NCBI GenBank assembly: GCA_013044195.1
Contig: JABEUV010000011.1
Span: 10,577-74,576, forward strand
Origin: Elusimicrobiota bacterium
GTDB taxonomy: Bacteria > Elusimicrobiota > Elusimicrobia > UBA1565 > UBA9628
Length of the DNA stretch: 64,000 nucleotides
Direction of reading: 5' to 3'
The translations under genes were made by a program, and so were the position numbers. Below, piece after piece: positions 1 through 64,000 of this stretch (the first letter of the stretch is position 1; the number at the start of each line of letters is the position of its first letter). The notes beneath the pieces are model-generated. The model had not been told where the DNA came from, did not search any database, and worked only from the letters and a program-made list of their open reading frames with translations.

Positions 1-663
1 CGCGCCTATGCGGGACGCATTTCCGTTCTAGAAGGAACCGAGCATTGGAAGAAAGCAATCTCGCGCGGCAAGGGCGTGATCTTCGTGTCCAGCCACCTGG
101 GATTCTGGGAGATGAGCGCCGCCGCCGCGGGCCTGGCCGGAATGGCGCCGACCGTGGTCACGACTTACTTGAAGCCGAAGTGGCTGCACGACAAGATCGT
201 CGCCGCGCGCCGGTCCGCCGGCGTGAGCCACGCCTTCCACCCGGGCTCCGTGCCGACGGTGATGAAGGCCCTGCGCCGCGGCGGCAGCGCCGCGTTCATG
301 AACGACCAATACTCGCGCCCGCCCATGGGCCTGCCGGTTCCGTTCTTCGGCGTGAAGGTCGACACTTTGGCCGCCGTCGCCCCGCTGGCCCTGCGCAGCG
401 GTGCGGCCGTGGTGCCCGTCACCGTCCACCGCGACGCGGCCGGCCTCTGTCACGTCGTCATGGAGCCGGAGATCGAGTTCGGCGACGCCTTACGCGACGC
501 CGAGAGGGCCACGGCGATCATCGCCGCCATCGTCGAGCGCTGGGTCCGCGCCCGCCCCGAACAATGGCTCTGGATTCACCGCCGCTTCAAAAATGTCCAA
601 GAGGGTCAGTCCTTGACGCCCCCGCAAGCTGAACTTAAGTTGGAAAGGACTGACCCTCAATGA
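1..663 (+). CDS. Lipid A biosynthesis lauroyl/myristoyl acyltransferase (LpxL/HtrB family), 5' end outside window
   Basis: Frame 1 is open from nt 1 (RAYAGRISVLEGTEHWKKAISRGKGVIFVSSHLGFWEM...). Family-typical GKGVIFVSSHLG-WE block and C-terminal EQWLWIHRRFK motif. Confidence 0.7.
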   Translation, partial: RAYAGRISVLEGTEHWKKAISRGKGVIFVSSHLGFWEMSAAAAGLAGMAPTVVTTYLKPKWLHDKIVAARRSAGVSHAFHPGSVPTVMKALRRGGSAAFMNDQYSRPPMGLPVPFFGVKVDTLAAVAPLALRSGAAVVPVTVHRDAAGLCHVVMEPEIEFGDALRDAERATAIIAAIVERWVRARPEQWLWIHRRFKNVQEGQSLTPPQAELKLERTDPQ

Positions 664-1919
664 ACGAACTGATCGCGCTGGCGCCGCCGGACGCCGTCAA
701 GATCATGTTGACGCTGTTCTTGTGCTTCTTGATCGGGTTGGAGCGCGAGGACCGCGCGGCCGGCGGCGCCTATTCGTTCGGCGGCGTGAGAACCTTCCCG
801 TTGATCGGCTTGCTGGGCTACGCGTTGTCTTTGCTGTCGACGGCGTCCAGCCTGCCGTTCGCGGCGGGCTTCGCGGTGATCGGAGCTTTCCTCTTTATCT
901 CGTTTCGGCACAAGATCGACGACCACCCGACCTCGGGCGTCACGAGCGAGGTCTCCGCCCTACTGACCTACGCCCTGGGCGCGCTGATCCAGCGCGACTT
1001 CTACTGGATCGCGGCCACGCTCGTGGTAATCAGCTTGCTTCTGCTGGAGCTCAAGCGCGGCCTGGAGGACCTCTCGCGGCGCTTTGCCGGCGAGGAGATA
1101 CTGTCCTTCACCAAGTTCCTTCTGCTGGCCGCCGTGATCCTGCCCGCGGTGCCGGACCGCAGTTTTACCTCGTTTGAGCTCAACCCCTACAAGACCTGGC
1201 TCGTGGTGGTCGCCGTCAGCGGCGTCTCCTACGGCAGCTACGTGCTCCAGCGTCTGTTCAAGGGACGCGGCGGAGTATTAACCACCGCCCTGCTGGGCGG
1301 CGCCTACTCCTCGACCGTGACCACGGTCACGCTCGCCAAGAAATCGCGCGGCGCGGGAAGGCCGCGACTGTACGCAGGCTCCATTTTGATGGCGTCGGGC
1401 GTGATGTACGTGCGCCTGCTGGGCTTGCTTTGGATGTTCAACCGCGGCCTGTTTGCCTTGCTGGGACCATCCTTCGCGATCCTGGCCTTGATCGGTCTGC
1501 TCGCGGGACTGTGGTGGGCGCACCGCCCCGATACCGGCGGCGGCGCCGAGACGGCGGCCACGGCGCCCAAGAACCCGCTGGAGCTCGACGCGGCGTTCCT
1601 CTTCGCCGCCTTGTTCGTCGGCATCCTGATCGTCACTCACCTGGTCGTGACGTACCTGGGCAACGCGGGAGTCTACGGCCTGGCCGGGATCATGGGCCTG
1701 ACCGACGTGGACCCCTTCATCATGGGCATGACCCAGTCCGGCGCCGGCACCGCCCTGAACGTCGCCGCGGCCGCCATCGCCATCGCCGCGGCCAGCAACA
1801 ACGCGGTCAAGGGCGTCTACGCCTGGACCTTCGCCGAACGCGAAACCGGCCTGCCGTCGCTATTGCTCCTATTGGCGCTCGCAGCACTCGGACTTCTGCC
1901 CCTCCTGCGCTTAGGCTAA
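660..1919 (+). CDS. MgtC/SapB-family membrane protein with C-terminal DUF4010-like polytopic domain
   Basis: N-terminal LIGLEREDRAAGGAYSFGGVRTF matches the MgtC signature (GLERE...AG.RT). About 10 hydrophobic helices. ATGA overlap with the upstream gene. Confidence 0.6.
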   Translation: MNELIALAPPDAVKIMLTLFLCFLIGLEREDRAAGGAYSFGGVRTFPLIGLLGYALSLLSTASSLPFAAGFAVIGAFLFISFRHKIDDHPTSGVTSEVSALLTYALGALIQRDFYWIAATLVVISLLLLELKRGLEDLSRRFAGEEILSFTKFLLLAAVILPAVPDRSFTSFELNPYKTWLVVVAVSGVSYGSYVLQRLFKGRGGVLTTALLGGAYSSTVTTVTLAKKSRGAGRPRLYAGSILMASGVMYVRLLGLLWMFNRGLFALLGPSFAILALIGLLAGLWWAHRPDTGGGAETAATAPKNPLELDAAFLFAALFVGILIVTHLVVTYLGNAGVYGLAGIMGLTDVDPFIMGMTQSGAGTALNVAAAAIAIAAASNNAVKGVYAWTFAERETGLPSLLLLLALAALGLLPLLRLG

Positions 1920-3785
1920 GCGCACGGCGTCGAGCGTCGCCCGTATGCGCGCGCCAAGCTGACCCACGGAGTAGGGCTTGCTGAGGAATTCCGCGCCCGA
2001 CTCGAACACGGCGCGTCCGGGAATGGCGTCTTCGGTGTAGCCCGACGTGAACAGAACCCGCACGTCCGGGCGCAGGAGCGCGATGGCCTCAGCCAACTTG
2101 ACGCCGCCGAGCTTGGGCATGACCATGTCGATGAGCGCCAGACGCACCCGCCTTTCCCGGTCGCCGCGCAGAACCTCCAGAGCCTCCTCTCCATCGGGCG
2201 CTTCCAGCACCGTGTAGCCCAGCGCGCCGAGGATGCGCGTGCTCAATCGCCGGATGGGCGCCTCATCTTCGGCGATCAGCACGGTTTCGGTGCCGCGGGG
2301 CGTCGGGGCCGAAACCGCGGCGCGCGGCTCGGAGATCTCGGCCGCGTGCTGCGGCAGCAGGACCTCGAACGACGCGCCCTGCCCCCCCGCGCTGCGGCAG
2401 ACGATGGCTCCGCCGTTCTGCTTGGCGATGCCGTAGCAGGTCGCCAATCCCAGCCCCGTACCTTTGCCCTGCTCCTTTGTGGTGAAAAACGGCTCGAAGA
2501 GATGCGGCCTGGCCGCAGCGGGAACTCCCGGCCCGGTGTCGGACACGACAAGCCGGGCGTAGACCCCGGCGGCGAGGCCGTCGTACGCCGCCACTGCGCC
2601 CGCGTCCAACTCGACGAGACCCGCTTCGATGGTCAGCTTGCCTCCCTCGGACATCGCGTCGCGCGCGTTGACGGCCAGGTTCATCACCAACTGCTCGATC
2701 TGGCCGGGGTCCGCGCGCACCACCGCGGGCCGCGGGCCGGGAACGACCGACAGCTCAATGTGCTCGCCGATCACGCGACGCAGGAGCATGGCCATGGACA
2801 GAACCGCGTCGTTGAGATCGAACGGCCGGGGCTCGATGACCTGGCGCCTGGAGAACGCCAGCAGTTGCCCCGTCAATGCCGCCGCTCTAGCACCGGTGCG
2901 CCGGATTTCCTCCAGGTCGGCGCGAACCTGATGGCCCACGGGCAACGCCGCAATCGACATCTCCGAAAGCCCCAATATCGCGGTCAGCAAATTGTTGAAG
3001 TCATGGGCGATCCCTCCGGCCAGCCGGCCGACCGCCTCCATCTTTTGCGCTTGGCGCAGCCGCGTTTCGGTCTCCATCAACAAGCGCTCGCTTTCCACCC
3101 GCGCGGTGACGTCGCGCACGGCGGCGACGACCCGAGAGCCCGCCTCCGACTCGATTTCAGAGGTCCGGACTTCCACGGGGAACTCAGCGCCGTCCTTGCG
3201 CCGGTGCCGCCGCGCATCGGCAAATCCCCCCAAAATCGGCCCCGGCTCGGCGCAGAGCGCGGCGGCCGGAAGTCCGGCCGCCTCGTCGCGCGAATAGCCA
3301 TACATCGCCAGGGCGATATCGTTCATCTCCAGCACTCGCCCGGCGCCGACATCGATGACGACCAGGGCGTCGGCCACGGCGTTGAAAAGGCGCCGCCAAT
3401 TGCGTTCGCTGTCGCGCAACTCGCGCAAGGCCCGATTCCAGCCGGTGACGTCTCGCAGGATCGATATGCGCACGAAGCGCCCCTCGGACAGATGCCGCAC
3501 CGTGGTCACGTCGGCCTCGATAAGTTCGCCGCTCTTGGTGCGATGGCGCCAGACACCCCGATTTTGGTCGCCCGGATTCGTCGCCAAGCTTCGGCTCAGC
3601 CGCGACGCCTCATCCTGAGACCGGTAATCAAGAATATTCATCGCCAGAAATTCATCGTGGGTGTAGCCGTAGCGCGCGACCATCGCGTCGTTGACCGCAA
3701 GAATGCGCAAGGTCGATTCGTCGTAAACGACCATCGGATTCGGATTGCGGTCGAATATCGCCCGGCAGGTATCCGCAACACTCAT
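1911..3785 (-). CDS. Hybrid sensor histidine kinase (PAS-PAS-HisKA-HATPase_c-REC)
   Basis: PAS-like N-terminus, H-box AHDFNNLLTAILG, G2 box GLGLATCYGIAKQNGG, and a C-terminal receiver (LIAEDEAPIRRL...IDMVMPKLGG). Confidence 0.85.
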   Translation of the reverse strand: MSVADTCRAIFDRNPNPMVVYDESTLRILAVNDAMVARYGYTHDEFLAMNILDYRSQDEASRLSRSLATNPGDQNRGVWRHRTKSGELIEADVTTVRHLSEGRFVRISILRDVTGWNRALRELRDSERNWRRLFNAVADALVVIDVGAGRVLEMNDIALAMYGYSRDEAAGLPAAALCAEPGPILGGFADARRHRRKDGAEFPVEVRTSEIESEAGSRVVAAVRDVTARVESERLLMETETRLRQAQKMEAVGRLAGGIAHDFNNLLTAILGLSEMSIAALPVGHQVRADLEEIRRTGARAAALTGQLLAFSRRQVIEPRPFDLNDAVLSMAMLLRRVIGEHIELSVVPGPRPAVVRADPGQIEQLVMNLAVNARDAMSEGGKLTIEAGLVELDAGAVAAYDGLAAGVYARLVVSDTGPGVPAAARPHLFEPFFTTKEQGKGTGLGLATCYGIAKQNGGAIVCRSAGGQGASFEVLLPQHAAEISEPRAAVSAPTPRGTETVLIAEDEAPIRRLSTRILGALGYTVLEAPDGEEALEVLRGDRERRVRLALIDMVMPKLGGVKLAEAIALLRPDVRVLFTSGYTEDAIPGRAVFESGAEFLSKPYSVGQLGARIRATLDAVRLA

Positions 3786-3842
3786 GAGCCCAGCGTAGCG
3801 GAGGAGCGATGACGCGGCGCTTAAGTCGGGATTAATTCCGCC

Positions 3843-4502
3843 TCAGCGCAGGCGGTGGACCAAGCCGGTGATCAGCGCGTCGGCGCCGTTCCAGGCGATC
3901 TGCACGCCGATGCAGAGCAACAAAAACGCGACCACGCGCAGAACGCCGTGCGCAGTCGACGGCGGAATGACGCGCGCGATTTTGGGCGCGTAGGCGTAGG
4001 CCAGATACACCAGCGCGCACAGCGCGGCCGCGGCCAGGAACAAGCCGACGTGAGTCAGCACGTCGTCGGAGAAGACCTTCCGCGACGCGTGCGCGCTCAG
4101 CGTCAGCATGACCACGATGCACCCCGGACCCGCCGTCACGGGAAACGTCAAAGGATAGAACGTGCCTTGATCGGCGTCGCGCGGCGAGGAAGGCCGCGGC
4201 GCGTCGGACGGCTCATCCTTCTCATTGAGCATCGACCAGCCCATGGCGGCCAGCACCAGGCCGCCGGAGACCTGGACGATGGGCAAGGAAATGCCGAAGA
4301 AGCTCAACGCGGCCGAGCCCACCAACTCGACGGCGGCGAAAAACAGGATGGTGTTGAACGCGATGCTCCGCGCCAGCGCGCGGTACTCCCCCGCGGGGCG
4401 CACGCCGACCAGCCCCAGAAATACCAACGCGGAGCCCAGCGGGTTGACCACGGGCAGAAGCGCGCTGAACGCCAGCACGAAGTATTTCCAAATAAGCGGC
4501 AT
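3843..4502 (-). CDS. MarC-family (UPF0056) integral membrane protein
   Basis: 219 aa, six hydrophobic segments, conserved NPLGSA motif near the N-terminus. Confidence 0.7.
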   Translation of the reverse strand: MPLIWKYFVLAFSALLPVVNPLGSALVFLGLVGVRPAGEYRALARSIAFNTILFFAAVELVGSAALSFFGISLPIVQVSGGLVLAAMGWSMLNEKDEPSDAPRPSSPRDADQGTFYPLTFPVTAGPGCIVVMLTLSAHASRKVFSDDVLTHVGLFLAAAALCALVYLAYAYAPKIARVIPPSTAHGVLRVVAFLLLCIGVQIAWNGADALITGLVHRLR

Positions 4503-4525
4503 GAGATGTTCCCGATCCCGACTTG

Positions 4526-4996
4526 TTAGACGGCGTCCAGCATGGCCTGGGCGTGGCCGGTCACCGAGACCTTGCGCAGCGCGGCCTTGATCCGGCCGTC
4601 GGGACCGATCACGAACGTGGAACGCTCCACGCCCAGGAACTTGCGGCCGTACAAGGTCTTCATGCGCCAGACGCCGTAGGCCTTGCAGATCTCGCGCTCC
4701 TCATCGACGAGCAGAGGGAAGGGCAGGCCGTGCTTGGCCTTAAAGCCCGCATGGGATTTGGCCGAGTCGGGGCTGACGCCCAGCACCACGACCTTCTTCT
4801 TGGCGAAGTTGTCGTAGCGGTCGCGGAAATCGCAGGCCTCGGTCGTGCAGCCGGGAGTGTTGTCCTTCGGATAGAAGTAGAGCACGACGGACTTGCCCTT
4901 GAGCGCCTTGAGCGACCAGCCGCGGCCGGTCTCGTCCTGCGCGGAGAAATCGGGAGCCTTGTCCCCGACGGAGAGTTCGCGCGTCTTGGTCGCCAT
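4526..4996 (-). CDS. bcp: Thiol peroxidase Bcp (peroxiredoxin, bacterioferritin comigratory protein)
   Basis: 156 aa. VVLYFYPKDNTPGCTTEACDFRD active site with peroxidatic and resolving Cys (CxxxxC). Confidence 0.9.
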   Translation of the reverse strand: MATKTRELSVGDKAPDFSAQDETGRGWSLKALKGKSVVLYFYPKDNTPGCTTEACDFRDRYDNFAKKKVVVLGVSPDSAKSHAGFKAKHGLPFPLLVDEEREICKAYGVWRMKTLYGRKFLGVERSTFVIGPDGRIKAALRKVSVTGHAQAMLDAV

Positions 4997-5093
4997 CCGA
5001 GCATTGTACTTCTATGTCCCGTGCGAGTCAAATCCGGCGGCGTATACGGGCATTGACGAACAGATAGCGATAAACGTAACTTTCACAATATCC

Positions 5094-6638
5094 ATGCTCC
5101 CGTCTTCCAACACCTCCGAGGAAAACACGGTGCGTCTGATTCTGATTGAAGACTCCGACGACGATGTCGAGCTCATCGGGCGAGAGTTGACGTCCGGCGG
5201 AATTCGATGCGAGATTCGGCGCGTGCAGGCGCTCGTCGAATTAGGCCGCGCGCTCGCCGATTTTCGTCCCGACGCCGTGCTGTGCGACTATCTTCTGCCC
5301 GGCTTTACCGCTCCCGAGGCGCTGGCCTTGGTCCGGTCCTCGCATCCCAATCTTCCTTTCTTATGCGTTTCGGGCAGCGTCGGCGAGGGAAAAATCGTCA
5401 CGTTGCTCAAGGACGGCGCGACCGACTGCGTGCTCAAGGACCGCCTCGCCCGCCTGCCGGCGAGCCTGCGCCGCGCGCTGGAGCAGGCGCGGGAGCGCGC
5501 CGACCGCCTGCGCGCCGAGGAAGAATTGAGCGCCAGCCGCGAGCAACTCCTGCAGGCGCAGAAGATGGAGGCGGTCGGGCGCTTGGCCGGAGGCGTCGCG
5601 CACGACTTCAACAACATCCTGACCACGATCTCGGGCTACGCCGAGCTCTTGAACGCGGCCCTGCCGTCCGATTCTCCACACAGAGAGGATGTGAACGAAA
5701 TACTCGCCGCCTCCGCGCGGGCCGCCCAGTTGACGCGTCAGCTCCTCGCCTTCGGACGACGGCAGGTTCTTGAAATGCGCGTCCTCGACCTTAACGAGAT
5801 CGTGCGCGGCGTTTCGCGCATGCTTACGCGGGTGATCGGCGAGGACGTGCGCATCGAGCTGGCCTTGGCGCCGGACTTGCGCCGCGTGCGCGCCGACTCG
5901 GGCCAACTGGAGACCGTGCTGATGAACCTGGCGGTCAACGCGCGCGACGCCATGCCCAAGGGCGGGCATCTCAAACTGGCCACGCGCGCCGATGGGGACT
6001 TCGTGGAGCTGACGGTCACCGACGACGGACTGGGCATGAGCGCCGAGGTCCGCGCGCGGCTCTTCGAACCTTTTTTCACCACCAAGGAGAAAGGCAAGGG
6101 CACCGGCCTGGGACTTTCGACCGCCTACGGCGTCGTGCGCCAATCTGACGGCACCATCGATGTGGAAAGCTCTCCCGGCCGCGGCGCGACATTCCGAATC
6201 CGCCTGCCCGCGACCGACGAGGAGGCGGACAGCGTGCGCGTCGGCGCGCCTGCCGCCGCCGCGGGCGGACGCGAAACCGTGCTCGTCATTGAGGACGAGG
6301 CGCCTCTGCGCCAGCTGCTGGTCCGAGTGCTCGGCGAACTCGGCTACCACGTGATCCCGGCCGCGGGGGCCAAGGAGGCGCTTGCGGCGTCCGCCGAGAC
6401 CGCCGGGATCGACGCGGCGGTCGTGGACGTCATCATGCCCGAGCTCGACGGCCCTTCGCTTGTGGCGCGCCTGCGCGAAAGCCGCCCCTCGCTCAAGGCG
6501 CTGTTTATTTCCGGCTATGCCGATCAGGTGCGCCTGCCTGAGCCCGAAAGCGGCAAGTCCTATCCATTCCTCGCCAAGCCCTTCACCTCCGCGGCCTTGG
6601 CCGCTAAGCTCCGCGAAATGCTCGACGCCCGGCCTTAA
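5094..6638 (+). CDS. Hybrid sensor histidine kinase/response regulator (REC-coiled coil-HisKA-HATPase_c-REC)
   Basis: Start chosen at ATG 5094 (MLPSSNTSEENTVRLILIEDSDDDVEL = N-terminal receiver). H-box AHDFNNILTTISGY, G-box GKGTGLGLSTAYG. C-terminal receiver VLVIEDEAPLRQL...DVIMPELDG. Confidence 0.85.
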   Translation: MLPSSNTSEENTVRLILIEDSDDDVELIGRELTSGGIRCEIRRVQALVELGRALADFRPDAVLCDYLLPGFTAPEALALVRSSHPNLPFLCVSGSVGEGKIVTLLKDGATDCVLKDRLARLPASLRRALEQARERADRLRAEEELSASREQLLQAQKMEAVGRLAGGVAHDFNNILTTISGYAELLNAALPSDSPHREDVNEILAASARAAQLTRQLLAFGRRQVLEMRVLDLNEIVRGVSRMLTRVIGEDVRIELALAPDLRRVRADSGQLETVLMNLAVNARDAMPKGGHLKLATRADGDFVELTVTDDGLGMSAEVRARLFEPFFTTKEKGKGTGLGLSTAYGVVRQSDGTIDVESSPGRGATFRIRLPATDEEADSVRVGAPAAAAGGRETVLVIEDEAPLRQLLVRVLGELGYHVIPAAGAKEALAASAETAGIDAAVVDVIMPELDGPSLVARLRESRPSLKALFISGYADQVRLPEPESGKSYPFLAKPFTSAALAAKLREMLDARP

Positions 6639-6710
6639 AGGAAAATTCAGCGCGAGCTCAGCGCGCGGACGGCGCCCGCGTCCATAATGGGAACGTCGCG
6701 CGGAGGCCGC

Positions 6711-7151
6711 ATGAAAGCTTGCGCTTTATTCGCCGTCATCATCCTGCTCCTGTCGGCCTGCTCGGGACCTCGGGCGCGGCTTGTCGGCGGGCGTATACCC
6801 GACGTTTTGGACGAGAGGCCCGAAGCAAGCGCCTATTTCGAGGCCGTCGGCATCGGCGCGTCGGACCCCGCCCTGCCGACCGAAACCCAGCGGCGCGCGC
6901 TGGCGCGCGACGCGGCCATCGTGCAGGCCCAATACGAACTACTGTCCATGATCAAAGGAGTGGAACTCGACGGCGGCTACAAGATCTCGCGCGCCATCGA
7001 GGTGGACTCCACGCTTGAGACAAAGGTGAACGCCGCCGTACGCGGCGCGGAAGTCTTAAAAAGCGAGTTCACCTCCGACGGCGGCTGCGTGGTCACTTTG
7101 CGCCTACCCAAACGGCGGTTGGGCGCTGAAACGGGTCTGGCGCTGCGCTGA
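6711..7151 (+). CDS. Lipoprotein, LPP20/FlgP-like family (tentative)
   Basis: Signal peptide with lipobox LLSAC. A.GIG...A...A...I.G.....GG pattern resembles LPP20-family lipoproteins. A start at 6687 is also possible. Confidence 0.45.
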   Translation: MKACALFAVIILLLSACSGPRARLVGGRIPDVLDERPEASAYFEAVGIGASDPALPTETQRRALARDAAIVQAQYELLSMIKGVELDGGYKISRAIEVDSTLETKVNAAVRGAEVLKSEFTSDGGCVVTLRLPKRRLGAETGLALR

Positions 7152-7174
7152 GCCGCGCGGATTTTGAATTGTCT

Positions 7175-7203
7175 GTTGACATAGGGGCGCGCATGCTTTA
7201 TCC
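7175..7203 (+). promoter_or_regulatory. Sigma70-like promoter upstream of the OmpR-family regulator (TTGACA-N17-TATCCT)
   Basis: TTGACA at 7175-7180, 17-nt spacer, TATCCT at 7198-7203, 15 nt before the ATG at 7219. Confidence 0.3.
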
Positions 7204-7218
7204 TATGCAAACCAAGCA

Positions 7219-7929
7219 ATGCCCGCCAAAATACTGGTCGTAGACGATGACCGCGCGATCCTTGGTCTCGTCAAGAAATTTCTAACGTCCAGCGGCATGA
7301 CCGTGATGGTCTCCGACGACGGCTCCGAGGCGCTCCTGCTGGTACGCGACTCCAAGCCCGACCTGATCTTGTGCGACGCCGCCATGCCTGGGCTCGACGG
7401 CCACGCGCTGTGCCGCCGCATCAAGGCGGAGGCGACGACCGGCTCAATTCCCGTGATCCTGATGTCCGGCGAACGCGTCGACGACAAGTCCATGCTGCAG
7501 GGCTTCGAGGGCGGCGCCGACGACTACGTGCTCAAGCCATTTTCCCTGCCGGTTCTGCTCGCCCGCCTTCAAGCCGTTCTGCGCCGCTACGCGACCGCCC
7601 GCTCCAGCGACGAGACGCTGCGCAAGTGCGGCCTGGAGCTTGACGCCGCCGGACGTACGGTCAAGGTCGGAAAGTCCCCGGTGTCCCTGACGCGCAAGGA
7701 ATTCGATCTGCTGGCGGTGCTGGTGGAGAAGAGCGGCAAGGTTCTCTCGATCCCTTACCTTCTAGAGACCGTCTGGGGCTACGATCCCGCCGACTACAAC
7801 GACCCGGGCACCGTCGAGGTGCACGTCTATCACCTGCGCAAGAAGCTGGGTCCCACGCTGGCCAAGCGCATACTGAACCTTCCCGGCCTCGGCTACAAGT
7901 TCGACGACGCGCCCGCCCGCGTCGCTTAA
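7219..7929 (+). CDS. OmpR/PhoB-family two-component response regulator
   Basis: Receiver with D-box ILVVDDD and LILCDAAMPGLDG. C-terminal winged helix (LTRKEFDLLAVLV...VEVHVYHLRKKLG). Confidence 0.9.
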   Translation: MPAKILVVDDDRAILGLVKKFLTSSGMTVMVSDDGSEALLLVRDSKPDLILCDAAMPGLDGHALCRRIKAEATTGSIPVILMSGERVDDKSMLQGFEGGADDYVLKPFSLPVLLARLQAVLRRYATARSSDETLRKCGLELDAAGRTVKVGKSPVSLTRKEFDLLAVLVEKSGKVLSIPYLLETVWGYDPADYNDPGTVEVHVYHLRKKLGPTLAKRILNLPGLGYKFDDAPARVA

Positions 7930-7985
7930 GACCGACTTCATCCCGCGTTCGGAACGCGGTCATCGCGCGCGGTTATGCTGAGAGC

Positions 7986-8783
7986 ATGGACACGCGCTCT
8001 CTTCGCAGGCTCCTGGTCCTCGCCTCCCTGGCTCCGGCGCCGGTCTTCGCCGCCTCCGGGATGGACGGTCTGGCGCGGGAACTGGCCGACGGCGCGCGCG
8101 CGGCGGGCCTGGCGCGGGTCGCCGTCGCGCGGCTGGAGCCCGCCGGAGGACGCGACGACGGCCGCGGCGAGGCGCTGACCGAACAGCTGACGTTGGCCCT
8201 GGTGCGCGGCGGCCGCGTGCAGACGGTGGAGCGCTCTTTGCTTGGCAAGCTTGCCGATGAGATGAAGCTCGACCGGACCGGCGCCGTCGCGGGTGCCACC
8301 GACCGCGAGGCCAAGCTGGCCTCAGCCGACGCGCTGATCGTGGGCCGCTACGAGATCACCGAGGGACGCGTGCGCGTCTATGCCCGCGTCGTCGAGGCGC
8401 AGACCGGCATCATCGTCGCCGCGGGCGGGGCGGACGTCGCCGACGATTCGTCGGTCGTCCTGCGCGACGCCGTCGCCGCTCCCGCCGCGGCGGAAACCGA
8501 CTGCTCGGCGGCCTCCGAGCGCGTGGCCGCGGTGCAAGAAGACATGCTCGACCTCAAGGCGCGCTACTGGGCCTTCCGGCGGCGGCTGGGCGTCGACGAG
8601 ACCGCCGCCCGGGCCGACGCGCGCCAGACCATCCCCGACGCCGACCAGCGCTCGCGCTACGAATACGCTCTCGCGTCCTGGACCGCCGCCGACGAGGTCC
8701 CCCCGCTCAGCGGCGCGGAAGTCGCGCGCTTAAACGAGTCGCAGGCCCGAGCCCGCGAACTCGTGCGCTCCTGCCGGCTCTAA
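7986..8783 (+). CDS. Secreted protein with FlgO/LpoB/TolB-N-like fold (hypothetical)
   Basis: Signal peptide (LLVLASLAPAPVFAAS). Pattern RVAVARL...LTEQLTLALVRGGRVQTVERSLLGKLADEMKLDRTG...ALIVGRYEI is typical of this alpha/beta periplasmic domain. Confidence 0.35.
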   Translation: MDTRSLRRLLVLASLAPAPVFAASGMDGLARELADGARAAGLARVAVARLEPAGGRDDGRGEALTEQLTLALVRGGRVQTVERSLLGKLADEMKLDRTGAVAGATDREAKLASADALIVGRYEITEGRVRVYARVVEAQTGIIVAAGGADVADDSSVVLRDAVAAPAAAETDCSAASERVAAVQEDMLDLKARYWAFRRRLGVDETAARADARQTIPDADQRSRYEYALASWTAADEVPPLSGAEVARLNESQARARELVRSCRL

Positions 8784-8837
8784 AATACCGGAGACCTTGA
8801 TCGGGCGCGACTCCCGCAACGCGGGCGCGAGAAGCCG

Positions 8838-10406
8838 TCAAACCTGCGCGGCGGGCAAGTAGCTCTCCACTCGTTTGGAGACCTCAGCCACGGCGTGCTC
8901 CTGGCCCTCACGGACCTCCCAGATCGACACGATCGGGAAGAATCGGGTAAACAGAACGTAGAGCAGCGAGAAGCCGGCGAAACACGCCGCAAGCAGCGAA
9001 ACCTCCACCCAACTCGGCGTGTAATGGCCGCCCAAATAAGGCAGGCGCGGACGCACGAGCGTCGGCACGACGATCAAGAAGCGCTCAAGCCACATGCCGA
9101 CGCAGATAGGGACCGAGGCGATCACGACTCCGGCGACGGTCTTTCGCAGCGGCGAGGCAAGGACGGTAAACGGGATCACGAAGCAGGTCGCGATCATCGT
9201 CCAGAAGTACGGCGCGTAGGCTCCGGTGAGCTTGGACCAGAAGATCACCATGTCGTCGGGCGCGGCGCCGTACCAAGTGGTGATGAACTCACAAAACGTG
9301 AAATACAGCCACAAGCAGCACATGACGAGCAGCAGCGCGCCGAGATTCTGGAAGTGGATCGGCCGCAGATAATCGCCCAGGCCGTACGCCCAGCGCAGGA
9401 TCGCCATCGCGATGATGAGAGCGGCGATGCCGGAGAAGATCGCTCCGACGACGAAATACGGCCCAAAGATCGCCGAGTGCCACATCGGCTGGATCGTCAT
9501 GCTGAAGACGTAGGACACGACGGTATGGACGGAAACGGCGACGGGGATCACGATCAAAGCCATGATCCCGATGCAGGACTCAAGGACATGAACCTGATGC
9601 GGCGTACCGGTCCAGCCCAAGGACAGCAGGTCGTAGAGGCCGCGGCGCCAATCGTGCACGTGATCGCGCAGTATCGCGATGTCGGGGATAAGCGGCAGAT
9701 ACAGGTAGATCATGCTGCCGGTGATGTAGCCCGTGATGCTGCAGACGTCCCACAGCAACGGCGACTCAAGGCGTCCGTTAAAGAAGACGTTGAGCATGCG
9801 GTCCGGGCGCCCGAGGTCGAGGATGATGTTGCCCGCGCCGAACAGAATCACGAGCACCGTGATCACCTCGGCCGAACGCGTAATCGCGCGGCGCCACTCG
9901 GCGCTGGCGATGCGCAGGATGGCGGAAATGAGCGTGCCGGCGTGCGAGATGCCGATGAAGAAGACGAAGTTCGTGATGTAGAAGCCCCAGAACACCGGGG
10001 AGCCCAGGCCCGTTACCTGAAGGCCGTGGTAGAGCTGCCAGCCCCACGCGAAAACACCCCACAGCGACACGGTCAAAAGCGCGCCCGCGGTCATGAGCGT
10101 CCGTGGATGCGGGCGGTTTAAGATCGGCTCGAGCAGGACGCGTTCGCCCGGACGGAGCTCCATCGGCGGCGCGTCGGCGGGGCGGCCCGGCACGGCGATC
10201 GTCAGGAAAAGCTTCCAGAGTATCCCCGCGAAGACCAAGAACAAAGGCGCCTCGACGATTCCGATTGCGACGGCCGGCTGCCACATATCATGAAGGCTGC
10301 GCAGTTGCAGCGCGCGCCAGATGAACCAGAAGCCGACGGAGATCGCGAAAGCGCTGAAGGCGCAGAGAACGGCGAATTGCACATAGAAGGTCCAGCTTCT
10401 TTTCAT
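8838..10406 (-). CDS. NrfD/PsrC-family quinone-interacting membrane subunit (ActC/QrcD-like), module 1
   Basis: 522 aa polytopic. Paralogous to the second-module ActC (shared [21 protein letters not shown] and SPLLWDV blocks). ATGA overlap with the upstream FeS gene. Confidence 0.8.
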   Translation of the reverse strand: MKRSWTFYVQFAVLCAFSAFAISVGFWFIWRALQLRSLHDMWQPAVAIGIVEAPLFLVFAGILWKLFLTIAVPGRPADAPPMELRPGERVLLEPILNRPHPRTLMTAGALLTVSLWGVFAWGWQLYHGLQVTGLGSPVFWGFYITNFVFFIGISHAGTLISAILRIASAEWRRAITRSAEVITVLVILFGAGNIILDLGRPDRMLNVFFNGRLESPLLWDVCSITGYITGSMIYLYLPLIPDIAILRDHVHDWRRGLYDLLSLGWTGTPHQVHVLESCIGIMALIVIPVAVSVHTVVSYVFSMTIQPMWHSAIFGPYFVVGAIFSGIAALIIAMAILRWAYGLGDYLRPIHFQNLGALLLVMCCLWLYFTFCEFITTWYGAAPDDMVIFWSKLTGAYAPYFWTMIATCFVIPFTVLASPLRKTVAGVVIASVPICVGMWLERFLIVVPTLVRPRLPYLGGHYTPSWVEVSLLAACFAGFSLLYVLFTRFFPIVSIWEVREGQEHAVAEVSKRVESYLPAAQV

Positions 10407-11242
10407 GCCCCGCCTCGCAGATAGGTGACTTTGGGATGGGTCCCGAGATCTTCCATCAAATGGAAGGCGCGGTCGTCTTTGGAGAGGCGCGCGACGTCGC
10501 TGTCACGATCATGCAGGTCGCCGAATACGATCGCTTTCGCCGGACACACCTCGGCGCACGCCGTCTGATAGTCGGCTTGCGACAGGGGGCGATGCCCCTC
10601 GGCCGCCGCTTTCTCCTTGGCGCGCTGCAGACGCTGATGGCAGAACAGGCATTTCTCGACGACGCCGCGAGGACGCACGGACACATCGGGATTGAGCCCC
10701 GCTTCCATCTCCACCGGCCACTGCGGCGTCTTCCAGTTGAACTCCTTGCACGTGTAGGGGCAGGCGTTGACGCAGTAGCGGCAGCCGATGCACCGCGCGT
10801 AGACCTGGCCGACGATGCCTTCAGGATTAAGATAGGTCGCGTAGACCGGGCAGACCTTGATGCAGGGCGGGTCATCGCACTGCTGACAGGGCATCGGCGC
10901 AAGGCGCTGCTTGGGCGCAGGATATTCGCCCTCGTTCAACGGCAGGATCTTCAGCCAGCGGATCACGCGGTTCATGGCCGCGTCCTCGGGGTTGCCGAGA
11001 GAGAGGTTGCTCTCGGCCGAGCAGGCGACGACGCAGGAGCCGCAGGCCGTGCATTTGTCGAGGTCGATGACCATGCCCCAGCGGCGCCCCTCAAGCGACG
11101 ACGGCTGCGAACGCCCGACCTCGGCCGCCAGAGCCTTCTTGCCGACGACGAGAGCGGCCAGGGCGGCGACGGGAGCCAGCCCGCGCTTGAAGAACTCCAG
11201 GCGCGAGACCCCTTGCGGCGATTCTTGAGGCTGTTCGCTCAT
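10403..11242 (-). CDS. Periplasmic 4x[4Fe-4S] ferredoxin subunit (ActB2/QrcC/PsrB-like), module 1
   Basis: Four Cys clusters (CTACGSCVVAC, CQQCDDPPCIKVCP, CIGCRYCVNACP, CLFCHQR...CAEVCP). Tat-like N-terminus. Confidence 0.8.
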   Translation of the reverse strand: MSEQPQESPQGVSRLEFFKRGLAPVAALAALVVGKKALAAEVGRSQPSSLEGRRWGMVIDLDKCTACGSCVVACSAESNLSLGNPEDAAMNRVIRWLKILPLNEGEYPAPKQRLAPMPCQQCDDPPCIKVCPVYATYLNPEGIVGQVYARCIGCRYCVNACPYTCKEFNWKTPQWPVEMEAGLNPDVSVRPRGVVEKCLFCHQRLQRAKEKAAAEGHRPLSQADYQTACAEVCPAKAIVFGDLHDRDSDVARLSKDDRAFHLMEDLGTHPKVTYLRGGA

Positions 11243-13122
11243 ACCGGCTCCATGCGCACGCGCGCGCCATCAAAAGACTCGGCAAGCTCCATCGGATTGG
11301 CGCCGACGCCCTTTGCCCAGCGTCCATAGGACGTATGTCCGAGACCGAAAGGCACGCTGACGACTCCGGGCATCGCCGAGGAAAGAACCCGCGCCTTGAC
11401 CTCGATCTTGCCCGCCGGCGACAATATACGAGCCTTCCGCCCGTCCTCGACGCCGCAGGCCTTCGCGGTGTCGGGGTGTATCTCGGCCCAGGTCTCCCAT
11501 TGCTCGCTGGTCTGCACGCCGGCAAGGCTCTGCAAATAGGGAAGATGCGCTCCCTCACCGCGGGAAAACGCCAGCGGCGTAAAGACGCAGAGCTCGAGCG
11601 GAAAGTCCTTGTCCTTGGGCGCAGGTTGCGAGGCGTCCTTGAGCGCCGACGCAAGCGGCGCATAGTCGACGGGCCCGGCCGGTGGCGAGGTCAAACGTTT
11701 GTGCCAGCCAGCGGCCTTTGTCTTGGCGTAATCGCCGTAGTCTCCGCCTCGTCCGAGGGCAAGGAATATCTCCCCCGCGTCCTTCGTGTCGTAGAGCGGC
11801 TTGACGCTCCGCTCCGCGAAGTTGACCGTCGTCCCCCCCGAAAGCAGGGTATTCTCGGACGCATGCAGTTGCTCGAGCGGCGTGCGGCAGGGGAGCACGA
11901 CGTCGGCATATTCCGCCGTCTCCGTCATATACGGTGTGACCGCGACGACGAAGTCGGCCTTCTCGAGCGCGGCCCGCCAGGCGCGCGGCGCCGTGAAAAC
12001 CGGGTTGACCCGGTCGATGAGCACGACGGAGGACAGCTTCGACGAGTCCGGCGCCGGGCGAGCCTCTTGCGGACTGGCCCGGAAATACGCGCCCAAACCG
12101 CCGCACAACGCGTTGAGGGAATGGACCGCCATCTGGCTCCACGCCGGCGCGCAGCGGCTGCCCAAAGCGACGGCCGGCCTCTGCGAGGCGAACTTCTCGG
12201 CAAGGACGCGCAACGACTGCTCGGGCGCTCCCGTCAACTCGGCGGCGCGCTCGAACGTGAACGGCTCGACGGCCCGCGCCAAGGCGTCCAGTCCCCGGCC
12301 CCCGCGTTCGTGTCGGCCGGTCTTCAGCAACTGGCGCGCGACGGCCAGCGCGACATAACCGTCCGTCCCGGGCCGCGCCGGAATCCAGGAGTCTCCTTTG
12401 CCGGCCGTGACCGAAAAACGCGGCGCGACGGACACGATCTGCGCGCGCGGAATCGAGGCGCGCAACCGGCCCCAGAGCCTTTGAGTTTCAACGTGCGATG
12501 ATTGCGTCTGCAGCCAGTCGTCGCCGAACGAGACGACAAGCCGCGCGCCCGCAGGGTCGCACGAAAGCGCCCCGCCGTTCATCGCAAGATGGGCGTCGAG
12601 CGGCGGCTCTCCAGGCGCAAATCCAAAATGCAAAACACGGCCGCCAAGAGCCGTAAGCGACTCCAGCCCGACGTCGCGCAGACGGGAAAACGTCACGGCG
12701 TCGAAGGCCCCGGGGCGCAGCTTGGCGGCGACGAGCTTGAGCGCTTCCTCCCATGGCACGTTCTTCCATGAGCCTTTTGCGCGCGCACCGCTGCGGACCT
12801 GAGCGAAGCGCAGGCGGTCTGGATGATAGAGTTCCTGAAGAAGCGCCGAACCTTTCGGGCACAGCGTGCCCTGGTTGACCTGATGATCAAGGACGCCCGA
12901 CACGCCGACGGCGAGGCCGTCGATCAGGCGCACGCGCACGCCGCAGCCGGCGGGACATAAGGAGCAGACCGAGGCCGAGAATGTCTCGATGCCGAGCGGC
13001 GGCGCGGCCTCCTCCATCGGCGTCAGAAAACTCTTGCGCGCGCAAGCGGGCAACGCGGAACCTGCGCCGAAGATGCCGGCCAATTTCAGGAAATTCTTGC
13101 GTGAGAGGTCGAAGTCGTTCAT
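11239..13122 (-). CDS. Molybdopterin-oxidoreductase-like subunit (ActB1/QrcB-like), module 1
   Basis: Tat-like signal SRKNFLKLAG. N-terminal FeS cage CSLCPAGCG...C. 627 aa, corresponding to the N-terminal two-thirds of the fused 967-aa ActB at 20255-23158. Confidence 0.75.
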   Translation of the reverse strand: MNDFDLSRKNFLKLAGIFGAGSALPACARKSFLTPMEEAAPPLGIETFSASVCSLCPAGCGVRVRLIDGLAVGVSGVLDHQVNQGTLCPKGSALLQELYHPDRLRFAQVRSGARAKGSWKNVPWEEALKLVAAKLRPGAFDAVTFSRLRDVGLESLTALGGRVLHFGFAPGEPPLDAHLAMNGGALSCDPAGARLVVSFGDDWLQTQSSHVETQRLWGRLRASIPRAQIVSVAPRFSVTAGKGDSWIPARPGTDGYVALAVARQLLKTGRHERGGRGLDALARAVEPFTFERAAELTGAPEQSLRVLAEKFASQRPAVALGSRCAPAWSQMAVHSLNALCGGLGAYFRASPQEARPAPDSSKLSSVVLIDRVNPVFTAPRAWRAALEKADFVVAVTPYMTETAEYADVVLPCRTPLEQLHASENTLLSGGTTVNFAERSVKPLYDTKDAGEIFLALGRGGDYGDYAKTKAAGWHKRLTSPPAGPVDYAPLASALKDASQPAPKDKDFPLELCVFTPLAFSRGEGAHLPYLQSLAGVQTSEQWETWAEIHPDTAKACGVEDGRKARILSPAGKIEVKARVLSSAMPGVVSVPFGLGHTSYGRWAKGVGANPMELAESFDGARVRMEPV

Positions 13123-13123
13123 A

Positions 13124-13615
13124 TCAGCGGTGGCAGGCCAGGCAGTCCCTGGTCACCCCTCGGGACTGGTGGCAGGCGATGCACCGGGCCATTTTGATGG
13201 GAACCGCCTGGTAGGCGACCGGCGTCGCCTTTTCGGCCATGTCGCCGTGGCAGACGGCGCAGTCGAGCTGGGCGATCCCGACGTGGCGCTCATGCGAGAA
13301 GTAGACGTGCTTGGGCACGCTGTAGACGCGCTGCCACGGGATCTCGCGCTTCTGGGCCGCGTAATCGCGGATCGCCTGGGTCTTCGGATTGTCCTCGGAG
13401 CTGTGGCAGGTCATGCAGACCTCGGTGCGCGGAAATTGCGCATGAACGCGCCCCTCGGCGATGCCCTCGTGGCAGACTCCGCACTCCAGCCCCGCCCCGA
13501 TATGCTTCTTGTGATTAAAAGCGATCGGCTGCTCCGCCGCCTGAAGCCGGCGCGCCAACCAGAGCGCGCCGACCACGGCGGCCAGAAAGGCGCCCGCGAG
13601 TGCCGCTCGCCTCAT
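13124..13615 (-). CDS. Pentahaem c-type cytochrome, ActA-like, module 1
   Basis: N-terminal membrane anchor plus five CXXCH (CGVCH, CMTCH, CAVCH, CIACH, CLACH). Homologous to the C-terminal domain of 23174-24268 (PIAFNHKKH / VYFSHERH blocks). Confidence 0.8.
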   Translation of the reverse strand: MRRAALAGAFLAAVVGALWLARRLQAAEQPIAFNHKKHIGAGLECGVCHEGIAEGRVHAQFPRTEVCMTCHSSEDNPKTQAIRDYAAQKREIPWQRVYSVPKHVYFSHERHVGIAQLDCAVCHGDMAEKATPVAYQAVPIKMARCIACHQSRGVTRDCLACHR

Positions 13616-13618
13616 GGC

Positions 13619-13975
13619 TTACTTTTTCCCTTTCGGCGCGGCAAGCTTCGCCTGAAGCGAGCGCACATAGGCGAGGATCCCTTTGATCTCGTCATCCTGG
13701 AGCTTGCCCTTGAACGAGGGCATATTCTTGCGGCCCGAATTGATGACCTTGATCAAGTCGGCGTCCGGAGTCTTGACCGCGGCGCCGCCCGCGAGGTTCA
13801 TGATATTGATATCCGCCTTAAACGCATCGGCCATGGATGCTTTTCCGGTCCCACTCTTCGAATGGCAGATCGCGCACTTCTGCGCAAAGAGCTTTGCGCC
13901 GTCCACCTTCGCCGGCGCGGTGGGCGTCTGGGCAGCGACGTTCACGGTCAGCAACAACGTCATCAGTGTGTTCAT
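13619..13975 (-). CDS. Monohaem class-I cytochrome c
   Basis: Signal peptide, a single CAICH, distal Met (NMPSF). 118 aa. Confidence 0.8.
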   Translation of the reverse strand: MNTLMTLLLTVNVAAQTPTAPAKVDGAKLFAQKCAICHSKSGTGKASMADAFKADINIMNLAGGAAVKTPDADLIKVINSGRKNMPSFKGKLQDDEIKGILAYVRSLQAKLAAPKGKK

Positions 13976-14799
13976 TCCTTCCTCCTCTGCTTGAGAGCTA
14001 TTATAGGCTCGCTGCGCGCCGCCCGTATTGCCGGAACGCAGGCGGGGCCATGATAAAAATCATGTCTCTGCGGCGGGAGGTGCCCGACGTAGCGCAGGCG
14101 GGCCTCGTCGAGGACGCGGAGTCGGCGCCCCTCGATGGAGACAAGATTTTTGCGGGCAAGTTCGGAAAGCCCGCGGCTGACGGCCTCCGCGGACGTGCCG
14201 AGCAAATCGGCCAATTCCCGGCGCGATTCGGAGAACCGCACCATCGCTCCGCCGGACGACTCAAGCCGGCTTACAATGAGCCCCGCAAGCCGTTCAAGAA
14301 TCGTGCGCTGCGCCAGATTAAAAGTGGCCCCGTCGGCCTCGGCTAGTTTACGGGCCAGATGCCGGGAGAACATGCGCGAAAGTTCCGGCTCGACGCGCCA
14401 CAGCTCGAAGAAACTTTCCGCGTCGAGGGCGCAGATCAGAGAGTCTTCCATGACCTGCGCCGACGCGGCATAAGGCTGCTCGGCGAGCAGCGCCCTCTCC
14501 CCGAATATGTCGGGACCGCAGAACACTCGCAGGATATGACAGCGCTCCGCGCGATCATCGCGCACGAGCTTAACTCTTCCCTTGCAGAGAAAGTAGACGC
14601 TCGACGGCATGTTCCCTTCGTAGAAGAGAACGTCTCCCCGGCGGTAGCGGTTCGCGCGCCACATCACGGACATTCGTGCGTATGCCGCCTGCGGCAACCC
14701 CCTCGCGCAGGCCCAACCGCTAAAAGCGCACCGTCCGCCCGGGTCTGATCGGGCGCAAATAGCCGGAAGCAGGGCGGATTGACGGGATCGGGAGTCCAT
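13972..14799 (-). CDS. Crp/Fnr-family transcriptional regulator
   Basis: cNMP-binding-like beta-roll (GDVLFYEGNMPSSVYFLCKGRVKL) and C-terminal HTH (RRELADLLGTSAEAVSRGLSELARKNLV). Stop overlaps the start of the downstream cytochrome c gene (ATGA). Confidence 0.8.
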   Translation of the reverse strand: MDSRSRQSALLPAICARSDPGGRCAFSGWACARGLPQAAYARMSVMWRANRYRRGDVLFYEGNMPSSVYFLCKGRVKLVRDDRAERCHILRVFCGPDIFGERALLAEQPYAASAQVMEDSLICALDAESFFELWRVEPELSRMFSRHLARKLAEADGATFNLAQRTILERLAGLIVSRLESSGGAMVRFSESRRELADLLGTSAEAVSRGLSELARKNLVSIEGRRLRVLDEARLRYVGHLPPQRHDFYHGPACVPAIRAARSEPIIALKQRRKE

Positions 14800-14880
14800 C
14801 GCCTATCCGTGTCGAAACGATCCTGCCATCCCGCGTTGAACGAACGCGCGGCAGGATTTAAGCTACGGCGACGCCGCAGC

Positions 14881-16038
14881 CTAAACGCCCGCGAAGGTTC
14901 GGCTTTCCTCGATGAACGGGTCGCGCTCGGGCTCGGCGGGGACCGCGGCGAACGCGCGGTCGAGAAGAAGAACGAACGCCGCGCCTACGGCGACGAAGGC
15001 CGCCGCTTCCGCCAAGCCCAAACGCGGGCCAGGACCCTGCGACGGCTCGATCAGCATGAAGAGGTCGAGCGCATGGCCGGCCAAGAGAAGCAGGGCCGCG
15101 AAGAACAAGACGCCCTCCTTCCTCTTGCGGCTGGCGGGCAGAAGCAATCCGAAAGGAACGACGAAGTTGACGACCGGATTCGTCCAGAACAGGCACGACC
15201 ACGCCGGCGACGAGCGCATCATGTAGTGGACGGCCTCATCGGGGATGTTCGTATACCAGATCAGCAGGTACTGGCAGAACCACAGATACGCCCAGAAGCA
15301 GCTGAAGGCGAACAGATATTTTCCGAGGTCGTGCAGGTGGTTCTCATTGAGTTCGGAAAAGAAGCCGCGCCGGCGCAAGACGATGACCAGCGCTGTCACC
15401 GCCGCCAAACCGCCCTCGAAAGCGCCCGCGAAAACGAACCAGGGATAGAGCGTGCTGGTCCAGCGCGGTTCCAGCGACATCAGCCAGTCCACGGACGCCA
15501 GGCTGAACGTCAGTCCGAAGGCGAGCAGAAACGTCGCCGACGCGGCGACGGGCAGACGCAACGCTTCGCCGTGCGCGCCGTCCTGCGCGCGTGAGGATCC
15601 CACCAGCACGCGCGCGTAGGCAAGCCACACCAGCCAGCAGACGGCCGCGCGCGCGGCAAACCAGCCGACGCTGAAATAAACGGCCTTGCCCGTCCCCAGC
15701 GTCTGCGCGACTCCGGGAACGGCCCACGGGTAAATATCGCGCGCCAGGAACGCCGTCAGCATCGTCAACGCCGCGCCGAGCGGCAGGTAGGACGTCATCG
15801 CCTCCGGCGCGCGCCGGAACAGCGCCGGCCAGCCCGCGGAGGAGACGTTCTGGATCGCGATAAAAAACAGCGCGGTCAGCGCCAGCGAGGAAAAGTAGAA
15901 GTTCGCCAGCAGGAGCCCTGCTCCCGCGCGTGAAACGGAGAACTTCGCGCCGAGAACAAACAACGCGGCACCCGCGAGCAGGGCCACGAAGGCTGCGGAA
16001 GATTCGGACGGGGTCAGCAGACGCCGGTTTTCCTTCAT
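14881..16038 (-). CDS. ACIII membrane subunit ActF-like (NrfD-related)
   Basis: 385 aa polytopic protein, last gene of module 2, overlapping the cytochrome gene by 4 nt. NrfD-like hydrophobic profile. Confidence 0.6.
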   Translation of the reverse strand: MKENRRLLTPSESSAAFVALLAGAALFVLGAKFSVSRAGAGLLLANFYFSSLALTALFFIAIQNVSSAGWPALFRRAPEAMTSYLPLGAALTMLTAFLARDIYPWAVPGVAQTLGTGKAVYFSVGWFAARAAVCWLVWLAYARVLVGSSRAQDGAHGEALRLPVAASATFLLAFGLTFSLASVDWLMSLEPRWTSTLYPWFVFAGAFEGGLAAVTALVIVLRRRGFFSELNENHLHDLGKYLFAFSCFWAYLWFCQYLLIWYTNIPDEAVHYMMRSSPAWSCLFWTNPVVNFVVPFGLLLPASRKRKEGVLFFAALLLLAGHALDLFMLIEPSQGPGPRLGLAEAAAFVAVGAAFVLLLDRAFAAVPAEPERDPFIEESRTFAGV

Positions 16039-18374
16039 TTATGCTTCTCCCAGGATCGCAGGTAGGCGATGATCGATTGGATGTCCGAGGCCGCCAAGCC
16101 CGGCTTGCCGTTCATGCCGTCGCCGAAGGTGGGCATCGCCGTGCCCGGACGGCCCAGGGCGATCGTCGCCTCGAGGAAGTTGTCGTCGACCGCCTTCAAG
16201 AACTCGGGATCGAGGGACGGGGCGTAGACGCCGGGCTTGCCGCCGTGGTTGCCGCGGCCGTCGGCGCCGTGGCAGCGCGCGCAGTTGACGAGGAACAAGG
16301 CCTTGCCGTCCGAGGCGTTGTCCGAGGAGCGGTCAACCTCGCGGTAGGCCGTCGGCGGATGCGTCTCGAAGCTTCTTACATAGGCGACGACGTTGTCGAT
16401 ATCGTCCGAGGACAGCGCCGGCACGGCCGAGCCGTTTTCAAGCCCGTCGTGGAACGAAGGCATCATCGAGCCCTCGCGGCCAAGGATCACGGTTCCCTCA
16501 AGGAATCCGTTGCTGGCGACCTGGAGGAACGCCGTGTTGCCGATGCCCGGGCCAATGCCGCCTTCGCCCTGATCGCCGTGGCAGCGCGCACAGTTGGCCA
16601 CGTACACCTTTTTGCCGTCGGAGGCGGACGCCCACGAGTAGTTGCGCTTGAGGCCGTCGGCCGGAGGATGAGACTGCAGGCGACGCAGGTAGGCGACCAG
16701 GTCGTCGATGTCCTTGGGCGCCAGAGGATCGCGCGCGCGCTTCAAGAATCCCTGCATCTCGGTGCCGGTTTTTCCTCCAGCGATGGTCCGCCACAGGAAA
16801 TCGTCGGACTCCTGAGCGAGCAGGGCCGGGTTGCCGATCTGGGTGCCCATGTCGCCGGCGCCCAGGTCGCCATGACACTTGCGGCAGTTATTCTGATAGA
16901 GGACGGCGCCGTGATCGGCGTTGCCACGGCGCAGGGCCGTCGTCATCTGAACGGCGGGACTCGTGCGCCAGGTGCCGATGAAGGAGATCACATCGGCAAT
17001 CTCCTGCGCGCTGAGCTGGCGCCAGGCCGGCATCGCGGTGCCGGGGCGGCCCTGCGTGATCACGTTATACAGGAAGCGGTCGTCGGCCATCGCCAGGAAC
17101 GAGGGCGCCGACAAGGAGGAGCCGACCAGGCCCTCGCCCTTGGCGCCGTGGCAGGCCGCGCACTTGGCGGAAAACAACTTCGCGCCGTTCGAAGAAGACG
17201 CCTTCGCCGACAGCGCCGCCACCGCATCGTAGGCCGGCGCCGGAGCGTGCCAGGAGCGGATGTAGGCGATCAGGGCGTTGACGTCTCCCTCGGTCAGGTC
17301 GTAGGGCGCGGGCATCGCGGTGCGATGGCGTCCCAAAGAAATCGTGCGCCGCAGGAAGTCGTCGGAGGCCAGCGACAGGAACTGCGGCGAGTTCAGCATG
17401 TTGCCGATGCCGCCCGCGCCCTCGGGACCGTGACAGCCGATGCAGTGAGTCAGGAACAAAGCCTTGCCGCGCGCGGGATCGGCCTTGACGACGGCGTAGG
17501 GCACGATGCGCGGCGTGGGCCACGCCCAGCTACGGATGTAGAGCAGAACGCTCTGGCGCTGAGAGGGCGTCAGCGCGGTCTTCCAGGACGGCATGCCCGC
17601 GATGAGCCGGCCGTTGGCGATAATATCCATGTAGTAGGAATCTTCGGCGATCGAAATGACCGGGGGCAGGTGCAAGGTCGGTACGCCGGCGGTGGGGGTG
17701 AGCCCTTCCTCTCCGTGGCACGACGCGCAGTTCTGAGCGAAGAGTTCTCGTCCGTAGTCCACCGTCGCAGGCTCGTTGCGGCGCGGGTCATTGCCCAGAC
17801 GGACGAGCTCACGGACCTGGAGCGTGCGCAGATAATCGATGACCTTCCAGCGGTCGTCGGCACTCACCAGCGCGCCGTGCGCCGGCATCAGGTTCAGGCC
17901 ATGGCCGAAGGTGATGACGTGGAACAGCGCGCCGTCGGGCATCGCATACACCGACGGCGACGCGACCGGAAACGAAAAGCGCTTGAAGGCTCGCGCCACC
18001 GCGCCGTCGCCGAGCCCGGTATAGCCGTGGCAGTGCTGGCAGTACGACTCGAAGACCTTGCGGCCGCGGGCGAGGTTCTCCGCGGTGGGCGGAAACGGGT
18101 TCTTGAGCTCGCGGCCGGCGCGAGCCATCTCACGCAGGCCGGGACCGTAGTGCAAAGGCTCCTGTCCGCGCGCGACCGCGCCTTCCGGCGCCGGGCGCAT
18201 CGCCCGCCCGTCCGAGAAAAGAGTGCTGGACTCCTGGCTGTGCACCGCCGGCGTGCGGTACAAGTCGGTGAAAATGCGGGGGTTGAAGCGGGTCAGGTCT
18301 TGACGCGTGGCCAGGATCACGACGGAAACCAAGACGGCCAAAATCGCGGCGGGAAGCAGACTGCGGCGGCTCAT
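16035..18374 (-). CDS. Membrane-anchored c-type cytochrome with seven tandem class-I haem c domains (ActE position)
   Basis: 779 aa. Seven CXXCH (CQHCH, CASCH, CIGCH, CAACH, CRKCH, CARCH, CARCH), each followed about 40 aa later by a TAMP/TEMQ/SMMP Met-ligand motif. N-terminal transmembrane anchor. Confidence 0.8.
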   Translation of the reverse strand: MSRRSLLPAAILAVLVSVVILATRQDLTRFNPRIFTDLYRTPAVHSQESSTLFSDGRAMRPAPEGAVARGQEPLHYGPGLREMARAGRELKNPFPPTAENLARGRKVFESYCQHCHGYTGLGDGAVARAFKRFSFPVASPSVYAMPDGALFHVITFGHGLNLMPAHGALVSADDRWKVIDYLRTLQVRELVRLGNDPRRNEPATVDYGRELFAQNCASCHGEEGLTPTAGVPTLHLPPVISIAEDSYYMDIIANGRLIAGMPSWKTALTPSQRQSVLLYIRSWAWPTPRIVPYAVVKADPARGKALFLTHCIGCHGPEGAGGIGNMLNSPQFLSLASDDFLRRTISLGRHRTAMPAPYDLTEGDVNALIAYIRSWHAPAPAYDAVAALSAKASSSNGAKLFSAKCAACHGAKGEGLVGSSLSAPSFLAMADDRFLYNVITQGRPGTAMPAWRQLSAQEIADVISFIGTWRTSPAVQMTTALRRGNADHGAVLYQNNCRKCHGDLGAGDMGTQIGNPALLAQESDDFLWRTIAGGKTGTEMQGFLKRARDPLAPKDIDDLVAYLRRLQSHPPADGLKRNYSWASASDGKKVYVANCARCHGDQGEGGIGPGIGNTAFLQVASNGFLEGTVILGREGSMMPSFHDGLENGSAVPALSSDDIDNVVAYVRSFETHPPTAYREVDRSSDNASDGKALFLVNCARCHGADGRGNHGGKPGVYAPSLDPEFLKAVDDNFLEATIALGRPGTAMPTFGDGMNGKPGLAASDIQSIIAYLRSWEKHK

Positions 18375-18889
18375 TGCAGGGACTCCTCTTTGACTTCAAC
18401 GGCACCGGCGTCGCTCAACAAACGACGCAAAGCCTCACCGTCGCCGCCGCGCCTCAGCGCCAGGACGAAGCGGTCGTTGAGGCCGCCCAGGTTCGACAAG
18501 GCCGGGACCTTCTCCGGATTCGGAATCAGCCCGCGCGTGAGCAGGAACGTGAGCACGGACCCCACGGACGCGAACAGAACGGTCAGTTCGAAGCCGATCG
18601 GGATCAGCGCCGGGATGGCCGAGTAGGACTTGCCGCCGATGATCATCGGCCAATCGATGCGCGTGGCCCAATACTCGAAGCTCAGCGCGGTGGCCAAGCC
18701 CGCCGCGCCGAAGCCCAGACACGCCAACGGCAGAAACGACGGCGACAAGCCCATGGCCGTATCCAGGCCGTGCACGGCGAACGGCGTGTAGGCGTCCTGG
18801 ATCGTGAACCCGGCCGCGCGCGCATTCCTGGCGGCGGCGACGATGTCGTGCTCGGTGCGAAAAATTCCGACGACGAGCTCAGTGGCCAT
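18371..18889 (-). CDS. ACIII subunit ActD-like (DUF3341) membrane protein
   Basis: 172 aa, two predicted transmembrane helices, between ActC and the cytochrome as in act operons. Confidence 0.6.
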
Positions 18890-20258
18890 GCGCGCCCTCC
18901 TCGGGCCGCCGGGCGTAGTGGAGCACCCCTTTGACCTCGCTGATCGCGATCATCGGCAGAACGCGACAGAACAGCAGAAATGCCGTAAAGAACAGACCGA
19001 AGCTGCCGCACAGCGTGCCGACCTCGATATACGTCGGGTGATACATCGTCCAACTCGACGGCAGGAAGTCCCGGTGCAGGGAGATCACGATGATGTTGAA
19101 GCGCTCCAGCCACATCCCGATGTTGATGCAGATCGAGATGATGAAGACGAGCCAGGGCGTCGTGCGCACGCGCTTGGACCACAGCGCCTGAGGGATGAAG
19201 GCGTTGCAGAGAAACATCGTGTAGTAGCACCACCGGTAGGGCCCGAAGAGGCGGTTGAGGAAAGTGAAGCGCTCGTAGGGGTTGCTGCCGTACCAGGCGA
19301 AGAACAACTCCGTGCAGTAGCCGAGCGTGAGGATCATCCCCGTCGCCAGGGTGATCTTGCACATCGCGTCGATGTGGCGCAGCGTGATGTATTCCTCGAA
19401 GTTCATCACCTTGCGCGCGATGATCATCAAGGTCATGACCATCGCAAATCCCGAGAAGATGGCGCCGTCCACGAAGTAGGGCGGGAAGATCGTCGTGTGC
19501 CAGCCGGGCAGGACCGCGGTGGCGAAGTCGAAGCTGACGATGGTGTGCACCGAGAGCACCAGCGGCGTGGCCAAGCCCGCCAGCAGAAGATACAGCGCCT
19601 CATAGTGCGTCCAAGTGCGCATGGACCCGTCCCAACCCAGGCTCACCGCCCGGAAGATCTTCCGACGCCAGCCATTGGCCCGCTCCGCGACCAGCGCCAG
19701 GTCGGGAAGAAGGCCCATGTACCAGAATATCGCCGAGACGGTGAAGTAGGTGCTGATCGCGAACACGTCCCAGAGCAGGGGCGAGCGGAAGTTGACCCAC
19801 AACGGACCCATCGTGTTCGGATAGGGGAACACCCAATAGGCCAACCAGGGCCGGCCCATATGGATCAGCGGGAACACGCCCGCGCACATGACCGCAAACA
19901 ACGTCATGGCCTCGGCCGAGCGGTTGACCGACGTGCGCCAACGCTGGCGGAACAGGAACAGAATCGCCGAGATCAGCGTTCCGGCGTGGCCGATGCCGAC
20001 CCAGAACACGAAGTTCGTGATGTCGAACGCCCAGCCCACGGTCTTGTTGAGGCCCCAGGTCCCGATGCCGGTCCAGATCTGATCAACGACCAGAAAAACG
20101 CCGATCATCAAGACCGTCGACGACGCGGCGATCGAGTAGTACCAGGCGGACGTCGGGCCCCGCTCGATCGGGGAACACACGTCCTCGGAAACGCGAGCGT
20201 AATCCTTGCCCCCGTCGATCAACGGCCGGCGCAATGTCGAGACGGCGTGTTCGCTCAT
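18879..20258 (-). CDS. ACIII quinol-oxidising membrane subunit ActC (NrfD family), module 2
   Basis: 459 aa polytopic. [22 protein letters not shown] and [11 protein letters not shown] blocks, paralogous to 8838-10406. Confidence 0.85.
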
Positions 20259-23158
20259 GACTTCCTCACCTGCGCGTTGCGCACCTTAATCCCGTAGAAC
20301 ACCGAGGGGCCCACGCCCAATTCCTCGAGCACGCGGAAACTGTGATTCTCGCGTGCCGTCCGAGCGACCCGGCTCTTCGGGTCGTTCATGTCGCCGAACA
20401 CGATCGCGTCCGCCGGACAGCTCTGCGCGCAGGCGGGCGTGACGTCGCCGTCCACCACCGCGCGGCCGTCCTCGGCCGCTTGGAACTTGGCGGAGTTGAT
20501 GCGCTGGACGCAGAACGAGCACTTCTCCATGACGCCGCGCGTGCGCACCGTGACGTCCGGGTTCAAGACCATATTCTGAGTCAGATCGTCATGCGCGTAA
20601 TCGAACCAGTTGAAGCGACGGACCTTATAGGGGCAGTTGTTGGCGCAGTAGCGCGTGCCCACGCAACGGTTGTAGACCTGCATGTTCAGGCCTTCCGTCG
20701 AGTGCGTGGTCGCGGCCACGGGGCACACGGTCTCACAGGGCGCGTCGTCGCAGTGCTGGCAGAGCATCGGCTGGAACGCCACGGTCGGATTCGTCTCGGG
20801 CTCGTCGCCGCCGTAGTAGCGGTCCAGACGGATCCAGTGCATCTCGCGGCTCTTGCGCACCTCGGCCTTGCCCACGACCGGCACGTTGTTTTCCGCCGTG
20901 CAGGCGACCACGCAGCCGGCGCAGCCCGTGCAGGAGGTCAAATTGATGGCCATCCCCCACTTGTGGCCCTTGTAGTCGTGCTTGGGCCACATCCCCGCCT
21001 CATTTTCCGGCACGCCCTCGGCCGGAGCAAGCTTGCGGTATTCCTCCAGGCTCGCTTCTTGAATAATCGGGCGTTCGCGGCCGGTGAACGGCTCCGTCAG
21101 CGAATCCATGAGCTGAGTGCGCGCCAACGCGGAGGTCTGCTCCAGCACGGCCACCGACAGCGCCGAACCGGACGCCAGCGGGAAGATGTCCGCGCCGCCC
21201 GGCGGATCCACCTCGATGGGCAGAAGCTTGCGCGTCGGCAGGTTCGCCGCGATCGGGCCCGCGGACGGGCGTCCGTAGCCCAGAGCCGCCGCCACCACGC
21301 CGTCGGCCTGGCCGGGCTGGACGCACGCGGGCAGGTCGATCGCGCGGGTGCCGGCGCTCAACCGCACCATGCGCCCGTCTTCCACGCCCAGGCGCTTGGC
21401 GTCGGCCGGAGAGAACAAAGCGACATTGCCCCACGTGACTTTCGTCACCGGGTCCGGTAGTTCCTGCAACCACGGATTGTTGGCCTGGCGTCCGTCGAAC
21501 ATCGCCACGCTGGCGTAGGCGTCCAGCTCGAACTCGCCCGCCGCCGCCGCCGCGCGCGCGGATTTAAGCCCGGACAGAGCCTCGGCGCGCAGGGCGCCGT
21601 GCGCCTCGGCCGGAGCGTCGATCGATACCACGCCGCGCTCCAATGCTTGGTCCCAGAACGCGTCGAAGGAGCCGCCGCCCTTGTGACGGGGATAGACGGT
21701 CTTAAGCCACTGGCCGCGCACGTAATCGTGGGCCGTGACCGCCTGGCCCGACCACGCCAGCAGGCTTTCGATGATCGAGCGCGAATCGTAAAGCGGCTCG
21801 ATGAGCGGCTGGACCAAGCTGTGCACGCCGGCCGCGGGCCGCGCGTCGCCCCAGGTTTCCAGGGCGTGCGGCGTCGTCGCCACGAAAGCCGCGTGCGTCG
21901 CGGTCTCGTCGCGGCGCTGCGTCAAGGACACGAGCGCCCCGACCTTCGCCAACGCGGCGGTGAACGCCTCCGCCCGGGAGTGGTCGTAGCACGGGTTGGC
22001 CTCGAAAACGATCAGCGCGCCGACTTCGCCGCGCTCCATCTCCGCGATCAGGCGGTCCAAAGCACCCGTCTCGCCACGGCGCTGGTAGGAAGGATGCGCG
22101 ACGTCCACGGTGCGGCCATAGGCGCCCAGCGTCTCGTTGAGTCCGTTGACCGCGCGCTGAACGGCCGAATCGGAGGAACCGCTGACGACCAAGGCCTCGC
22201 CGTGAGCGGCGGCCAAGGCCTCCGCGGTCCGGCGCAGAACCTCGTGCGCGACGGGCGTCTTGCCCGCCACGTGCGCCGGCGCGGCGCGGCCCAAGCGTTC
22301 GGCGACCAACCGGGACAGTTCGACGACGGTCGCCAGCATGTCCGAAGGCTTGACGGCCGCGCGCAGGTCGGCGTTGGCTCCGGTGACGGACATGCGCGAC
22401 TCAAATTGCGCATGCCAGGACATCTTGCCGTCGGGCTTGCGTCGGGCGGACCAGGACTTGGTGAACTCCACGGGCGAAAGCCACGCGCCCAGGAAATCCG
22501 CGTCGAAAGAGGCGATCGCGCGCGCATTCTCGAAGCGATAACGGGGCAGGACGGCCCGGCCGCGCGTGAGGCGGTGCGCCTCCAGGATCGCGGCGAAGGA
22601 CGGCTCGTCGTAGATCACGCGCTCCGCGCCGTGGCGCGCGCAGAACTCCGCGACCGCGGCGTCCAGCGCCGGGCTGGGCACGGTCTGCGAAAGCACGCGC
22701 ACTTTGCGCCCCTGGCGCTTCGCCTCGGCCAACGCCTTCTCCACACCTGCGTCCAAGGACGCCCACGAGGCCGCAGCTCCCGCGGACAAAGGATTTTTGA
22801 GACGCTCTGAATCGTAAAGGTCCAGAACCGTCGCTTGACCGCGCGCGCACAGGCCGCCGCGCGAAAGCGGATGATCGGGATTGCCTTCCATCTTGATCGG
22901 ACGGCCGTCGCGGCTCTTGACCAGAACGCCGCACGCCGCCGCACAGCCCGCGCAGGTGGACGCATACCAGCGCGCCAGGCCCGGCGTCTGACCTTCGATT
23001 TGGCGGGCATACGGCACGATCTTCTCGCGCGGGGCGTGCAGGTCGCAGCCGGAGGCCATCGCAGCAAAGCTGCCGCCGAGAATTTTTAGGAAGTCGCGGC
23101 GCTCCACGCCTTCCCGGCCGTCCTGCTCTTCGTACGCGCGGCGCTCGTCTTCGGTCAT
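20255..23158 (-). CDS. ACIII subunit ActB (fused molybdopterin-like domain + 4-cluster FeS domain), module 2
   Basis: 967 aa. Twin-arginine signal [11 protein letters not shown]-terminal CAGCAAACG...C cage. C-terminal ferredoxin clusters ([37 protein letters not shown]). Confidence 0.85.
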
Positions 23159-23173
23159 GGGTTCCTCAAAGTG

Positions 23174-24268
23174 TCAAAAATGGCAGGACGCGCAATCAAG
23201 CGGTCCGCCGACACGCTTCCAGTGGCTGGGCGCGTCCTTCGGCGTCAAGCGATGGCAATTGATGCACCAGCCCATGGTCAGCGGCGCGGCCTGACGCATC
23301 CGCGTCATCGTCTGCACGGGCCCATGGCACTCCTGGCACTGCAGGTTATTGGCGATGTGCGCGCGATGGCTGAAGTGCACGTAGTCGGGCAGGTGATGGA
23401 CCCGGTTCCACGCAAAGCCCCGTGCGGTCGGGGAGCTCACGCTCGCATCGTAAGCCGCGACGATCTTGGCGATCTCGGGCGAAGGCTCCTTGGCGCCGGA
23501 GACGGAGCGCACGGCCACATGGCAGTTCATGCACACGCTGAGCGGCGGAACGCCCGCCGAGTCGCTGCGCTGGGCGCCGCCGTGGCAATACAGGCAGGAG
23601 ATGGTCAGACGACCGGCGTGAAGCTCATGAGAGAACGCGATGGGCTGAGGCGGTATGTGGCCCTGCTGGTCGCCGGGGAGGCGGAAATAACGCCAGCCGC
23701 CGAACGCCCAGTAGGCGGACGCCGCACAGAACACCGCCAGCACCGCGGCGTCGCGCCGTGCGCCGAAAACCGAAACGATCAAAGTCCCGGCCGCCAACAC
23801 CGCGAAAATTAGCAGGCCCGGGACGGAGAACCCGTGCCAGCCCTCGTCCGGAGAGCGCAGTTCTGGGGAAGGCGTCTGGGACGCGGACTGAATGAACGCA
23901 ATCAGGCCTTCGGCCTGGGCCTTGGTGACATGGACGTTTTCCATGCGCAGGTCGCCGTACTCGGCCAACAGCTTCTTGGCCTGCGCATCCTTGTCCAAAT
24001 AGGGATCCGGGTTCTGAATAAAGCCGACGAGCCAATCCTTGTCGCGGCGGGAAGTCACGCCCGCCAGGTCGGGGCCGACGCCGCGTCCGCCGCCGACAGT
24101 GTGGCATTGCGCGCAGCGATGGATGAAAAGCATCGCGCTGTCGTGCAAAGAACCGGAGGAGGCCTCCGCATGTGCGGACACGGCCGCCAGCAACAGAACG
24201 AACGCCGCGACCGCACGCGCGGGCACCCCAAAACTCGATCGCGATGTCCGCTGGCTCATCCTTTTCAT
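23174..24268 (-). CDS. ActA-like pentahaem cytochrome c with an additional N-terminal monohaem class-I domain (six CXXCH)
   Basis: Signal peptide, then CAQCHTVGGG (class-I-like), a transmembrane segment, then five CXXCH (CLYCH, CMNCH, CQECH, CINCH, CASCH). Confidence 0.8.
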   Translation of the reverse strand: MKRMSQRTSRSSFGVPARAVAAFVLLLAAVSAHAEASSGSLHDSAMLFIHRCAQCHTVGGGRGVGPDLAGVTSRRDKDWLVGFIQNPDPYLDKDAQAKKLLAEYGDLRMENVHVTKAQAEGLIAFIQSASQTPSPELRSPDEGWHGFSVPGLLIFAVLAAGTLIVSVFGARRDAAVLAVFCAASAYWAFGGWRYFRLPGDQQGHIPPQPIAFSHELHAGRLTISCLYCHGGAQRSDSAGVPPLSVCMNCHVAVRSVSGAKEPSPEIAKIVAAYDASVSSPTARGFAWNRVHHLPDYVHFSHRAHIANNLQCQECHGPVQTMTRMRQAAPLTMGWCINCHRLTPKDAPSHWKRVGGPLDCASCHF

Positions 24269-24278
24269 TCTCCGATTC

Positions 24279-24728
24279 TCAGTTCTTGGCCGGAGCCGCA
24301 GGCGTCGTCATCGAAGACGACGACACAGTCGCCGAAGCCGCCTTGGACTCGCCCTGGCCCGCCGCGGCCTTCAACTTGGCGGCCAACAGGTCTTTCTTGC
24401 GCACCGACGAGTCGTAGATCAGGAAGTCGGTGATCGTCTTCTGCGCGGCGCCGTGGATGCCCGAGTAGCGCTTGTGGCGCATCTTATCGACGAGAGCCTG
24501 CCACTCGGCGGGAGTCGCGTAGTCCGAATTGATCGCGCGCGCCGTCGTGTGGCAGGTCGAGCACTTGTCCAGGAACAGTTTGTAGGCGGCCTGTTGTTCC
24601 TTGGGATACTTCGAAACATCGATGGTGGCGGGGCCGCTGTCGGCCGGGAACGTCTGGTCGGCCGCGTACGAAGGCGCGCAGACCAGGAAGGCCGCCAAAA
24701 CGAAGACGGCCACTAGAATTTTTTTCAT
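24279..24728 (-). CDS. Small secreted single-CXXCH protein (putative monohaem cytochrome), paralogue A
   Basis: Signal peptide MKKILVAVFVLAAFLVCAPSYA. FPADSGPATIDVSKYPKE...KCSTCHTTARAIN. Paralogous to 25095-25616. Confidence 0.5.
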   Translation of the reverse strand: MKKILVAVFVLAAFLVCAPSYAADQTFPADSGPATIDVSKYPKEQQAAYKLFLDKCSTCHTTARAINSDYATPAEWQALVDKMRHKRYSGIHGAAQKTITDFLIYDSSVRKKDLLAAKLKAAAGQGESKAASATVSSSSMTTPAAPAKN

Positions 24729-24742
24729 GGTCGGAATCTCCC

Positions 24743-24961
24743 TCACCGCTTCGCCCTTGCGGCCTTCACCGCGTCCGCGGGCATGGGCTCAAAAATGGTA
24801 TCCATCGGACCGTTCGGGCGGGAGCGTGGCGCCGCAGAGCGCGACGACCGGCGCAGACGCGGCAGAACGAACATTCCGCCCGCCAATCCGACCAGCGCCC
24901 CCCCGATGAACTGTCTTCGAGTTTTCGCGGCGGACTTTTTCGATTCGATCATGCGGCCCAC
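24743..24961 (-). CDS. Small ORF with Tat-type signal (TRRQFIGGALVGLAGG), hypothetical
   Basis: 72 aa. Stop overlaps the start region of paralogue A. Tat consensus S/T-RR-x-F-L/I. No other homology recognised. Confidence 0.3.
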   Translation of the reverse strand: MGRMIESKKSAAKTRRQFIGGALVGLAGGMFVLPRLRRSSRSAAPRSRPNGPMDTIFEPMPADAVKAARAKR

Positions 24962-25094
24962 TCCTCAAGCAACAAAATTTCTAAGGCCATTTTAGTTCAT
25001 GTCCGAGCCGTTGTCAAAAATCACGACGGGGCGGCTCCGGCGCTCGACCGCAACGCTTAGACGCGCCGCGGCCGAGCGCCGTGTCTGCGTCCGT

Positions 25095-25616
25095 TTATTT
25101 CGGGAACAGGCGCTTGTAATCGTCGGGGTGCTTCTTTTCGAAGTCCTCGACGAGCTTGAGACGCGCGGCCTTCCACGCGGCGGCCTTCGCTCCGGTCTTG
25201 CGCGCTTTCGAGTCGTAGACCAGGAACTCCCAGATGCGCTTGCCGCTCATCTTGTTGACCGGGCAGCCGGGCTTGGCCATCATGCGCTTGACCAGGCGGT
25301 TCCAGGCGTGCTCGCTGACGTCGATCAGGCGCGTGTCGGTGAACAGATCGGGCTGATCCTTGCGCGCCTTGGCCTCTTCCTCCGCGTTCAACTCCACGAA
25401 CTGAGCGTTGATCGGGCGGGCGATCGTGTGGCAGTTCGAGCACTTCTTCTGGAACTCTGCGTACGTCTTCTGCATTTCCTTCGGATAAGAAGAGACGTCG
25501 ATCTTGGTCGGGCCCGCGTCGTTGGGAAAAATCTGCGCCGCGGCCCGCGGCGCGGCGCCGAACACGGCACCCGCCAGCAACGCCGTCACGACCGCCACAA
25601 TCCGCACTTTCTTCAT
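25095..25616 (-). CDS. Small secreted single-CXXCH protein (putative monohaem cytochrome), paralogue B
   Basis: Signal peptide. FPNDAGPTKIDVSSYPKE...KCSNCHTIARPIN, aligning with paralogue A. Confidence 0.5.
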   Translation of the reverse strand: MKKVRIVAVVTALLAGAVFGAAPRAAAQIFPNDAGPTKIDVSSYPKEMQKTYAEFQKKCSNCHTIARPINAQFVELNAEEEAKARKDQPDLFTDTRLIDVSEHAWNRLVKRMMAKPGCPVNKMSGKRIWEFLVYDSKARKTGAKAAAWKAARLKLVEDFEKKHPDDYKRLFPK

Positions 25617-25701
25617 GCTATCGCCTCCGCTCCGTCCGATTTGCGCGGCGGTTTCGCCGTCCGCGCGACAACCTTGTATATAATACGGGCGCAGAGATCA
25701 A

Positions 25702-26310
25702 ATGATCGCGCAAATTCTCGAGAACAACTCCCTTCGAACGCTTGACGCCGACGGCTTTGCGCGCCGGTTCGGCGCGGCCTACCGGCCGACGCTGTACCTC
25801 GACGAACCCGCGCCGGCGTCGCTGGCCGCCGCGGCCGACGCATCCGCGGCCGAGTCTGCCCGGACCTGGGGCCCATTGGCGACGCAAGCCTTCCGGCGCT
25901 TCCTGCGCGACGGCGCGTCCGTCCCCGGTTGGATCGCGCGCGCCCAAGACTCGGTCGGGTTCGGGCTGTTCGCCGCGCGCGCGCTCGCGCCGGGAGATCC
26001 CGTCGGGGAATACGCGGGACTTCTCACGCGCGCTTGGCGGCCGCTCGGCCAGGGCCGCTTCAATCCCTACCTGCTCAAATATCCGTTCGAGTCCCCGTTC
26101 GCCGTCGACGCGGAGGCCCAGGGCAACGAACTGCGCTTCGTCAATCATTCCGCGCGCCGCGCCAACGTCGCGCGCGCTCTCCTGGTGCACGACGGCCTGC
26201 CGCGGGTTCTGTTCGTCGTCTCGCGGCCGATCTCCCTCGGCGAGCAGTTCCTCCTGGACTACGGACCGAGCTACGTCTTCGCCGCTGCGCCGAAGGACCT
26301 GGCGCCGTGA
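25702..26310 (+). CDS. SET-domain protein (putative protein lysine methyltransferase)
   Basis: GNELRFVNHSARRANV (SET NHSC.PN-like motif) and a C-terminal EQFLLDYG post-SET-like block. Confidence 0.65.
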   Translation: MIAQILENNSLRTLDADGFARRFGAAYRPTLYLDEPAPASLAAAADASAAESARTWGPLATQAFRRFLRDGASVPGWIARAQDSVGFGLFAARALAPGDPVGEYAGLLTRAWRPLGQGRFNPYLLKYPFESPFAVDAEAQGNELRFVNHSARRANVARALLVHDGLPRVLFVVSRPISLGEQFLLDYGPSYVFAAAPKDLAP

Positions 26311-26339
26311 GATTCTCCCCCGAGTCCGCGTTCCGTCGG

Positions 26340-26969
26340 ATGGCGTCCGGACGCATGCGCCGAGTCTGCCTGCTGGCCGGCGCGGGCGCGGACAGCTCCG
26401 CGCTCGCCTGGGAGCTCTTGAGCCGCGGCTTCGAGGTGCATCCGCTCTACGTGCGCTGCGGCTTTCGCTGGGAGCGCGCGGAGCTGTTTTGCCTGAGGCG
26501 CCTTCTGCGCCGCCTGGCGCGGCCCGGGCTCAAGCCGCTGACGGTGATGGCGGCCCCGATGAACGGCGCGCTTGCCGGACACTGGAGCCTGTCCGGGCGC
26601 GCGGTGCCCGATGCGCGCAGCGCCGCCGACAGCGTCTATCTTCCCGGCCGCAACCTGATCCTGCTGTCCCAGGCCGGAGTGCTGTGCGGCCTCAAGGGAC
26701 TGCCGGCGATCGCGACGGCGGTGCTCCGCGGCAATCCGTTTGCCGACGCGCGTCCCGCGGCGTTCGCCGCGATGTCGCGCGCGATCAGCCTGGCCGTCGA
26801 CAGGCGCGTGGAGGTCTTCGCGCCGTATCTGCGGCTGAGCAAGGAAAGAGTGCTGGCCCGCACGCCCGGCCTGCCGCTGGAATTGACCTTCTCCTGCCTC
26901 AATCCGCGCGGATTGCGCGCGTGCGGCGACTGCAACAAGTGCGCCGAGCGCGCGCTCGTCGTTTCTTAA
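26340..26969 (+). CDS. QueC/ExsB-like PP-loop ATPase with C-terminal Zn-ribbon
   Basis: Degenerate PP-loop LLAGAGADSS (cf. SGGxDS). C-terminal CLNPRGLRACGDCNKCAER four-Cys motif as in QueC. Start assigned to ATG 26340 within the longer ORF. Confidence 0.55.
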   Translation: MASGRMRRVCLLAGAGADSSALAWELLSRGFEVHPLYVRCGFRWERAELFCLRRLLRRLARPGLKPLTVMAAPMNGALAGHWSLSGRAVPDARSAADSVYLPGRNLILLSQAGVLCGLKGLPAIATAVLRGNPFADARPAAFAAMSRAISLAVDRRVEVFAPYLRLSKERVLARTPGLPLELTFSCLNPRGLRACGDCNKCAERALVVS

Positions 26970-28021
26970 GCCTGAACGGGACGCGGCGCGTGACGCAGGC
27001 TCAACTCGCGTCCGCTGGACAGCGAGCGCGCCCAGGCGTCGAACTCCGCGGCTTTCGCCTGGACGATGGCGCGCGCGGCGGCGATCGCCCCGGCGCGCTC
27101 GGACAGATTCTTGGCCACGATCGACTCCAGGTCTTCCAGGCGGTAGAGGTAGACGCCGTCGAGCTCGTGCACCGATTCCTCCACGTCGCGCGGCATGGCG
27201 ATGTCGATGAAAAACAAGGAGCGCCCGCCGCGGCGGCGCAGGGCGGAGGCGACCATCGCGCGCGTGACCACCGCGCTCGGCGCGCCGGTGGACGCGATCA
27301 CCACGTCCGCGTCGACCAAGGCTTCCGCGGCCGCCTCCCAGCGCACGGCCTCGCCGTGGAAGCGCGCGGCCAGCGCATAGGCGCGCTCCCAGGTGCGGTT
27401 GGCCACCGAGATGCGGGCGGCCCCCCGGGCGACCAGGTGCTTGACGGCGAGCTCCGCCATGGCGCCCGCGCCCAGGATCAGCGCGGATTTTCCCTCCAGC
27501 CGGCCGAAGATGCTCTCGGCCAGTTGCACGGCCACCGAGGGCACCGACGAAGCGCCCGCGGCGATGCCGGTCTCGGAGCGCGCGCGCTTACCGACGTAGA
27601 GCGCGCGCTGAAACAGAACGTTCAAGCGCTTGCCGGTCATGCCCGCGGCTTTCGCCGTCTCGTAGGACGTCTTGAGCTGACCCAGGATTTCGGTCTCTCC
27701 GACGACGAGCGAGTCCATGCCCGCCGAAACGCCGAAAAGATGCTCGACTGCGGCGGCGTCTTCGCGCGCCTCGGCGTTCGCGCGGACGTCGGCGCCCGCC
27801 AACTCGCTCAACGCCTCCAGCAGGCGCTCGCACGCCGGCGGCGAGTCAAGGGCGGAGGCCGCGTACAGCTCGAAGCGGTTGCAGGTGGAGATCGCGACGG
27901 CTTCGGTCACGCCGCGGCTCTTGAGCTCGGCCAACACGCGCTCCACCGGCACCGCCGCCAACGCCTCGCGCGACGCCGCCGCCGAGGCGCGATGGCTCCA
28001 GCCCAATTGGAGAAGCTTCAC
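26966..28021 (-). CDS. hemA: Glutamyl-tRNA reductase HemA
   Basis: GTG start (VKLLQLGWSHRASAAASREAL...), catalytic TCNRFELYA, Rossmann LILGAGAMAELAVKHL. GTGA overlap with hemX upstream. Confidence 0.8.
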   Translation of the reverse strand: MKLLQLGWSHRASAAASREALAAVPVERVLAELKSRGVTEAVAISTCNRFELYAASALDSPPACERLLEALSELAGADVRANAEAREDAAAVEHLFGVSAGMDSLVVGETEILGQLKTSYETAKAAGMTGKRLNVLFQRALYVGKRARSETGIAAGASSVPSVAVQLAESIFGRLEGKSALILGAGAMAELAVKHLVARGAARISVANRTWERAYALAARFHGEAVRWEAAAEALVDADVVIASTGAPSAVVTRAMVASALRRRGGRSLFFIDIAMPRDVEESVHELDGVYLYRLEDLESIVAKNLSERAGAIAAARAIVQAKAAEFDAWARSLSSGRELSLRHAPRPVQA

Positions 28022-28872
28022 CGCCCCCCTCCCAGATACGCGTGGCGGCCGCTGAGCAGTTCCGCGCCGAAGAAGGTCACCAGCGCCGACGCGAAGCCCG
28101 CCAGCGACACGTAGACGGGCCTGCGGCCGCGCCGCCCGCCGACGAAATGCTGCCACAGGAAGGCGCCATACACGACCGCGGTCAGCACCGCCAACGTCAA
28201 CTTCGGGTCTCCCGTCCACACCCGGCCCCAATCCCGATAGGCCCAGACAAAACCCATGACCAGTCCGACGATCAGCACCGGATAGGCGCTGGCCACGATT
28301 TTCGCGTTGAGCCCGTCCAGTTCGTCGAGCGAGGGCAAGCGGTAGCACAGCTCGGTGGGCTTGCGCGACTTAATCTGGCGCTCCTGGATCAGCAAGGCCA
28401 CCGCCACGCCCGCGGCGTTGGCGAACGCCGCGTAGGCGGTCATCAGGAGAACCGGGTGCAGGTTCAGCCAGTAGGAGCGCAAAGCCGGCGCCAGCGGCTG
28501 GGCCTGAGGATTGGCCAGCGCCACGGCCGCGCCCAGCGCCAGCGCGGCCCAGGGCAGAACGAACGCGCCGAGGATGCCCAGCCGGTTGCGCGCCTCCACG
28601 GCCAGAAACGCCGCGGCCAGCGCGAAGGCCATATACGAGAGCGCGCCGTAGAAGTTGTTGAGCGGCAAAAACCAGCGGTTCTCCGGATAGGCCCAAAACG
28701 CCGCCACGTGAACGGCGACGGCCAACGCGTGCAGGACCACGCCCAGCGTCAGCAGAACGAGCATCGCGCGGCTGGCGCGCGCGTCCTTGGAGAACAGATA
28801 GCCCAGCGCCGCGAACGCCGCCGCGGTGTAGAGCACGAAAGCGGACCAGGACAGCGCGCTCTGCGCGATCAC
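28018..28872 (-). CDS. HemX / CcsA-like cytochrome c assembly membrane protein
   Basis: Polytopic protein with a tryptophan-rich WAYRDWGRVWTGDPK block (CcsA/ResC WWD-like). Positioned upstream of hemA as in hemAX operons. Confidence 0.7.
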   Translation of the reverse strand: MIAQSALSWSAFVLYTAAAFAALGYLFSKDARASRAMLVLLTLGVVLHALAVAVHVAAFWAYPENRWFLPLNNFYGALSYMAFALAAAFLAVEARNRLGILGAFVLPWAALALGAAVALANPQAQPLAPALRSYWLNLHPVLLMTAYAAFANAAGVAVALLIQERQIKSRKPTELCYRLPSLDELDGLNAKIVASAYPVLIVGLVMGFVWAYRDWGRVWTGDPKLTLAVLTAVVYGAFLWQHFVGGRRGRRPVYVSLAGFASALVTFFGAELLSGRHAYLGGGR

Positions 28873-28905
28873 GGAAGTGATTCTACCATTTCCGCGTCGG
28901 CGGCG

Positions 28906-31326
28906 TCAGTTCCAGTTCCAGTCCCCGCCGTTGGGCAGAGCGTTCGGGTCGACCGCCGCCGGCGCGTGCAGGAGGCCGTAGTAGATCAGCGCGTAGATCC
29001 CGAAAGTGAGCGCGAACAGGCCCGCGACGGCCAGCGCGCGTTTGAGCGCCGCGTATGGCCGGGGCACGAGGACCTCGCCGGTGCCGGCGTGAATGGACAT
29101 CAGTTCCCGGCCTTTCTCGCCGCGCGCGACGTACCAGAGCTGAGCCGGGCCTTCGCCGTTCCGCCAGCGCGCCTCGACCGAAAGCGTGCGCGCGTCGGCA
29201 CCGGTCTTGGCGACCGCCTCCATGGGAGTAAGCTTCAGCAGTTCCGGCGCCGCGGCGGCCGGCACGCCCGAAAACAGGCTCACCGGACCCAGGTCGTCTT
29301 CGGCGATCGCGTCGAGCTGGGTCTCCGACACCATAGTGCGCCGCACCGTTACGCCGAACTCGCGCGGCCCCTTCAGCGCGTCCTGTCGAGGCGAGACGAA
29401 GAAGAAGCGCCAATCCTCGCCCCACGCCCGCGGATAAAGGACGGCGTCGGTGAAGCGCAGATTGTCCGGCCGGTAACCGGCCTTCGCCGCCAGTTCCCGC
29501 GCCGATTCCAGCGCGCGCGCGTAGACGAAAGTCGAGAAACCGTCCACCGGGCTTTGCCGGGAGATCGACTCCGCCAGCGACGGCGCGAACTCGCGCGTCG
29601 CAGGAGCGGAGGCGAACGCGCCCAACATCCCGACGCCCACAAAATCGGGCGTTCGGCTCATCAAGTCCTGAAGCGTGTTCTCCCACCCCTGCAGAAGAGC
29701 AACGAAGCCGTGAGCCAATAGGACATAAGCGCCGCCGACGGTCGCCAGTAGGGCGACGACAGCGGCGACATCCAGCGCGGAACGGGCGCGGCTCATCACG
29801 CGCGGCGCGCCGGCGGGCTTCGAGGCGACCGCCCGCAGGACCCGGAGCGTGACGGACGGACCTTTGCCGGACAGCACGTAGAGGTTCTTCGTCCGGGGAT
29901 CGCCGGCGCCGCCCACCGACAAAGTCAGCGCGCCCGGCACGCCCTTCTCCATATTCGCGTCGGTGCGATTGCCGAACGCGTGCGCGACGCGGTCACCCGC
30001 GCGCGCGGCCAGGCGCGCCAGCCGGGCCAGCCGCTTGGGCGCCACGGGCGAAAATTGGCTGTCGCCCAGGATCAGCACGTCCTCGGCCGCCGCGCCGCGG
30101 GCCTTGGCGATATACGCCGCGGCCTTGGCCTTCGTAATCATGGAGAACGTTATATATGGAGGATTGGCGGGGTCCTTGGCGAAGCGGGGCATGACCTCCA
30201 CCTCGACTCCGCGCCGGTCCAGCTCCTGCTGAAGAATCGCCGCCGCACCCCGCACGGAGGCCTCCGATGATCCCGGCTTCAGCATCAACGCATACCCGTA
30301 GGGGCCCCAAGATTCGGCCGGACCCCGGATCGCACCGTCATGCTGCTCAGCGCCGACCTCGGCCAGCCGCCGTTTCGTCGCTTCGGCCGCGGCGGCCACG
30401 TCGGCCTTGACCGCGTCGCTCATCGCCGGAGCTTCATAGACCTTCGTCGGCACGCCGTCCTCTCCGTAGAGATAGACGCGTCCGCCGGAATTCGCCGCCA
30501 CATACATGCCCGCGCGCGTGGCGACGGGCAAGGTGTCCAGGGAGTCGAACACGGTGAGCTGGTTGGGACGCGGCTCGTCGCCGCGGTCGCTGATCACGTC
30601 GAAAGTCTTGCCGGCGGCGCGCACGGCCTGCACGGCCTCAACCATGTCCTCGGGCAGGCGCTGATTGTAGGGAGCCAGGGTGTCGTCGTAGTCGGACAGC
30701 ACCGCGCGGCGGTCGGCGGCGCGGGCGATCAGCGCGTCGGTCAGCGCGGGCCCGGCGGTGGGAAGCGAATAGACGCCGCCGGTCAGCGCGGCGGCCGTGG
30801 CCAGAATCATGCGGCGAACCTTGTAGGCCGCGGCGGAGTCGACGCCCGGTTCAAGCGCCGGGCCGGCGGCGGGCACGCGGCCGCCATCGAAGCCCCCGGA
30901 GCCCGCCTTGCCGACCGCGGCGGCCAGCGGCGCGGCGTCGACGCCGGGATTCAACGCGGGCGCGGCGGCGGACGCCGCGACGGAGCGCGCGCCGGTGAGT
31001 TCGTCTTCGATGCCGCGACCCGCGTCGTAGGCGGCCGAAGCGCCGGCGGCGGCGTCCGCGGCGGCGGCCAGGCGCGGCGTCAGCGCCGCGGCGACGGACG
31101 GCAAGTAGGCAACGGTCGCAGCCGACGGCGTGACGGCAAAGACGGACAGCGCCGGGGCGAGGGGAACGGCGGGAGCGACGCCCTCGACGGGGGTCGCGCG
31201 CAGTTCCTGCGCGAAGACGCGCGAAGCCTCGAGGCCCGGCGACAGAACGATAAGCGCCAAGGACACGGCGGAGGCAAGAACGGCGCGAAGGCGTCGGGCC
31301 AAGAGGCGGGTCATGGTCTCTCCCAA
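28906..31326 (-). CDS. Large envelope protein with embedded HAD-superfamily (IIB-like) phosphatase domain, hypothetical
   Basis: Signal/anchor, Ala-rich linker, HAD motif I VLSDYDDTLAP and motif IV-like LILGDSQFS. C-terminal transmembrane helices. 806 aa. Confidence 0.4.
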   Translation of the reverse strand: MGETMTRLLARRLRAVLASAVSLALIVLSPGLEASRVFAQELRATPVEGVAPAVPLAPALSVFAVTPSAATVAYLPSVAAALTPRLAAAADAAAGASAAYDAGRGIEDELTGARSVAASAAAPALNPGVDAAPLAAAVGKAGSGGFDGGRVPAAGPALEPGVDSAAAYKVRRMILATAAALTGGVYSLPTAGPALTDALIARAADRRAVLSDYDDTLAPYNQRLPEDMVEAVQAVRAAGKTFDVISDRGDEPRPNQLTVFDSLDTLPVATRAGMYVAANSGGRVYLYGEDGVPTKVYEAPAMSDAVKADVAAAAEATKRRLAEVGAEQHDGAIRGPAESWGPYGYALMLKPGSSEASVRGAAAILQQELDRRGVEVEVMPRFAKDPANPPYITFSMITKAKAAAYIAKARGAAAEDVLILGDSQFSPVAPKRLARLARLAARAGDRVAHAFGNRTDANMEKGVPGALTLSVGGAGDPRTKNLYVLSGKGPSVTLRVLRAVASKPAGAPRVMSRARSALDVAAVVALLATVGGAYVLLAHGFVALLQGWENTLQDLMSRTPDFVGVGMLGAFASAPATREFAPSLAESISRQSPVDGFSTFVYARALESARELAAKAGYRPDNLRFTDAVLYPRAWGEDWRFFFVSPRQDALKGPREFGVTVRRTMVSETQLDAIAEDDLGPVSLFSGVPAAAAPELLKLTPMEAVAKTGADARTLSVEARWRNGEGPAQLWYVARGEKGRELMSIHAGTGEVLVPRPYAALKRALAVAGLFALTFGIYALIYYGLLHAPAAVDPNALPNGGDWNWN

Positions 31327-31423
31327 GATTCCGGTCGGGCGTCTGCCCTCATGATACCAGCCGGACCCGAGCCGGCTCTAGGCCTGCGGGGCATGAGGCA
31401 CGGGCATTGGCCCTAGGACTTTA

Positions 31424-31443
31424 GGCCTAGAGGCATCTAGGCC
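31424..31443. repeat. Inverted repeat GGCCTAG-N6-CTAGGCC in a CTAGG-rich divergent intergenic region
   Basis: Perfect 7-bp arms. Surrounding sequence has several CCTAGG/CTAGG copies, between the divergent 806-aa gene and the S8 protease gene. Confidence 0.3.
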
Positions 31444-31507
31444 TTCGGACCCTCTTACGGACCCAAGGGCCCAGACTAGACTAGGACAGACGGACCCGGA
31501 GAAACCC

Positions 31508-32776
31508 ATGAACCGCTCCCGACTCCTCGCCCTGATCGTCGCGCTGGCCGCCACGTCCGCGGCCGCGCAGTCCGACGCGACGAACCCGACCCGGCGCCGC
31601 ATCGTCAGTTGCGTGGGCGAGGCCTCGATGGCGCAGTGCAGCGCCGCCGCCGAGCATATCGGCGTGGTGGTGCGCTCCCTGCCGCTGATCCACGCGGTCG
31701 TCGTCGACGCTCCCGTCGTGCGCGCCTTCGCCGTGGCGAGCATCTCGGGCGGGGTCGCCAACATCGCCCGCATCGACGAGGACAAGACGGTCCACTGGCT
31801 CAACGACATCGGCTCCGCCGATTTCACCGCTCCGGACCTCTCCGCCGTTCAGGTCCGGATGCACGCGCTGCAGGCGCTCTCCGTCCAGTCCGACCCGCGC
31901 ATCCCCTGGGGCGTGGCCCGCGTCGGCGCTCCTCAAGAGTGGAAGGCCGCGCAAGGCGACGGCGCGGTCGTCGCCGTCATCGACACCGGCATCGACGCCA
32001 CGCACCCCGACCTCCAGGGCCAGGTCGCCGGCGGCGTGAACATTCTGGACGCCGCGCACCCCGACAACTGGGCCGACGACGAGGGCCACGGCACGCACGT
32101 CTCCGGCACCATCGCCGCCAAGGGCGCGGGCCTGTTCGGCGTTGCGCCGAAGGCGAAGCTCTACGCGGTAAAGGTCCTCGACAAGGACGGCAACGGCGAC
32201 TACTCCGGCGTGATCGCGGGCATCCAGTGGGCGATGAACCACGGCATCAAGATCCTGAACATGAGCCTGGGCGCGCCGGAAGGCAGCGACCCCCTGCACG
32301 CCGCCATCATCGCCGCGCAGAAGGCCGGAGTGACCATCATCGCCGCGGCCGGCAACACCGGTGGCTCGGTGGGCTACCCCGGCGCCTACCCCGAGGTCAT
32401 CGCCGTGGGCGCGTCCGACTCCGCCGATCACATCGCCCCCTTCTCCAGCCGCGGCCCGCAGGTGTCCTTCATCGCGCCCGGCGTCAACATCCTGTCGGCG
32501 AAAATGGGCGGCGGCTACATCACCATGTCGGGCACGTCGATGGCCACGCCGCACATGGCCGGCCTGGCCGCGCTGGCCTGGTCGCTGGGCGTGCGTGATC
32601 CGCAGTCCCTGCGCGCCGCCCTCACCCGCGCCGCCCGTCCGATCAACGGTCTGACGCCCGACGACGAGGGCAACGGCCTGGTCCTCGCCGGAAACCTCGG
32701 CGGGATGGCGGGAGGCGCGACGTTCGCCTCAGCCGCTCCGTCTTCCGGCGTGACGGTCCTGGCCTCCCTGCGCTAG
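31508..32776 (+). CDS. Secreted subtilisin-like serine protease (peptidase S8)
   Basis: Signal peptide. Asp (VIDTGID), His (DDEGHGTHVSGT) and Ser (GTSMATPHMAG) triad blocks. Confidence 0.9.
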   Translation: MNRSRLLALIVALAATSAAAQSDATNPTRRRIVSCVGEASMAQCSAAAEHIGVVVRSLPLIHAVVVDAPVVRAFAVASISGGVANIARIDEDKTVHWLNDIGSADFTAPDLSAVQVRMHALQALSVQSDPRIPWGVARVGAPQEWKAAQGDGAVVAVIDTGIDATHPDLQGQVAGGVNILDAAHPDNWADDEGHGTHVSGTIAAKGAGLFGVAPKAKLYAVKVLDKDGNGDYSGVIAGIQWAMNHGIKILNMSLGAPEGSDPLHAAIIAAQKAGVTIIAAAGNTGGSVGYPGAYPEVIAVGASDSADHIAPFSSRGPQVSFIAPGVNILSAKMGGGYITMSGTSMATPHMAGLAALAWSLGVRDPQSLRAALTRAARPINGLTPDDEGNGLVLAGNLGGMAGGATFASAAPSSGVTVLASLR

Positions 32777-32842
32777 ACGATTCGGCGGGCGTCGGAATAC
32801 GTTCCAGCCTAACCCCGGGTCTTGGAACGGTTCCGGCGCCCG

Positions 32843-33046
32843 TCACATTTTAGCGTCGAGCTTCAACACGGAGAGGACGCGGCGGGCGGAGGTGCCCGTT
32901 TCGAGCGCGACGCGCTCGACCATCTGACGGCGGCCCAAACCGCGGCCCAGTTCCCGGCCTTTCGCGTCGATCAACTCCCACTGGCGCATCGACTTGAGTA
33001 TGCGCGCGTCGCAGTCGGCGGCCTCGGATTTTATCGTCATGGACAA
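32843..33046 (-). CDS. Small hypothetical protein (67 aa)
   Basis: Open frame only. No motif recognised. Confidence 0.2.
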   Translation of the reverse strand: MSMTIKSEAADCDARILKSMRQWELIDAKGRELGRGLGRRQMVERVALETGTSARRVLSVLKLDAKM

Positions 33047-33055
33047 CGATACCAG

Positions 33056-33829
33056 TTATGAGCCGCGCTTGAACGCGAAAGGGCCGAACGCCTGCGTCGT
33101 CGGCATCACCTGAAGGCGGTTGACGTTGACGTGGCGCGGCAAGGTGCAGGCCCAGAAGATGGTCTCGGCCACGTCTTCCCCCGTCAACGGCCTCAGCCCC
33201 TCGTAAGGGCCGTGCGCCCTCGCGGCGTCGCCCTTGAAGCGCACCAGAGAAAACTCCGTCTCCGCCAGCCCCGGCTCAACACAGGTCACGCGCACGTCGG
33301 CGCCCAGCAGGTCCGCGCGCAGGTTCAGCGCGAACTGGGACACGAACGCCTTCGTCGCGCCGTAGACGTTGCCGCCCGGATACGGAAAGTCCCCCGCCAC
33401 CGAGCCCAGCAGAACCACGTGCCCCGCGCCGCGCGCGGTCAGGCCCGGCAGGAACGCGCGCACCGTGTGGACCAGGCCCGAGATATTGGTGTCGATCATC
33501 GTCTTCCAGTCTTCGGGATCGGCCTGCGGCGCGGGCGACAGGCCCAGCGCCAGGCCCGCGTTGGCGATCACCACGTTCACGCCGGCAAATTCCGGCGGCA
33601 GGCCCGTGGCCAGCGCGTCCACCGCCGCGCGGTCGCGCACGTCCAAAACCGCGGTGAGACAGCGTGCTCCCAACTCATTCTTGAGCGCCGCCAACCGGTC
33701 CTCGCGCCGTCCGGTCGCCACCACGCGCGCGCCTTCTTTGATGAAGCGGCGGCACGCAGCCTCCCCGAAGCCCGACGTGGCTCCGGTCACCAGCACCGTC
33801 AGGGATTTCGGATCGACGCTCTCTTTCAT
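33056..33829 (-). CDS. Short-chain dehydrogenase/reductase, YdfG-like NADP-dependent
   Basis: TGATSGFG Rossmann motif, NAG, and catalytic YGATKAF (YxxxK). Start taken at the second Met (MKESVDPKSLTVLVTGA). Confidence 0.8.
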   Translation of the reverse strand: MKESVDPKSLTVLVTGATSGFGEAACRRFIKEGARVVATGRREDRLAALKNELGARCLTAVLDVRDRAAVDALATGLPPEFAGVNVVIANAGLALGLSPAPQADPEDWKTMIDTNISGLVHTVRAFLPGLTARGAGHVVLLGSVAGDFPYPGGNVYGATKAFVSQFALNLRADLLGADVRVTCVEPGLAETEFSLVRFKGDAARAHGPYEGLRPLTGEDVAETIFWACTLPRHVNVNRLQVMPTTQAFGPFAFKRGS

Positions 33830-33857
33830 TGGGGATATTTTACTACCATTGGCGCGT

Positions 33858-34268
33858 ATGGTACACATGAACGCCGTCTACACCGGCCGCCTGCGTTGCA
33901 CGTTGGTTCATGAGCCTTCGGGCTCCAAGATCGAAACCGACGCGCCGAAGGACAACATGGGCGAAGGCGCGCTGTTCTCCCCCACCGACCTGATCGGCGC
34001 GGCGCTGTCGGCCTGCGTGCTGACCACCATGGCCATCGTCGCCAAGCGCGACGGCGTGGAGCTGGACGGGGCGCGCGCGGAGGTGGAAAAAGAAATGACC
34101 TCCCAGCCCACGCGGCGCATCGGCGCTCTTCCTCTGCGCGTCACTTTGCCCGCGCGCATCCCTGCGGACTACCGCGCCAAGCTCGAGAACGCCGCGCGCA
34201 CCTGCCCCGTGCACAAGAGCCTGCACCCGGACGTGCGCACCGAGATCTCGTTTACCTATTCGGACTGA
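33858..34268 (+). CDS. OsmC/Ohr-family peroxiredoxin-like protein
   Basis: 136 aa. LSACVLTTM and CPVHKSL conserved-Cys blocks typical of OsmC. Confidence 0.75.
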   Translation: MVHMNAVYTGRLRCTLVHEPSGSKIETDAPKDNMGEGALFSPTDLIGAALSACVLTTMAIVAKRDGVELDGARAEVEKEMTSQPTRRIGALPLRVTLPARIPADYRAKLENAARTCPVHKSLHPDVRTEISFTYSD

Positions 34269-34705
34269 GCCACGCCCATCCCGAAGCCGTAGACCAGCTC
34301 GCCGCCGTGCTGGGCCGTGGCGGCCAGCAACGCAAAGCCTAGAACCCACAGCGCCAGTTGGGCGGCGCGCCACGCGCCCGCGTCGCGCCGCCGCGCCAGC
34401 ACGAAAGCGCGCAGGACCGCCAGCGCGCTGAAGGCGCCGCACGTCCACCAGGCCAACGTCTTATGATCGGCCAGGACCTCCCACGCCAGGGGCTTGTGCG
34501 GCGCGGTGTTCTCGGCCAGAAAACCCAGACCCAGCGTGGTCCAGGCCGCGAGAACGCCCAGGACCAACAGCCAGGTCTCCGCACGCGCAAGCCACTGCGG
34601 CGCGTCCCGCCTCAACCGCAGTCCGGCGACCGCCAATCCCGTCGCCAGCAAGGCGATCGGGAAATGGACGGCCGCCGGGTGCAGATGATAAGGCTCGATG
34701 GGCAC
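34256..34705 (-). CDS. DUF2231-like membrane protein
   Basis: HPAAVHFPIALL N-terminal motif, four transmembrane segments. Confidence 0.45.
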   Translation of the reverse strand: MPIEPYHLHPAAVHFPIALLATGLAVAGLRLRRDAPQWLARAETWLLVLGVLAAWTTLGLGFLAENTAPHKPLAWEVLADHKTLAWWTCGAFSALAVLRAFVLARRRDAGAWRAAQLALWVLGFALLAATAQHGGELVYGFGMGVAQSE

Positions 34706-34707
34706 GT

Positions 34708-35100
34708 CTACTGCTTCTGTGCCTTGCTGACGATCAGCGCCGGCAGGCCGCCCTTATGCACCACCCGCCCGGTCAAGGTCGCGTGCTCGCCCGCCAGTTC
34801 CTTGGCGGCCTGGTAGGGCTTCTCGTTGGCGTGGTCGGCGACGACCAAATACAACGACCCGCTCTTGTCGAGCAGACCCAGCGGCGCTCCGTCCTTCATC
34901 ACGCACATCTTCGCGCACTTCGCGTGCTTCTCTCCCGCGCCGCCGTGGCCCAGGTAGCAGGCCATGTCCACCAGTTCTCCCGACATCGTCGCCACGACTC
35001 CGCCCTTGGCCGCCATGTCGTCGTCATGACCCTCGTGCGCCCGCGCCGCCACGCCGCACAGCAGCGCCGCCGCGACCAGCGCGAATGTCCAGTTCTTCAT
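34708..35100 (-). CDS. Secreted hypothetical protein with His-rich N-terminus (HEGHDDDM)
   Basis: Signal peptide MKNWTFALVAAALLCGVAARA. Conserved Cys pairs. Possible metal-binding. Confidence 0.3.
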   Translation of the reverse strand: MKNWTFALVAAALLCGVAARAHEGHDDDMAAKGGVVATMSGELVDMACYLGHGGAGEKHAKCAKMCVMKDGAPLGLLDKSGSLYLVVADHANEKPYQAAKELAGEHATLTGRVVHKGGLPALIVSKAQKQ

Positions 35101-35165
35101 TTTTTGATTCTCCTCCCCCAAGCCGTCGTTTCCCATCATCGTCTTTTATGTCGTTGGATTGCAAG

Positions 35166-36398
35166 TCACGGCTGGACCTCCGTTGCGTCCAGAGAGCCGC
35201 CGACGGCCCGCTCCAGTTCCGCGCGCGCCGTCCAGTAGTCGCGCCGCGCCTCGATCAACCGCAACCGCGAGGATATCTCCTGGTCCTTGGCCGCCGACAG
35301 CTCGCGCCGGGAGGTCGGCCGCGCGCCGGGGCGCGTCGAAAGCTCGGCGACGATCGACTCCCGCAGAGGAAGCACCGCCGCGTCAAGCCGCCGCGCGCGC
35401 CGCGCCGCGGAGTCCAGCCGGGAGCTCAACGCGCGCACGTCCTCCTCGATCTCCGCGTCGTCCTCGTCGGCCCGGGCGTCGGCCTCCTCGGCCTGCGCGC
35501 GGGCCTGGTCCATGCCCAACGAACCGCGCCCGGTCGCGGGCACGTTCATCTGCAGGGACGGTCCGACCAGCCTCGCGCCCAAGTCGTATTCGTAGGCGAC
35601 CCCGCCGCGAAAATCGCCGAACGCGCGGTTGCCGCGGTCGAACGCGGCCGCGCGCGCCGCGCGCGCCGCGGCCAGTGCCGCCGCGCGCCGCGGTCGGCGC
35701 GCGCGCGCCATCGTCGTCAGCGCGGCCGCGTCGGGCACGACGCCGGCCGGGGGCTGCGGCGCTCCGACGTCCCCCCAGTCCGCCTCCGCCGGCACGCGCA
35801 TCAACCGCGCCAGACGCGCGCGCGCCATTTCGAGGCGGGCCTCGCCGTCGTCGACGGCAAGCGCGCTCTCCTCGGCGTCCGCGCGCAGTCTCTGCGCGTC
35901 GAGGCGGGCGACGTCGCCCGCCCCGCTTTGAGCGTCGGCCCACTGCGCCGACGCCAGCGCCTCCCGCCGCCGGTCGCGGCACAGCGCCACGCTGGCGCTG
36001 GCCGCCTGCACCTCGTAGAACGCGGACTTGGCCTCGGCCTCCAGATCGAGCGCGCTCTCGGCCAGCTCCGCGGCGGCACGCGCGCTTTGCGCTTGGCCCG
36101 CGCGCCGCCGCGACGCGTAGCCGATGAGGCTCCACAAGTCGAAATCCACGCCGATCTGCTCGTTGCGCCCGCCGGGACCGGACAGATCCATCGCCGTCAA
36201 GCGCGGATCCTGGGGCCGCGAGTCAAGCCGCGCCGCGGCCTGCGCCGCCGCCGCCCGCGCGCGCGCCGCGCGCACTTCGGGACTGCGCGAAAGCGCCAGC
36301 GACGCGGCCAACTCGTCGGTCAGCCGCGCATGCGCCGGCAGGTCCTGCGCGCGCGCGCACGGACTCAACAGCAGCGACAGCAGGATCATCGCGAGCAC
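35166..36398 (-). CDS. TolC-like outer-membrane efflux protein (OEP family)
   Basis: Signal peptide. Long coiled-coil/Ala-rich repeats with an internal duplication. C-terminal pattern typical of OEP. Confidence 0.55.
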   Translation of the reverse strand: MLAMILLSLLLSPCARAQDLPAHARLTDELAASLALSRSPEVRAARARAAAAQAAARLDSRPQDPRLTAMDLSGPGGRNEQIGVDFDLWSLIGYASRRRAGQAQSARAAAELAESALDLEAEAKSAFYEVQAASASVALCRDRRREALASAQWADAQSGAGDVARLDAQRLRADAEESALAVDDGEARLEMARARLARLMRVPAEADWGDVGAPQPPAGVVPDAAALTTMARARRPRRAAALAAARAARAAAFDRGNRAFGDFRGGVAYEYDLGARLVGPSLQMNVPATGRGSLGMDQARAQAEEADARADEDDAEIEEDVRALSSRLDSAARRARRLDAAVLPLRESIVAELSTRPGARPTSRRELSAAKDQEISSRLRLIEARRDYWTARAELERAVGGSLDATEVQP

Positions 36399-36431
36399 GG
36401 GCTCCTCCTAAAAAAACAGCCGCGACGGCCT

Positions 36432-36761
36432 CTATTTATAGCAGAACTGGGCCGCGGCCGCGGCGGCGACGCGGGCACGCACGATGTCCGGAGCCAGGCG
36501 CACGCCCAACTCCAGCTTGCGGTACTCGACGGCACGCTCGGGAAACTTATCCATGGCCGCGTAATAAGGCAGGCGCCGGATCGCCGACAGCAGGGCCTCT
36601 TTGCCCGAGCCGTCCTCCTTGAGGTAACGGGAGAATAAGCGCGCCAGCTGGACGCTCGGACTCTTGGGCACGGCCGAGGCACGACGCGACGCCGAAGCGG
36701 CCGCGAAGGCCCGCGATGCAAGCATCCCGCTCAGGAGCAAGACGACGAAGCATATCTTCAT
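36432..36761 (-). CDS. Small secreted hypothetical protein
   Basis: Signal peptide MKICFVVLLLSGMLASRAFA. 109 aa. Confidence 0.3.
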   Translation of the reverse strand: MKICFVVLLLSGMLASRAFAAASASRRASAVPKSPSVQLARLFSRYLKEDGSGKEALLSAIRRLPYYAAMDKFPERAVEYRKLELGVRLAPDIVRARVAAAAAAQFCYK

Positions 36762-36857
36762 GGCGCATGGATATTATCCCACGCGCCCGAAGCTCCGCTC
36801 TGGGCCCTTCGCCTCACCCGCGAGGCAAAGGGCCCGGGAAAGTCCTATTGAGCGCGG

Positions 36858-37859
36858 TCAACGCCCGAACGCGTCGGCCGGAGACGCGCTCAGCTTCTCA
36901 AGCAACGGCGCCACGAACGGCCGCGCCGGCAGGCCGGCCACGGCCGACGCCACGGCGGCCGCCGGGCCGTGCGTCCACGGACCCTGGTTGCAGGCGCCCA
37001 AAGTGTTCGACCAAATCCACTGCACCGTGCTGGTCAGTCCGGAGCCGGTCACGGTGGAGGAGCCTCCGACGCAGAGGTCGGCGACTTCGTTGCCCTGGTT
37101 GTCGTTCCAAGCCTGCGGATAGGAGGGGTTCGACCCATCCGTCGGGAAAGGATCGGTGACGGCCTCGATGAGTTCGTGAGACGTCGTCGACGACAAGCCG
37201 TCGAATCCCGCGCCGCAGCCGACGCCGCCGCACGTGGGCATCACGCCGTAGTAGATCGAGGAGCCGTCGCGCGGAGACTTGAAGCCCTCGTGGTAGGCGC
37301 AGAAGTCCGAGCACGACCCGCCGCCCGTGCTTCCGCTGCCCAAGGAGATGCTGACCCCCGCCGGGAAGAAGATCATATAAAGCGAGTTCGCGTCCGGCTT
37401 GGCCAGCTTGCCCGCCGCGATCTGCGCGTCGAGCTCGGACTGGATCATCGCGTCGGTGAGGTTGGTCGACGCGTTGGCCGGGGTGATCGTCACGCTGCCG
37501 GCGAAGGTCCCGCGCCCGATGGTCTGGTTCGTCCCCGGGCGCCCGTCGACGGCCTTGACGTTCGTGGCGTATTCCGACAGCCAGTCCATGTAGGTGCTGC
37601 CCAGGATGTTGGAGAAAAACGGGCCGACCTGGGACTGGGTCTGGGCATCGACGTTCGGACCCCAGAACACGGCATACACCTTCGCGTTGGAAATGACCGG
37701 GCCGCCGTAATAGAGGACATCATTCACGGCCTCAGCCAAAAACGGGCTGGACGTGCGGGGGCGATTGATCCACAGCGCGTGAGGCGCGGCCGACGCCGAA
37801 GACGACAGCGCGAGCGCGGCGAAAACGGCGACGGCGCGGCGGGTGCAAGTCGAGATCAT
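36858..37859 (-). CDS. Secreted Cys-containing protein of unknown function
   Basis: Signal peptide. Conserved-looking blocks YYGGPVISNAKVYAVFWGP, YMIFFP and CSDFCAYHEG. No confident family assignment. Confidence 0.35.
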   Translation of the reverse strand: MISTCTRRAVAVFAALALSSSASAAPHALWINRPRTSSPFLAEAVNDVLYYGGPVISNAKVYAVFWGPNVDAQTQSQVGPFFSNILGSTYMDWLSEYATNVKAVDGRPGTNQTIGRGTFAGSVTITPANASTNLTDAMIQSELDAQIAAGKLAKPDANSLYMIFFPAGVSISLGSGSTGGGSCSDFCAYHEGFKSPRDGSSIYYGVMPTCGGVGCGAGFDGLSSTTSHELIEAVTDPFPTDGSNPSYPQAWNDNQGNEVADLCVGGSSTVTGSGLTSTVQWIWSNTLGACNQGPWTHGPAAAVASAVAGLPARPFVAPLLEKLSASPADAFGR

Positions 37860-37959
37860 GAGGCCTCCAGGACGGCGTTGGCGATATTATGCCACAGGAT
37901 CGCCGATTTTTGACGCGGGTCAATATTGCCGCGGGCGTCAACTAAGGTAGAATGCGGGA

Positions 37960-38925
37960 ATGAACGACAGCAACCCTTTGGATTTCCACGGTTCGGACCG
38001 CTGGGCCGTCATCTTGGGCGGGTCGTCCGGCTTCGGCCTGGCCACGGCCAAGCGCTTGGCGCGCGCCGGCTTCAACATCCTGATCGGCCATAAAGACAAG
38101 GAAGGCACGGTCGAGAGCGTCATCAAGCCCCACTTCGACGAGATCCGAAAGACGGGCGTCAAGCTGGTCACGCACAACGTCAACCTGTTCGACGACGAAG
38201 GGCGCGGCGAGGTCTTCGAGAGCATCATGACCAACGCCGGCTTGGGCAAGGTCCACCTGTTCATGCAGTCGATCGCGGCCGGCTCCTGCCGCCTGATGAT
38301 CGAGGACAAGACGCCGGATTTCCGCGGCCGCGCCATCCAAGGGCTGGCCGACGCGCTGGGGCTTCCCGCCGAAAAGGTCAAGGCCGCGGTGAACGCCGCG
38401 TTCCACGACAAGGGCTGCGACGCCCTGCACACGCTTGCCGACAGCCGCATCCCCTACCGTGAGGAACTGCTCACGCAGGACGACCTGGCCAAGACCATCT
38501 TCATGATGGGCTACGACTACCTGCTGTGGAGCCGCGAGCTATGTAAGGAAGGCTTGTTCACCAAGGACGCGCGCGTGGTGGCGATGACGTCCGAGGGCAA
38601 CGAGGTGGCGTGGAAGGGCTACGCCGCCGTCTCCGCCGCGAAGACGGCGCTGGAGGCGTCCTGCCGCGCGATGGCCGTGGAGCTGGCGCCTTACGGCGTG
38701 TCCTCCTATATTGTGCAGGCCGGCATCACGGACACGCCCGCCGGCAACGCAATTCCGAACTTCGACTTGATGAAGGCGCAGGCGCGCATCCGCAACCCGT
38801 TCCACCGCCTGACCACGCCCGAAGACATCGCCGAGACGATCCTGGGATTGTGCGGCCCGACTTTGCGCTGGGCCAACGGCACGATCCTGAGGATCGACGG
38901 CGGTGAGGCCATCTCCGGCCTCTGA
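37960..38925 (+). CDS. Enoyl-ACP-reductase-like SDR (FabI/FabL/FabV-like, Y-x6-K)
   Basis: VILGGSSGFGLATA nucleotide fold. Y-x6-K (YAAVSAAK) as in enoyl reductases. First gene of the FAS-like cluster. Confidence 0.55.
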   Translation: MNDSNPLDFHGSDRWAVILGGSSGFGLATAKRLARAGFNILIGHKDKEGTVESVIKPHFDEIRKTGVKLVTHNVNLFDDEGRGEVFESIMTNAGLGKVHLFMQSIAAGSCRLMIEDKTPDFRGRAIQGLADALGLPAEKVKAAVNAAFHDKGCDALHTLADSRIPYREELLTQDDLAKTIFMMGYDYLLWSRELCKEGLFTKDARVVAMTSEGNEVAWKGYAAVSAAKTALEASCRAMAVELAPYGVSSYIVQAGITDTPAGNAIPNFDLMKAQARIRNPFHRLTTPEDIAETILGLCGPTLRWANGTILRIDGGEAISGL

Positions 38926-39935
38926 TGAGCCAACCCTTCTACGTACACGGGATGGGCTGGGCCCTGCCCCAGAACGTGCTCGACGACGACTTCCTCCATA
39001 AAGAAGTCGGCCTGGAAAAAGGCCTGGACTGGAACCGCTCGCGGCTGGGCATCCACCAGCGCTACTCGGTGCTCTCGCGCGACTACATCAAGTCCACCAA
39101 GAACAGGGACCCGCTGGCGGCCATCGCCCACGCGCGCGCTCTCGGCGACACGCCGGTCACCATGGCCGTGCGCGCCGCCCAAGGCGCGCTGGCGCGCGCC
39201 GGCGTCAAGCCGGAGCAGATCGGCATGGTCGTCGCCAACAACGACACCCCGTTCGATCTTCTGCCGACCATGGCCAACTCGGTGGCCAAGGCCCTGGGCA
39301 TCGACGGCGGCCCGCACATCGACGTGAACTCCGCCTGCTCCTCTTTTGCGCGCCACATGAAGCTTCTAGGCGACACCAACGCCGCCGACTGGCCCGACTA
39401 CGTGCTGACCATCCAGAGCTCCGCCTACACCACCCGCACCGACTATTCGCCCAAAAGCATCGACGGCTACATCTGGGGCGACGGCGCCGCCGCCCAGATC
39501 AGCTCCCAGCGCCATCCCGGCCGCCTGCGCGTCGAGCCTCTGATCTTCGGCACCAGCCCCAAGGACGCCAACGCCATCACCGTCGACACCTGCGGCCTCT
39601 TCCGGCAGGACGGTGCTGCCGTGCGCGAGTTCTCCATCCGCAAAACCGTCGAGATGTTCGAGACCATCGCCGCGGCCAAGAAGCTCTACGCCGAGGACGT
39701 CTACACCGTCAGCCACCAAGCCAACTACGTGATGCAGGACTCCATTTTAGGCCACCTGCACCTGCCCCCCGAGCGCCACCTGCGCAACGTCCAAAGCCAA
39801 GGCAACATCGCCGCCGCCGGCGCGCCCTCGGTCATCGCCCAGAACTGGGACAAGTTCAAAAAGGGCGACCAGATCGTCTACGCGGTCCTGGGCGCGGGCC
39901 TGGCGTGGGGCGGCGGGTACATGGAGGTGCTGTGA
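38925..39935 (+). CDS. 3-Oxoacyl-ACP synthase III (FabH-like KAS III)
   Basis: Active-site block DVNSACSSF. C-terminal GAGLAWGG. 336 aa. Confidence 0.85.
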   Translation: MSQPFYVHGMGWALPQNVLDDDFLHKEVGLEKGLDWNRSRLGIHQRYSVLSRDYIKSTKNRDPLAAIAHARALGDTPVTMAVRAAQGALARAGVKPEQIGMVVANNDTPFDLLPTMANSVAKALGIDGGPHIDVNSACSSFARHMKLLGDTNAADWPDYVLTIQSSAYTTRTDYSPKSIDGYIWGDGAAAQISSQRHPGRLRVEPLIFGTSPKDANAITVDTCGLFRQDGAAVREFSIRKTVEMFETIAAAKKLYAEDVYTVSHQANYVMQDSILGHLHLPPERHLRNVQSQGNIAAAGAPSVIAQNWDKFKKGDQIVYAVLGAGLAWGGGYMEVL

Positions 39936-41035
39936 CGGTCGAATCCGTCCCCGACCTCTCCAGTCTGCCGACCGGGTTGCTGCGTCCGTTTCATGAGGTC
40001 CGGCTGGTGCGCTGGGACGAGGCTTCCGGCACGGGACGCATCGAGGTGGTGCGGCGCAACCGTTACGACGATTGGTTTTATGCCTGCCATTTCTTGGGCG
40101 ATCCGGTGATGCCGGGATGCTGGGGGCTTGACGGCGTGTGGCAGGCCTTGCGTTTGTTCGCGGCGTGGCGCGGCCTGTCCGGCAACTTCAAGCCGCTGAG
40201 CATGGAAGGCGTGTCCTTCTTCGGACAAATTCGGCCCCACGACAAAAACGTCGTGTATACGGTCGACGTGCTGTCGATCGAGCGCGACGGAAACGAGGCT
40301 CTGATCACGGCCAAGGCCTGCGTGTGCGTCGACGGCACGCCGGTCTACACGATCGATTCGGCCCAGGTAGGCACGGCGTTCTGGGACAGCGAGCCCGCCG
40401 CCGCGCCCAGCCTGCCCGACGCGCGGACGGAGCCGTATCGCGCCCCGCTGAGCTGGGACGAGTTCTCGCGCCGCGGCGCGTTTTCCGCCCCAGAAGTGAC
40501 CGCGCTGTCGCGCGGCACGCTCGTCAAAGACCCCCCCGGCGAGATGCCGCTTCTGCCCGATTCGCTGATGCTGGAGGTCACCGACGTGCGCCGCATCGTC
40601 GCCGATCCCGCCTCCGGCGAGGGCGAGGTGCTGGCCACGCGCGCCAACGGGCCCGACGAATGGTTCTTCCCCATGAACGCGGGGGTCAAGCCCGCGGCCT
40701 TGCTGGTCGACGGCGTGTGGCAGTTGATGGGCGTGTTTCACGCGTGGATCGGCTCCGCGGGCACCGGCCGCGCGCTGGGCTTCGAGCGCGTCGACTTCTT
40801 CGGCGAGGTGACGCCGCGCGACGCGCGCCTGGACTACCGCCTGCGCATACTCAAGTCCGTGCGCGCGCCCAACGGCGACGTGTTCGTGCGCGCCGACGCG
40901 GAGATTTTCGCCGGCGGACGCCGGATACTGTCCTGCGCGAACGCCAACGTGGGCTGTCACAAGAACATCCGCTATGCGGACTATCCGGTCGCCTCCGAGA
41001 TGGGCTTCGGCGGCAAACTCAAGATCAAGGAATAA
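39932..41035 (+). CDS. Double-hotdog FabA-like 3-hydroxyacyl-ACP dehydratase
   Basis: GTGA-coupled start. First hotdog carries the FabA active-site block CHFLGDPVMPGCWGLDGVWQ. Second degenerate hotdog (FFPMNAGVKPAALLVDGVWQ). Confidence 0.7.
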   Translation: MTVESVPDLSSLPTGLLRPFHEVRLVRWDEASGTGRIEVVRRNRYDDWFYACHFLGDPVMPGCWGLDGVWQALRLFAAWRGLSGNFKPLSMEGVSFFGQIRPHDKNVVYTVDVLSIERDGNEALITAKACVCVDGTPVYTIDSAQVGTAFWDSEPAAAPSLPDARTEPYRAPLSWDEFSRRGAFSAPEVTALSRGTLVKDPPGEMPLLPDSLMLEVTDVRRIVADPASGEGEVLATRANGPDEWFFPMNAGVKPAALLVDGVWQLMGVFHAWIGSAGTGRALGFERVDFFGEVTPRDARLDYRLRILKSVRAPNGDVFVRADAEIFAGGRRILSCANANVGCHKNIRYADYPVASEMGFGGKLKIKE

Positions 41036-41037
41036 CC

Positions 41038-41763
41038 ATGGCCGATATCGCGGTGGTGACGGGAGGCTCGGGCGGGATCGGGGCGGCGATCGCGAAGATG
41101 ATCCACGCCAAGTCCGACGGCCAATTGACCGTCTGCATTCACTACAACGGCAACGAGGCCGCGGCCAAGGCGGTCGCGGCCGAAATCCCGGGCTCGTTCA
41201 TCGTGAAGGCCGATCTCTCCACCGGCGAAGGCCGCAAGGCCCTTTTGGACGCCGTGCTGGCGAAAGGCACGCCGTTTTGTTTGATCAACAACGCCGGCAT
41301 CGACAAGCCGCACGAACCGGCGCTGATGGTCGACGAGGCGTCGTTCGACAAGATCATCAACACCAATCTGCGCGCGCCGTTGTTTCTGATGCGCGACTTC
41401 GCCAAGGAAATGGCGCGCAACGAGGCGGGCGTCATCGTCAACATCTCCTCGGTGCTGGCGCGCAAGGCCGTGATCGGCTCCGCGCTGTATCGCGCCTCCA
41501 AGGCCGCGCTGGAGGCGCTGACCATGCAGTTCGCCGCCGAACTGGGCCCCAAGGGCCTGCGCGTGGTCGCCGTGGCCCCCGGCTTCATCGAGACCGCCAT
41601 GACCGCGGGCATCCCTGAGGACCAGCGCGCGGGCATCAAGAAGGACGTGGCGCTCGGCGCCTTCGGCTCGCCCGACGCCGTGGCCGAGACCGTGTGGCAC
41701 GCCGTCGAAAACCAATACCTCAACGGTGCCGTGATCGCCGTGGACGGAGGAATGCACCTCTAA
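41038..41763 (+). CDS. 3-Oxoacyl-ACP reductase (FabG-like SDR)
   Basis: VVTGGSGGIGAAIA, NNAG, and catalytic S...YRASKAAL. Confidence 0.85.
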   Translation: MADIAVVTGGSGGIGAAIAKMIHAKSDGQLTVCIHYNGNEAAAKAVAAEIPGSFIVKADLSTGEGRKALLDAVLAKGTPFCLINNAGIDKPHEPALMVDEASFDKIINTNLRAPLFLMRDFAKEMARNEAGVIVNISSVLARKAVIGSALYRASKAALEALTMQFAAELGPKGLRVVAVAPGFIETAMTAGIPEDQRAGIKKDVALGAFGSPDAVAETVWHAVENQYLNGAVIAVDGGMHL

Positions 41764-42251
41764 TGACGATCTTGAACCCCGCCGAAGTCTTGAAGATGAT
41801 TCCGCAGCAGCGCCCCATGCGCTTCGTCGACGACATTCTGGAGCTCGACGACGAGCACATCCTCGGCACCTACACGTGGAAGGACGAGGACTGCGAAGGC
41901 CACTTTCCCGGCTACCCGGTGGTGCCCGGCGTCAAGCTCATCGAGATGGCCGCGCAGGTGGGCTCGGTGGGCTGGTGCATCTACCATATCGCCAAGACCG
42001 TGAGCCCCGCGGAGATCAGCCAGCTGGTGGGCTTTTTCACCTCGGTGGAGAAAGCCGTCTTTAAAAAGCCCGTGCGCCCCGGCGAGCGCGTAATCGCGCA
42101 GGCGAGCTTCGGCGACGCCGGCTATTTCCGCGGCAACAAGCTGGTCAGCGAAGTCGAGATTCAGTTCCACGGCGGACCGAAGGACGGGGAGACCGTATTC
42201 CTCGGCACCACCGCCGGCATGTTCGTGCCGAAGAACACGGAGGGAAATTGA
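41763..42251 (+). CDS. 3-Hydroxyacyl-ACP dehydratase FabZ-like
   Basis: GHFPGYPVVPGVKLIEMAAQ active-site motif. 162 aa. Confidence 0.85.
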   Translation: MTILNPAEVLKMIPQQRPMRFVDDILELDDEHILGTYTWKDEDCEGHFPGYPVVPGVKLIEMAAQVGSVGWCIYHIAKTVSPAEISQLVGFFTSVEKAVFKKPVRPGERVIAQASFGDAGYFRGNKLVSEVEIQFHGGPKDGETVFLGTTAGMFVPKNTEGN

Positions 42252-43561
42252 GCTTTCCGAAACGAATCGTCGTCACCGGTCTGGGCGTCGTCGCACCCAA
42301 CGGGCTGGGCCTGGAGGCCTACCGCGCCGCACTGAAGGCCGGCAAGTCCGGCATCTCCCATCACGAGGAGCTCAAGGCCTTGAACTTCGCCTGCCAGATC
42401 GGCGGCAAGCCGCCGGTCGGCCCCGACGAGGCCGAGGCGCTGATTCCCGAGGCGGACCTCGCCAAGCTCAACGAGGCCATGGTCTACGCGACCATGGCCG
42501 CCGTCGAGGCCGCGCGCATGTCGGGCGTCAGCATCGACCTGAAGAAAGGCTATCAAGACACGCCCGTGGACTGGGACACGGGTGCTATCATCGGCTGCGG
42601 CATCGGCGGCATGGACACGATGCTTGATGAACTTGGTCCGGTGATGAGCCAAGCCGCGGACGGAGAACCCGGCATGGGCTGCCGTCCGATGGGCACCGAT
42701 ATCGTGCCCAAGATCATGGAGAGCTCGGTCTCCGTCGCGGTCGGCAAGTTCCTGGGACTGGGCGGACAGACGACGACGAACTCCTCCGCCTGCAACACGG
42801 GAACCGAAGCCATCTTCGAGGCCTTCAAGCACCTCCAGATGGGCTACGGCGAATCCATGTACGCCGGCGGCGCCGAGGGCACGCACGCGGGCACCTGGTC
42901 GGGCTTCGACGCCATGCGCGACGTGCTGTGCTCCAAGTTCAACGACATGCCCGAGAAGGGCTCCCAGCCCATGGGCGCCGGCGCCTGCGGCTTCGTTCCG
43001 GCCGGCGGCGCGGGCGTGGTGCGCCTGGAGACCTTGGAGCACGCGCAGAAGCGCGGCGCCAAGATCTTGGTCGAGCTGGTCGCCGCCTATTGCAACTCCG
43101 GCGGCCAGCGCGACGGCGGCACCATGACCTTCCCCAACCCGGACGGAGTCGCGCGCTGCATCCGGCGCGTGCTCAAGGACTCCGGCGTGGACCCCAAGCG
43201 CATCTCCCTCATCAACGGCCATCTGACCTCCACCGGCGCGGACCCGCGCGAGGTCGGCTCTTGGATCAAGGCGCTGGAACTGCCTTTGGACAAGTTCCCG
43301 CTGATCCAGTCCACGAAGTCCATGATCGGACACACGTTGGGTGCGGCCGGGGCGCTGGAGTCCGTCGCCGCGATCGACCAGTTGGTCCACGGCTACGTGC
43401 ATCCGTCGATCAACTCCGAGAACGTTCATCCCCAGATCCCGATCGGCGCGAGCATTCCCCACGAAATGAAGATCAAGGAGCTCGAGTACGTGGTCAAGGC
43501 CAGCTTCGGCTTCGGCGACGTCAACGGCTGCCTGCTCTTCAAACGCTGGGACGGCAAGTGA
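42248..43561 (+). CDS. Beta-ketoacyl-ACP synthase I/II (FabF/FabB-like)
   Basis: RIVVTGLGVVAPNG N-terminus. Cys block SSACNTGTEA. His blocks GHLTSTGA and IGHTLGAAG. TTG start overlapping the fabZ stop. Confidence 0.85.
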   Translation: MSFPKRIVVTGLGVVAPNGLGLEAYRAALKAGKSGISHHEELKALNFACQIGGKPPVGPDEAEALIPEADLAKLNEAMVYATMAAVEAARMSGVSIDLKKGYQDTPVDWDTGAIIGCGIGGMDTMLDELGPVMSQAADGEPGMGCRPMGTDIVPKIMESSVSVAVGKFLGLGGQTTTNSSACNTGTEAIFEAFKHLQMGYGESMYAGGAEGTHAGTWSGFDAMRDVLCSKFNDMPEKGSQPMGAGACGFVPAGGAGVVRLETLEHAQKRGAKILVELVAAYCNSGGQRDGGTMTFPNPDGVARCIRRVLKDSGVDPKRISLINGHLTSTGADPREVGSWIKALELPLDKFPLIQSTKSMIGHTLGAAGALESVAAIDQLVHGYVHPSINSENVHPQIPIGASIPHEMKIKELEYVVKASFGFGDVNGCLLFKRWDGK

Positions 43562-43600
43562 TATAATTCCGGTTCTAGCCCGCACCCAGGAGAAACCATC

Positions 43601-44500
43601 ATGGCATTCATGCGCAAACAGGCGGTCGTCGAGGCGACGGACATCAACACTTTGCCCCCCGACGAGGTGGAGAAGCGGATCACGGCCGGCGTCAAGAAAT
43701 ACGCAACCAACGAGGCGAACTTCGCCAAGGCCGACGGCAACACGCCCTACCTGGGCCAGATCGTCGGCATGGGCATCGAGTCGTCCAACCTGGCCGACAT
43801 CACCATGTCCATCGAGCGCCAGTTCCTGACCAAGCTCACCACGAAGGTCCCCCTCGCCGACGGCTCGGCCGAGTACAAGCTGGCCCCCGGCGAACTGGGC
43901 AAGCTGCGCATCCTCGACGGCCAGGACGCGCTGGCCGCGACCCCGGGCCTGTCGGTCAAGATGCTCATGGACCTGGGCCATATGCCGTCCTCTGCGTCGT
44001 ATCTCGATAAAGTCGTCTCGTTCGCCTACATCATGGCCTGCGGCGACGGCTGGAAGATGGCCGACGCGCTCAAGAAGATGACCGCGAAAGCCGAGAAGCT
44101 GGCAGGTGCTGAGCGCGCCGACGCGCTGTCCAACGTCAAGACCCTCGCCGCACAGGCCAAGGACTACGACACTCTGCTGGCCGACGCGGCCAAGCTCTCC
44201 GCCGCCAAGCAGAAGACCTACCTGAGCGACAAGGCCTCCTGCGACGCGCTCGACAACGAACTCAACGTCGTGCTCGACAAGATCAAGGGCCACTCCGGCG
44301 GCGACGCCGCCGCGATCGCCAAGCTGCGCACCGAGGAAGCCGAAGTCCGCACCCGCCTCAAGATGTCCGCGGCGAAGCTGCGCGTCTCCAAGGACGTGGC
44401 CGAGGCCGCCGGTCGGCGCCGACCCATTGAGGACCAGAAAGTCGCCGAGGTCCGCAAGGCCCTCCAGGAGGCCGTCGCCGCGGCCCAGACGCTCGCCTAA
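43601..44500 (+). CDS. Hypothetical protein within the FAS-like cluster
   Basis: 299 aa, Ala/Lys-rich and predicted helical. No motif recognised. Confidence 0.3.
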   Translation: MAFMRKQAVVEATDINTLPPDEVEKRITAGVKKYATNEANFAKADGNTPYLGQIVGMGIESSNLADITMSIERQFLTKLTTKVPLADGSAEYKLAPGELGKLRILDGQDALAATPGLSVKMLMDLGHMPSSASYLDKVVSFAYIMACGDGWKMADALKKMTAKAEKLAGAERADALSNVKTLAAQAKDYDTLLADAAKLSAAKQKTYLSDKASCDALDNELNVVLDKIKGHSGGDAAAIAKLRTEEAEVRTRLKMSAAKLRVSKDVAEAAGRRRPIEDQKVAEVRKALQEAVAAAQTLA

Positions 44501-44501
44501 G

Positions 44502-45908
44502 ATGGCGCTGACGCCCGAGGACATCCAAAGCCTCCGGCGACAGCGCCTGATCAGCCGCGCGGTCGCCGTTCCGCTGTCGTTGTTCGTGGCGGTGACCGCG
44601 CGGCTTCGCTTTCGCTACGGCCTGGCCGACGCCGCGCGCCTGCGCGCGGAGATCTGGGCCAAGCTCGACGCTCACGACGGACCGGTCATCTGGGCGGCCA
44701 ACCACCTGACCTTGATCGATTCCTTCCTGGTCTACTGGGCGATCTTCCCCCTGTCGCGCGTGCTGGAAGACCGCCTGATTCCCTGGTCCACGCCCGAGTA
44801 CACGAACTACTACAAGCTGGGCGGCCCCTTCAAGGCGGCCTTCATCCGCGCGCTGCTCTACTGCTGCCGCTGCGTGCCGTTCCTGCGCGGCGGCGAGGAC
44901 GCGGCCTCCGAGGCCTGGCGTCAGAAAGCCTACGACAAATGCGTCTGGCTCCTGCGCCAAGGCGGCTCCGTGTTCGTCTACCCGGAGGCCGGCCGCTCGC
45001 GCTCCGGCTGGTTCGAGGCGCGCCGCCCGAAGGATTTTCTCGGCCGCATGGCCATCGACGTCCCCAACGCGAAAATTCTGTGCGTCTACCTGCGCGCCGA
45101 TGGACAGTTGGCCACCACCGTGCGGCCGCCCGAAGGCTCCGTGTTCCGCGTGCGCTGCGACCTGATCGACGGCACGCGTCCCGGCGAGACGAACCCGCGC
45201 GAAGTCTCCCAGCGCCTGTTCGACCGCATCGCAGCACTTCAGAACGAGTGGTGGCGCGACTGCCCCTTGCCCAAGAACTGCGCCGGCAACGACGTCGTCG
45301 ACCTGAAAGCCCCCCTTCTCCAGGAAAATTTTTCCGAGGACCTGTCCGACGCCGACCCCGAGTGGCTGGAACGCCACCTGACGCCCCGCGAGCTGGCGGG
45401 CCTGCGCGCCAAGTCCGGCGTGGAGTTCTTCCGGACCTTTTGGCGCGTGTTCGCCGCCAAGGAAGCCTGCCACAAGGCCTTGGCGCGCGCGGGACTGACC
45501 ATACCCAACGGCGCATTTTGCGAACTGGAGGTCGACTTGTTCCGCCGCAAGGCCGCGCACGTCCCCACCGGCCTCCAGCTGGACCTGCGCTTCACCGACG
45601 ACGACGAGGACAAGCTTCACTGCTTGGCCGTCCTGCGCGGCGGCTTCATCGGCGACGAGACCGCCGAGGGCGACGCCGTCTGGGACGTCTGCGAGGCGCC
45701 GCCCGGCGTTGCCCCCGGCGCCTTCGCCCGCGAGCGCGCGCTGGAGTTCATCGCCTCCTGCAACGACGAGCTGGGCGGCCCCACCGCCCTTGCCCTGTCC
45801 GAGGACGGCGGCCTGCCGACCGTCCTCTGGCGCGGCAAGCCCCAGGACTGGAGCTTGACGCTGTCGCACTCGGGCCGCTACGCCGCCTGCGCCTTCATGG
45901 TCTCGTAG
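44502..45908 (+). CDS. Fusion: lysophospholipid/glycerol-phosphate-type acyltransferase (LPLAT) + AcpS-type 4'-phosphopantetheinyl transferase
   Basis: N-terminal half has the acyltransferase HX4D box (ANHLTLIDS) and VFVYPEAGRS. C-terminal ~170 aa has PPTase motifs GNDVVDL, FAAKEACHKA and LSHSGRYAACAF. Confidence 0.7.
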   Translation: MALTPEDIQSLRRQRLISRAVAVPLSLFVAVTARLRFRYGLADAARLRAEIWAKLDAHDGPVIWAANHLTLIDSFLVYWAIFPLSRVLEDRLIPWSTPEYTNYYKLGGPFKAAFIRALLYCCRCVPFLRGGEDAASEAWRQKAYDKCVWLLRQGGSVFVYPEAGRSRSGWFEARRPKDFLGRMAIDVPNAKILCVYLRADGQLATTVRPPEGSVFRVRCDLIDGTRPGETNPREVSQRLFDRIAALQNEWWRDCPLPKNCAGNDVVDLKAPLLQENFSEDLSDADPEWLERHLTPRELAGLRAKSGVEFFRTFWRVFAAKEACHKALARAGLTIPNGAFCELEVDLFRRKAAHVPTGLQLDLRFTDDDEDKLHCLAVLRGGFIGDETAEGDAVWDVCEAPPGVAPGAFARERALEFIASCNDELGGPTALALSEDGGLPTVLWRGKPQDWSLTLSHSGRYAACAFMVS

Positions 45909-46321
45909 GCGCTACGGCCTCCGTGAAAACCCGATAGCCGCGCGAGATGCGCCGGGCTCTTCTTCCATCGATATGCGCCCGACGGCCTTTACGAGAGGAT
46001 AATACGTCGCTGAACAGGTTCCACGCGTCCAGGAAGGTCACGCAATTCAACGAGCTCTTGCGGGGACGATTTAGCCAAGAAACGAGCGCGTCAATGTCCA
46101 GCGGCTTACGATTGGCCTGCGCAGAAACTTTGAGTCCGTGCTTCGCGGCATAACGACGCCGTCCGCGGAAAGCCGATCGCCCTCCCGCCAAATCAACGCA
46201 CGGATGACCCCATTGAGACGATATTTATACGGGAAATGATTTGCCAGGCCGTCGCGCATCCCTTTCGTCCGAACCATTGAGGCAGTATATCCCCCACGCC
46301 TCCTCTGTGTCGATGCCGAAT

Positions 46322-46367
46322 ATCCCTGTATATTCAGACCTCTAAAATAGACTAAATATACAGGGAT
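46322..46367 (+). promoter_or_regulatory. Perfect 13-bp inverted repeat (ATCCCTGTATATT-N20-AATATACAGGGAT) overlapping the start codon of the XRE regulator
   Basis: Arms at 46322-46334 and 46355-46367. The right arm ends inside the ATG at 46366. AT-rich relative to the surrounding sequence. Confidence 0.4.
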
Positions 46368-46737
46368 GGGACGACAGACTTACGTCGCGCTGCCGGACAG
46401 GCAGGCGCTCAACAAGACGCTGCTGTTCGCCAAAGACGCGCCTACCGCTGCGGGGCAGCCGGCGCGGGTGTATGTGCGCGCGCTCCGGGCCGCGCTGAGG
46501 ATGACGCAAGCACAGCTTGCGCGGCGAGCCGGGGTAGCCAAATCGCACGTGGCGCTCATCGAAGCCGGTACCGCGAACGTCGGCGTCGAAACGCTGCGCA
46601 AGGTCTTCGACGCGATGTTTTGCGACCTTCTGGTCATCCCTAAGCCGCGCAAAAAACCGACGCAGGCGCTGGCGGAGCGCGAACTCGAACGTCTGAGGGA
46701 GCCGCGATATTACGAAAAGCGCGGACCCTGGGATTGA
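46366..46737 (+). CDS. XRE-family (Cro/C1-type HTH) transcriptional regulator
   Basis: LRMTQAQLARRAGVAKSHVALIEAG helix-turn-helix. Confidence 0.75.
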   Translation: MGRQTYVALPDRQALNKTLLFAKDAPTAAGQPARVYVRALRAALRMTQAQLARRAGVAKSHVALIEAGTANVGVETLRKVFDAMFCDLLVIPKPRKKPTQALAERELERLREPRYYEKRGPWD

Positions 46738-46751
46738 GGTAGAATATCGCC

Positions 46752-47702
46752 ATGAATGAGGCATTCCTGGCCGCGGCGCTGGCGGTTTTCCCGGGCGCGG
46801 ACCGGAATATGGCCTTGCCCGATCCGCCGCCCTTGCCGCCGGCGTGGGTCCAGGGCACGTTCGCGGCCGAAGACGGCACGCCGCTGAACTACGAATACCG
46901 TCCCGGCAGCGGCCCGGCCGTGGTGCTGGTGCACGGGCTCGGCATCGGCGCGGACGGCTTCGACGGCTGGCGCGGCTTCTTCGCGGGGCGGCCGCTGATG
47001 ATCTTGGAGCGGCGCGGCTACGGCTCGCCCATGGGCTTGGTCGACGCGACCGACGTGGGCGCCGTCAACCAGGCCGACGTCTCCGCGGCCGTCGACGAGG
47101 CTCTGCGTCTGGACGGCGGCCAACCCGTCGGCGTGCTCGGTTACTCGCTGGGCGCGCTCCTGCTGACCGCGCCGGACCCCGCGCGCGTGCGCTGGCTGGC
47201 GCTGGTCTGCCCGGGCGTGCCGGGCATGGCCGCCGACCTGCCGGCGGCCGAACAGGCCCTGGCCGCGCAGACGCGCTACTGGTATGGAGTGGCGAGCGCC
47301 GGCGGAACGGCCGCGCGGGATTCCTGGCTCATGTCGGTCGTCGCACCGGGAGTCCTGGAACTGGCGACGACCGCGCGCGGGCTGGGCCTCTCGACGGCCG
47401 CCGACGAGGTGACCGCCGATGCGGCTTCGCCCGATTTTCTCAACCTCTACACCGAGGAGTCTCTCTGGGCATACGCCCAGACTCACGGCTTTACGCCCAA
47501 CCCCGGCGTGCCGGTGTTCGTCGGCTACGCCGAGAATGACCTTGTCGTGCCCCCGGCGGCCGTCCAAAGCCGCGTCGGACGGCTGGAATCCCAGGGCGCG
47601 CACGTCAGCGTCGCGCATTGGCCCGGCGACCACCTCGACGCTCTCGCCCATCCGGGACTGGTGCGCTCCGCGCTTGAGTCCTTCGACGCAGGAACTCCAT
47701 GA
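46752..47702 (+). CDS. Alpha/beta-fold hydrolase (possible thioesterase/esterase)
   Basis: VVLVHGLG oxyanion region, nucleophile elbow GYSLG, C-terminal His region (WPGDHLDALAHP). Confidence 0.7.
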   Translation: MNEAFLAAALAVFPGADRNMALPDPPPLPPAWVQGTFAAEDGTPLNYEYRPGSGPAVVLVHGLGIGADGFDGWRGFFAGRPLMILERRGYGSPMGLVDATDVGAVNQADVSAAVDEALRLDGGQPVGVLGYSLGALLLTAPDPARVRWLALVCPGVPGMAADLPAAEQALAAQTRYWYGVASAGGTAARDSWLMSVVAPGVLELATTARGLGLSTAADEVTADAASPDFLNLYTEESLWAYAQTHGFTPNPGVPVFVGYAENDLVVPPAAVQSRVGRLESQGAHVSVAHWPGDHLDALAHPGLVRSALESFDAGTP

Positions 47703-48643
47703 GCCAAAAAGTCTGCGCGCTGTTCGCCGGCCAGTCCGTCCAAGAAACCGGCATGGGCGTCGAATTGCTCAAGCGCCCCACCGCGCGCGCCGTCATCGAG
47801 CGCCTGAAGCCCTCCCTCGGCCAAGACCTGGAGGCCTTGCTGACGACGACGCCCGACGACGACCTGGCCAAGACCTTCAACGCCCAGCGCGCCATTCACG
47901 CCTCCCACGTGGCGCATTGGCTGACTTGGCGCGCGGCTCATCCGGAAGCGGAGCTTGACGGCGCGATCGGGCATTCGATGGGCGTGGTCGCGGCCCTGGT
48001 CGCCGCCGAGGCGCTCACCGTCGAGGACTCCGGCGTCTTCATCGCCGCCCGCGCGAAGGCCTTCGCGGACTGCTGTGCGGCGTTCTCCGAGCCCATGGGC
48101 CTGGCCGCGGTGAGCGCCGACGACTTCAACGAGGTCGCGCAGTCCGTCAATGAGGTCCCCGGGGTTTCCGTCGCTCTGTGGAACACCGTGGGCCGAGGCA
48201 CGCTCGGAGGCACGCTCGCGGCGCTGGAGGCCTATGCCGCCAAGGCGCGCGACGAGGACTGGCCGGTCAAGGTCAAGATATTGAAGGTGGAAGGCCCCTA
48301 TCACACCGCCGCCTTCGCGCCCGCGCAGGTCCCCCTGGGCGCCGTGCTGGCGCGACTGGACGTCCGGCCGCCGAAGGTCCCCGTGTTCATGGGCACCTCC
48401 GGCAGCGCGGAGACGGACCCGGCGCGCATCAAGGAACTGCTGGCCGAGCAAACCGTCGCCTGCGAACGGCATCTCGACGCGGTACGCGCGGCCTACGCCG
48501 CGGGATGCCGAAACTTCGTCGAGGTGTCCTTCAAACCCCAGCCCGTGACCTGGCTGGCGGAGCAGTTGATCGGCGAGGACGGCGCGAAACTGCCCGGCGT
48601 CGAGGGCCGCGCCGTTCCCACCTCGGAACTCCAGGCAGGATGA
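47699..48643 (+). CDS. Malonyl-CoA:ACP transacylase-like acyltransferase (FabD-like AT)
   Basis: ALFAGQSVQETGMG and GHSMGVVAAL (GHSxG). ATGA-coupled to the hydrolase gene. Confidence 0.7.
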   Translation: MSQKVCALFAGQSVQETGMGVELLKRPTARAVIERLKPSLGQDLEALLTTTPDDDLAKTFNAQRAIHASHVAHWLTWRAAHPEAELDGAIGHSMGVVAALVAAEALTVEDSGVFIAARAKAFADCCAAFSEPMGLAAVSADDFNEVAQSVNEVPGVSVALWNTVGRGTLGGTLAALEAYAAKARDEDWPVKVKILKVEGPYHTAAFAPAQVPLGAVLARLDVRPPKVPVFMGTSGSAETDPARIKELLAEQTVACERHLDAVRAAYAAGCRNFVEVSFKPQPVTWLAEQLIGEDGAKLPGVEGRAVPTSELQAG

Positions 48644-49436
48644 TCGACATCATATGGATGATTCGGCTCTCCCAGCCCCGTAAATCCAGAACGCGGCCGA
48701 CAAGACGCACGGGCTCGCCGTAGCTGTCGCGGCACTTGATGGCGTAAATCGGCTGCTCGGCCGGATAGCTCGCCTCGATACGCCCGCAAAACTCACCGAA
48801 CCTGCCTCGGGAAACTATTGTGTCTACGCCGAAGAGGATGACGGGCATTTCTGGAGCAAGAACTTTCGGATTGTTGACGGTTTCGTCGGCGTTGCAGACG
48901 AGAAATCCATTCGATAAGACCCCCATCAAGTCGCTGGCCTCCACGAGAATATGGTCGACGGCCGACACCCCGGGAAGAACGCGGCACTCGTAACCGTTCT
49001 TTCGGCAGTAATTCAGGACATGCAAGCCGTCGCTGAAGACGGCCGGGTGTCCATAGGTCACATATGTCACTTTCTTGCCCTTCTTCAATTCGACGCAGAT
49101 GTCGCGAGCGACGCTTTTGATCTTCTCCTCGTTGCCGAGGGACTCGAATTTCGCGCCATGGAACAAACGAACGTCGACGCAGAAAGTCCGAAGAAACGGC
49201 AGCAACCGCTCTCCGTCTCCGTGCATATAGAAAAGAATCTCGCTGTCCTTGAGCGCCTGGATCGTCCCCAACGTGACATCTTGAGGCCGATCAATTCCCA
49301 CGCCGCATACGGTCAAACATCCGCCCGCGACCGCCGCCTTCGGATTGGACGCGCGCACTCGCCGACTCACAGCAGAAACCCCATGACGTTCTCTCCCTTC
49401 ATGACCCACGCCAGAAAAAATCCAAGAAAAATCCAA
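48531..49436 (-). CDS. Tetrapyrrole-methylase-superfamily SAM-dependent methyltransferase (start uncertain; a GTG near 49358 is possible)
   Basis: N-terminal CLTVCGVGIDRPQDVTLGTIQALKDSEILFY (GxGxGxxD..LT..A...L..AD.(L)Y) and a second motif VTYVTYGHPAVFSDG. 3' end overlaps the FabD-like gene on the opposite strand. Lower GC than neighbouring genes. Confidence 0.45.
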   Translation of the reverse strand: MDFSWIFSGVGHEGRERHGVSAVSRRVRASNPKAAVAGGCLTVCGVGIDRPQDVTLGTIQALKDSEILFYMHGDGERLLPFLRTFCVDVRLFHGAKFESLGNEEKIKSVARDICVELKKGKKVTYVTYGHPAVFSDGLHVLNYCRKNGYECRVLPGVSAVDHILVEASDLMGVLSNGFLVCNADETVNNPKVLAPEMPVILFGVDTIVSRGRFGEFCGRIEASYPAEQPIYAIKCRDSYGEPVRLVGRVLDLRGWESRIIHMMSIILPGVPRWERRGPRRRAVSRRPRRSTAPPARSRAGV

Positions 49437-50755
49437 AAAGCGAACGAAATAGTCGGAGTCAACGGTATCATTTCGACGCCGTTACGGGCGCACCATTCCT
49501 GGAGCGCCTGCGCTTGGCTGGGCGTCAATCCATCCGCATAGAGGCGCGAAAAATGCTCCTCGAAGAATTCGGCGTCCTGCCGCAGACGTTCGATAAAGCC
49601 GGGCGCCAACACGGAATACGACGAGACTTCGCCGATGGCGCTCGGGAGAACTTCATGGTCCCAAAGGCGGACCAGGACCAAGCTCAATCCAAAAAATACC
49701 CCCATCGCGGCAAGCGCCAGAATCGTGCGCTCGACGGCATAAGGAACGGCGATGACCCGCATCACCGCCGCGCACGCCCCGCCCAGAAGCGGCAGCGCGA
49801 TCGTCAAGACGGAAGCGGCGCCGACGCTGCCCGTCAAGACCAGCATCGTCCACCGCGTGCCCAATTGGATGAACATGCTGAATATCGAGAGATCGAGTAA
49901 TATCCGCCACACATCCATCCAATGCGTCGGCGGACGAATAACGACCAACGCGACGCCCAAGACCCCGAGGAGCAACCGGCAATAATTGGCCCCGATCACT
50001 ACGGAAAGTCGGTTCCATAAGACGAATACGACCCCCCAAAACATGGTGAAGAGTATCGGCGAGCTAAAGAAGCCTTTTAAGTAATAGGAAAACAGCGACA
50101 GGGCGAGCATCTGCAGCCCCTGCAGAGCCGCAAAGCCCGCGAAAGCGCCCGGCTGTGCCGCGATCGAACGAATGGATCGAGCCGCTTTTATGCGCCAGGA
50201 CTCGGGCGTACCGATTGCTTCGCGCAGGCTGTCGTAAATAAAATGAACTGCTTTTCCCCATCCCAACTGAATAAAAAAATGGCGTCGATGGCTCAGGCGC
50301 GTTGAATAAACATAATGCAGCGCCCTCAGGAAGACCGCGATGCTCGCCGGGATAAACGTGTTGATCAGCGCGATCAGAAACAACCGCCGCCCATAACTAG
50401 GCCCCCCCAAAGTCGTCAGCGGGTACAAGGCGGCAAGCAGAAGAAATAATTTCGCATCGCCCGCGGGCCAGACGCCGAACCACCATAAAGCGCCCGCCGC
50501 CGTCGCGCATAGAAAAACATTCGACAAGGCCTCCCGGTAAAATATTCCTCGGGGGAACACCTCGATCCAGCGCAATCCGCCGAGGATGCTCATCACCAGC
50601 AGGATCAAATACGCGCACGCGATGATCCTGGCGCTGGAACGCAGGAATTGATTGCGTATTTTTTGATGGGTGTAGTCGTTCCAACCCACCACGATCCAAA
50701 GATAAAAGAAAAAGGCGGCCATCGCGGCCTGTACGGCCGTCAATGCGGCGCTCAT
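49367..50755 (-). CDS. Polytopic membrane protein with prepilin-peptidase (A24)-like GDAKL motif, function unknown
   Basis: About 12 hydrophobic helices. WWFGVWPAGDAKLFLLLAALYP resembles the second catalytic-Asp motif (GGDVKL) of type IV prepilin peptidases. Start set at Met 50755 (ATGA-coupled to the upstream TPR gene). Lower-GC gene. Confidence 0.4.
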   Translation of the reverse strand: MSAALTAVQAAMAAFFFYLWIVVGWNDYTHQKIRNQFLRSSARIIACAYLILLVMSILGGLRWIEVFPRGIFYREALSNVFLCATAAGALWWFGVWPAGDAKLFLLLAALYPLTTLGGPSYGRRLFLIALINTFIPASIAVFLRALHYVYSTRLSHRRHFFIQLGWGKAVHFIYDSLREAIGTPESWRIKAARSIRSIAAQPGAFAGFAALQGLQMLALSLFSYYLKGFFSSPILFTMFWGVVFVLWNRLSVVIGANYCRLLLGVLGVALVVIRPPTHWMDVWRILLDLSIFSMFIQLGTRWTMLVLTGSVGAASVLTIALPLLGGACAAVMRVIAVPYAVERTILALAAMGVFFGLSLVLVRLWDHEVLPSAIGEVSSYSVLAPGFIERLRQDAEFFEEHFSRLYADGLTPSQAQALQEWCARNGVEMIPLTPTISFAFWIFLGFFLAWVMKGENVMGFLL

Positions 50756-53700
50756 GCGGCCAAACGCGACTCGCCTGCAAAGAGGCCTGGAGCGACGCTC
50801 ATCGCCCGCTCCCTGTATTTTGCGGCGGCGCTTGCGCGCCGCAGCTTCTCCAGGCACGCCGACGCGCCGATCAGCGCCCACGGATCCGCGGCGTCCAGCG
50901 ACAGCGCCTTCATAAACGACGATAAGGCCGGCCGCCAACGCTTTTGTTCGCAGTAGGCCCGCCCTTGCCACGTCCACGCATCTTGATAAGCGTCATGGGC
51001 GCCGAGGACTTGCGCGAATTCCGCGAGCGCTCCGCGGACGTCCCCACGAACCAGCTTCAGTTCGCCCAGCCACGCGCGCGCCCAGTAACAGTCGGCGTCG
51101 AGCTCGACGGCATGATCCAAATCGCGCCGCGCGGCCTCCCAGCGTTCTCTCTTTCGATGAATTCCTCCGCGCCACGCATAAACCCAGGCGTAGCGGGAAT
51201 CTCGCCAAACATGAGGCGGATCCGCTCCGAGAAAATCATAAGCGCAGGAGCAGTTCCCATCAAGTTTGACGGCGCGCCGCACCAGGTCGAAACCGGCTTT
51301 GATTCGTCCCAGTTCGCGGTTGATCTCCCCGCAAAGCGCGACGGCCCAGGCGCACGTCGGCTCAAGATCGATCGCCGCGCGCGCGGCCGCCTCGGCCTCC
51401 CGCAGACGCCCGTCCCTGCGCAGCGCGTCGGCCTCCCAGCCGCGGGCTTTGGCGTCGCTCGGGTCGAGACGCGCTGCCCGACGAAAATCCAACAATGCGC
51501 CCGCGCTGTCCCCATTCTGCCGGTGCGCCTTCCCCCGAACGACATAGGCCCACGCAAGCTCCGGCTGCGCCGCGATGGCGTCCGTCGCCGAGGCAACCGC
51601 CTCGGGAAGGCGTCCGAGATTACGAAGCGCTTCGCTCGCGAGCATGTGGGCGGGCGCGGGGTCATCCGGTCTCAGTTTCAAGGCCGACAGCGCGTCATCC
51701 AAGGCGCCACTGAAATCGCCTGAAATACGGCGGCCCGCCCCGCGCTTGCACCAAAGATCGGGCCGTCGCGGCGAAAGTTCGAGCAGGCGATCAAGATCGG
51801 CGACATGCTTGTCATAGTCGCCCGAGCAGCGGTAGGCCTCCGCGCGAAAGCGCAGGGCTTCTTCGCAACTACCGTCGACGCGAAGGATTTCATCGCAGGT
51901 CGCCGCCGCCTCCAAATGAAGCCCATTTTCCGCCGACCGGCGAACGTGCCGCAGGGCTTTCAAGACCAAATCGGCAGACGCCGCCGCGCCCAGCTTGGCG
52001 AACCTCCGCGCGACGCGCAGTTCCTCCCGCGTCAAGCGATCCGCCCCGCTCAATGCCTGCGCGAAATTCGAACGCGCCTCTCCCCATCGTCCCTCGCGTT
52101 CGTTCAGGACTCCAAGCCGGAAGTTGACGCGCGGATCGTCTCGTTGCGCCGCGAGCGCCCGCTCCAAATCCTCTCGAACACCGACGTCGTTATTGCATCG
52201 CTGCCGCAGAGCCGCGCGCGCAAGCATGGCGGCGACATGATTGCGGTCGATGGCCAATGAAGCCCCGAAGTCCTCCTCGGCCTCTTTTGCCAAGCCCAGG
52301 CGATCTTCGGCTTCCCCTTTCCAAAGGAAAATCCATGACGTCATTCGATTCAATTCGACGGCGCGCCTCAAGTCCGTCAGCGCGCCGGCCGAGTCCCCTA
52401 AAAGATGGCGAGCGCGGCCGCGCCACGCATAAGCGTAGGCATACGAAGGCTCAAGCCTCAACGCTCGATCGCAATCCTTGAGAGCGCGTCTTATCGATCC
52501 CAATTCCAGCAACGCGCCGCCTCGCCAAGCCCGCACCCAGCCCAGTCCTCCGTCAAGCGCGAGCGCTCGATCCATATCCGCGACGGCGCCCGCGTAATCG
52601 GCTTTCCGGAGTTTAGCCTCGCCTCGCCATGCCCACGCCCACGAGTTTCGCGGGTGGGCTCGTATTTCCTCGTCCAATTGCGCCGACGCGGCTGCGAACT
52701 GATCGGGCGTGCCGCCGCACCAAGAATATTTCGGATCAAGGCGATGGGCCGCCTCTAATTTTTCCAGAGCCGCGCCGACGTCGCCGAGCTGGCGAAGCGC
52801 GAGGGATTGTTCTTGGAGCGTCCAAGCATGCCGGGGGTCCAAAGACGAAGCCAGCGCAAAGTCGACCAGCGCCTGCGCGGGCCGGCCCAAACCCCTTTTT
52901 GCGCCGCCGCGCCACGCATAACCCAGTTCGTAGTCCGGGTCAAGCCGCAAGCCTCGATTCAAATCGCAAAGTGCTCCCTTCTGATCGCCCCGCAGCCGCT
53001 TGATCTCGCCGCGCCAACAGAGTATCCAGCCGCATGAAGGCTTCAGCAACACCGCCCTGTTCACCGCTTCCATCGCCGCCGACGAGTCGCCCTGCATCAA
53101 CCGCGAGCGCGAAAGATACGCCCAGCCGTAGGCGCAGTCCGGCTTGAGCTCCACCGCCTTCTCCAGATCCCGTCGCCCGCCGTTTTGGTCGTTGACCTCC
53201 GGCGCGCGCTTGTAATCGCCGCGGTACACATACATCCAATATGCGCGCGGATGCCGCGCCAAATAGCGCGACACCGCCATGATTTTCTCCGCGACGGTGA
53301 CCGCTCCGGAGCTTCGGCCTCCGGCGTTCTGAAAATAACCGACTCCTTCGTCGGCATAAACGGCGCTTTCGCAATCGGAAAGATATCCGCGCAGATCGCC
53401 GCGCTCGATGCGGCAGGCGCTTCGAAACGCAAGCAAGAACGCGGTGTCGGGCTCCTCGGCGAGCGCCCGGTCGAAATAGCCCTCCGCCTGTTTTCTCTCG
53501 CCCGCGTTGTAAAGCGCCATGCCCGCGGCGACCAGGGCCGGAACGCAGCGCGAATCAATTTCCAGGGCCTTCTGCAAATCAGCCAGCGGCCGGCGGACGT
53601 CTGCGGAACGGGCGTCCATGAATTCCACGGTTTTCGCGATTCCTCGGAAAGCCCGCCACAGAGCCCGGCGGGGCGCCAGCGCGATCGCCCGGTCTATGCC

Positions 53701-54045
53701 GTCGTACGACCGAGAGGCTCCAGGTTCGCACGGCTCCGCGGTCCAACGCCATGCCCACGCCGCGTCGCAGCCGCGATCCAAGCGCAACGCCGCGTCGAAT
53801 TCCCTCCGGGCTTCGCGGGCGCGTCCCAAATAATGAAGGATCCGCGCTCGCGCGACGCATTCCTCCGCGGACGATCCGCGCGAACGCTCGAGGGCGCGCT
53901 CATAGCGCGGTCGATAGCGGACCCCGTGACGCCGCAGAATATAGCGCGAGGAGCGCGACACCAGCTTCGACTGCCAGAGCGCGATGAGGCGATCAGCCCC
54001 CAGCTCGCGCAGGAGCGCCGCAGCACTCGATCCCATTTCAGCCAT
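50752..54045 (-). CDS. Giant TPR-repeat protein (~1100 aa, WRG-type TPR family)
   Basis: More than 20 TPR-like 34-aa units with a recurring AWAWRGEAK...A..D..RALALDP pattern. Start trimmed to Met 54045 to avoid overlap with the radical SAM gene. Confidence 0.75.
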   Translation of the reverse strand: MAEMGSSAAALLRELGADRLIALWQSKLVSRSSRYILRRHGVRYRPRYERALERSRGSSAEECVARARILHYLGRAREARREFDAALRLDRGCDAAWAWRWTAEPCEPGASRSYDGIDRAIALAPRRALWRAFRGIAKTVEFMDARSADVRRPLADLQKALEIDSRCVPALVAAGMALYNAGERKQAEGYFDRALAEEPDTAFLLAFRSACRIERGDLRGYLSDCESAVYADEGVGYFQNAGGRSSGAVTVAEKIMAVSRYLARHPRAYWMYVYRGDYKRAPEVNDQNGGRRDLEKAVELKPDCAYGWAYLSRSRLMQGDSSAAMEAVNRAVLLKPSCGWILCWRGEIKRLRGDQKGALCDLNRGLRLDPDYELGYAWRGGAKRGLGRPAQALVDFALASSLDPRHAWTLQEQSLALRQLGDVGAALEKLEAAHRLDPKYSWCGGTPDQFAAASAQLDEEIRAHPRNSWAWAWRGEAKLRKADYAGAVADMDRALALDGGLGWVRAWRGGALLELGSIRRALKDCDRALRLEPSYAYAYAWRGRARHLLGDSAGALTDLRRAVELNRMTSWIFLWKGEAEDRLGLAKEAEEDFGASLAIDRNHVAAMLARAALRQRCNNDVGVREDLERALAAQRDDPRVNFRLGVLNEREGRWGEARSNFAQALSGADRLTREELRVARRFAKLGAAASADLVLKALRHVRRSAENGLHLEAAATCDEILRVDGSCEEALRFRAEAYRCSGDYDKHVADLDRLLELSPRRPDLWCKRGAGRRISGDFSGALDDALSALKLRPDDPAPAHMLASEALRNLGRLPEAVASATDAIAAQPELAWAYVVRGKAHRQNGDSAGALLDFRRAARLDPSDAKARGWEADALRRDGRLREAEAAARAAIDLEPTCAWAVALCGEINRELGRIKAGFDLVRRAVKLDGNCSCAYDFLGADPPHVWRDSRYAWVYAWRGGIHRKRERWEAARRDLDHAVELDADCYWARAWLGELKLVRGDVRGALAEFAQVLGAHDAYQDAWTWQGRAYCEQKRWRPALSSFMKALSLDAADPWALIGASACLEKLRRASAAAKYRERAMSVAPGLFAGESRLAA

Positions 54046-54053
54046 CGCGCCTA

Positions 54054-55049
54054 TCAGCCGTCCCGCAGAAGGCGCCGCCGCAGGGCGTCGGCCGACTTCC
54101 GACTGGGACGCAGCTCGCCGTCGCCGTGGAGAAGTACGTAGTCGCGCCGCGGCCCCGGGCAGAGTTCCACAAGCGTACAGCCCGTGCAGCGCGGGGTCTG
54201 GGCCTTCTCGTTGATGTAGCGCCGCTCGAGGCGCGCAAGCTTCCATGCGTCGATCGAGTCCTCCTCGAAACCCGGGGTCGCGCACAGCGGGAAACCGTCG
54301 GTCATGAAGCGGATGCCGCAGCGGCGCAGCCGGGCCCACGACTCCAGAAGATAAGGCTCCATGTCGGTCAGCGTCGGCACCAGGAATTTTCTCTGCTTGA
54401 CGTAGCCGAGGACCTTCACGATGTTGAATTCGACGAAGAAAATGCCCGGGAACTCCTCCCGAACGAACCGCGCGTAGTCGGGCATGATCTTGTAATTGAA
54501 CTTATTGACGACGACGTGCAGGCGGACCTTCGCGCCGCCCGCCGTTTCGATCAGATTCTTGACCGCCTTCACGCGCCGGTGAAAGTATCCCCGCGTCTGG
54601 GTGATCGCGTCGTAGAGACGGTCTATGTGCGCCGGGAAATTCACGTTAAAGACGTCAAGGCCGGCCGTGACGAGCTCTTCGATGCGATCCGTGTTCTCGA
54701 ACACCGCCGCGTTCGTGCACAGAACGGTCTCGCGCACGCCGTTTTCCTTCGCAAAGCGCACCCATTTCGGCAGGTCCTTCGAAAGCGTCGGCTCGCCCCC
54801 CTCGAAGGAGATCGTGTGCTTGTTGGCCAGTATCAACCGGCGGATGTCGTCGTCCGAGGTGAGCCGGTATTCATTGACCGAGGAGCAGAAAACGCAATCG
54901 ATATTGCAATGCGTGTTCAGGTAAATGTTCGGGTCGGTCTCCGGATAATACCAATCCGGTTTCCCGCCCGACTCGTCGAGGGGAACACAGCGCTCGACAT
55001 GCTCAAGCGGGCCCCGAGTTCCGCCGCCGTCGCCGATTTTCTCGTTCAT
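54054..55049 (-). CDS. Radical SAM enzyme with C-terminal auxiliary Cys cluster (SPASM/twitch-like)
   Basis: CNIDCVFCSS (Cx3Cx2C). Glycine-rich ISFEGGEPT SAM-binding motif. C-terminal PLCATPG...RCTGCTLVELCPG Cys cluster. ATGA-coupled to the upstream TPR gene. Confidence 0.8.
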   Translation of the reverse strand: MNEKIGDGGGTRGPLEHVERCVPLDESGGKPDWYYPETDPNIYLNTHCNIDCVFCSSVNEYRLTSDDDIRRLILANKHTISFEGGEPTLSKDLPKWVRFAKENGVRETVLCTNAAVFENTDRIEELVTAGLDVFNVNFPAHIDRLYDAITQTRGYFHRRVKAVKNLIETAGGAKVRLHVVVNKFNYKIMPDYARFVREEFPGIFFVEFNIVKVLGYVKQRKFLVPTLTDMEPYLLESWARLRRCGIRFMTDGFPLCATPGFEEDSIDAWKLARLERRYINEKAQTPRCTGCTLVELCPGPRRDYVLLHGDGELRPSRKSADALRRRLLRDG

Positions 55050-56788
55050 GGCGCCCGCTCGCCGCCGCTTGGCCGCGAACCAACATAGTGTGCGCCTACG
55101 TCGGCCGAATTGCAAGGGTCTTCCATCCGGCCGCCGGACGCCGCGCTGCGGGCCTCCCGCCTCCAGGCAAGCCACTGCGCCGTACGCGGCCCGCGCAGGA
55201 ATCCTTCCTCCAAATCGGCCAGCCCGTCATCATAGTTGCCCGCGAGAAAACGAACCCTGCCCCGGTATGAGAAAAAGCCCCCCAGACCGGGGCCGATCCT
55301 CAGCGCCCTGGTAAAATCATAGTCGGCTCTTTCCAGATCGTTGACCTCGAGCCGCAGAACGCCGCTCCATGCCCAAAAAGTGGCCTTCTCTTTTTTTAGC
55401 GCCAAACACAAATCCATATCCTGCAAGGCCTCTTTCTTCCAGCCCATTTTCAGCCGAGCGCGCGCCCGCCGGCTGCGCGCCCACGCGTGATCCGGTGAAA
55501 TTCGGACGGCCTCATCCAAGTCTCGCAAGCCGTCGGCCGCACGGCTTTGATCTCCCTGCGACGACGTCGCGCCGCGGAAAGCAAGAGCCCACGCGTTGCC
55601 GGGATACGTCTCGACCAGGCGCTCCATGTCCTCATGCAGCGCCGTTTTTTCTCCCGCGGCGCAAGCACGCCTTCCATTTTTCAGCGTCGGGCTCCACAGC
55701 GTCGCGGGAGAAGCTGGGAAGGCTTTGTCGAAATCCTCGGCCGCCCGCGCGAAGCGTCCGGACTTCAGAAGCGCCTCCGCGCGTAGAAGATAAAAGTGCT
55801 CGTCAAAGAACTTTCTGCCCCTCGCCGCCCGCCGCAGGCACGCCAAAGCCTCGCCGACTCGCCATTGGGCGTTCAAGAGCCGCGCCTTCCACACGAGAGC
55901 GTTATAGTTTCCGGGCTGCGACCGCAACGTCCGATCCATCCAGCCGAGAGCCCCGGCATAATCGCCCCGCTTGCGTATCGTCTCTCCAATCCAGGCATTC
56001 AGGACGGACAAGCGCGAATCCATGCGCATCGCCCTTTTCATATCGTCGCAGGCGGACTGGAAAAGACCGGCCTTGCCGCGCTCGCGCCCGCGGCAAGCAT
56101 ACGCCCAAGCGCTCGAGGAGAATCTCTCGACCATCTCCCGGCAGACTTTCAGGGCCTCGTCGCCGCGCTGAAGTTCCGAGAACGTATCTCCGAGAAGCGA
56201 ATAGGCCCAGTCGTACGAGGGGTCGATCTCCAGCGTTCTTTGAAGATCCTTCATGCCCGCCTCTTCCTGGTCCAAGCTGTTCAAGAATTGCGACCGCCAT
56301 GCGTAGACGTCTCTATTTCCCGCATCGAGAATCTCCGCGGCCGCAAAATCGGACAACACAGCGCGGAATTCCGGCGCCAGCGGAAAGATCGAGGATCGAT
56401 GCCTCGCTTGACGCAAAGACACGAGCAACGCCCCGCGGGCGCGGGCTCTCCAGAGAAATCCCCAAGCCCAGCCGGGATCGAGACTCACGGCGCGCTCTCC
56501 GGCCGCCAGGGCGCGCCTTGTACGGAAAAACAGCAGCTCCACGGCGGCCTTCAAGCCCCAATACTCCGCCCGTCGGCGACTCGCCCGTCCGACCGAATCC
56601 AGAACCTTACTCAGCTTCAGGTAAAGCCTTGCGTCCGGCGAACCTCCGGATTGGAAGTGCCGCAAGGGATCGAAGCGAACCGCATGCTTCGCCGCGGAAT
56701 GATCGGCAACACCGGCGACATCAAGCACGCAGCCCAAACTGCGCTCAAAATCACCGTTGCGGGCGAATAGAAGCATCCGTTCGGTCAT
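55046..56788 (-). CDS. TPR-repeat protein (WRG-type family)
   Basis: Multiple TPR units (AYACRGRERGKAGLFQSACDDMKRAMRMD, WAWSGVLRLEVNDLERADYDFTRALRIGP). Start taken at Met 56788 adjacent to the Sel1 gene stop. Confidence 0.7.
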   Translation of the reverse strand: MTERMLLFARNGDFERSLGCVLDVAGVADHSAAKHAVRFDPLRHFQSGGSPDARLYLKLSKVLDSVGRASRRRAEYWGLKAAVELLFFRTRRALAAGERAVSLDPGWAWGFLWRARARGALLVSLRQARHRSSIFPLAPEFRAVLSDFAAAEILDAGNRDVYAWRSQFLNSLDQEEAGMKDLQRTLEIDPSYDWAYSLLGDTFSELQRGDEALKVCREMVERFSSSAWAYACRGRERGKAGLFQSACDDMKRAMRMDSRLSVLNAWIGETIRKRGDYAGALGWMDRTLRSQPGNYNALVWKARLLNAQWRVGEALACLRRAARGRKFFDEHFYLLRAEALLKSGRFARAAEDFDKAFPASPATLWSPTLKNGRRACAAGEKTALHEDMERLVETYPGNAWALAFRGATSSQGDQSRAADGLRDLDEAVRISPDHAWARSRRARARLKMGWKKEALQDMDLCLALKKEKATFWAWSGVLRLEVNDLERADYDFTRALRIGPGLGGFFSYRGRVRFLAGNYDDGLADLEEGFLRGPRTAQWLAWRREARSAASGGRMEDPCNSADVGAHYVGSRPSGGERAP

Positions 56789-58203
56789 GACTTTTTTTGC
56801 GCAAGCTCGGCGGGCGCATCGCTCCGGACCGTCGGCGACCAAAAGCGCGTCAAGGCGTTCTCCTTCAGAACCGGCCGGCCGGCCGCGATCTTCTCGTTGG
56901 CCGCGGCCAGCAGGCGACGCAGCGCGGGAACCGGCGTCTTCCACGCCAAAGCCGGCCACCGCATGACCGCCTCTCGCCGCACGCCGTCCGCCTCGGCCGG
57001 CGTGAGCAGCCGGCTCAAGCGGTCCCAGCGCTCACGCGACCCCGGGGCGTCCTGGGCGCTCGACAGCAAAGACCACAAGGCCGCCTCCCGCAAGTTGCGG
57101 CGCGTCCCTCGACCGGACTCAAGCAACGCGGCCAGCCTTGACTGCGCCGGCGGCGAGCCGCGCTCGGCGACGCGCCGGAACCATTTGGCGGCCTCGCCGA
57201 TGCTGCGCCGGACGCCGTGCCCGTGAAGATAGCTTTCGCCGATCATGATCTGTGAGTGCGTGTCGTTCTTCCACGCCGCCTGCCAATACAGGCGGAAGGC
57301 CTCGTCGTAGTCGCGAGGAACTCCAATCCCGTTGTAATACATGTAGCCCAGGCGCCATTGGCTTTTTGTGTTTCCACGCAGCGCGGCCAGCCTCAGCCAT
57401 TTGACCGCCGCCTCATCGTCTTTCGGCACCCCAAGCCCCTCGTGATACAGGGCGCCCAACAGCAGTTGAGCCCGCGGCTTGCCCGCCGCGGCCGACCGCC
57501 GACACCAGCGCGTCAGCTTCGCCCAATCCGCGTCGCTCACGCGCCCAATAAGGGCCGCTAAATTGTCGCTTGCCTGCTCCTTGCGATAAAGGGCTCCGAG
57601 AATGTACCACTTGGCCGCCTCGAACAAGTCCCGAGGCACGCCGGCGCCCACGGAGTATATATGGCCGAGATTGCACATGGATGGGCCGTTTCCCTGTTCG
57701 GCCGCGGCGCGATGCCAGCGGACCGATTCGGAAAACTCGTGGCGGTGGAAATAAAGCAGTCCCAGGTTGCTCTGAGCTTTCGAGTCCCCCAGTTGCGCGG
57801 CGCGAAGCAGGCAGCGCAAGGACAGGCCGTAGTCGCAAGCGACGCCCAGCCCGTGCGCGTACATGTAGCCGAGATTGGCCAGGGCCGCCGACTCGCCGCG
57901 CTCCGCGGCAAGCCGATACCAGCGCGCCGCCTCAAGGTAATCGGGGCCGCCATCCTGGCCGAAATAGGACATCCGGCCGAGACAGAGCGCGGCGCGCCCG
58001 TTTCCGCCCTCGGCGGACCGGCGATACCACGCCGCCGCAGCACTCCGGTCCAGGGGCCCGCCCAGCCCCTCGTCGCCGAGATAACCGAGACGCAACTGCG
58101 CCGCGGCGTCGCCGGCCTCCGCGCGCTTCACGAGAGCCCGGCGGGCGGCCCGCTCGCGGGCGGGCGGCAGGAATTCCGGCGCCCCCGAGAACGCGCGATC
58201 CAT
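56785..58203 (-). CDS. Sel1-like repeat (SLR) protein
   Basis: At least nine Sel1 units (AQSNLGLLYFHRHEFSESVRWHRAAAEQG, AQLLLGALYHEGLGVPKDDEAAVKWLRLAALRG, etc.). The long Arg-rich N-terminal extension of the raw ORF was rejected. Start set at Met 58203. Confidence 0.7.
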   Translation of the reverse strand: MDRAFSGAPEFLPPARERAARRALVKRAEAGDAAAQLRLGYLGDEGLGGPLDRSAAAAWYRRSAEGGNGRAALCLGRMSYFGQDGGPDYLEAARWYRLAAERGESAALANLGYMYAHGLGVACDYGLSLRCLLRAAQLGDSKAQSNLGLLYFHRHEFSESVRWHRAAAEQGNGPSMCNLGHIYSVGAGVPRDLFEAAKWYILGALYRKEQASDNLAALIGRVSDADWAKLTRWCRRSAAAGKPRAQLLLGALYHEGLGVPKDDEAAVKWLRLAALRGNTKSQWRLGYMYYNGIGVPRDYDEAFRLYWQAAWKNDTHSQIMIGESYLHGHGVRRSIGEAAKWFRRVAERGSPPAQSRLAALLESGRGTRRNLREAALWSLLSSAQDAPGSRERWDRLSRLLTPAEADGVRREAVMRWPALAWKTPVPALRRLLAAANEKIAAGRPVLKENALTRFWSPTVRSDAPAELAQKKS

Positions 58204-58289
58204 CGCCGGCTGAACGAACGCGAGAAAGATATTCCCTTCGGGACGCGGCCGAGATCGGCCCGCCCGCGAAACCTCGGAAGGCACGGCGT

Positions 58290-59306
58290 TCAGCGGGAGG
58301 AGCGCGCGCCGGCTCGAACCAGCGGGCCGAAGCTCGCCCGTAATTCGGCGCATCGCTTCGACAAGGCCTCGATCTTCCGTCGTCGGCTCACGGCCTCGTC
58401 CGAATCCTCCAAGCCGGCGAGCCCGGAGAGAATCGACCGCAGATCCTCTCGCGTTTGATCGAGAGCGGCGATCAAGCCGGCGCGATTCGTCGCCGTTTCC
58501 TGGGTCATCTTGCTGCAATAGCCGTCGCGCAGCGGGGCGGAATAGCGCTCGCAACTCCCCGCTTTTTGGCCCCGCAGCGCAAGACACAAGCCGGAGGCGC
58601 GGCACTGCGACGAATCTCCATTCTTCACTGCCGCCCAATAGGCGCGCAGCGTCATGCAACTGAACCCCAGAGCCCAATCCGGCTTGCCCAGCGCGACGCA
58701 CTCCGTCTTGCTCTCCCGGCCCATGTTCACGCTGTCTTGCGCCAGAATCTTCGCTTCCTCCCAGCCCGTCAGCGGCGAAAGCTTCGCCGCTCGCTTGCGG
58801 GGATCGCCCGCGTTGTCGACGTAAACATCGCAGAAGCCGGGAGCCTCGAACCGGGCCACGGACGAACAGAGCCGCTTGGCGCCGGCCGGGTCGGACGCCG
58901 CCGTCGCCAGGACCTTGCCGAGGGTCAGGTGCTGGAGAATCGGCGTGCAGGAGCCGCTCAGCGGCTTCGACTCGTCGCAAACGGCGGAGTCGCCGGTCAA
59001 AAGGGCCCGGCACACCAGATATTTCGCCGCGGTCTGCGAGGCCGCTTCGTCCAGCTCGGAATATAAATTAGCGACATAGCGGGGGCTCGTGAGCATGGCC
59101 TCGACGGTGAAGGAGCGAAGGCAGCCGGCTTTCGTCATTTTTGCCGACTTCAACTCCCGAGCCTGAGCCTCCATGGCGGCGACATGAGCCGCCGCCGAAG
59201 CGATCATCACGTCCATTTTTTTCAGGCTGACCGCTTCCGCCGGGCAGGAGCACGCCGCCCAAAATGCCGCGACCAGCGCCGCGACGACTCTCTTCTTCCC
59301 TTTCAT
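58290..59306 (-). CDS. Secreted Cys-rich protein (about 19 Cys), hypothetical
   Basis: Signal peptide MKGKKRVVAALVAAFWAACSCPAEA. Regularly spaced Cys pairs (CDESKPLSGSC, CSSVARFEAPGFC, CRASGLC...SC...YC). Confidence 0.5.
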   Translation of the reverse strand: MKGKKRVVAALVAAFWAACSCPAEAVSLKKMDVMIASAAAHVAAMEAQARELKSAKMTKAGCLRSFTVEAMLTSPRYVANLYSELDEAASQTAAKYLVCRALLTGDSAVCDESKPLSGSCTPILQHLTLGKVLATAASDPAGAKRLCSSVARFEAPGFCDVYVDNAGDPRKRAAKLSPLTGWEEAKILAQDSVNMGRESKTECVALGKPDWALGFSCMTLRAYWAAVKNGDSSQCRASGLCLALRGQKAGSCERYSAPLRDGYCSKMTQETATNRAGLIAALDQTREDLRSILSGLAGLEDSDEAVSRRRKIEALSKRCAELRASFGPLVRAGARSSR

Positions 59307-59367
59307 GGCATCTCCGTTGCAAGCCTTTCGGAAATAGTACAAAATCTTGGCGCGCGCTCCGCGAATA

Positions 59368-61728
59368 TCAACCTTCCCCGCGCGCGCCGGAATCCTCGAT
59401 GGCCCGCGCCGCCAGGAGGTCCGCCTTCGCGTCCGCCAAAGCCCCCAGAAGCATGGCCGCCTTCGCGCGCACGATCAGCGCCTCGGATTGCCGCGGATTG
59501 ATCCGCAGCGCGGCCGCGGCGTCGGCGCGCGCGCCAAACGCGTCGCCGCTGGCGAGGCGAAGCTTGGCCCGCAGCAGCCGCACGCGATCCTCGATCATGG
59601 CGCGCTCCACGCCGGACTCGAACTCCTCGCGCAGCGCCTCAAGGCGCGAGCCCTCGGCCGGGCTCCTCGACAGGGCGCACAGACGCAAGGCCTTGTCGAG
59701 ATCCGCCGCGGCGTCGGCTGGGCGGCCGAGGTGGCGCCGGGCCTCGCCGCGCAGCGCGTAGGTCCACGGTCCCGGAGCTCCCGCGGAAATCGCGCGATCA
59801 AGCGAGGCTTGCGCGGCGGCCGGATCGCCGCTGCGCAGTTCGGCCTCTCCGCGGCGGAAGTGCCCCCACGCGTCGTCCGCCCTTGGAACGGGCCCAGGAG
59901 GCGTCGGAACGTCGAGGGCCTGAGTCCATTCGACCGCGCCGAGCACGGCCAGGTCCTTGAGAAGGCGAAAAACCTGCGCGTCCAGGACGTCGCGGGGCAA
60001 CGGTGAGCGCCGCGACAACTCGCGCTTGATCGCGCCGACCGAACGTTTGCCGTCCGTCAGCGCGAGCGCGAGGGCATACGAACGAGGCAATATCCGGCGC
60101 GGATTGGCCGCGTCGCCGTCGGCGTCGAGGCCTTCGGCCTTGACGATGCGGTAGCGTCGCGCGGGCAATAGCCGACCGTCCCCGGAGACCGGCAGAAACG
60201 TCGTCTGCTCCTCGATTCTCTTGGCCAAGCGAGGGATCCAGGAATCCGGGATTTCACGGCGCGCGGCCTCGTCCTCGGCGCGGCGCAACCCCTCGTCGCG
60301 CGACGGCTCGGCCTTCAAGAACCCGGTCTCGACGACGGCGAGAATCTGCCGCGTCCAGTTCTTCAGTTCCAGCTTGGTGCCTTCCCACTGCCAGGAATGC
60401 TCGGTTCCGCTGGAGCCGAAGAGCAGGGTCTGGGAGGTGTAGGCGCGCTCGAAATAGTAGGTCAGCCCGGCCGCGACGGCCACGAAGGCGGTTTTGTCAT
60501 CAAGATCGATCGGCGACGCCGCGCCCAGCGCTTTGCGCGCCTCGGCCCGCCATGCGCGCGCGTTCGGATCGTGACGGTACCAAAAGCGTACGAGCGTCGA
60601 GAAAGAACCCGCGACCTCCCCACAGAAGCGGTCGTAGTCGTTCCACAGCAATCCGCGAACCTCCGCGTCGGCCTCGCGGCGCGAGGACAGCCACGTGTAG
60701 GCCGCGCGATGCCCCGACAGATGCGCCATCATGACGCCCGACGACAGCAGCGGGTCGAGAAAGAACGCCGCGTCGCCCGCGGCCAGCCAGCCCTCGCCGC
60801 AGGCGCGTGCGTTGCGGTAGGACCAGTCGGCGGCCGTGAAAAAATCCTTGCCCGGAGCGCGAGGGTCCACGCCGGCCAGCAGTTGCGCGCCGTCAAGCAG
60901 CGGCGCGATCTCCGTGCACCGCCCCAGCGCCTCGAAGAAATACGCGCGGAAATCCTTGCCCCGCGGGTGGGACTTCACGAACGAAGCCTTGGAGACGAGT
61001 CCGACCGAGACCATCTCCCGCGAAAGAGGAATATACCAGAACCAGCCCTCCGGCACGGAGCAGATGAAGATTTTGGTCTTGTCGGGATGTCCCGAGAACT
61101 CGAACTTCCACTTCGCGCCCTTGTAGTAGGCGTAACCGGCCGTGTTCTTGAGCTCCGGGTCGAACTCGCGCACGCCGCGCTGCGCCGACAGAAATCCGGA
61201 CTGCCCCGAGCAGTCGGCCAGCGTGCCGCACCGCAGCGTGCGCCGGCGTCCGCCCTTCTCGACGACCACGCCGACGAAGCGCCCGTTCTCCTCGACGGCG
61301 GAGAGCGCGCGCCAGCCGAAGCGGACTTCCGCGCCAAGCTCGGCGGCGTGGTCGAGCAGGATTTTATCGTACTTCGAGCGCAGAACCTGCCAGGAGAACT
61401 CCGCGTCGAGCATGCGCCCATACTTCTTGACCATCTCCAGATTCAGGTTGTTGAAGTCCGCGTCCCACGGCGCGCGCTCGTCGCCCCAGACGAAAACGAC
61501 GCCCATCTTTCGCGGGAATCCCCCCGCGTCGATCTTGTCCTGCACGCCGAGTTCCTTCAAGACGGGGATCGCCCCCGGAAGAAGCGACTCGCCGACGTGA
61601 TGGCGGGGAAACTCGTCCTTCTCCAAGACGAGTATTCGCGCCGTCGAATCGTGCTTGCGCGCGATGCCCGCCAGCGTGCTTCCCGCGGGGCCGCCGCCCA
61701 CGACGATCATATCCCAGGTTGTCGTCAT
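59368..61728 (-). CDS. Flavin-dependent halogenase-like FAD monooxygenase fused to C-terminal TPR repeats
   Basis: N-terminal FAD fold (IVVGGGPAGS), halogenase-signature GWFWYIPL (WxWxIP) and distal FxxPxxSxG-like FLDPLLSSGV. C-terminal ~280 aa of TPR (WTYALRGEARRHLGRPADAAADLDKALRL). Confidence 0.65.
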   Translation of the reverse strand: MTTTWDMIVVGGGPAGSTLAGIARKHDSTARILVLEKDEFPRHHVGESLLPGAIPVLKELGVQDKIDAGGFPRKMGVVFVWGDERAPWDADFNNLNLEMVKKYGRMLDAEFSWQVLRSKYDKILLDHAAELGAEVRFGWRALSAVEENGRFVGVVVEKGGRRRTLRCGTLADCSGQSGFLSAQRGVREFDPELKNTAGYAYYKGAKWKFEFSGHPDKTKIFICSVPEGWFWYIPLSREMVSVGLVSKASFVKSHPRGKDFRAYFFEALGRCTEIAPLLDGAQLLAGVDPRAPGKDFFTAADWSYRNARACGEGWLAAGDAAFFLDPLLSSGVMMAHLSGHRAAYTWLSSRREADAEVRGLLWNDYDRFCGEVAGSFSTLVRFWYRHDPNARAWRAEARKALGAASPIDLDDKTAFVAVAAGLTYYFERAYTSQTLLFGSSGTEHSWQWEGTKLELKNWTRQILAVVETGFLKAEPSRDEGLRRAEDEAARREIPDSWIPRLAKRIEEQTTFLPVSGDGRLLPARRYRIVKAEGLDADGDAANPRRILPRSYALALALTDGKRSVGAIKRELSRRSPLPRDVLDAQVFRLLKDLAVLGAVEWTQALDVPTPPGPVPRADDAWGHFRRGEAELRSGDPAAAQASLDRAISAGAPGPWTYALRGEARRHLGRPADAAADLDKALRLCALSRSPAEGSRLEALREEFESGVERAMIEDRVRLLRAKLRLASGDAFGARADAAAALRINPRQSEALIVRAKAAMLLGALADAKADLLAARAIEDSGARGEG

Positions 61729-63854
61729 TTGAGAGCAGTCCCGCCGCCCAGGTCGAGAATGCGCGCGCGCAGCCAGCGCCCCGCCGCGTCCTCCGGATCC
61801 AGCGCCGCGTCGAGAGAGCGCGCGGTCTCCTCAAGCGCGCCGCGCGCGTCGCCGCAGGACAACTTCAGCCACGCGAGTACTCGATAAAATCCGGCCTCAC
61901 GGGAGGCCGGCCTTTCCTGCGCGCGCGCCAGGGCTCCGCGCGCGTCCGCGCGCAGCAGCGCCGCCGCGCACCCGCGCAGGCCGCAAGACCGTGCCGTCCG
62001 CGCCAAGGCCTCCGGCGCGAAGGACGCCGCCGGATCTTCGACGCGGCGCAGCGCAAAGGCCCTGCGCGGATCGGGCCTCCGGCCCGCGCGGCGGCACGCC
62101 AGAACGTATAAAGCCAGCGGCTGCCGAGGATTTCGGCGCAGCGCCTCTTCAAGCGCCCGCGACGCCTGCCGGCCGCGGCCCGCACGGGCGAGAAGAAAGC
62201 CCTCCATGGCCGCGTCCGCGTCGGAAGGGCCGCCGCGCCCGTACGCGGCCAGAGCCTCCTCCCATGCGCCGCAGCGCGCCAGGGACTCGGCCAGCCGCAG
62301 GGAAATCCAACGGTCCCGCGGGTGGAGTTCGAGCGCGGCGCAATAGGCCGCCGCGGACTCGACTGGACGACCGACCTCCAGCAAGGCCCGCCCTCGAAAC
62401 GCGTGCGCGGGACCGCAGTGCGGCTGCAGGCGCAGGGAACGCTCGAGCTCGGCCAGCGCCGCGCGGACGCGGCCCTGCTCGAGCAGGCACGCTCCCCGTC
62501 CCGCGTGCGCCCAGGACAGCCGCGCGTCCAGACGCAGAGCCGACTCGAAATCGGCCCGAGCCTCGCCGACGAGGCCTAGGCGCCGGCGTGCCTCGCCGCG
62601 CCAAAGACGCGCCCACGCGTCCCGCGGAGCGAGCGCGACGGCCCGATCAAGATCGTCGATCGCGCGCCAATAATTCTGCAGCAGAAGCTCCGTCTGGCCC
62701 CGCCAGGCCAAGGCCCACGCGGCCCGCGGCCGCCGCTCCAGGTAGCGGTCCAGATCCCGCCGCGAGCGCAGAGCCGCGGGATTGGGGTGAGACATGCTGA
62801 TGCGATGCTCGATCCAGACGCCGGAGCGGTCGACGGCCGCGGCTTCCCGCATGATCCGCCCCGCCTCGTCCCAGCGCTTGAGGCTCATTAGCGCGCCCGC
62901 CAAGGGATACAGCGTCGTCGGGTAGTACGCATTGAGGGCGCGCGCCTTCATCAGTAGCGCTGCGGCACGACGCGTCTGCCCCTGCTCGGCCAAGGACACG
63001 CCCAGCCACGACCAGCCGCGGTCGTAATCGGGCAGAAGCTTGATCGACGCCCGCAAATCCGCGAGAGCCCGCGGCGCGCGTTTGAGGACGAACATGGCCC
63101 GGCCGCGCCAGGAGAGGGCGAAGCCCGAGCGCGGCGCGAGCGTCAGCGCCCGATCAAGATCGGCCACGAGCGTGCGGTCGCGCAGGTCCGCCTTCGCGCG
63201 CGCCAAGAAGAGCAAGGGCAGTTCCCCCGACGCGTCGAGCCGCGCCGCTTGGCCGAACGCCGACACCGAGGCGCGAAACTCCGCCAGATACCACAGGCAT
63301 ACGCCGCGAAACACGAGCGGCCAGGACCAGTCCGCAGCAAGCGAACTCGCCGCGTCGAATTGCGCGATCGCGCGCACGTAGCGACGCCGCATCTCCCAGG
63401 CCATCCCCAAACCCATGCGCGCCCAGAGCTGATCGCCGTCGAGCGCGAGCGCGGCCTCAAAATCCGCGATGGACGCCGCTCCAAGGCGCCGCGAGCCCCA
63501 GCAGCGCTCGGACCGCAGGAAGCCCCTCAAGATCAGGAAGGCGGGCTGCCGCGGATCGAGGCGGATCGCCTCGTCCAGACGCCCCCGCGCCGCCTCGGAC
63601 CAGCCCGGCCCCGTCGGCGGCCGCGCGCGGGGCCGGCCGGTCTCCCCGCCGGGGCCGAGGCGGAACTCGCGGCCGATGCGCCGCAGTTCGCCGAGGCCGC
63701 GCAGATCGTTCTGCCGATAAAAAAGGAGAGAGTGAGCGATGTAGCCGCGAAAGATCTCCGCAGCGAAAGTTCCGGAGCCTTCCGCGAAAAATGCGTCGAG
63801 CGGGTCAGGCTTGGGGACCAAGAAGGGCCTCCGCCCGCTTGCGCTGCTCTTCAT
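61725..63854 (-). CDS. TPR-repeat protein (WRG-type family)
   Basis: 709 aa. Repeated units (WALAWRGQTELLLQNYWRAIDDLDRAVALAP, WARLWRGEARRRLG...). ATGA overlap with the halogenase gene. Confidence 0.7.
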   Translation of the reverse strand: MKSSASGRRPFLVPKPDPLDAFFAEGSGTFAAEIFRGYIAHSLLFYRQNDLRGLGELRRIGREFRLGPGGETGRPRARPPTGPGWSEAARGRLDEAIRLDPRQPAFLILRGFLRSERCWGSRRLGAASIADFEAALALDGDQLWARMGLGMAWEMRRRYVRAIAQFDAASSLAADWSWPLVFRGVCLWYLAEFRASVSAFGQAARLDASGELPLLFLARAKADLRDRTLVADLDRALTLAPRSGFALSWRGRAMFVLKRAPRALADLRASIKLLPDYDRGWSWLGVSLAEQGQTRRAAALLMKARALNAYYPTTLYPLAGALMSLKRWDEAGRIMREAAAVDRSGVWIEHRISMSHPNPAALRSRRDLDRYLERRPRAAWALAWRGQTELLLQNYWRAIDDLDRAVALAPRDAWARLWRGEARRRLGLVGEARADFESALRLDARLSWAHAGRGACLLEQGRVRAALAELERSLRLQPHCGPAHAFRGRALLEVGRPVESAAAYCAALELHPRDRWISLRLAESLARCGAWEEALAAYGRGGPSDADAAMEGFLLARAGRGRQASRALEEALRRNPRQPLALYVLACRRAGRRPDPRRAFALRRVEDPAASFAPEALARTARSCGLRGCAAALLRADARGALARAQERPASREAGFYRVLAWLKLSCGDARGALEETARSLDAALDPEDAAGRWLRARILDLGGGTALK

Positions 63855-64000
63855 TGAGAAGATACGGGAAGTCCTTGAGAACGGCGCGGTAGGAAGCGAC
63901 CGCCTCTTCGGCGCGGCCCAGACGCGCCAGCGCTTCGGCCTTGGCGACGAGCGCGCGTCCCACGTTGGGGGCGAACGACAGGCACTGCTCGGCCGCGGCC
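63805..64000 (-). CDS. C-terminal end of a further TPR-like protein (5' end outside window)
   Basis: Minus-strand frame open to the window edge (…AAAEQCLSFAPNVGRALVAKAEALARLGRAEEAVASYRAVLKDFPYLLNEEQRKRAEALLGPQA*), TPR-like. Confidence 0.4.
   Translation of the reverse strand, partial: AAAEQCLSFAPNVGRALVAKAEALARLGRAEEAVASYRAVLKDFPYLLNEEQRKRAEALLGPQA

Follow-up and report, generated by a model that had tools for sequence, protein, structure and literature searches.

The act operon and its surroundings

The window, i.e., the whole stretch of 64,000 nucleotides that was analysed, carries on its minus strand six consecutive and tightly coupled open reading frames (ORFs; 14881-24268), which follow the uninterrupted gene order actA-B-C-D-E-F of alternative complex III (ACIII):

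23174-24268, minus strand: ActA, 364 aa
20255-23158, minus strand: ActB, 967 aa
18879-20258, minus strand: ActC, 459 aa
18371-18889, minus strand: ActD, 172 aa
16035-18374, minus strand: heptahaem cytochrome (ActE), 779 aa
14881-16038, minus strand: ActF, 385 aa

The 4-nt overlaps mentioned in the preliminary description are found at the B/C, D/E and E/F junctions, all in the form ATGA, but not at C/D, where the genes overlap by 11 nt, nor at A/B, which are separated by a 15-nt gap. The same description regarded the act operon as complete and in ACIII order, and this is confirmed for every subunit: chains A to F of the solved ACIII structures (6BTM, 6F0K, 6LOD and 8K9E) are the best solved-structure match of each respective ORF, the enzyme of Flavobacterium johnsoniae (6BTM; supercomplex with cytochrome aa3) being the best in 6 of 6 subunits.

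ActB matches 6btm_B (E 1.8e-183), 6lod_B (E 2.7e-178) and 6f0k_B (E 1.9e-177), the latter two over nearly the full length. It consists of a molybdopterin-like part (B1) fused to a multi-cluster iron-sulfur part (B2), in which PF04879, PF01568 and Fer4 families are recognized by Pfam, and its N-terminus bears a twin-arginine motif (RRDFLK) and a possible lipobox (ASGC). Absence of a molybdenum cofactor from ActB is a feature of ACIII that may hold for the window protein too. ActC is the NrfD-like, quinol-interacting membrane subunit (6btm_C, E 3.1e-179; 6f0k_C, E 1.2e-166; PF03916), while the membrane subunit ActD is assigned by PF11821 (E 3.3e-46; 157.5 bits vs. a cutoff of 25.7) and by 6btm_D (E 7.3e-23). 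For ActF the Pfam search gave nothing, and the assignment comes from 6btm_F (E 1.3e-55) and 6f0k_F (E 1.1e-36), with weaker matches to ActC chains; it is a second NrfD-like membrane subunit, so that the pair of NrfD-like paralogues required by ACIII is present. By these comparisons the locus is a genuine and intact ACIII operon, encoding a predicted quinol:cytochrome c (or HiPIP) oxidoreductase.

ActA contains six CXXCH motifs, one at residue 52 and five (225, 246, 311, 335 and 359) within residues 225-363, arranged in the order signal peptide, class-I monohaem domain (~43-130), two-helix membrane hairpin (~145-181, where the hydrophobic segments lie) and pentahaem ACIII module (~200-364). It matches 6btm_A in two stretches (29-135 and 177-343; E 3.7e-46) and 6f0k_A (E 1.1e-33), and in Pfam PF00034 (residues 47-129) and PF14522. 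The extra N-terminal monohaem domain reported in the preliminary description is present, but it is not unusual: it aligns with residues 41-148 of F. johnsoniae ActA (6BTM), and the same architecture, an N-terminal monohaem plus a pentahaem module, is common among Bacteroidota homologues. F. johnsoniae ActA is described as having six haems and an N-terminal domain that is mobile (PMC8552683), and the ActA of the window is of this already known six-haem type. Besides gene order, the two complexes share the class-I domain placed before the anchor and a lipid-anchor-type ActB N-terminus; aa3 oxidase genes, by contrast, do not lie beside the window operon. The complexes of Rhodothermus marinus (6F0K), Roseiflexus castenholzii (6LOD/6LOE) and Chloroflexus aurantiacus (8K9E) have homologous subunits, with a pentahaem ActA core, a fused ActB and paired ActC/ActF, but their ActA is without the N-terminal monohaem domain, their ActE is monohaem, and their partners are caa3 oxidase or auracyanin.

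The operon is flanked by the following features:

24989..25017, minus strand: candidate sigma-70-like promoter (TTGACA-17-TAAAAT), in the gap between genes that precedes the 72-aa ORF
24743..24961, minus strand: 72-aa ORF with a twin-arginine-like TRRQFIGG, a hydrophobic segment (18-36) and a conserved GPxDxIFEPM
24279..24746, minus strand: 155-aa secreted protein with a single CXXCH (CSTCH), directly upstream of actA
13972..14799, minus strand: Crp/Fnr-family regulator (PF00027, PF13545), immediately downstream of actF

The promoter candidate has 11 of 12 consensus matches and may mark the start of the operon, which is suggestive only, as 2 such sites occur in 13.5 kb vs. 1.2 expected. The 72-aa ORF gave no match in Pfam and NCBIfam searches; it is retained before actA in the clade of the window, with a 68-aa counterpart in one homologous locus (L003, E 3e-9) and a further one in L093. 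The 155-aa protein falls outside Pfam families, its SorB/c551 matches being weak and sub-threshold, and belongs to an unclassified family that has a counterpart in the 150-aa ORF before actA in L003 (E 2e-50), with homologues near act operons in L003, L089, L088 and L006. A paralogue of this monohaem protein is encoded at 25095-25616. The regulator matches FixK/FtrB/Fnr-type NCBIfam models below their cutoffs; a Crp-family gene adjoins actF in L087 and L031, and is near the heptahaem operon in L088 and L006.

The seven-domain ActE

The 779-aa protein contains seven CXXCH motifs (residues 112, 216, 311, 405, 497, 595 and 698) at a spacing of 92-104 residues, and Pfam recognizes in it seven separate stretches of PF13442 (E 2e-78) and seven of PF00034 (E 4e-65); the haem and domain count in ActA and in this protein is far beyond chance. 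Two portions can be distinguished:

17790-18374, minus strand: ActE portion (residues 1-195), from homology to ActE chains
16035-17789, minus strand: six-domain class-I cytochrome c cassette (residues ~196-779, haems 2-7), from Pfam, CXXCH motifs and orthology

In the preliminary description a seven-domain protein was placed at the ActE position. It is indeed one gene with seven class-I domains, but ActE has not been replaced, as residues 8-190 are themselves ActE (6btm_E, E 1e-19, 31-185 on 8-158; 6f0k_E, E 1.4e-17; 6lod_E, E 7e-12; range across 6BTM, 6F0K, 6LOD and 8K9E, E 1e-19 to 6e-9), and residues 1-190 correspond to ActE. This portion comprises an N-terminal membrane helix (3-23), a low-confidence linker and an ActE-type monohaem domain (haem 1: C112-H116 with Met163). 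The seven CXXCH motifs and Met163, 261, 354, 448, 540, 638 and 747 are invariant across 52 orthologues (43-88% identity). Six class-I cytochrome c domains of the His/Met type have thus been added to the small one-haem subunit ActE, and, because it has seven haems and not the canonical one, the operon is regarded as a variant of ACIII and not as a standard member. With the six-haem ActA and an ActE lengthened by six domains, the CXXCH count reaches 6 + 7 = 13, in agreement with the "up to 13" c-haems proposed at the outset. In F. johnsoniae, by comparison, ActE has 162 aa and one haem, and the c-haems total 7.

Full-length orthologues of the heptahaem gene (766-808 aa, 43-88% identity) form 75 clusters from many samples, all with the seven CXXCH and Met ligands at fixed spacing; the gene is always between actD and actF, and the arrangement ActA (six haems)-B-C-D-E (seven haems)-F is conserved in L002, L003, L006-L008, L031, L086-L089, L091-L094, L097-L100 and L103. 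By contrast, 130 of 150 ActE-type representatives have one haem, so that the heptahaem form is rare among ActE homologues; the domain count, which the preliminary description considered might be typical of the clade, is so (75 of 75 clusters) but is atypical of ACIII at large. An ActE with one haem is usual in ACIII but does not define it, since some act clusters are without ActE (PMC8552683). In the literature, the sole precedent found for a heptahaem or multihaem ActE is the four-haem ActE-like protein of the candidate phylum MBNT15, in an ACIII-like cluster from which actF is reported absent (PMC9386147); it resembles the window in having a multihaem protein at the ActE position, with four haems and not seven, and neither the cassette orthology nor the link to a NapA-like enzyme (see below) is described there. 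A four-haem ActE is also found in L021 and in the representatives P0246 and P0251. A paper on Planctomycetota reports act-like clusters beside nar, nap, nxr, cox and porin-cytochrome genes, the haem count of the "ccoP" in them not being given.

In the AlphaFold2 model of the 779-aa protein (pTM 0.76, pLDDT 84; linker 29-70 of low confidence) the top Foldseek match is 6btm_E, and no solved chain in the PDB covers more than a few of the domains (TM-score normalised to the query ≤0.17). The inter-domain linkers, of ~10-15 residues, are moderately conserved and nearly free of indels in the 52 orthologues. The model and the linkers suggest that the seven domains form a fixed multi-domain body, and a haem "wire" through ActE is plausible because the linkers are short and indel-free and the pTM is 0.76. 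Alternatively, the six extra domains could be beads on a string, independently mobile tethered carriers shuttling to several membrane oxidases or reductases with no fixed wire, in analogy to the cytochrome c fused to caa3 oxidase, to cytochrome cy or to the mobile head of ActA. There is a precedent on ACIII itself, the N-terminal domain of ActA being unresolved in 6BTM; moreover, single domains resemble the dihaem units of CcoP and QcrC, and the N-terminal helix anchor is followed by the low-confidence linker. Such an arrangement is nevertheless unlikely, since a pTM of 0.76 for a chain of 779 residues means that the domains are placed with confidence relative to one another, the linkers are short and almost without indels, and the order of the domains is strictly kept in three architectures. 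Domain pairs of the protein align to CcoP (8SMR, 3MK7) and QcrC (6HWH, 7Q21), which, together with cytochrome cy, are like it in being electron carriers built into a membrane complex, but have two domains (three in a fusion construct) and not seven.

The cassette and its neighbouring genes

The six-domain cassette occurs in three architectures, fused to ActE as in the window, fused to a tetrahaem domain (10-haem form) or free-standing (6-haem form). Domains 2-7 of the window protein best match, in order, domains 5-10 of the 10-haem protein P0107 and domains 1-6 of the 6-haem protein P0080, at 41-46% identity and orthologous domain by domain, while domain 1 has a partner in neither. The 10-haem relative has an N-terminal tetrahaem module with closely spaced CXXCH motifs, the 6-haem relative has none, and neither has ActE. 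Like the window protein, these relatives are joined to, or have their genes next to, a complex that oxidises quinol; for the 10-haem form this is Rieske/cytochrome b and not ACIII. The 10-haem gene always has Rieske/cytochrome b on one side and a NapA-like gene on the other, as seen in 14 loci with GltD-like/Rieske/cytochrome b/NapA-like clusters (L004, L005, L009-L019 and L038), and the 6-haem gene is directly upstream of a NapA-like gene. No paper on the gene clusters of the 10-haem and 6-haem forms was found. Taken together, the comparisons show that the six added domains are a conserved cassette, which is portable and older than its fusion to ActE.

The association with NapA-like genes extends to the act operons. 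NapH/YHS/NapG-like genes or a NapA-like gene adjoin the heptahaem act operon in 13 of the 18 loci with enough upstream sequence, and, where the full upstream region is visible, the sister loci form one same-strand cluster of porin, NapA-like, NapG, NapH, YHS, NapG and ActA-F (the upstream reach of the genome loci was a 10-kb flank, the region beyond being covered via loci of ActA orthologues). The NapA-like protein has its best solved-structure matches in periplasmic nitrate reductases NapA (2JIO, E 2.5e-67; 2NYA; 1OGY), with a TAT signal and the context of the Mo-ligand Cys retained (RMCMTSA vs. RLCMASA in 2JIO). In NCBIfam it scores well below the cutoffs, the values for NapA (322 bits; cutoff 904) and Fdh-alpha (315 bits) being nearly equal; it represents a distinct clade, for which nitrate is a putative substrate. 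In the gene lists of the NapA-like loci there are NapG-like and NapH-like genes and no NapB- or NapC-type cytochromes, the only cytochromes being the cassette proteins and ActA. As the cassette adjoins its gene in all three architectures, the best-supported partner would be a NapA-type molybdoenzyme exported by the TAT route, whose gene is accompanied by those of NapG/NapH-like proteins but not of NapB or NapC. Gene adjacency proves no physical contact and does not tell which way electrons flow, and the NapG/NapH-like proteins could by themselves supply the NapA-like enzyme.

For the window, this partner is transferred from the sister clade, because a Nap-type neighbour was not found in 5 of 5 loci of the window's own clade (56-100% identity). 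The gene search in the window (Pfam on 39 further ORFs and phmmer with queries derived from the loci) found no terminal oxidase, NapA-like, NapGH-like, Rieske/cytochrome b or MtrAB-like genes in the 64 kb, and the 806-aa ORF at 28906-31326 was rejected as an MtrB-like barrel, no similarity being found. The module at 8838-13975 is related in architecture to the Qrc menaquinone reductase, an identity that was rejected as all NCBIfam equivalog scores are below the cutoffs (QrcA 91 vs. 180, QrcB 200 vs. 440, QrcC 291 vs. 400, QrcD 39 vs. 570). In the clade of the window, candidate acceptors or donors are the novel monohaem proteins encoded upstream, the Qrc-like module and the porin-cytochrome conduits beside related operons.

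Proposed electron route and its significance

The explanation that best accounts for the whole, to which we assign a probability of about 0.6, is that of a true ACIII whose ActE extension serves as a membrane-tethered electron route to periplasmic partners. Domain 1 of ActE would sit on the complex as in the known structures and receive electrons from the haem chain of ActA, and domains 2-7, as a membrane-tethered and largely fixed multi-haem body, would carry them across the periplasm to terminal enzymes, replacing soluble cytochromes c. The result would probably be an electron cable built into the complex and leading to partners in the periplasm, e.g., the nitrate-reductase-like enzyme, although exit of the electrons via ActE is not guaranteed. 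A more specific and tentative version, rather less likely to be true than false, is that the cassette is a dedicated adaptor, which plugs a proton-motive quinol oxidase (ACIII, or Rieske/cytochrome b elsewhere) into a NapA-type periplasmic molybdoenzyme devoid of NapB/NapC and, in some lineages, also into porin-cytochrome conduits. A comparable combination is known from the clade II N2O reductase module of Wolinella succinogenes (NosGH, NosC1/C2 and Rieske/cytochrome bc), where NapGH-like proteins, c-type cytochromes and a proton-motive quinol oxidase serve one periplasmic reductase; unlike the window, its terminal enzyme is NosZ, its cytochromes are small and separate, and ACIII is not involved.

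Electrons might also move in the opposite direction. The seven-haem ActE would then be an inlet for electrons of extracellular origin or from donors in the periplasm, e.g., from Fe(II) via a MtoAB/PioAB-like porin-cytochrome, and would hand them to an acceptor of high potential, either the NapA-like enzyme or an oxidase, as well as uphill through ACIII to the quinone pool. Reverse operation has been proposed for ACIII-containing iron oxidisers, and His/Met class-I haems are usually high-potential. All seven haems are of this type, which fits an Fe(II)-fed chain better than a low-potential metal-reducing chain, and genes for an MtrA-like decahaem cytochrome and MtrB_PioB lie on both sides of the heptahaem act operon in L088 and downstream of it in L103, with an MtrA-like gene at the edge of L006. 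Iron oxidisers that possess ACIII are the subject of several papers (PMC4643136, PMC5566968, PMC9900912). We nevertheless consider an inlet improbable, since porin-cytochrome genes occur in 3 of ~10 loci with enough flank and not in the window, Cyc2 or another iron oxidase was not identified, and the sequence cannot give the direction of flow.

Smaller still is the probability that the extra haems mainly store charge, allowing quinol oxidation to continue during a transient shortage of acceptor, with no specific partner. An "electron sink or buffer" role has been proposed for the canonical ActE of F. johnsoniae (PMC8552683), 13 haems amount to a large capacity, and the window's clade has no fixed partner gene; storage, however, leaves unexplained why the six-domain cassette, with its order conserved, immediately adjoins the NapA-like gene in all three architectures, and the fact that each domain is conserved according to its position suggests that the domains have different roles along a path.

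Hardly credible at all, finally, is that the 779-aa ORF is a mis-assembly, two or three genes fused by a frameshift (a possibility raised in the preliminary description) or a mis-annotated CcoP of cbb3 oxidase, as the ORF is uninterrupted, the identical protein is encoded by another, separate assembly (Logan, run SRR9677583) and is present in NCBI, where the longest contig with the sequence measures 100 kb, and full length and all haem sites are kept in the 75 clusters. The CcoP label does appear in some homologues, named "cbb3-type cytochrome c oxidase subunit III" by JGI, and TIGR00782 (ccoP) of NCBIfam reaches 197 bits vs. a cutoff of 180, but this score is the sum over four repeated stretches of a two-domain model; CcoP was rejected, as the protein has seven domains and is not dihaem, matches ActE in residues 1-190, always lies in the actD-actF interval, and is without ccoN and ccoO in the 64-kb window. 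Heptahaem proteins are systematically mis-annotated, as "cbb3 subunit III" or as generic "c-type cytochrome".

Returning to the tethered route through ActE, ACIII is one of two known bacterial routes of quinol oxidation that feed high-potential acceptors, and there is continuing debate over its electron exit, ActE or the head of ActA. That a lineage has fixed six extra haem domains on ActE is an argument that the principal exit can be this subunit, and the lineage offers a natural test construct. Since one cassette serves both ACIII and Rieske/cytochrome b and travels with the NapA-like enzyme, a modular connection is suggested, by which proton-pumping quinol oxidases are hard-wired to a periplasmic reductase of a type normally thought to bypass them. 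If the cassette is such an adaptor, the 13-haem subunit set of ACIII would be a wire long enough for much of the periplasm, in the service of an unrecognised energy-conserving periplasmic nitrate respiration, or of Fe(II)- or electrode-driven nitrate reduction with reverse ACIII flow. If the hard-wired link is true, the energy that groundwater Elusimicrobiota and Planctomycetota are estimated to gain from nitrate respiration would have to be revised.

The act operon and its ActA subunit

On the minus strand, positions 14881-24268 of the window hold six successive ORFs of 364, 967, 459, 172, 779 and 385 aa, all with a GC3 of 0.81-0.90, matching the other genes called in the window. The preliminary description had taken them for a complete alternative complex III (ACIII) operon with 4-nt overlaps. 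The identification is borne out, since each ORF, searched against all PDB sequences, finds as its top matches the corresponding chains, A to F, of four solved ACIII complexes (6BTM, Flavobacterium johnsoniae; 6F0K, Rhodothermus marinus; 6LOD, Roseiflexus castenholzii; 8K9E, Chloroflexus aurantiacus); the overlaps are found at three junctions (ATGA), another being an overlap of 11 nt and the actA/actB junction a gap of 15 nt.

Top PDB match of each act protein
ActA: 6btm_A, E 3.7e-46
ActB: 6btm_B, E 1.8e-183
ActC: 6btm_C, E 3.1e-179
ActD: 6btm_D, E 7.3e-23
779-aa protein: 6btm_E, E 1e-19
ActF: 6btm_F, E 1.3e-55

In Pfam, molybdopterin Fe4S4 and ferredoxin domains are found in the 967-aa protein (ActB), NrfD in the 459-aa protein (ActC) and PF11821 in ActD (157.5 bits, cutoff 25.7). 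CXXCH motifs number six in ActA, seven in the 779-aa protein and none in the remaining four, which yields the 13 c-haems proposed for the complex. The presence of ACIII in groundwater Elusimicrobia of lineage IV was previously reported (bioRxiv 10.1101/765248).

The class-I domain at the N-terminus of ActA (residues 29-135), initially regarded as unusual, is not so: it aligns with residues 41-148 in the ActA of F. johnsoniae, described in the literature as a six-haem subunit, and homologues with six haems are plentiful both in this clade and among Bacteroidota, so that this form of ActA is already known. Two hydrophobic segments directly follow the domain (145-181), and with such a hairpin both haem domains of ActA would be periplasmic. 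The operon encodes a true ACIII whose ActA is of the known six-haem type and whose ActE bears a conserved cassette of six His/Met cytochrome c domains, for 13 c-haem sites in total.

The heptahaem ActE

As anticipated, the 779-aa protein (16035-18374, minus strand) contains seven separate stretches matching PF13442 (E 2e-78) and seven matching PF00034 (E 4e-65), all class-I haem c domains. It had been thought to occupy the position of ActE; 6f0k_E, 6lod_E and 8k9e_E rank after 6btm_E, all spanning residues about 8-190, and the protein is therefore ActE plus an added part, not a substitute for it. In NCBIfam it exceeds the cutoffs of TIGR00782 (ccoP, 197 vs 180) and TIGR04485 (SoxX, 66.7 vs 61) through repeat-summed scores, hence the database name "cbb3-type cytochrome c oxidase subunit III"; names of proteins of this type are generic or wrong.

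That the ORF is two or three genes joined by an assembly error is excluded, an identical protein being present both in NCBI, from an Elusimicrobia MAG (longest contig 100 kb), and in a separate Logan assembly of run SRR9677583, while exactly seven CXXCH at near-constant positions occur in 75 full-length clusters (766-808 aa, 43-88% identity) among the best 120 homologues, mostly from Elusimicrobiota and Planctomycetota MAGs. In an alignment of 52 seven-haem orthologues, all seven CXXCH are invariant, as is a Met about 39-47 residues past each (M163, 261, 354, 448, 540, 638, 747), the expected sixth ligand at class-I sites; the linkers between domains are short and nearly indel-free.

Seven haems are thus typical for the clade but rare among ActE overall: when domain 1 was searched against 1.84 billion representatives, 130 of the best 150 had one CXXCH (median length 210 aa), seven were present in just two full-length representatives, and a few had two to six. 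The standard description of ActE is of one haem (PMC8076601), and the one published multihaem precedent found, from an MBNT15 genome, is an "ActE-like" protein with four (PMC9386147); the literature search gave no account of the heptahaem ActE or of its shared cassette. Four-haem cytochromes of about 583-632 aa also stand at the ActE position in a Planctomycetaceae act cluster (L021, 1246-3144) and in the representatives P0246 and P0251, so that the haem number of ActE varies in steps (1, 4, 7). A metagenome locus at 56% identity (L095, 5953-9858), with six CXXCH in its ActE-type ORF and five in its ActA, may reflect either loss of a domain or faulty assembly. The domain-1 search also returned P0257 (1399 aa), in which 19 CXXCH recur with an exact period of about 71 residues, an extreme case of small cytochrome c domains in tandem.

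The six-domain cassette and its genomic neighbours

The six added domains recur in other proteins. Some relatives carry 10 CXXCH, four closely spaced and then six class-I domains (33 clusters), and others carry six. By BLAST, residues 205-776 of the heptahaem ActE line up in the same order with the six class-I domains in the 10-haem relative P0107 (41% identity) and of the free-standing 6-haem relative P0080 (46%), with in-register scores far above those out of register. The domain-by-domain score matrix is a strict diagonal, pairing domains 2-7 with domains 5-10 of P0107 and 1-6 of P0080 and leaving domain 1, which is ActE, with no partner in either; the cassette is therefore older than its fusion to ActE.

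The 10-haem form lies in a constant order of genes in 14 of 14 loci (L004, L005, L009-L019, L038), namely GltD-like NAD(P)-binding flavoprotein, Rieske, cytochrome b, the cytochrome itself, NapA-like, NapG-like (twice), NapH-like, YHS/NapH-like and NapG-like, in Planctomycetota, Phycisphaerae, Gemmatimonadales, Verrucomicrobiota and a "Deltaproteobacteria" MAG. The cluster, for which no paper was found, has the look of a NapA-type enzyme wired directly to a Rieske/cytochrome b complex. The gene for the 6-haem form immediately precedes a NapA-like gene, which is accompanied by the same ferredoxin-type genes. Among 18 heptahaem act loci recovered with enough upstream sequence, a Nap-type module adjoins the operon in 13 (two possibly from the same organism), all with an ActE at 44-48% identity to that of the window; in L086 and L087 it forms a single same-strand cluster of overlapping or abutting genes (porin, NapA-like with TAT signal, NapG, NapH, YHS, NapG, ActA-B-C-D-E-F). 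The NapA-like protein has its best matches in periplasmic nitrate reductases (2JIO, E 2.5e-67) and retains the Cys-containing Mo-ligand motif, while scoring far under the NapA equivalog cutoff; NapB and NapC are absent from these clusters, L086 and L087 included. In the Nap-linked act clusters of L086 (562-1809), L087 (1434-2717) and L097 (2013-3407), the NapA-like gene has a gene for an outer-membrane barrel of the Alginate_exp type beside it or immediately upstream.

The Nap-type module is absent beside the act operon in all five loci of the window's own clade (window, L003, L089, L093, L088; 56-100% identity). In four of them actA is preceded by a twin-arginine-like ORF of 72 aa, by an unclassified monohaem protein of 155 aa, or by both, as in the window and L003; before actA in L088 come a class-I cytochrome of 127 aa and a TAT-like ORF of 80 aa, with a homologue of the 155-aa protein further upstream. 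The 64-kb window contains no NapA-like or Nap-type, Rieske/cytochrome b or porin-cytochrome partner, and no oxidase.

Other features of the window
8838-13975, minus: second ACIII/Qrc-like module, directly downstream of a Crp/Fnr gene
24279-24746 and 25095-25616, minus: two paralogous secreted proteins, one CXXCH each, no Pfam family
26966-28348, minus: glutamyl-tRNA reductase (HemA), near the act operon
28906-31326, minus: 806-aa ORF with gene-like codon bias (GC3 0.85)
37960-48643, plus: fatty-acid or polyketide-type gene run

The second module consists of a cytochrome c with one haem (118 aa), an ActA/QrcA-like protein with five (163 aa), a molybdopterin-like subunit that is a separate protein and bears a TAT signal (627 aa), an iron-sulfur subunit (279 aa) and an NrfD-like subunit (522 aa). 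ActD and ActF are missing from it, and every Qrc equivalog score is under cutoff. Homologues of the paralogous pair, which may be a new family of small cytochromes, recur beside heptahaem act operons, often with HemA, a relative of the 155-aa cytochrome and Crp (L088, L006). HemA, which catalyses the first step of haem synthesis, is also a neighbour in L088, L006, L094 and L103. The 806-aa ORF has no Pfam or NCBIfam match and no similarity to MtrB. The plus-strand run comprises enoyl reductase, KAS III-like, double FabA, ketosynthase, acyltransferase/PPTase, hydrolase and malonyl-transferase-like genes; further along lie one radical-SAM and one Trp-halogenase-like/TPR gene.

Proposed role of the cassette

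We infer that the cassette would serve as an electron output path, possibly an input path, between the haem chain of ActA and periplasmic partners. A less likely reading, reverse flow with electrons from porin-cytochromes entering via ActE, draws on genes for an MtrA-like decahaem protein and an MtrB_PioB porin, which flank the act operon on both sides in L088 (5813-9247, 19693-21071) and lie near it in L103 (18798-22195) and L006 (21067-21974); such neighbours hint at extracellular electron exchange. Less likely still, the extra haems of ActE would act mainly as an electron buffer. A third alternative, in which the extra domains are mobile tethered shuttles, is disfavoured by the AlphaFold2 model (52-sequence alignment; mean pLDDT 84), whose pTM of 0.76 over seven domains means a confident relative placement and so suggests that they form one fixed body, not loose beads. 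The model has an N-terminal membrane helix (3-23), a low-confidence linker (29-70) and then well-predicted all-helical domains; in Foldseek against the PDB, ActE ranks first, and every chain covers at most a small part of the model (query-normalised TM-score <= 0.17). For the cassette as a path between ActA and the periplasm, the partner most consistent over all three architectures would be the NapA-like enzyme devoid of NapB and NapC, a Nap-type neighbour that the window's clade has lost or moved.

Follow-up and report, generated by a model that had tools for sequence, protein, structure and literature searches.

A seven-haem variant of the ACIII subunit ActE with a six-domain cytochrome c array in an Elusimicrobiota bacterium

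The electron transfer chain of ACIII is understood to end in a single exit haem, carried by ActE, from which electrons go to a soluble carrier or, without one, to an oxidase. The locus described here lies in a 64-kb stretch of Elusimicrobiota DNA that was analysed as a whole (the window) and encodes a protein with seven haem motifs. It raises the questions of whether the number of haem domains is genuine, whether the domains are equivalent and what the additional haems could contribute.

Haem motifs and repeat number

The gene and its seven CxxCH motifs, exactly seven in number and beginning at residues 112, 216, 311, 405, 497, 595 and 698, are located as follows.

16035..18374, minus strand: heptahaem ActE gene, ATG start, 779 aa plus stop
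18027..18041, minus strand: CxxCH 1 in domain d1, CQHCH, aa 112-116
17715..17729, minus strand: CxxCH 2 in domain d2, CASCH, aa 216-220
17430..17444, minus strand: CxxCH 3 in domain d3, CIGCH, aa 311-315
17148..17162, minus strand: CxxCH 4 in domain d4, CAACH, aa 405-409
16872..16886, minus strand: CxxCH 5 in domain d5, CRKCH, aa 497-501
16578..16592, minus strand: CxxCH 6 in domain d6, CARCH, aa 595-599
16269..16283, minus strand: CxxCH 7 in domain d7, CARCH, aa 698-702

The Pfam models PF13442 and PF00034 matched seven stretches of the protein (E 2.3e-78 and 4.3e-65), and a candidate methionine ligand was found 39-47 residues past each haem histidine (M163, M261, M354, M448, M540, M638 and M747 in d1 to d7). 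All seven methionines were kept in 74 of 74 full-length homologues, and their conserved positions suggest His/Met ligation of the haems. The preliminary description of seven class-I monohaem domains arranged head to tail in one polypeptide was thus borne out by the motifs, the Pfam domains and the methionine in each. The consensus that it gave around the methionine, (T/S)(A/E/M)MP, holds for d3 (TAMP), d4 (TAMP), d6 (SMMP) and d7 (TAMP), but not for d1 (NLMP), d2 (AGMP) or d5 (TEMQ, which lacks the proline). Of the open frames of 60 aa or longer in a six-frame scan of the window, only seven contained a CxxCH-type motif, and only three of these contained more than one: the heptahaem frame, actA and a pentahaem frame.

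Tandem repeats can in principle be mis-assembled, and six-haem proteins also occur on their own, complete with an N-terminal anchor (P0079, P0080), as would suit a repeat number created by assembly or a sequencing error that fused actE with a downstream six-haem gene. However, the longest exact repeat inside the gene was 16 nt, the units were 56-77% identical to one another at the nucleotide level, Tandem Repeats Finder reported no array in the gene, and a direct-repeat search of it returned only short diverged patches, the best of them 60-79% identical. An independent Logan assembly (SRR9677583) was identical across the gene and its flanks. Moreover, the seven-haem layout was kept in one continuous reading frame by the 74 full-length homologues (43-88% identity), which came from many samples and many independent assemblies (Elusimicrobiota and Planctomycetota MAGs); the spacing of their haem motifs was nearly invariant (SD 0.5-2 aa, down to 43% identity), and 16 contigs carried the 88% orthologue. 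The repeat expansion by assembly against which the preliminary description had cautioned is exceedingly improbable, as is a fusion by sequencing error.

The ACIII operon and the identity of the N-terminal domain

The gene is part of a complete, translationally coupled actABCDEF operon, in which every subunit matches solved ACIII structures. Its first 4 nt are shared with the actD stop, and at the other end its stop codon overlaps the start of actF.

14881..16038, minus strand: actF, NrfD-like membrane subunit, 385 aa (6btm_F, 1.3e-55; 6f0k_F, 1.1e-36)
18371..18889, minus strand: actD, 172 aa (PF11821 ActD, 3.3e-46)
18879..20258, minus strand: actC, NrfD-type quinol-binding subunit, 459 aa (PF03916, 1.5e-17)
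20255..23158, minus strand: actB, fused Mo-pterin-like B1 and 4Fe-4S B2, 967 aa (6btm_B, 1.8e-183; also 6lod_B and 6f0k_B)
23174..24268, minus strand: actA, 364 aa, six CxxCH (6btm_A, 3.7e-46; 6f0k_A, 1.1e-33)

ActA consists of a signal peptide, an extra N-terminal class-I cytochrome c domain, a transmembrane helix and a pentahaem c7-like wire, while actF had no match in Pfam or NCBIfam. The subunits by which an ACIII is recognised were all found: pentahaem ActA, ActB with B1 and B2, NrfD-like ActC and ActF, and ActD. A quinol:cytochrome c oxidoreductase activity is predicted for the encoded complex.

Two parts of the heptahaem protein can be distinguished.

17805..18374, minus strand: ActE proper, aa 1-190, with a transmembrane helix at aa ~3-22, a low-confidence linker and class-I domain d1 (CQHCH at aa 112, Met163)
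16038..17789, minus strand: six-domain class-I cytochrome c array, d2-d7, aa ~196-779

Residues 8-189 matched the ActE sequences in the PDB (6btm_E, 1e-19; 6f0k_E, 1.4e-17; 6lod_E and 8k9e_E), and the alignment with 6btm_E paired query residues 31-185 with residues 8-158 of the 162 in the chain. The same chain was the top match of the predicted structure in a Foldseek search of the PDB (TMt 0.62). In a 53-sequence alignment, CQHCH and Met163-Pro164 of d1 were invariant. Since the N-terminal part aligns along the whole of ActE, haem 1 corresponds to the haem at which the ACIII wire normally ends. The AlphaFold2 model (mean pLDDT 83, pTM 0.75, calculated without haems) has a hydrophobic helix at aa 3-22. 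In contrast to R. marinus ActE, which has a lipobox cysteine, the first 100 residues contain no cysteine, lipobox or other, and the predicted uncleaved transmembrane helix probably takes the place of the lipid anchor.

The gene lies between actD and actF, and the N-terminal part of the encoded protein is homologous, in both sequence and fold, to the whole length of ActE. However, instead of a single c-type haem it has seven CxxCH motifs, only the first domain corresponding to ActE, so that it is a variant rather than a canonical ActE. The gene is actE and the locus is a complete ACIII. The canonical subunits (R. marinus 6F0K, F. johnsoniae 6BTM, Roseiflexus 6LOD and Chloroflexus 8K9E) occupy the same slot between actD and actF and have the same class-I haem, but they have one haem in 157-209 residues, whereas the protein described here has 779 residues and six more class-I domains. 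The same slot was occupied by the seven-haem gene in all 12 of the other distinct seven-haem loci examined (L001/L089, L004, L005, L006, L007/L008, L009, L010, L011, L030, L090, L091 and L092). Seven equal repeats, as first proposed, are therefore not what the gene encodes: that reading overlooked the ACIII operon, d1 belongs to ActE and has an origin of its own, d2-d7 constitute a different array, and the architecture is 1+6.

Origin and relatives of the six-domain array

The array d2-d7 is colinear with free-standing six-haem proteins. It is also colinear with the last six domains of ten-haem cytochromes, which combine it with the four-haem cytochrome found in Rieske/cytochrome b operons. 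Of the 120 best homologue clusters, 75 had seven haems, 33 had ten and a few had six. When the domains were treated singly in a tree, each position formed its own clade across the seven-, six- and ten-haem proteins; the clades were pure at six of seven positions (20 of 21 at position 4), and nearest neighbours shared their position in 136 of 137 cases. The occurrence of the same array, domain for domain, in three architectures shows that the fusion is ancient. Phylogeny of the single domains, the check suggested earlier for choosing between recent duplication and ancient fusion, thus decided for the latter and ruled out recent internal duplication. Fusions of this size are rare, as had been supposed: in a set of 1.84 billion representatives, clustering at 50% identity leaves the full-length family with two clusters. 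A profile search of genome contigs with the family alignment recovered at least 80 loci, mostly of mono- and dihaem relatives, and the informative new loci included at least four with seven haems and at least five with ten; taxon counts for the heptahaem family are likewise lower bounds. Judged by its sequence, the seven-haem protein with its ancient six-domain extension is a variant of the known ACIII exit subunit, and no description of a heptahaem ActE was found in the literature that is searchable without a subscription.

Several known systems resemble the protein in part. The tetrahaem ActE-like protein of candidate phylum MBNT15 (PMC9386147) is encoded in an ACIII-like cluster, away from oxidase genes, and has more than one haem at the ActE position, but it has four haems rather than seven and no conserved six-domain module is reported for it, a distinction drawn from the published description (PMC9386147). 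QcrC of the actinobacterial bcc-aa3 supercomplex (7QHM, 6ADQ, 7E1V) has tandem class-I domains on a quinol:cytochrome c oxidoreductase, where they replace the soluble carrier, and d3-d4 align with it (E ~1e-8). It differs from the array in having two domains rather than six, a Rieske/b complex and an oxidase as known partner. CcoP, the dihaem cbb3 subunit (3MK7, 8SMR), has c4-like paired class-I domains and was the best non-ActE match for d2-d3 and d6-d7. QcrC and CcoP are both dihaem tethered carriers inside supercomplexes, and d2-d7 resemble both. The largest one-chain concatenation of class-I domains among the structures in the fold search was that of the trihaem subunits of membrane-bound alcohol and aldehyde dehydrogenases (8GY2_B, 8GY3_A), which have three domains, weak fold matches (E ~0.07-0.09) and another enzyme context. 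No structure in the PDB spanned more than one or two domains in the Foldseek search (best TMq 0.17), which leaves the array without a template.

Other assignments were rejected. The NCBIfam ccoP model TIGR00782 scored 197 bits, above its cut-off of 180, but the score is summed over four repeated stretches and there is no cco context (no ccoNOQ among the reading frames scanned in the window), and the protein is therefore not a CcoP. Multihaem cytochromes of the MtrA/OmcS type, which serve extracellular electron transfer, have one CxxCH per about 30-40 aa, are mostly bis-His ligated and lack the class-I fold, whereas the present protein has one haem per 92-108 aa, class-I Pfam domains and a conserved methionine in each. 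Pfam matches to multihaem families were below the cut-off or had no individually significant stretch. The 'hexaheme' of Tenderiales occurs in a different context and was set apart by that context, not by sequence. No match to NapB or NapC was found in Pfam or NCBIfam, and any role in feeding Nap would thus be analogous, not homologous.

Possible role and partners of the array

In the proposed mechanism, ActC would oxidise quinol and electrons would pass via FeS1 of ActB and the ActA haem wire to haem 1 of ActE, as in R. marinus ACIII (PMC5928083), where ActE, the direct donor to the caa3 oxidase, contributes the final His/Met haem (+165 mV). Beyond haem 1, the electrons would cross the six further His/Met haems of d2-d7, which may constitute a tethered periplasmic wire of fixed geometry, or a docking arm, that substitutes for a diffusible cytochrome c. 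The opposite flow, from a periplasmic donor to quinone, is also conceivable. It is likely that the protein is the electron-exit subunit of ACIII with a built-in six-haem His/Met wire that extends the exit, and the array probably makes a fixed connection between the complex and a partner enzyme in the periplasm, in place of a diffusing carrier. Of the earlier proposal of a conduit or docking platform, an electron conduit or docking arm is retained as the likeliest role; its list of partners, an oxidase or an external acceptor, overlooked a NapA-like periplasmic molybdoenzyme that recurs beside the array in relatives. The candidate partners, a NapA-like enzyme or MtrAB/PioAB-like porin-cytochromes, are suggested solely by the loci of relatives, as no partner genes adjoin the ACIII operon in the window or in the closest orthologous loci (L006, L007/L008), and the reading frames scanned in the window yielded no gene for a terminal oxidase, a Nap-like protein, MtrA or MtrB.

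A NapA-like periplasmic enzyme, probably a nitrate reductase, encoded elsewhere in the genome is a tentative candidate; ACIII and the array would then replace NapC and NapB in energy-conserving periplasmic nitrate reduction. A NapA-like and NapG/NapH-like module lies beside the array in all three architectures. The NapA-like gene was seen next to the seven-haem array in L089 and L090, while L004, L009, L010 and L030 have the NapG/NapH-like set and end before the NapA-like position; the module also adjoins the array in the ten-haem loci L002, L003, L012-L015 and L038 and that of the six-haem protein P0080. The molybdoenzyme has a twin-arginine signal and its best PDB relatives are NapA (2.5e-67), but it scores 269 bits against a NapA family cut-off of 904. 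Rrf2-type regulators stand at the operon heads of L089 and L090 and one is found further upstream in L002/L003, and in the window actF is followed by a Crp/Fnr-family regulator, for which FixK/FNR-like NCBIfam matches fell under the cut-off.

13972..14799, minus strand: Crp/Fnr-family regulator directly downstream of actF (PF00027, PF13545)

Nitrate reductases occur in some groundwater Elusimicrobia, and ACIII in lineage IV (10.1101/765248). Delivery of electrons to periplasmic Nap by a complex III-type enzyme, Qcr, rather than NapC has been established by genetics in C. jejuni (PMC6195509), although Qcr is a Rieske/b complex without a fused six-domain array and its likeness to the array loci would be one of function. 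Against this candidate, the module is missing from the window and from the close-clade loci L005, L006, L007, L091 and L092, the Nap-like synteny being confined to a clade of 44-48% identity and to the six- and ten-haem architectures. The NapG/NapH-like loci already hold a potential quinol dehydrogenase for the molybdoenzyme, which counts against a conduit.

Two other partners are each unlikely. The array could span the periplasm to outer-membrane porin-cytochromes of the MtoAB/PioAB/MtrAB kind, the external acceptor of the earlier proposal, and serve extracellular electron transfer or the oxidation of Fe(II): in L005, whose protein is a 56% orthologue, genes for an MtrA-like decahaem protein, an MtrB_PioB porin and small class-I cytochromes lie on either side of the ACIII operon, an MtrA-like gene lies near L009, NapC/NirT-type multihaem and Paired_CXXCH cytochromes adjoin L091 and L092, and ACIII has been proposed in the chains of Fe(II) oxidisers (10.1101/2022.05.06.490989). 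However, no MtrA- or MtrB-like gene was detected in the window and the porin pair proper is present in only one locus. Alternatively, the array could stand in for soluble cytochrome c as a tethered carrier and pass electrons to a haem-copper oxidase (aa3 or cbb3) within a supercomplex, which would agree with the similarity of d2-d7 to CcoP and QcrC and would parallel the dihaem QcrC of bcc-aa3 and the direct transfer from R. marinus ActE to caa3 (PMC5928083), but one or two domains are enough in all known supercomplexes. Even less probable is that the six extra haems serve mainly to store electrons, as a capacitor does, or to dock several partners, rather than as a directional wire; the differing neighbourhoods of the relatives (Nap-like, porin-cytochrome or none) would fit such a general-purpose output, but all six domains have kept strict positional orthology and almost the same spacing through long divergence, which points to a defined geometry and not to storage units that could be exchanged for one another.

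The family is a conserved one in which the ACIII exit gains six haems, and the same module is joined to Rieske/cytochrome b complexes, the ten-haem fusions usually adjoining the uncharacterised NapA-like enzyme. Should the array be a fixed wire, it would 1) show a way in which bacteria can hard-wire quinol oxidation to periplasmic reductases, 2) provide a testable case of proton-motive periplasmic nitrate reduction outside the Epsilonproteobacteria and 3) give a role to hundreds of MAG proteins labelled only 'c-type cytochrome'. A broader reading, in which the array is a rigid high-potential His/Met wire of class-I domains that is portable between two unrelated quinol oxidoreductases, ACIII and Rieske/cytochrome b, and bridges them to periplasmic NapA-type molybdoenzymes or outer-membrane porin-cytochromes in carrier-free, hard-wired supercomplexes, is rather doubtful; were it true, periplasmic wires would gain a new class, and Elusimicrobiota and Planctomycetota would have a way to conserve energy from periplasmic nitrate reduction.

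Elsewhere in the window, long reading frames without a Pfam match occur at 28906-31326, 42161-44524, 44358-45869 and 49367-50977, some of which may be spurious because the sequence has 66% GC. Three small genes lie upstream of actA.

24279..24746, minus strand: small secreted protein, 155 aa, one CxxCH, no Pfam family
24743..24961, minus strand: 72-aa reading frame with a twin-arginine-like motif, RRQFIGGALVGLAGG
25095..25616, minus strand: 173-aa paralogue of the 155-aa protein, CSNCH

The 155-aa protein, a possible accessory carrier or subunit, is kept upstream of actA in the close clade, the 72-aa frame is kept at the same position in L005, L006 and L007, and the 173-aa paralogue has an 86% identical orthologue in L007.

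The ActE position of an Alternative Complex III operon

The 7-haem ORF at 16035-18374 (-) and its same-strand neighbours form a complete operon for Alternative Complex III (ACIII, subunits ActA-ActF). At both ends of the 7-haem ORF the start and stop codons overlap with the adjoining genes.

Genes of the ACIII operon (6btm, a solved ACIII structure; suffix letter, chain)
23174-24268, -, actA, six CxxCH motifs, 6btm_A 3.7e-46
20255-23158, -, actB, 6btm_B 1.8e-183
18879-20258, -, actC, NrfD, PF03916
18371-18889, -, actD, PF11821, 3.3e-46
16035-18374, -, 7-haem ORF, ATG start, 779 aa
14881-16038, -, actF, 6btm_F 1.3e-55

The 7-haem protein begins with a predicted hydrophobic helix (aa 3-22) that lacks a lipobox cysteine. 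Its seven CxxCH motifs are located at residues 112, 216, 311, 405, 497, 595 and 698, and both PF13442 (E 2.3e-78) and PF00034 (E 4.3e-65) matched seven stretches. Every unit has a methionine 39-47 residues past the haem-binding histidine (M163, M261, M354, M448, M540, M638 and M747). In a six-frame scan of the window, a CxxCH-type motif occurred in just seven open frames of 60 aa or longer, and more than once in just three, so the regular series of seven is not a chance occurrence. The consensus (T/S)(A/E/M)MP given in the preliminary description fit four of the domains, numbered d1-d7 from the N-terminus, but d1 (NLMP), d2 (AGMP) and d5 (TEMQ) deviated.

The ActE sequences of four solved complexes aligned over their full length to residues 8-189 (6btm_E, 1e-19; 6f0k_E, 1.4e-17; 6lod_E, 7e-12; 8k9e_E, 6e-9), and a fold search with the AlphaFold2 model likewise ranked ActE first. 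Unlike this N-terminal part, d2-d7 resemble dihaem CcoP and actinobacterial QcrC. The protein is therefore ActE plus six domains: the seven head-to-tail class-I units initially described are present, but they are not equivalent repeats.

In ActA, the transmembrane helix and pentahaem wire are preceded by an additional class-I cytochrome c domain at the N-terminus (aa ~40-130), which also matched the SCO1/SenC-fused cytochrome c 2l4d. This domain recalls the extra cytochrome c domain that the ActA of F. johnsoniae reportedly carries.

Repeat number and ancestry of the six-domain array

The possibility, raised at the outset, that the repeat number came from assembly was not borne out. Tandem Repeats Finder detected no array inside the gene, the best direct repeats were patches of 38-60 nt with 60-79% identity, and the longest exact repeat was 16 nt. 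DNA identity among the seven coding units was 56-77%, and the similarity overall is far below the level able to mislead an assembler. An independent assembly, the Logan assembly of run SRR9677583, contained a 14.7-kb contig on which the gene and its flanks were identical to the window, and a 100-kb contig in NCBI encodes the identical protein, titled 'MAG: c-type cytochrome [Elusimicrobia bacterium]'. Seven CxxCH motifs were found in 75 of the 120 best homologue clusters; 74 of these were longer than 760 aa and 43-88% identical to the window protein, and the 88% orthologue was recovered from 16 contigs. Across the 74 long homologues the spacing between successive motifs had a standard deviation of 0.5-2 residues, and a methionine occupied the ligand position of all seven domains in every one. 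A frameshift or missed stop codon joining two genes was excluded by the divergence of the repeats, the second assembly and the common layout of these 74 homologues.

The homologues fell into three architectures.

Architectures of array-bearing proteins among the best 120 homologue clusters
7-haem, 75 clusters, ~780 aa, N-terminal part is ActE
6-haem, a few clusters, ~650-700 aa, own N-terminal anchor
10-haem, 33 clusters, ~900 aa, N-terminal anchor and four further CxxCH motifs

The array (d2-d7, aa ~196-779) is a module, colinear with the full set of six domains in the 6-haem proteins and, in the 10-haem proteins, with the six at the C-terminal end. Pairwise domain scores were strongly diagonal, each domain matching its positional counterpart best even in proteins 45-48% identical overall, and gave no counterpart of d1 in the 6-haem or 10-haem proteins. 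A neighbour-joining tree built on 137 domains taken from 21 proteins gave pure and complete clades for six of the seven positions and a clade with 20 of 21 members for position 4; the nearest neighbour in another protein came from the same position for 136 of the 137 domains. Within the 7-haem protein the mutual identity of d1-d7 was only 29-51%. The position-wise clades and this low identity indicate that the duplications predate the split of all three architectures. The choice between recent duplication and ancient fusion, which the preliminary description had posed, thus falls to ancient fusion, the domains grouping by position across architectures.

The AlphaFold2 model, built on a 53-sequence alignment, had a mean pLDDT of 83.3 and a pTM of 0.75; these scores and the invariant motif spacing suggest a fixed inter-domain geometry. 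No template in the PDB spanned more than a domain or two, the best query-normalised TM being 0.17. The family is rare, with two full-length representatives at 50% identity and only 155 proteins at E <= 1e-30 among 1.84 billion.

In published accounts ActE has a single haem. An ActE-like protein with four was mentioned in one genome paper (PMC9386147), and a study of groundwater Elusimicrobia noted ACIII in lineage IV with no comment on ActE (10.1101/765248). In the openly searchable literature, neither a heptahaem ActE nor the shared six-domain module was found described.

Electron path and candidate partners

In R. marinus ACIII, FeS1 of ActB is the primary acceptor from quinol, and a roughly 45-Å ActA haem wire carries electrons to the His/Met-ligated ActE haem (+165 mV, about 9 Å from ActA haem V), which is the direct donor to caa3 oxidase (PMC5928083). 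In the present complex, electrons would likewise pass from quinol through FeS1 of ActB and the ActA haem wire to the ActE haem, and the path would be prolonged by six more predicted haems. If these are occupied, ligated by His and Met and form a continuous chain conducting in this direction, the array would probably serve as a tethered wire or as an arm for docking. QcrC and CcoP are precedents for tethered class-I domains in place of a soluble carrier.

The ActE slot of the act operon held the 7-haem gene in 12 of 12 other distinct 7-haem loci (L001/L089, L004, L005, L006, L007/L008, L009, L010, L011, L030, L090, L091 and L092), all from Elusimicrobia and Planctomycetota/Pirellulaceae MAGs. 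ActA was 323-378 aa in all 7-haem loci examined. More distant act operons, from Melioribacteraceae, Bacteroidota, Ignavibacteria, Sumerlaeia and Acidobacteria, had an ordinary short ActE.

Three partners, not mutually exclusive, are candidates for the window organism; no oxidase, Nap-like set or porin-cytochrome was present among the ORFs scanned in the window. An oxidase, the acceptor in R. marinus, is a doubtful candidate. A porin-cytochrome, also unlikely, is suggested by L005 (56% orthologue), an Elusimicrobiota-like MAG in which two pairs, each of an MtrA-like multihaem protein and an MtrB/PioB porin, flank the act operon on both sides. The flanks (1-3358 and 13804-20380) also encode small class-I cytochromes, together with a Rieske/cytochrome b complex that has one subunit fused to a cytochrome c, suggesting an island for Fe(II) oxidation or for extracellular electron transfer. 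NapC/NirT-type and other multihaem cytochromes lie close by in L091 and L092, and the examined loci L006 and L007/L008 showed no obvious partner.

A NapA-like enzyme encoded elsewhere is a possible, still tentative, partner. In the clade of 44-48% identity, a single same-strand run in Planctomycetota and Elusimicrobia relatives (L089, 5961-21596; L090, 5883-21560) comprises an Rrf2 regulator, a divergent NapA-like molybdoenzyme (919-925 aa, predicted to be TAT-exported), two NapG-like ferredoxins, a NapH-like protein, a YHS-plus-NapH-like protein, a further ferredoxin and then the whole act operon. The NapG/H-like part was seen in L004, L009, L010 and L030, which end short of the NapA-like position. 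The Nap-like set was absent from the loci of the clade nearer the window (50-88% identity: L005, L006, L007/L008, L091 and L092). In L089 and L090 the NapH-like protein is long (~520-530 aa) and the YHS fusion has ~626-648 aa; in L090 the upstream genes also include tatA and those for Moco biosynthesis.

The same enzyme accompanies the array outside ACIII. The 10-haem operons, from Verrucomicrobia, Planctomycetota, Phycisphaerae and Gemmatimonadales, encode a GltD-like NAD(P)-binding FeS flavoprotein, a Rieske protein, a fused cytochrome b and the 10-haem cytochrome (transmembrane anchor, four CxxCH, six-domain array), which stands in place of cytochrome c1. This layout is akin to the flavoprotein-containing Rieske/b complexes proposed for anammox bacteria. 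NapA-like and NapG-like genes followed the operon in 7 of 7 loci (L002, L003, L012-L015 and L038), and NapH-like and YHS-NapH-like genes in six, L013 ending first. In the one 6-haem example examined, the genes that come next encode a molybdopterin enzyme, alike in size and domain content, and ferredoxins of the same kinds. C. jejuni Qcr is a precedent for a complex III-type enzyme that feeds periplasmic Nap (PMC6195509). ACIII is well known, but the putative longer exit wire is unusual, as is the ability of the array to serve both ACIII and Rieske/b complexes, and both points can be tested by experiment.

The NapA-like enzyme carries a twin-arginine signal, and among solved structures it is closest to periplasmic nitrate reductases (2jio, 2.5e-67). 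Its score of 269 bits is far below the NapA family threshold of 904, so nitrate is only a candidate substrate. In Gammaproteobacteria-type MAGs (Lysobacterales, Acidiferrobacterales and others; L024, L044, L047 and L049), a NapA-like/NapG/NapH-like module with a Mo subunit about 53-54% identical adjoins the short cytochrome c match of ~600 bp through which these loci were found; in the last three, the match directly precedes the Mo enzyme gene. A class-I cytochrome donor may be general to this enzyme family, the six-domain array being an expanded version.

Other genes of the window

Genes flanking the act operon
26966-28872, -, hemA (glutamyl-tRNA reductase) and CcsA-type cytochrome c assembly protein (PF01578), a short way upstream of the act genes
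24279-24746 and 25095-25616, -, small secreted proteins, paralogues of 155 and 173 aa, one CxxCH each, no Pfam family, directly upstream of actA
24743-24961, -, 72-aa ORF between them, twin-arginine-like motif (KTRRQFIGGALVGLAGG), conserved C-terminal 'GPxDxxFEP'
13619-13975, -, monohaem class-I cytochrome c
13124-13615, -, pentahaem c7-like cytochrome
11239-13122, -, Mo-pterin-like protein, twin-arginine-like N-terminus; best NCBIfam match QrcB, 200 bits, below cut-off
10403-11242, -, FeS protein, QrcC-like, 291 bits
8838-10406, -, NrfD-type membrane protein

The small one-CxxCH proteins, which may be accessory cytochromes or ACIII subunits, have orthologues at the corresponding site in L006 and L007/L008, and L004 and L009 carry homologues at other sites. 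The 72-aa ORF matched no family; counterparts of 68-80 aa occur at the matching position in L005, L006 and L007, and it is conserved, as are both small haem proteins, in the close clade. The hemA/ccsA pair is also upstream in L007, linking haem synthesis and maturation genes to the haem-rich operon. Downstream of actF, a Crp/Fnr regulator is followed by a second, minimal ACIII/Qrc-like set (8838-13975, -), which has no equivalents of ActD, ActE or ActF and is missing from L007, the locus of the 88% orthologue. Apparently without connection to the respiratory genes, 50752-61728 (-) encodes a series of very large proteins with TPR and Sel1 repeats (1195, 637 and 742 aa), a radical SAM protein, and a Trp-halogenase/FAD-binding protein with a TPR-repeat fusion.

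Follow-up and report, generated by a model that had tools for sequence, protein, structure and literature searches.

Canonical bacterial type II fatty acid synthesis (FAS) combines FabH, FabD, FabG, FabZ/FabA, FabI/L, and FabB/F with AcpP and AcpS, and to our knowledge the acyl carrier protein (ACP) is normally thought to be near-invariant in bacteria. The mycobacterial FAS-II operon (fabD-acpM-kasA-kasB-accD6), which solely elongates type I FAS products, encodes AcpM, an acidic carrier with a DSL motif, a Pfam PP-binding match, and a disordered extension of ~35 residues. The rhizobial AcpXL/LpxXL cluster makes a very-long-chain fatty acid with lipid A as acceptor; AcpXL is a normal-sized canonical ACP, and the cluster, devoid of KAS III, acyltransferase (AT), enoyl reductase (ER), and phosphopantetheinyl transferase (PPTase), relies on the primary FAS. 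Such rhizobial clusters, like those for aryl polyenes, are typically insulated from primary metabolism. Further, mitochondrial ACP (NDUFAB1) has a second, structural role as a subunit within larger complexes, and myxobacterial Pfa3 bears a C-terminal AGPAT domain. Pfa synthases are multidomain megasynthases with KS-CLF, three to nine tandem canonical ACPs, and a PfaD-type ER (PMC3098273, PMC9667614).

The 64,000-nucleotide stretch of Elusimicrobiota DNA analysed here (the window) encodes at 37960–45908 and 47699–48643 what we read, with a probability of roughly 55%, as a complete dissociated (type II) FAS that employs the 299-residue protein CP300 as its carrier and probably is the main FAS (Table 1). 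All genes listed in the initial annotation are present (Pfam/NCBIfam) and appear catalytically intact by their motifs, and the description as a nearly self-sufficient elongation-and-loading set holds, as PPTase and PlsC-type acyltransferase are both encoded. The first eight genes are tightly packed, with overlaps of 1–4 nt or short gaps as read from the sequence. A separate ORF at 40974–41618 was rejected as the ketoreductase (KR) gene, and the FabZ-like ORF (41694–42251) likely starts at an ATG that overlaps the KR stop codon as TAATG.

Table 1. Features of the FAS locus (positions in the window)
Feature	Coordinates	Strand	Remarks
Promoter-like site TTGCCG-16-TAGAAT	37926..37953	+	consensus scan only
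ER, SDR type, best match FabL	37960..38925	+	321 aa; Yx6K motif YAAVSAAK (translation)
KAS III, FabH-like	38925..39935	+	336 aa; PF08541/PF08545
Tandem FabA	39905..41035	+	376 aa as ORF; start uncertain; two FabA stretches
3-Ketoacyl reductase (KR), FabG-like SDR	41035..41763	+	242 aa; PF00106 1e-42
FabZ-like hotdog dehydratase	41763..42251	+	162 aa from ATG 41763; PF07977
Elongating KAS I/II	42248..43561	+	437 aa; PF00109/PF02801
Internal promoter-like site TTCAAA-18-TGnTATAAT	43538..43567	+	scan, 10/12 matches
CP300, putative atypical acyl carrier protein	43601..44500	+	299 aa
LPLAT-PPTase fusion	44502..45908	+	468 aa from likely start ATG 44502
XRE-family HTH regulator	46366..46737	+	PF01381
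Alpha/beta hydrolase	46752..47702	+	316 aa; PF12697/PF00561; overlaps AT start
FabD-like acyltransferase (AT)	47699..48643	+	314 aa; PF00698 4e-28; GHSMG nucleophile motif

The locus shares with canonical type II FAS the same six catalytic activities, all with intact active-site motifs. KAS III retains its Cys-His-Asn triad (NSACSS, HQAN, and GNIAAAG, read from the translation), the elongating KAS I/II its Cys-His-His triad (SSACNTG, NGHLTST, and GHTLGAAG), and the FabZ-like dehydratase (DH) its His and Glu motif (HFPGYPVVPGVKLIEMAAQ). The ER matches PF13561 (1e-31) and PF12241 (43 bits) and is 55–97% identical across the related loci. In the LPLAT-PPTase fusion, the PlsC-type half (PF01553, 33.5 bits) contains the HX4D motif HLTLID and PEAGRS, while the 4′-phosphopantetheinyl transferase half (PF01648, 29.7 bits) contains GNDVVD, FAAKEACHK, and LTLSHSG in AcpS-like order. 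Such a fusion of PPTase and PlsC-type acyltransferase sets the locus apart from canonical FAS. The claim that this is not a textbook fab operon is borne out by comparing bit scores with NCBIfam equivalog cut-offs: KR (TIGR01830, 169 versus 298), AT (TIGR00128, 115 versus 261), KAS I/II (TIGR03150, 271 versus 494), KAS III (PRK09352, 142 versus 249), and the FabZ-like DH (PRK00006, 66 versus 113) all stay far under these values at ~35–58%, and the ER reaches 108 bits against 328 for FabL.

The exception is the tandem FabA, which scores 196 bits against a PRK05174 cut-off of 124. In the PDB, it best matches the FabA proteins of E. coli and P. aeruginosa. Half 1, which shares 38% identity with the E. 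coli protein, retains the catalytic His and Asp; in the alignment, half 2 has kept the Asp but lost the His (CHF). Judged from these residues, the protein is a fused pseudo-dimer with one predicted complete active site formed by the half-1 His and the half-2 Asp. A FabA-type dehydratase/isomerase beside a FabZ type is again a canonical feature, whereas its covalent tandem form with one degenerate site is not. The initial annotation had likened this protein to PUFA-synthase-type dehydratases, a reading that its matches, to FabA models and FabA crystal structures rather than a PKS DH, do not support. A polyunsaturated, polyene, or polyketide-like product, proposed by analogy with PUFA synthases or aryl-polyene clusters, would draw on tandem FabA DH domains being a recognised feature of PUFA synthases (PMC9667614, PMC9702510), on weak ApeP-like and ApeI-like Pfam matches of the relatives' DH, and on the LPLAT, which aryl-polyene clusters possess alongside ApeI/ApeP-like DH. 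In myxobacteria, an acyl-glycerol-phosphate acyltransferase is physically coupled to the synthase. We nevertheless consider such a product very improbable. Here, the activities reside on individual proteins, and the tandem halves resemble free-standing FabA; the operon opens with an ER bearing Yx6K, and its one elongating KAS keeps all three residues of the Cys-His-His triad and lacks a CLF partner. Tandem ACPs, a PfaA-like multidomain protein, and a PfaD-type ER are likewise absent from the cluster. Further, the tandem FabA lies in the cluster of only 11 loci and is missing from those of most relatives, whose genomes often have it at a distance, standing alone among housekeeping genes.

The initial annotation had also described the cluster as lacking an ACP gene. 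This stands insofar as an HMM of canonical ACPs detected none in the window and none in 73 related loci, the latter amounting to 1.2 Mb with only ~20 kb per genome; however, CP300 has a predicted ACP fold with an invariant serine at the position expected for phosphopantetheine attachment, and is very probably the “missing” ACP. Its AlphaFold2 model (pLDDT 92.5 over the full length, 86.6 for the N-terminal domain) comprises an ACP-fold at residues ~15–140 with a β-hairpin insertion at 75–101, followed by a C-terminal basic helical bundle at 141–298. Searching this predicted N-terminal domain against the PDB with Foldseek returned carrier proteins as the best five matches (TM 0.60–0.74), albeit with weak E-values (0.095–2.3). 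The best is human mitochondrial ACP (9n50_C; probability 0.99, TM 0.74, rmsd 2.5), followed by 6zr2_U, 9pra_Af, 6ynx_Q, and 4h2w_C. In the model, Ser61 (GMGIES61S) opens helix II (residues 61–74) in the register of the DSL serine. Ser61 is invariant in 63 of 63 CP300 homologues with identities down to 24%, and the 20 residues around it are nearly invariant. Hhalign pairs Ser61 with the DSL serine (E = 0.029, probability 1.7%), as does an HMM of canonical ACPs (E-values 1.6–8.7), for which CP300 homologues are three of the four best matches among 13,229 ORFs; neither these methods nor Pfam yielded a significant match to PP-binding families.

Alternatively, CP300 might carry its ACP-like helical domain in a structural, scaffolding, membrane-binding, or regulatory role; the enzymes would then rely on CoA thioesters or on a canonical AcpP from another part of the genome, in line with the earlier view that no ACP gene is present. 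This would fit the lack of any Pfam match even at E ≤ 10, the equally empty NCBIfam and PDB sequence searches, the non-acidic surface, and the long helical bundle, which makes up more than half of the protein and has structural matches only to coiled-coil, pore-forming, or BAR-type proteins, all non-significant. We regard a non-carrier role as unlikely, given that the N-terminal domain best matches carrier-protein structures, that the conservation centres on the single serine aligned to the phosphopantetheine site, and that all loci with a continuing contig have a PPTase gene directly after CP300, including those that lack the acyltransferase half. In addition, CP300 has its own promoter-like site within the enzyme operon. 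This internal site lies directly 5′ of CP300, with a strong Shine-Dalgarno sequence (AGGAGA) after it. Of 70 related loci, 52 have a TAnAAT hexamer at −50 to −16 of CP300, compared with 1% of random windows and 0–3% upstream of other cluster genes. By this pattern, CP300 is equipped with its own conserved −10 element, and a carrier gene with its own promoter within the enzyme cluster also corresponds to canonical FAS.

As a carrier, CP300 would represent a previously undescribed, highly unusual form of ACP; we know of no characterised ACP that resembles a protein of 299 residues and pI 8.6, which, like the loss of the DSL motif, counts against the carrier reading. Compared with the ~78 residues of a canonical ACP, it shows GIES in place of DSL, the β-hairpin insertion, the basic 155-residue bundle, and a near-neutral recognition helix: helix II is net-neutral, and the ACP-like domain has a pI of 5.4 versus 4.05 for E. 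coli AcpP. As this helix lacks the usual acidic character, the partner enzymes have probably co-diverged from standard Fab proteins, in line with their scores of 35–58% of the equivalog cut-offs. Mitochondrial ACP shares the four-helix carrier fold (9n50_C and 6zr2_U, TM 0.70–0.74 normalised to the ACP), but is only 16% identical to CP300 and is an acidic protein of ~85 residues with a DSL motif. AcpM is likewise a dedicated carrier that extends C-terminally past the ACP fold, and it clusters with AT, KAS, and, as in the most distant relative discussed below, carboxylase genes. In contrast, the CP300 extension is a folded 155-residue bundle, and the fused PPTase-acyltransferase of the Elusimicrobia cluster has no counterpart in the mycobacterial operon. 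The bundle possibly serves as a membrane or complex tether.

In the proposed mechanism, the PPTase half of the fusion would attach phosphopantetheine to Ser61 of CP300, and the FabD-like AT would load malonate onto the carrier. KAS III would initiate the chain, which KR, the FabZ-like DH, the FabL-like ER, and KAS I/II would extend. The tandem FabA could introduce a cis double bond, leading to anaerobic synthesis of monounsaturated fatty acids, and the finished acyl chain would be moved from CP300 to a lyso-glycerolipid by the PlsC-like half, which is probably membrane-anchored. Modification of Ser61 by phosphopantetheine, the product, and the acceptor lipid are inferred, as are the role of the bundle and the status as primary FAS, whereas gene content, intact catalytic motifs, the modelled ACP fold, the invariance of Ser61, the synteny, and the promoter element ahead of CP300 are observed.

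The comparison set consists of 71 loci from about 68 species with a GC content of 40–75%; several of the counts draw on related genomes and are thus not independent. The complete genome CP096137.1 is among those that bear CP300. A PPTase-containing gene lies directly 3′ of CP300 in every locus with a continuing contig (~70 genomes), and in most of them the AT gene lies 0–8 kb downstream of the PPTase gene. Three divergent loci (L066, L069, and L070) have a stand-alone PPTase after CP300 and then the AT, and in L044–L050 the CP300-PPTase-AT triad is located apart from the enzyme genes, neighbouring Tol-Pal, PBP1, and PRPP synthetase genes in L050. Among 1.84 billion representatives, the CP300 family has 231 matches (26 clusters at 50% identity) and is essentially restricted to Elusimicrobia. 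It is co-extensive with the LPLAT-PPTase family, whose 156 members are essentially all from Elusimicrobia.

The initial annotation regarded the cluster as accessory. CP300 may indeed be a dedicated carrier of an orthogonal pathway beside an AcpP-based FAS encoded elsewhere, its specialised lipid product being placed on a lysolipid by the PlsC-like acyltransferase. The rhizobial AcpXL/LpxXL system, likewise a FAS-II-like cluster with a dedicated carrier and an acyltransferase placing the product on a lipid, is a comparable case. Own PPTase, AT, carrier, and acyltransferase are expected of an insulated secondary pathway, and the enzymes fall far under cut-offs that primary Fab proteins reach in most phyla. 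LpxL-type homologues normally use ordinary acyl-ACP, and the organism encodes such a lipid A acyltransferase. We hold this alternative to be a serious though less probable one, and the evidence leans toward a core, possibly primary FAS. All components of a de novo pathway, KAS III, ER, and AT among them, are present, and in L002, the most distant member, a gene for an 1833-residue ACC adjoins the cluster. Synteny extends over ~68 species, cluster proteins are far more conserved than their surroundings (53–89% identity to L001, versus 39–48% for flanking genes), and the cluster has no GC anomaly. Moreover, both the triad and the solitary tandem FabA of relatives are embedded among housekeeping genes, and the 1.2 Mb of relatives, only ~20 kb per genome, contained no canonical ACP. 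The system appears vertically inherited in the Elusimicrobia clade across genomes of 40–75% GC, and probably serves as the clade's main membrane-lipid FAS.

The promoter-like site ahead of the ER gene falls in the 100-bp gap 5′ of the operon's first gene; the gene upstream (36858–37859, GC3 0.89) is on the opposite strand. The XRE regulator and the α/β hydrolase, which separate the LPLAT-PPTase fusion from the AT, are outside the conserved parts of the system. Among the related loci, an XRE homologue is near the cluster in L004 only, and the hydrolase, possibly an accessory thioesterase or lipase, occurs in no more than two of them, the close relatives L003 and L051.

The genes between 37960 and 48643 encode all activities of a type II fatty acid synthase (FAS), each on a separate protein and each with intact catalytic residues, as judged from the motifs in the translations. 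Every gene listed in the initial annotation was recovered in the window by Pfam and NCBIfam domain matches and by inspection of the translations (see the table). The first eight genes are tightly packed, with overlaps of 1–4 nt or short gaps read directly from the sequence, and a divergently oriented gene for a secreted protein lies upstream of the operon. An ORF at 40974–41618 was considered as the ketoreductase (KR) and rejected, as it is domain-less and the real KR is the gene listed in the table.

Genes of the FAS cluster in the window, with the evidence for each assignment
Feature	Position	Strand	Evidence
Enoyl reductase (ER)	37960-38925	+	Domain matches; Yx6K motif in translation
KAS III	38925-39935	+	Domain matches; Cys-His-Asn triad in translation
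Tandem FabA	39905-41035	+	Domain matches
KR	41035-41763	+	Domain match
FabZ-like dehydratase (DH)	41763-42251	+	His and Glu motif; start moved to ATG overlapping KR stop
KAS I/II	42248-43561	+	Domain matches; Cys-His-His triad in translation
CP300, 299-aa protein	43601-44500	+	Without domain match
LPLAT-PPTase fusion	44502-45908	+	LPLAT HX4D and PEAGRS; PPTase GNDVVD ... FAAKEACHK ... LTLSHSG
XRE regulator	46366-46737	+	Domain match
Alpha/beta hydrolase	46752-47702	+	Domain match
FabD-like acyltransferase (AT)	47699-48643	+	GHSMG motif in translation

The XRE and hydrolase genes were dismissed as parts of the system, being seen in only one or two close relatives. They follow a 457-bp gap of lower GC (58–60%) at 45909–46365, behind the fusion of a PlsC-type acyltransferase with a 4'-phosphopantetheinyl transferase (LPLAT-PPTase). 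Among relatives, the spacing from the PPTase to the AT ranges from 0 to 8 kb and is filled by unrelated genes. As both spacing and contents vary, this region is a site of variable insertions. The XRE protein itself weakly resembles “mobile mystery protein A”.

The cluster had been described as lacking an ACP gene. This description no longer holds, since the 299-aa protein, which we term CP300, combines a predicted carrier fold with an invariant serine and a PPTase neighbor. We put the probability of CP300 serving as the carrier in this FAS at roughly 80%. CP300 is 100% identical to a hypothetical protein from an Elusimicrobia MAG and gave no meaningful match to Pfam (E ≤ 10, including PP-binding), NCBIfam, or the PDB (phmmer and profile). 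By eye, however, residues 56–75 (GMGIESSNLADITMSIERQF) look like the ACP motif GxDSLxxVELVMxxEExF. We collected 231 homologs, nearly all of about 300 aa, and all named ones belong to Elusimicrobia; an exhaustive search among 1.84 billion cluster representatives returned only 26 CP300 clusters. In an alignment of 63 sequences reaching down to 24% identity, Ser61 is one of just six invariant positions. The putative attachment motif reads GIES-S, in contrast to G(A)DS-L or DSL in ordinary ACPs.

A full-length AlphaFold2 model of CP300, based on the homolog alignment, reached a pLDDT of 92.5 and a pTM of 0.86. In this model, a helix (20–30) is followed by a long loop and by helix 61–74, which begins exactly at Ser61, while a β-hairpin (75–101), short helices, and five long helices (141–298) complete the chain. 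The hairpin of ~27 residues after helix II is missing from the shortest homologs. With the full-length model, Foldseek returned coiled-coil matches only, none of them significant. As this search was swamped by coiled-coil proteins, residues 1–145 were re-modeled alone (AlphaFold2, pLDDT 86.6). The five best PDB matches of this model are all carrier proteins, with target-normalized TM scores of 0.60–0.74 at weak E-values of 0.095–2.3. Human mitochondrial ACP (9n50_C) ranks first (probability 0.99, TM 0.74, rmsd 2.5 Å), followed by complex I ACP (6zr2_U; probability 0.97, TM 0.70), and 9pra_Af, 6ynx_Q, and the aminoacyl carrier protein 4h2w_C make up the remainder. The N-terminal domain of CP300 is therefore predicted to adopt the four-helix carrier fold, and Ser61, which is conserved and opens helix II, is the candidate phosphopantetheine site.

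At the level of sequence profiles, the agreement is weak yet consistent. We built a canonical-ACP HMM from nine ACPs and applied it to the window together with 73 related loci (~1.2 Mb, ~20 kb per genome), covering all 13,229 ORFs with a length of 45 aa or more. Within these ~20 kb per genome, no significant canonical ACP was found in the window or the 73 loci. CP300 homologs rank first, second, and fourth in the same search (E-values 1.6–8.7), and all three are aligned in one register that places the position of Ser61 on the DSL serine. For the most distant member, L002, whose homolog is devoid of the hairpin, the alignment spans model positions 4–75 of 81. The single hhalign alignment of the CP300 N-terminal family with the nine ACPs likewise sets Ser61 on the DSL serine (E = 0.029, probability 1.7%). 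None of the comparisons (Pfam, hhalign, HMM, PDB profile) gave a significant match of CP300 to the PF00550 sequence profile.

CP300 also departs from the small (70–100 aa), strongly acidic ACPs in its 299 residues and its pI of 8.6. The calculated pI is 5.4 for the ACP-like domain and 9.2 for the C-terminal bundle, compared to 4.05 for E. coli AcpP, and helix II is net-neutral with two acidic and two basic residues. CP300 consequently shares the predicted fold and the serine with the ACP superfamily (PF00550), but not the sequence profile, size, or charge. We found no description of the CP300 carrier family or of the LPLAT-PPTase fusion in the literature searched, and CP300 is also absent from Pfam and NCBIfam.

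Genomic association lends further weight to the assignment. Scanning one genome per GTDB species, we detected 71 CP300 loci in ~68 species with GC contents of 40–75%, which are labeled Elusimicrobia almost throughout, with a few Acidobacteriota, Planctomycetota, or “bacterium”. By tblastn with the window proteins, the gene order is ER, KAS III, tandem FabA (where present), KR, DH, KAS I/II, CP300, LPLAT/PPTase, and, after 0–8 kb, AT. At every locus where the contig continues, a PPTase-containing gene lies directly 3' of CP300, which lends indirect support to phosphopantetheine loading of the putative carrier. In the most divergent loci (L066, L069, L070) and for the second copy in L072, the PPTase half alone follows CP300, and the AT comes next. 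Moreover, in L044–L050 the triad of CP300, LPLAT/PPTase, and AT is separate from the enzyme genes; in L050, its neighbors are genes for Tol-Pal, PBP1, PmbA, and PRPP synthetase. The separate triads and the PPTase-only loci together define carrier, PPTase, and loading AT as the invariant core. The fusion family (156 matches) is as narrowly distributed as CP300.

The MAGs labeled as other phyla comprise L045 and L066 (Acidobacteriota) and L072 (Planctomycetota), the latter with a full LPLAT-PPTase plus a separate PPTase, both after CP300. L069 and L070 are Mb-size contigs of an “uncultured bacterium” (43% GC) whose cluster is devoid of KAS III. These labels may reflect mis-binning, mislabeling, or real transfer. 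In the complete genome CP096137.1 (L001/L027, 5461–6428), gene calling splits the cluster ER into two ORFs (181 and 141 aa), owing either to a frameshift or to faulty assembly; the cluster is otherwise intact and does not contain the tandem FabA.

The carrier gene appears to possess its own promoter. The sequence immediately before CP300 contains a site of the sigma-70 type (TTCAAA-18-TATAAT, with TG upstream). In 52 of 70 loci, which are related and hence not independent events, a TAnAAT hexamer is located 16–50 nt 5' of the CP300 start; its frequency is 1% in random 35-nt windows drawn from these loci and 0–3% ahead of the six remaining genes. It is kept even where the gene upstream of CP300 differs. 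E. coli acpP is arranged likewise, with its own promoter inside the fab cluster, and the predicted promoter fits a stoichiometric, abundant carrier.

The partner enzymes diverge from their standard counterparts. All five of FabD, FabF, FabG, FabH, and FabZ remain at about 35–58% of the NCBIfam equivalog cut-offs (score/cut-off: FabD 115/261, FabF 271/494, FabG 169/298, FabH 104/292 and PRK09352 142/249, FabZ 60/155 and PRK00006 66/113). The sole score above an equivalog cut-off is that of FabA (PRK05174, 196/124), summed over two halves. An acidic helix II is the recognition element of standard FAS II. The low scores make sense, since the net-neutral helix II of CP300 does not provide this element. 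In the fusion protein, the PPTase half scores 29.7 bits against PF01648 (cut-off 25) and contains the Mg-binding and catalytic motifs (GxD ... (F/W)xxKE(A/S)xxK), and the LPLAT half belongs to the PlsC/LPLAT family (PF01553, 33.5 bits, cut-off 23), with HLTLID as the HX4D motif and PEAGRS as the (F)PEGTR-like motif. Its PlsC-like domain carries an N-terminal hydrophobic stretch (AVAVPLSLFVAVTA). A sequence search of the fusion against the PDB gave no match.

The best PDB matches of the tandem FabA are FabA proteins. Its first half shares 38% identity with E. coli FabA, and both His70 and Asp84 are retained there (CHF...GLD). The second half is 30% identical; a three-residue deletion removes Cys-His-Phe, while the Asp is kept (VD). 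FabA active sites span the dimer interface, so loss of the His in half 2 should leave the fusion with one complete and one dead site. The catalytic pair of His70 and Asp84 is thus predicted to be preserved across the hotdog interface in a single composite site. The family has 185 matches, whose named members are Elusimicrobia. The gene resides within the cluster in 11 loci only and is solitary elsewhere, for instance among aromatic amino-acid genes in the assembly that also contains L032. In the RBG_16_66_12 region (L075, 2519–2998), the genes next to a solitary tandem FabA encode a 159-aa ApeP-like hotdog protein and, after it, ABC-2 transporters. Across L001–L073, the cluster DH shows two levels of identity to that of the window: 72–96% in most loci with the tandem FabA inside the cluster, and 45–56% in close relatives with an ER and KAS at 82–92%. 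A paralog swap tied to the FabA position may underlie this pattern.

“Tandem FabA” belongs to the vocabulary of PUFA synthases (PMC9667614, PMC9702510), and the cluster had been read as related to this type. The gene content argues otherwise: an ER is present, the one KAS I/II-type enzyme has a Cys-His-His triad, and there is neither a CLF nor a multidomain PfaA. Pfa systems comprise a multidomain PfaA (KS, AT, tandem ACPs, KR), a KS-CLF pair, and an ER of the PfaD type. A PUFA synthase (Pfa) was accordingly rejected, as all proteins are single-function and tandem ACPs are missing along with the CLF. PfaA models showed weak local KS or AT similarity only, with 43 and 72 bits compared to a cut-off of 1010. 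Aryl-polyene (APE) clusters have synthases of the KS-CLF type, two ACPs, a DH pair of ApeI and ApeP, and an LPLAT, but lack an ER. An APE cluster was likewise discarded because of the ER, the single C-H-H KAS, and the lack of a canonical ACP in the loci searched. The ApeP-like and ApeI-like Pfam marks are weak and confined to the DH of relatives, and the LPLAT is the sole feature that APE clusters have in common with this one. In its mode of operation, the system resembles type II FAS. The nearest analogies are AcpM and AcpXL/LpxXL, in which the carrier is extended or has an acyltransferase dedicated to it, and the myxobacterial PUFA synthase with its AGPAT; none of them shares the architecture seen here.

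If CP300 is the carrier, the chances that the system is the main FAS of the clade are even or slightly better. The gene set is complete for de novo synthesis and shows no compositional anomaly; together with the conserved synteny, the latter led us to reject horizontal acquisition of the cluster. Between the window and CP096137.1, the cluster proteins are 53–89% identical, compared to 39–48% for the shared flanking genes. Further indirect indications of a core role are the housekeeping gene neighborhoods and L002 (40% GC), where the cluster is followed by a gene for a 1833-aa biotin carboxylase-BCCP-carboxyltransferase. By tblastn of this ACC against all loci, L002 alone has an ACC adjacent to the cluster. 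A scan of the main window ORFs revealed neither acc nor fab genes beyond the cluster, and the 10 kb to the left of the window on the source contig are free of fab genes. The indications of a core role have to be weighed against an insulated accessory pathway, a serious alternative which would readily account for the dedicated PPTase, AT, and acyltransferase and for the strong divergence of all enzymes. The same alternative is favored by an LpxL/HtrB-type lipid A acyltransferase gene (PF03279) at the left edge of the window (1–663, + strand; extended at 9060–10004 of L076, the leftward extension of the contig). LpxL-type acyltransferases normally use ordinary acyl-ACP. From this gene we conclude that the organism produces lipid A, for which an acyl-carrier donor is required. 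Further left, the contig encodes an outer-membrane protein of the FadL type (Toluene_X) and a HicAB pair. Fatty-acid synthesis and acpP are not covered in the main text and supplements of a genomic study of Elusimicrobia (10.1101/765248).

Combining these components, we propose a working model for the synthase. Ser61 of CP300 would be primed by the PPTase domain and malonate loaded by the AT, after which KAS III would initiate the chain and KAS I/II, KR, DH, and ER would elongate it. Where present, the tandem FabA could give rise to unsaturated chains by diverting an intermediate of medium length to the cis-enoyl form. The product would be passed to a lyso-glycerolipid by the PlsC-like domain. 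By pure inference, the carrier may be anchored through its basic helical bundle, either on the anionic membrane or on the fusion protein.

In its widest form, which we advance tentatively and would sooner doubt than accept, the proposal is that a clade of ~68 Elusimicrobia species (40–75% GC) has no conventional AcpP. Primary membrane-lipid synthesis and lipid A acyl supply would instead run on a 300-residue, non-acidic GIES carrier with hairpin and basic bundle, primed by a PPTase-acyltransferase fusion and served by a re-tuned Fab set. If true, this would be the first free-living bacterial lineage in which the canonical ACP has been replaced. ACP is among the most conserved and most connected bacterial proteins; its small size, acidic helix II, and DSL are treated as near-universal recognition rules for the enzymes of FAS, lipid A, phospholipid, lipoate, and biotin synthesis. 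A rule-breaking carrier at the center of a complete FAS would evade every annotation pipeline, and metabolic reconstructions from genomes would then wrongly call these organisms ACP-less. The system would constitute a natural experiment in which a carrier co-evolves with about eight partner enzymes, and it would offer lipid engineering an orthogonal set of carrier, PPTase, and enzymes. Moreover, the fusion of PPTase and PlsC, like the helical bundle, is a hint that the FAS may be tethered to the membrane, with synthesis linked directly to the assembly of phospholipids. Were the role accessory, the carrier family would still be new and the lipid pathway an orphan one, in a phylum of which little is known.

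The window has a G+C content of 64–72%, and an Rfam scan of it found nothing. GC drops to 55–65% at 48600–58000, as opposed to 65–72% elsewhere, and so does third-position GC, from which this segment may be acquired DNA. It contains a truncated-looking TP_methylase-like ORF, two ORFs without domains, a 1195-aa TPR protein (50752–54339, − strand), and a radical SAM gene (54054–55226, − strand). On the same strand, an unusual fusion of about 786–820 aa at 59368–61830 joins a tryptophan-halogenase-like FAD domain to C-terminal TPR repeats. Finally, a set of respiratory genes similar to alternative complex III occupies 8838–24307 (− strand), with two NrfD-like membrane subunits, 4Fe-4S proteins, two molybdopterin-oxidoreductase-like proteins, and multi-heme cytochromes, one of which (786 aa) has seven cytochrome c domains. 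This set fits the “lineage IV” groundwater Elusimicrobia (10.1101/765248).
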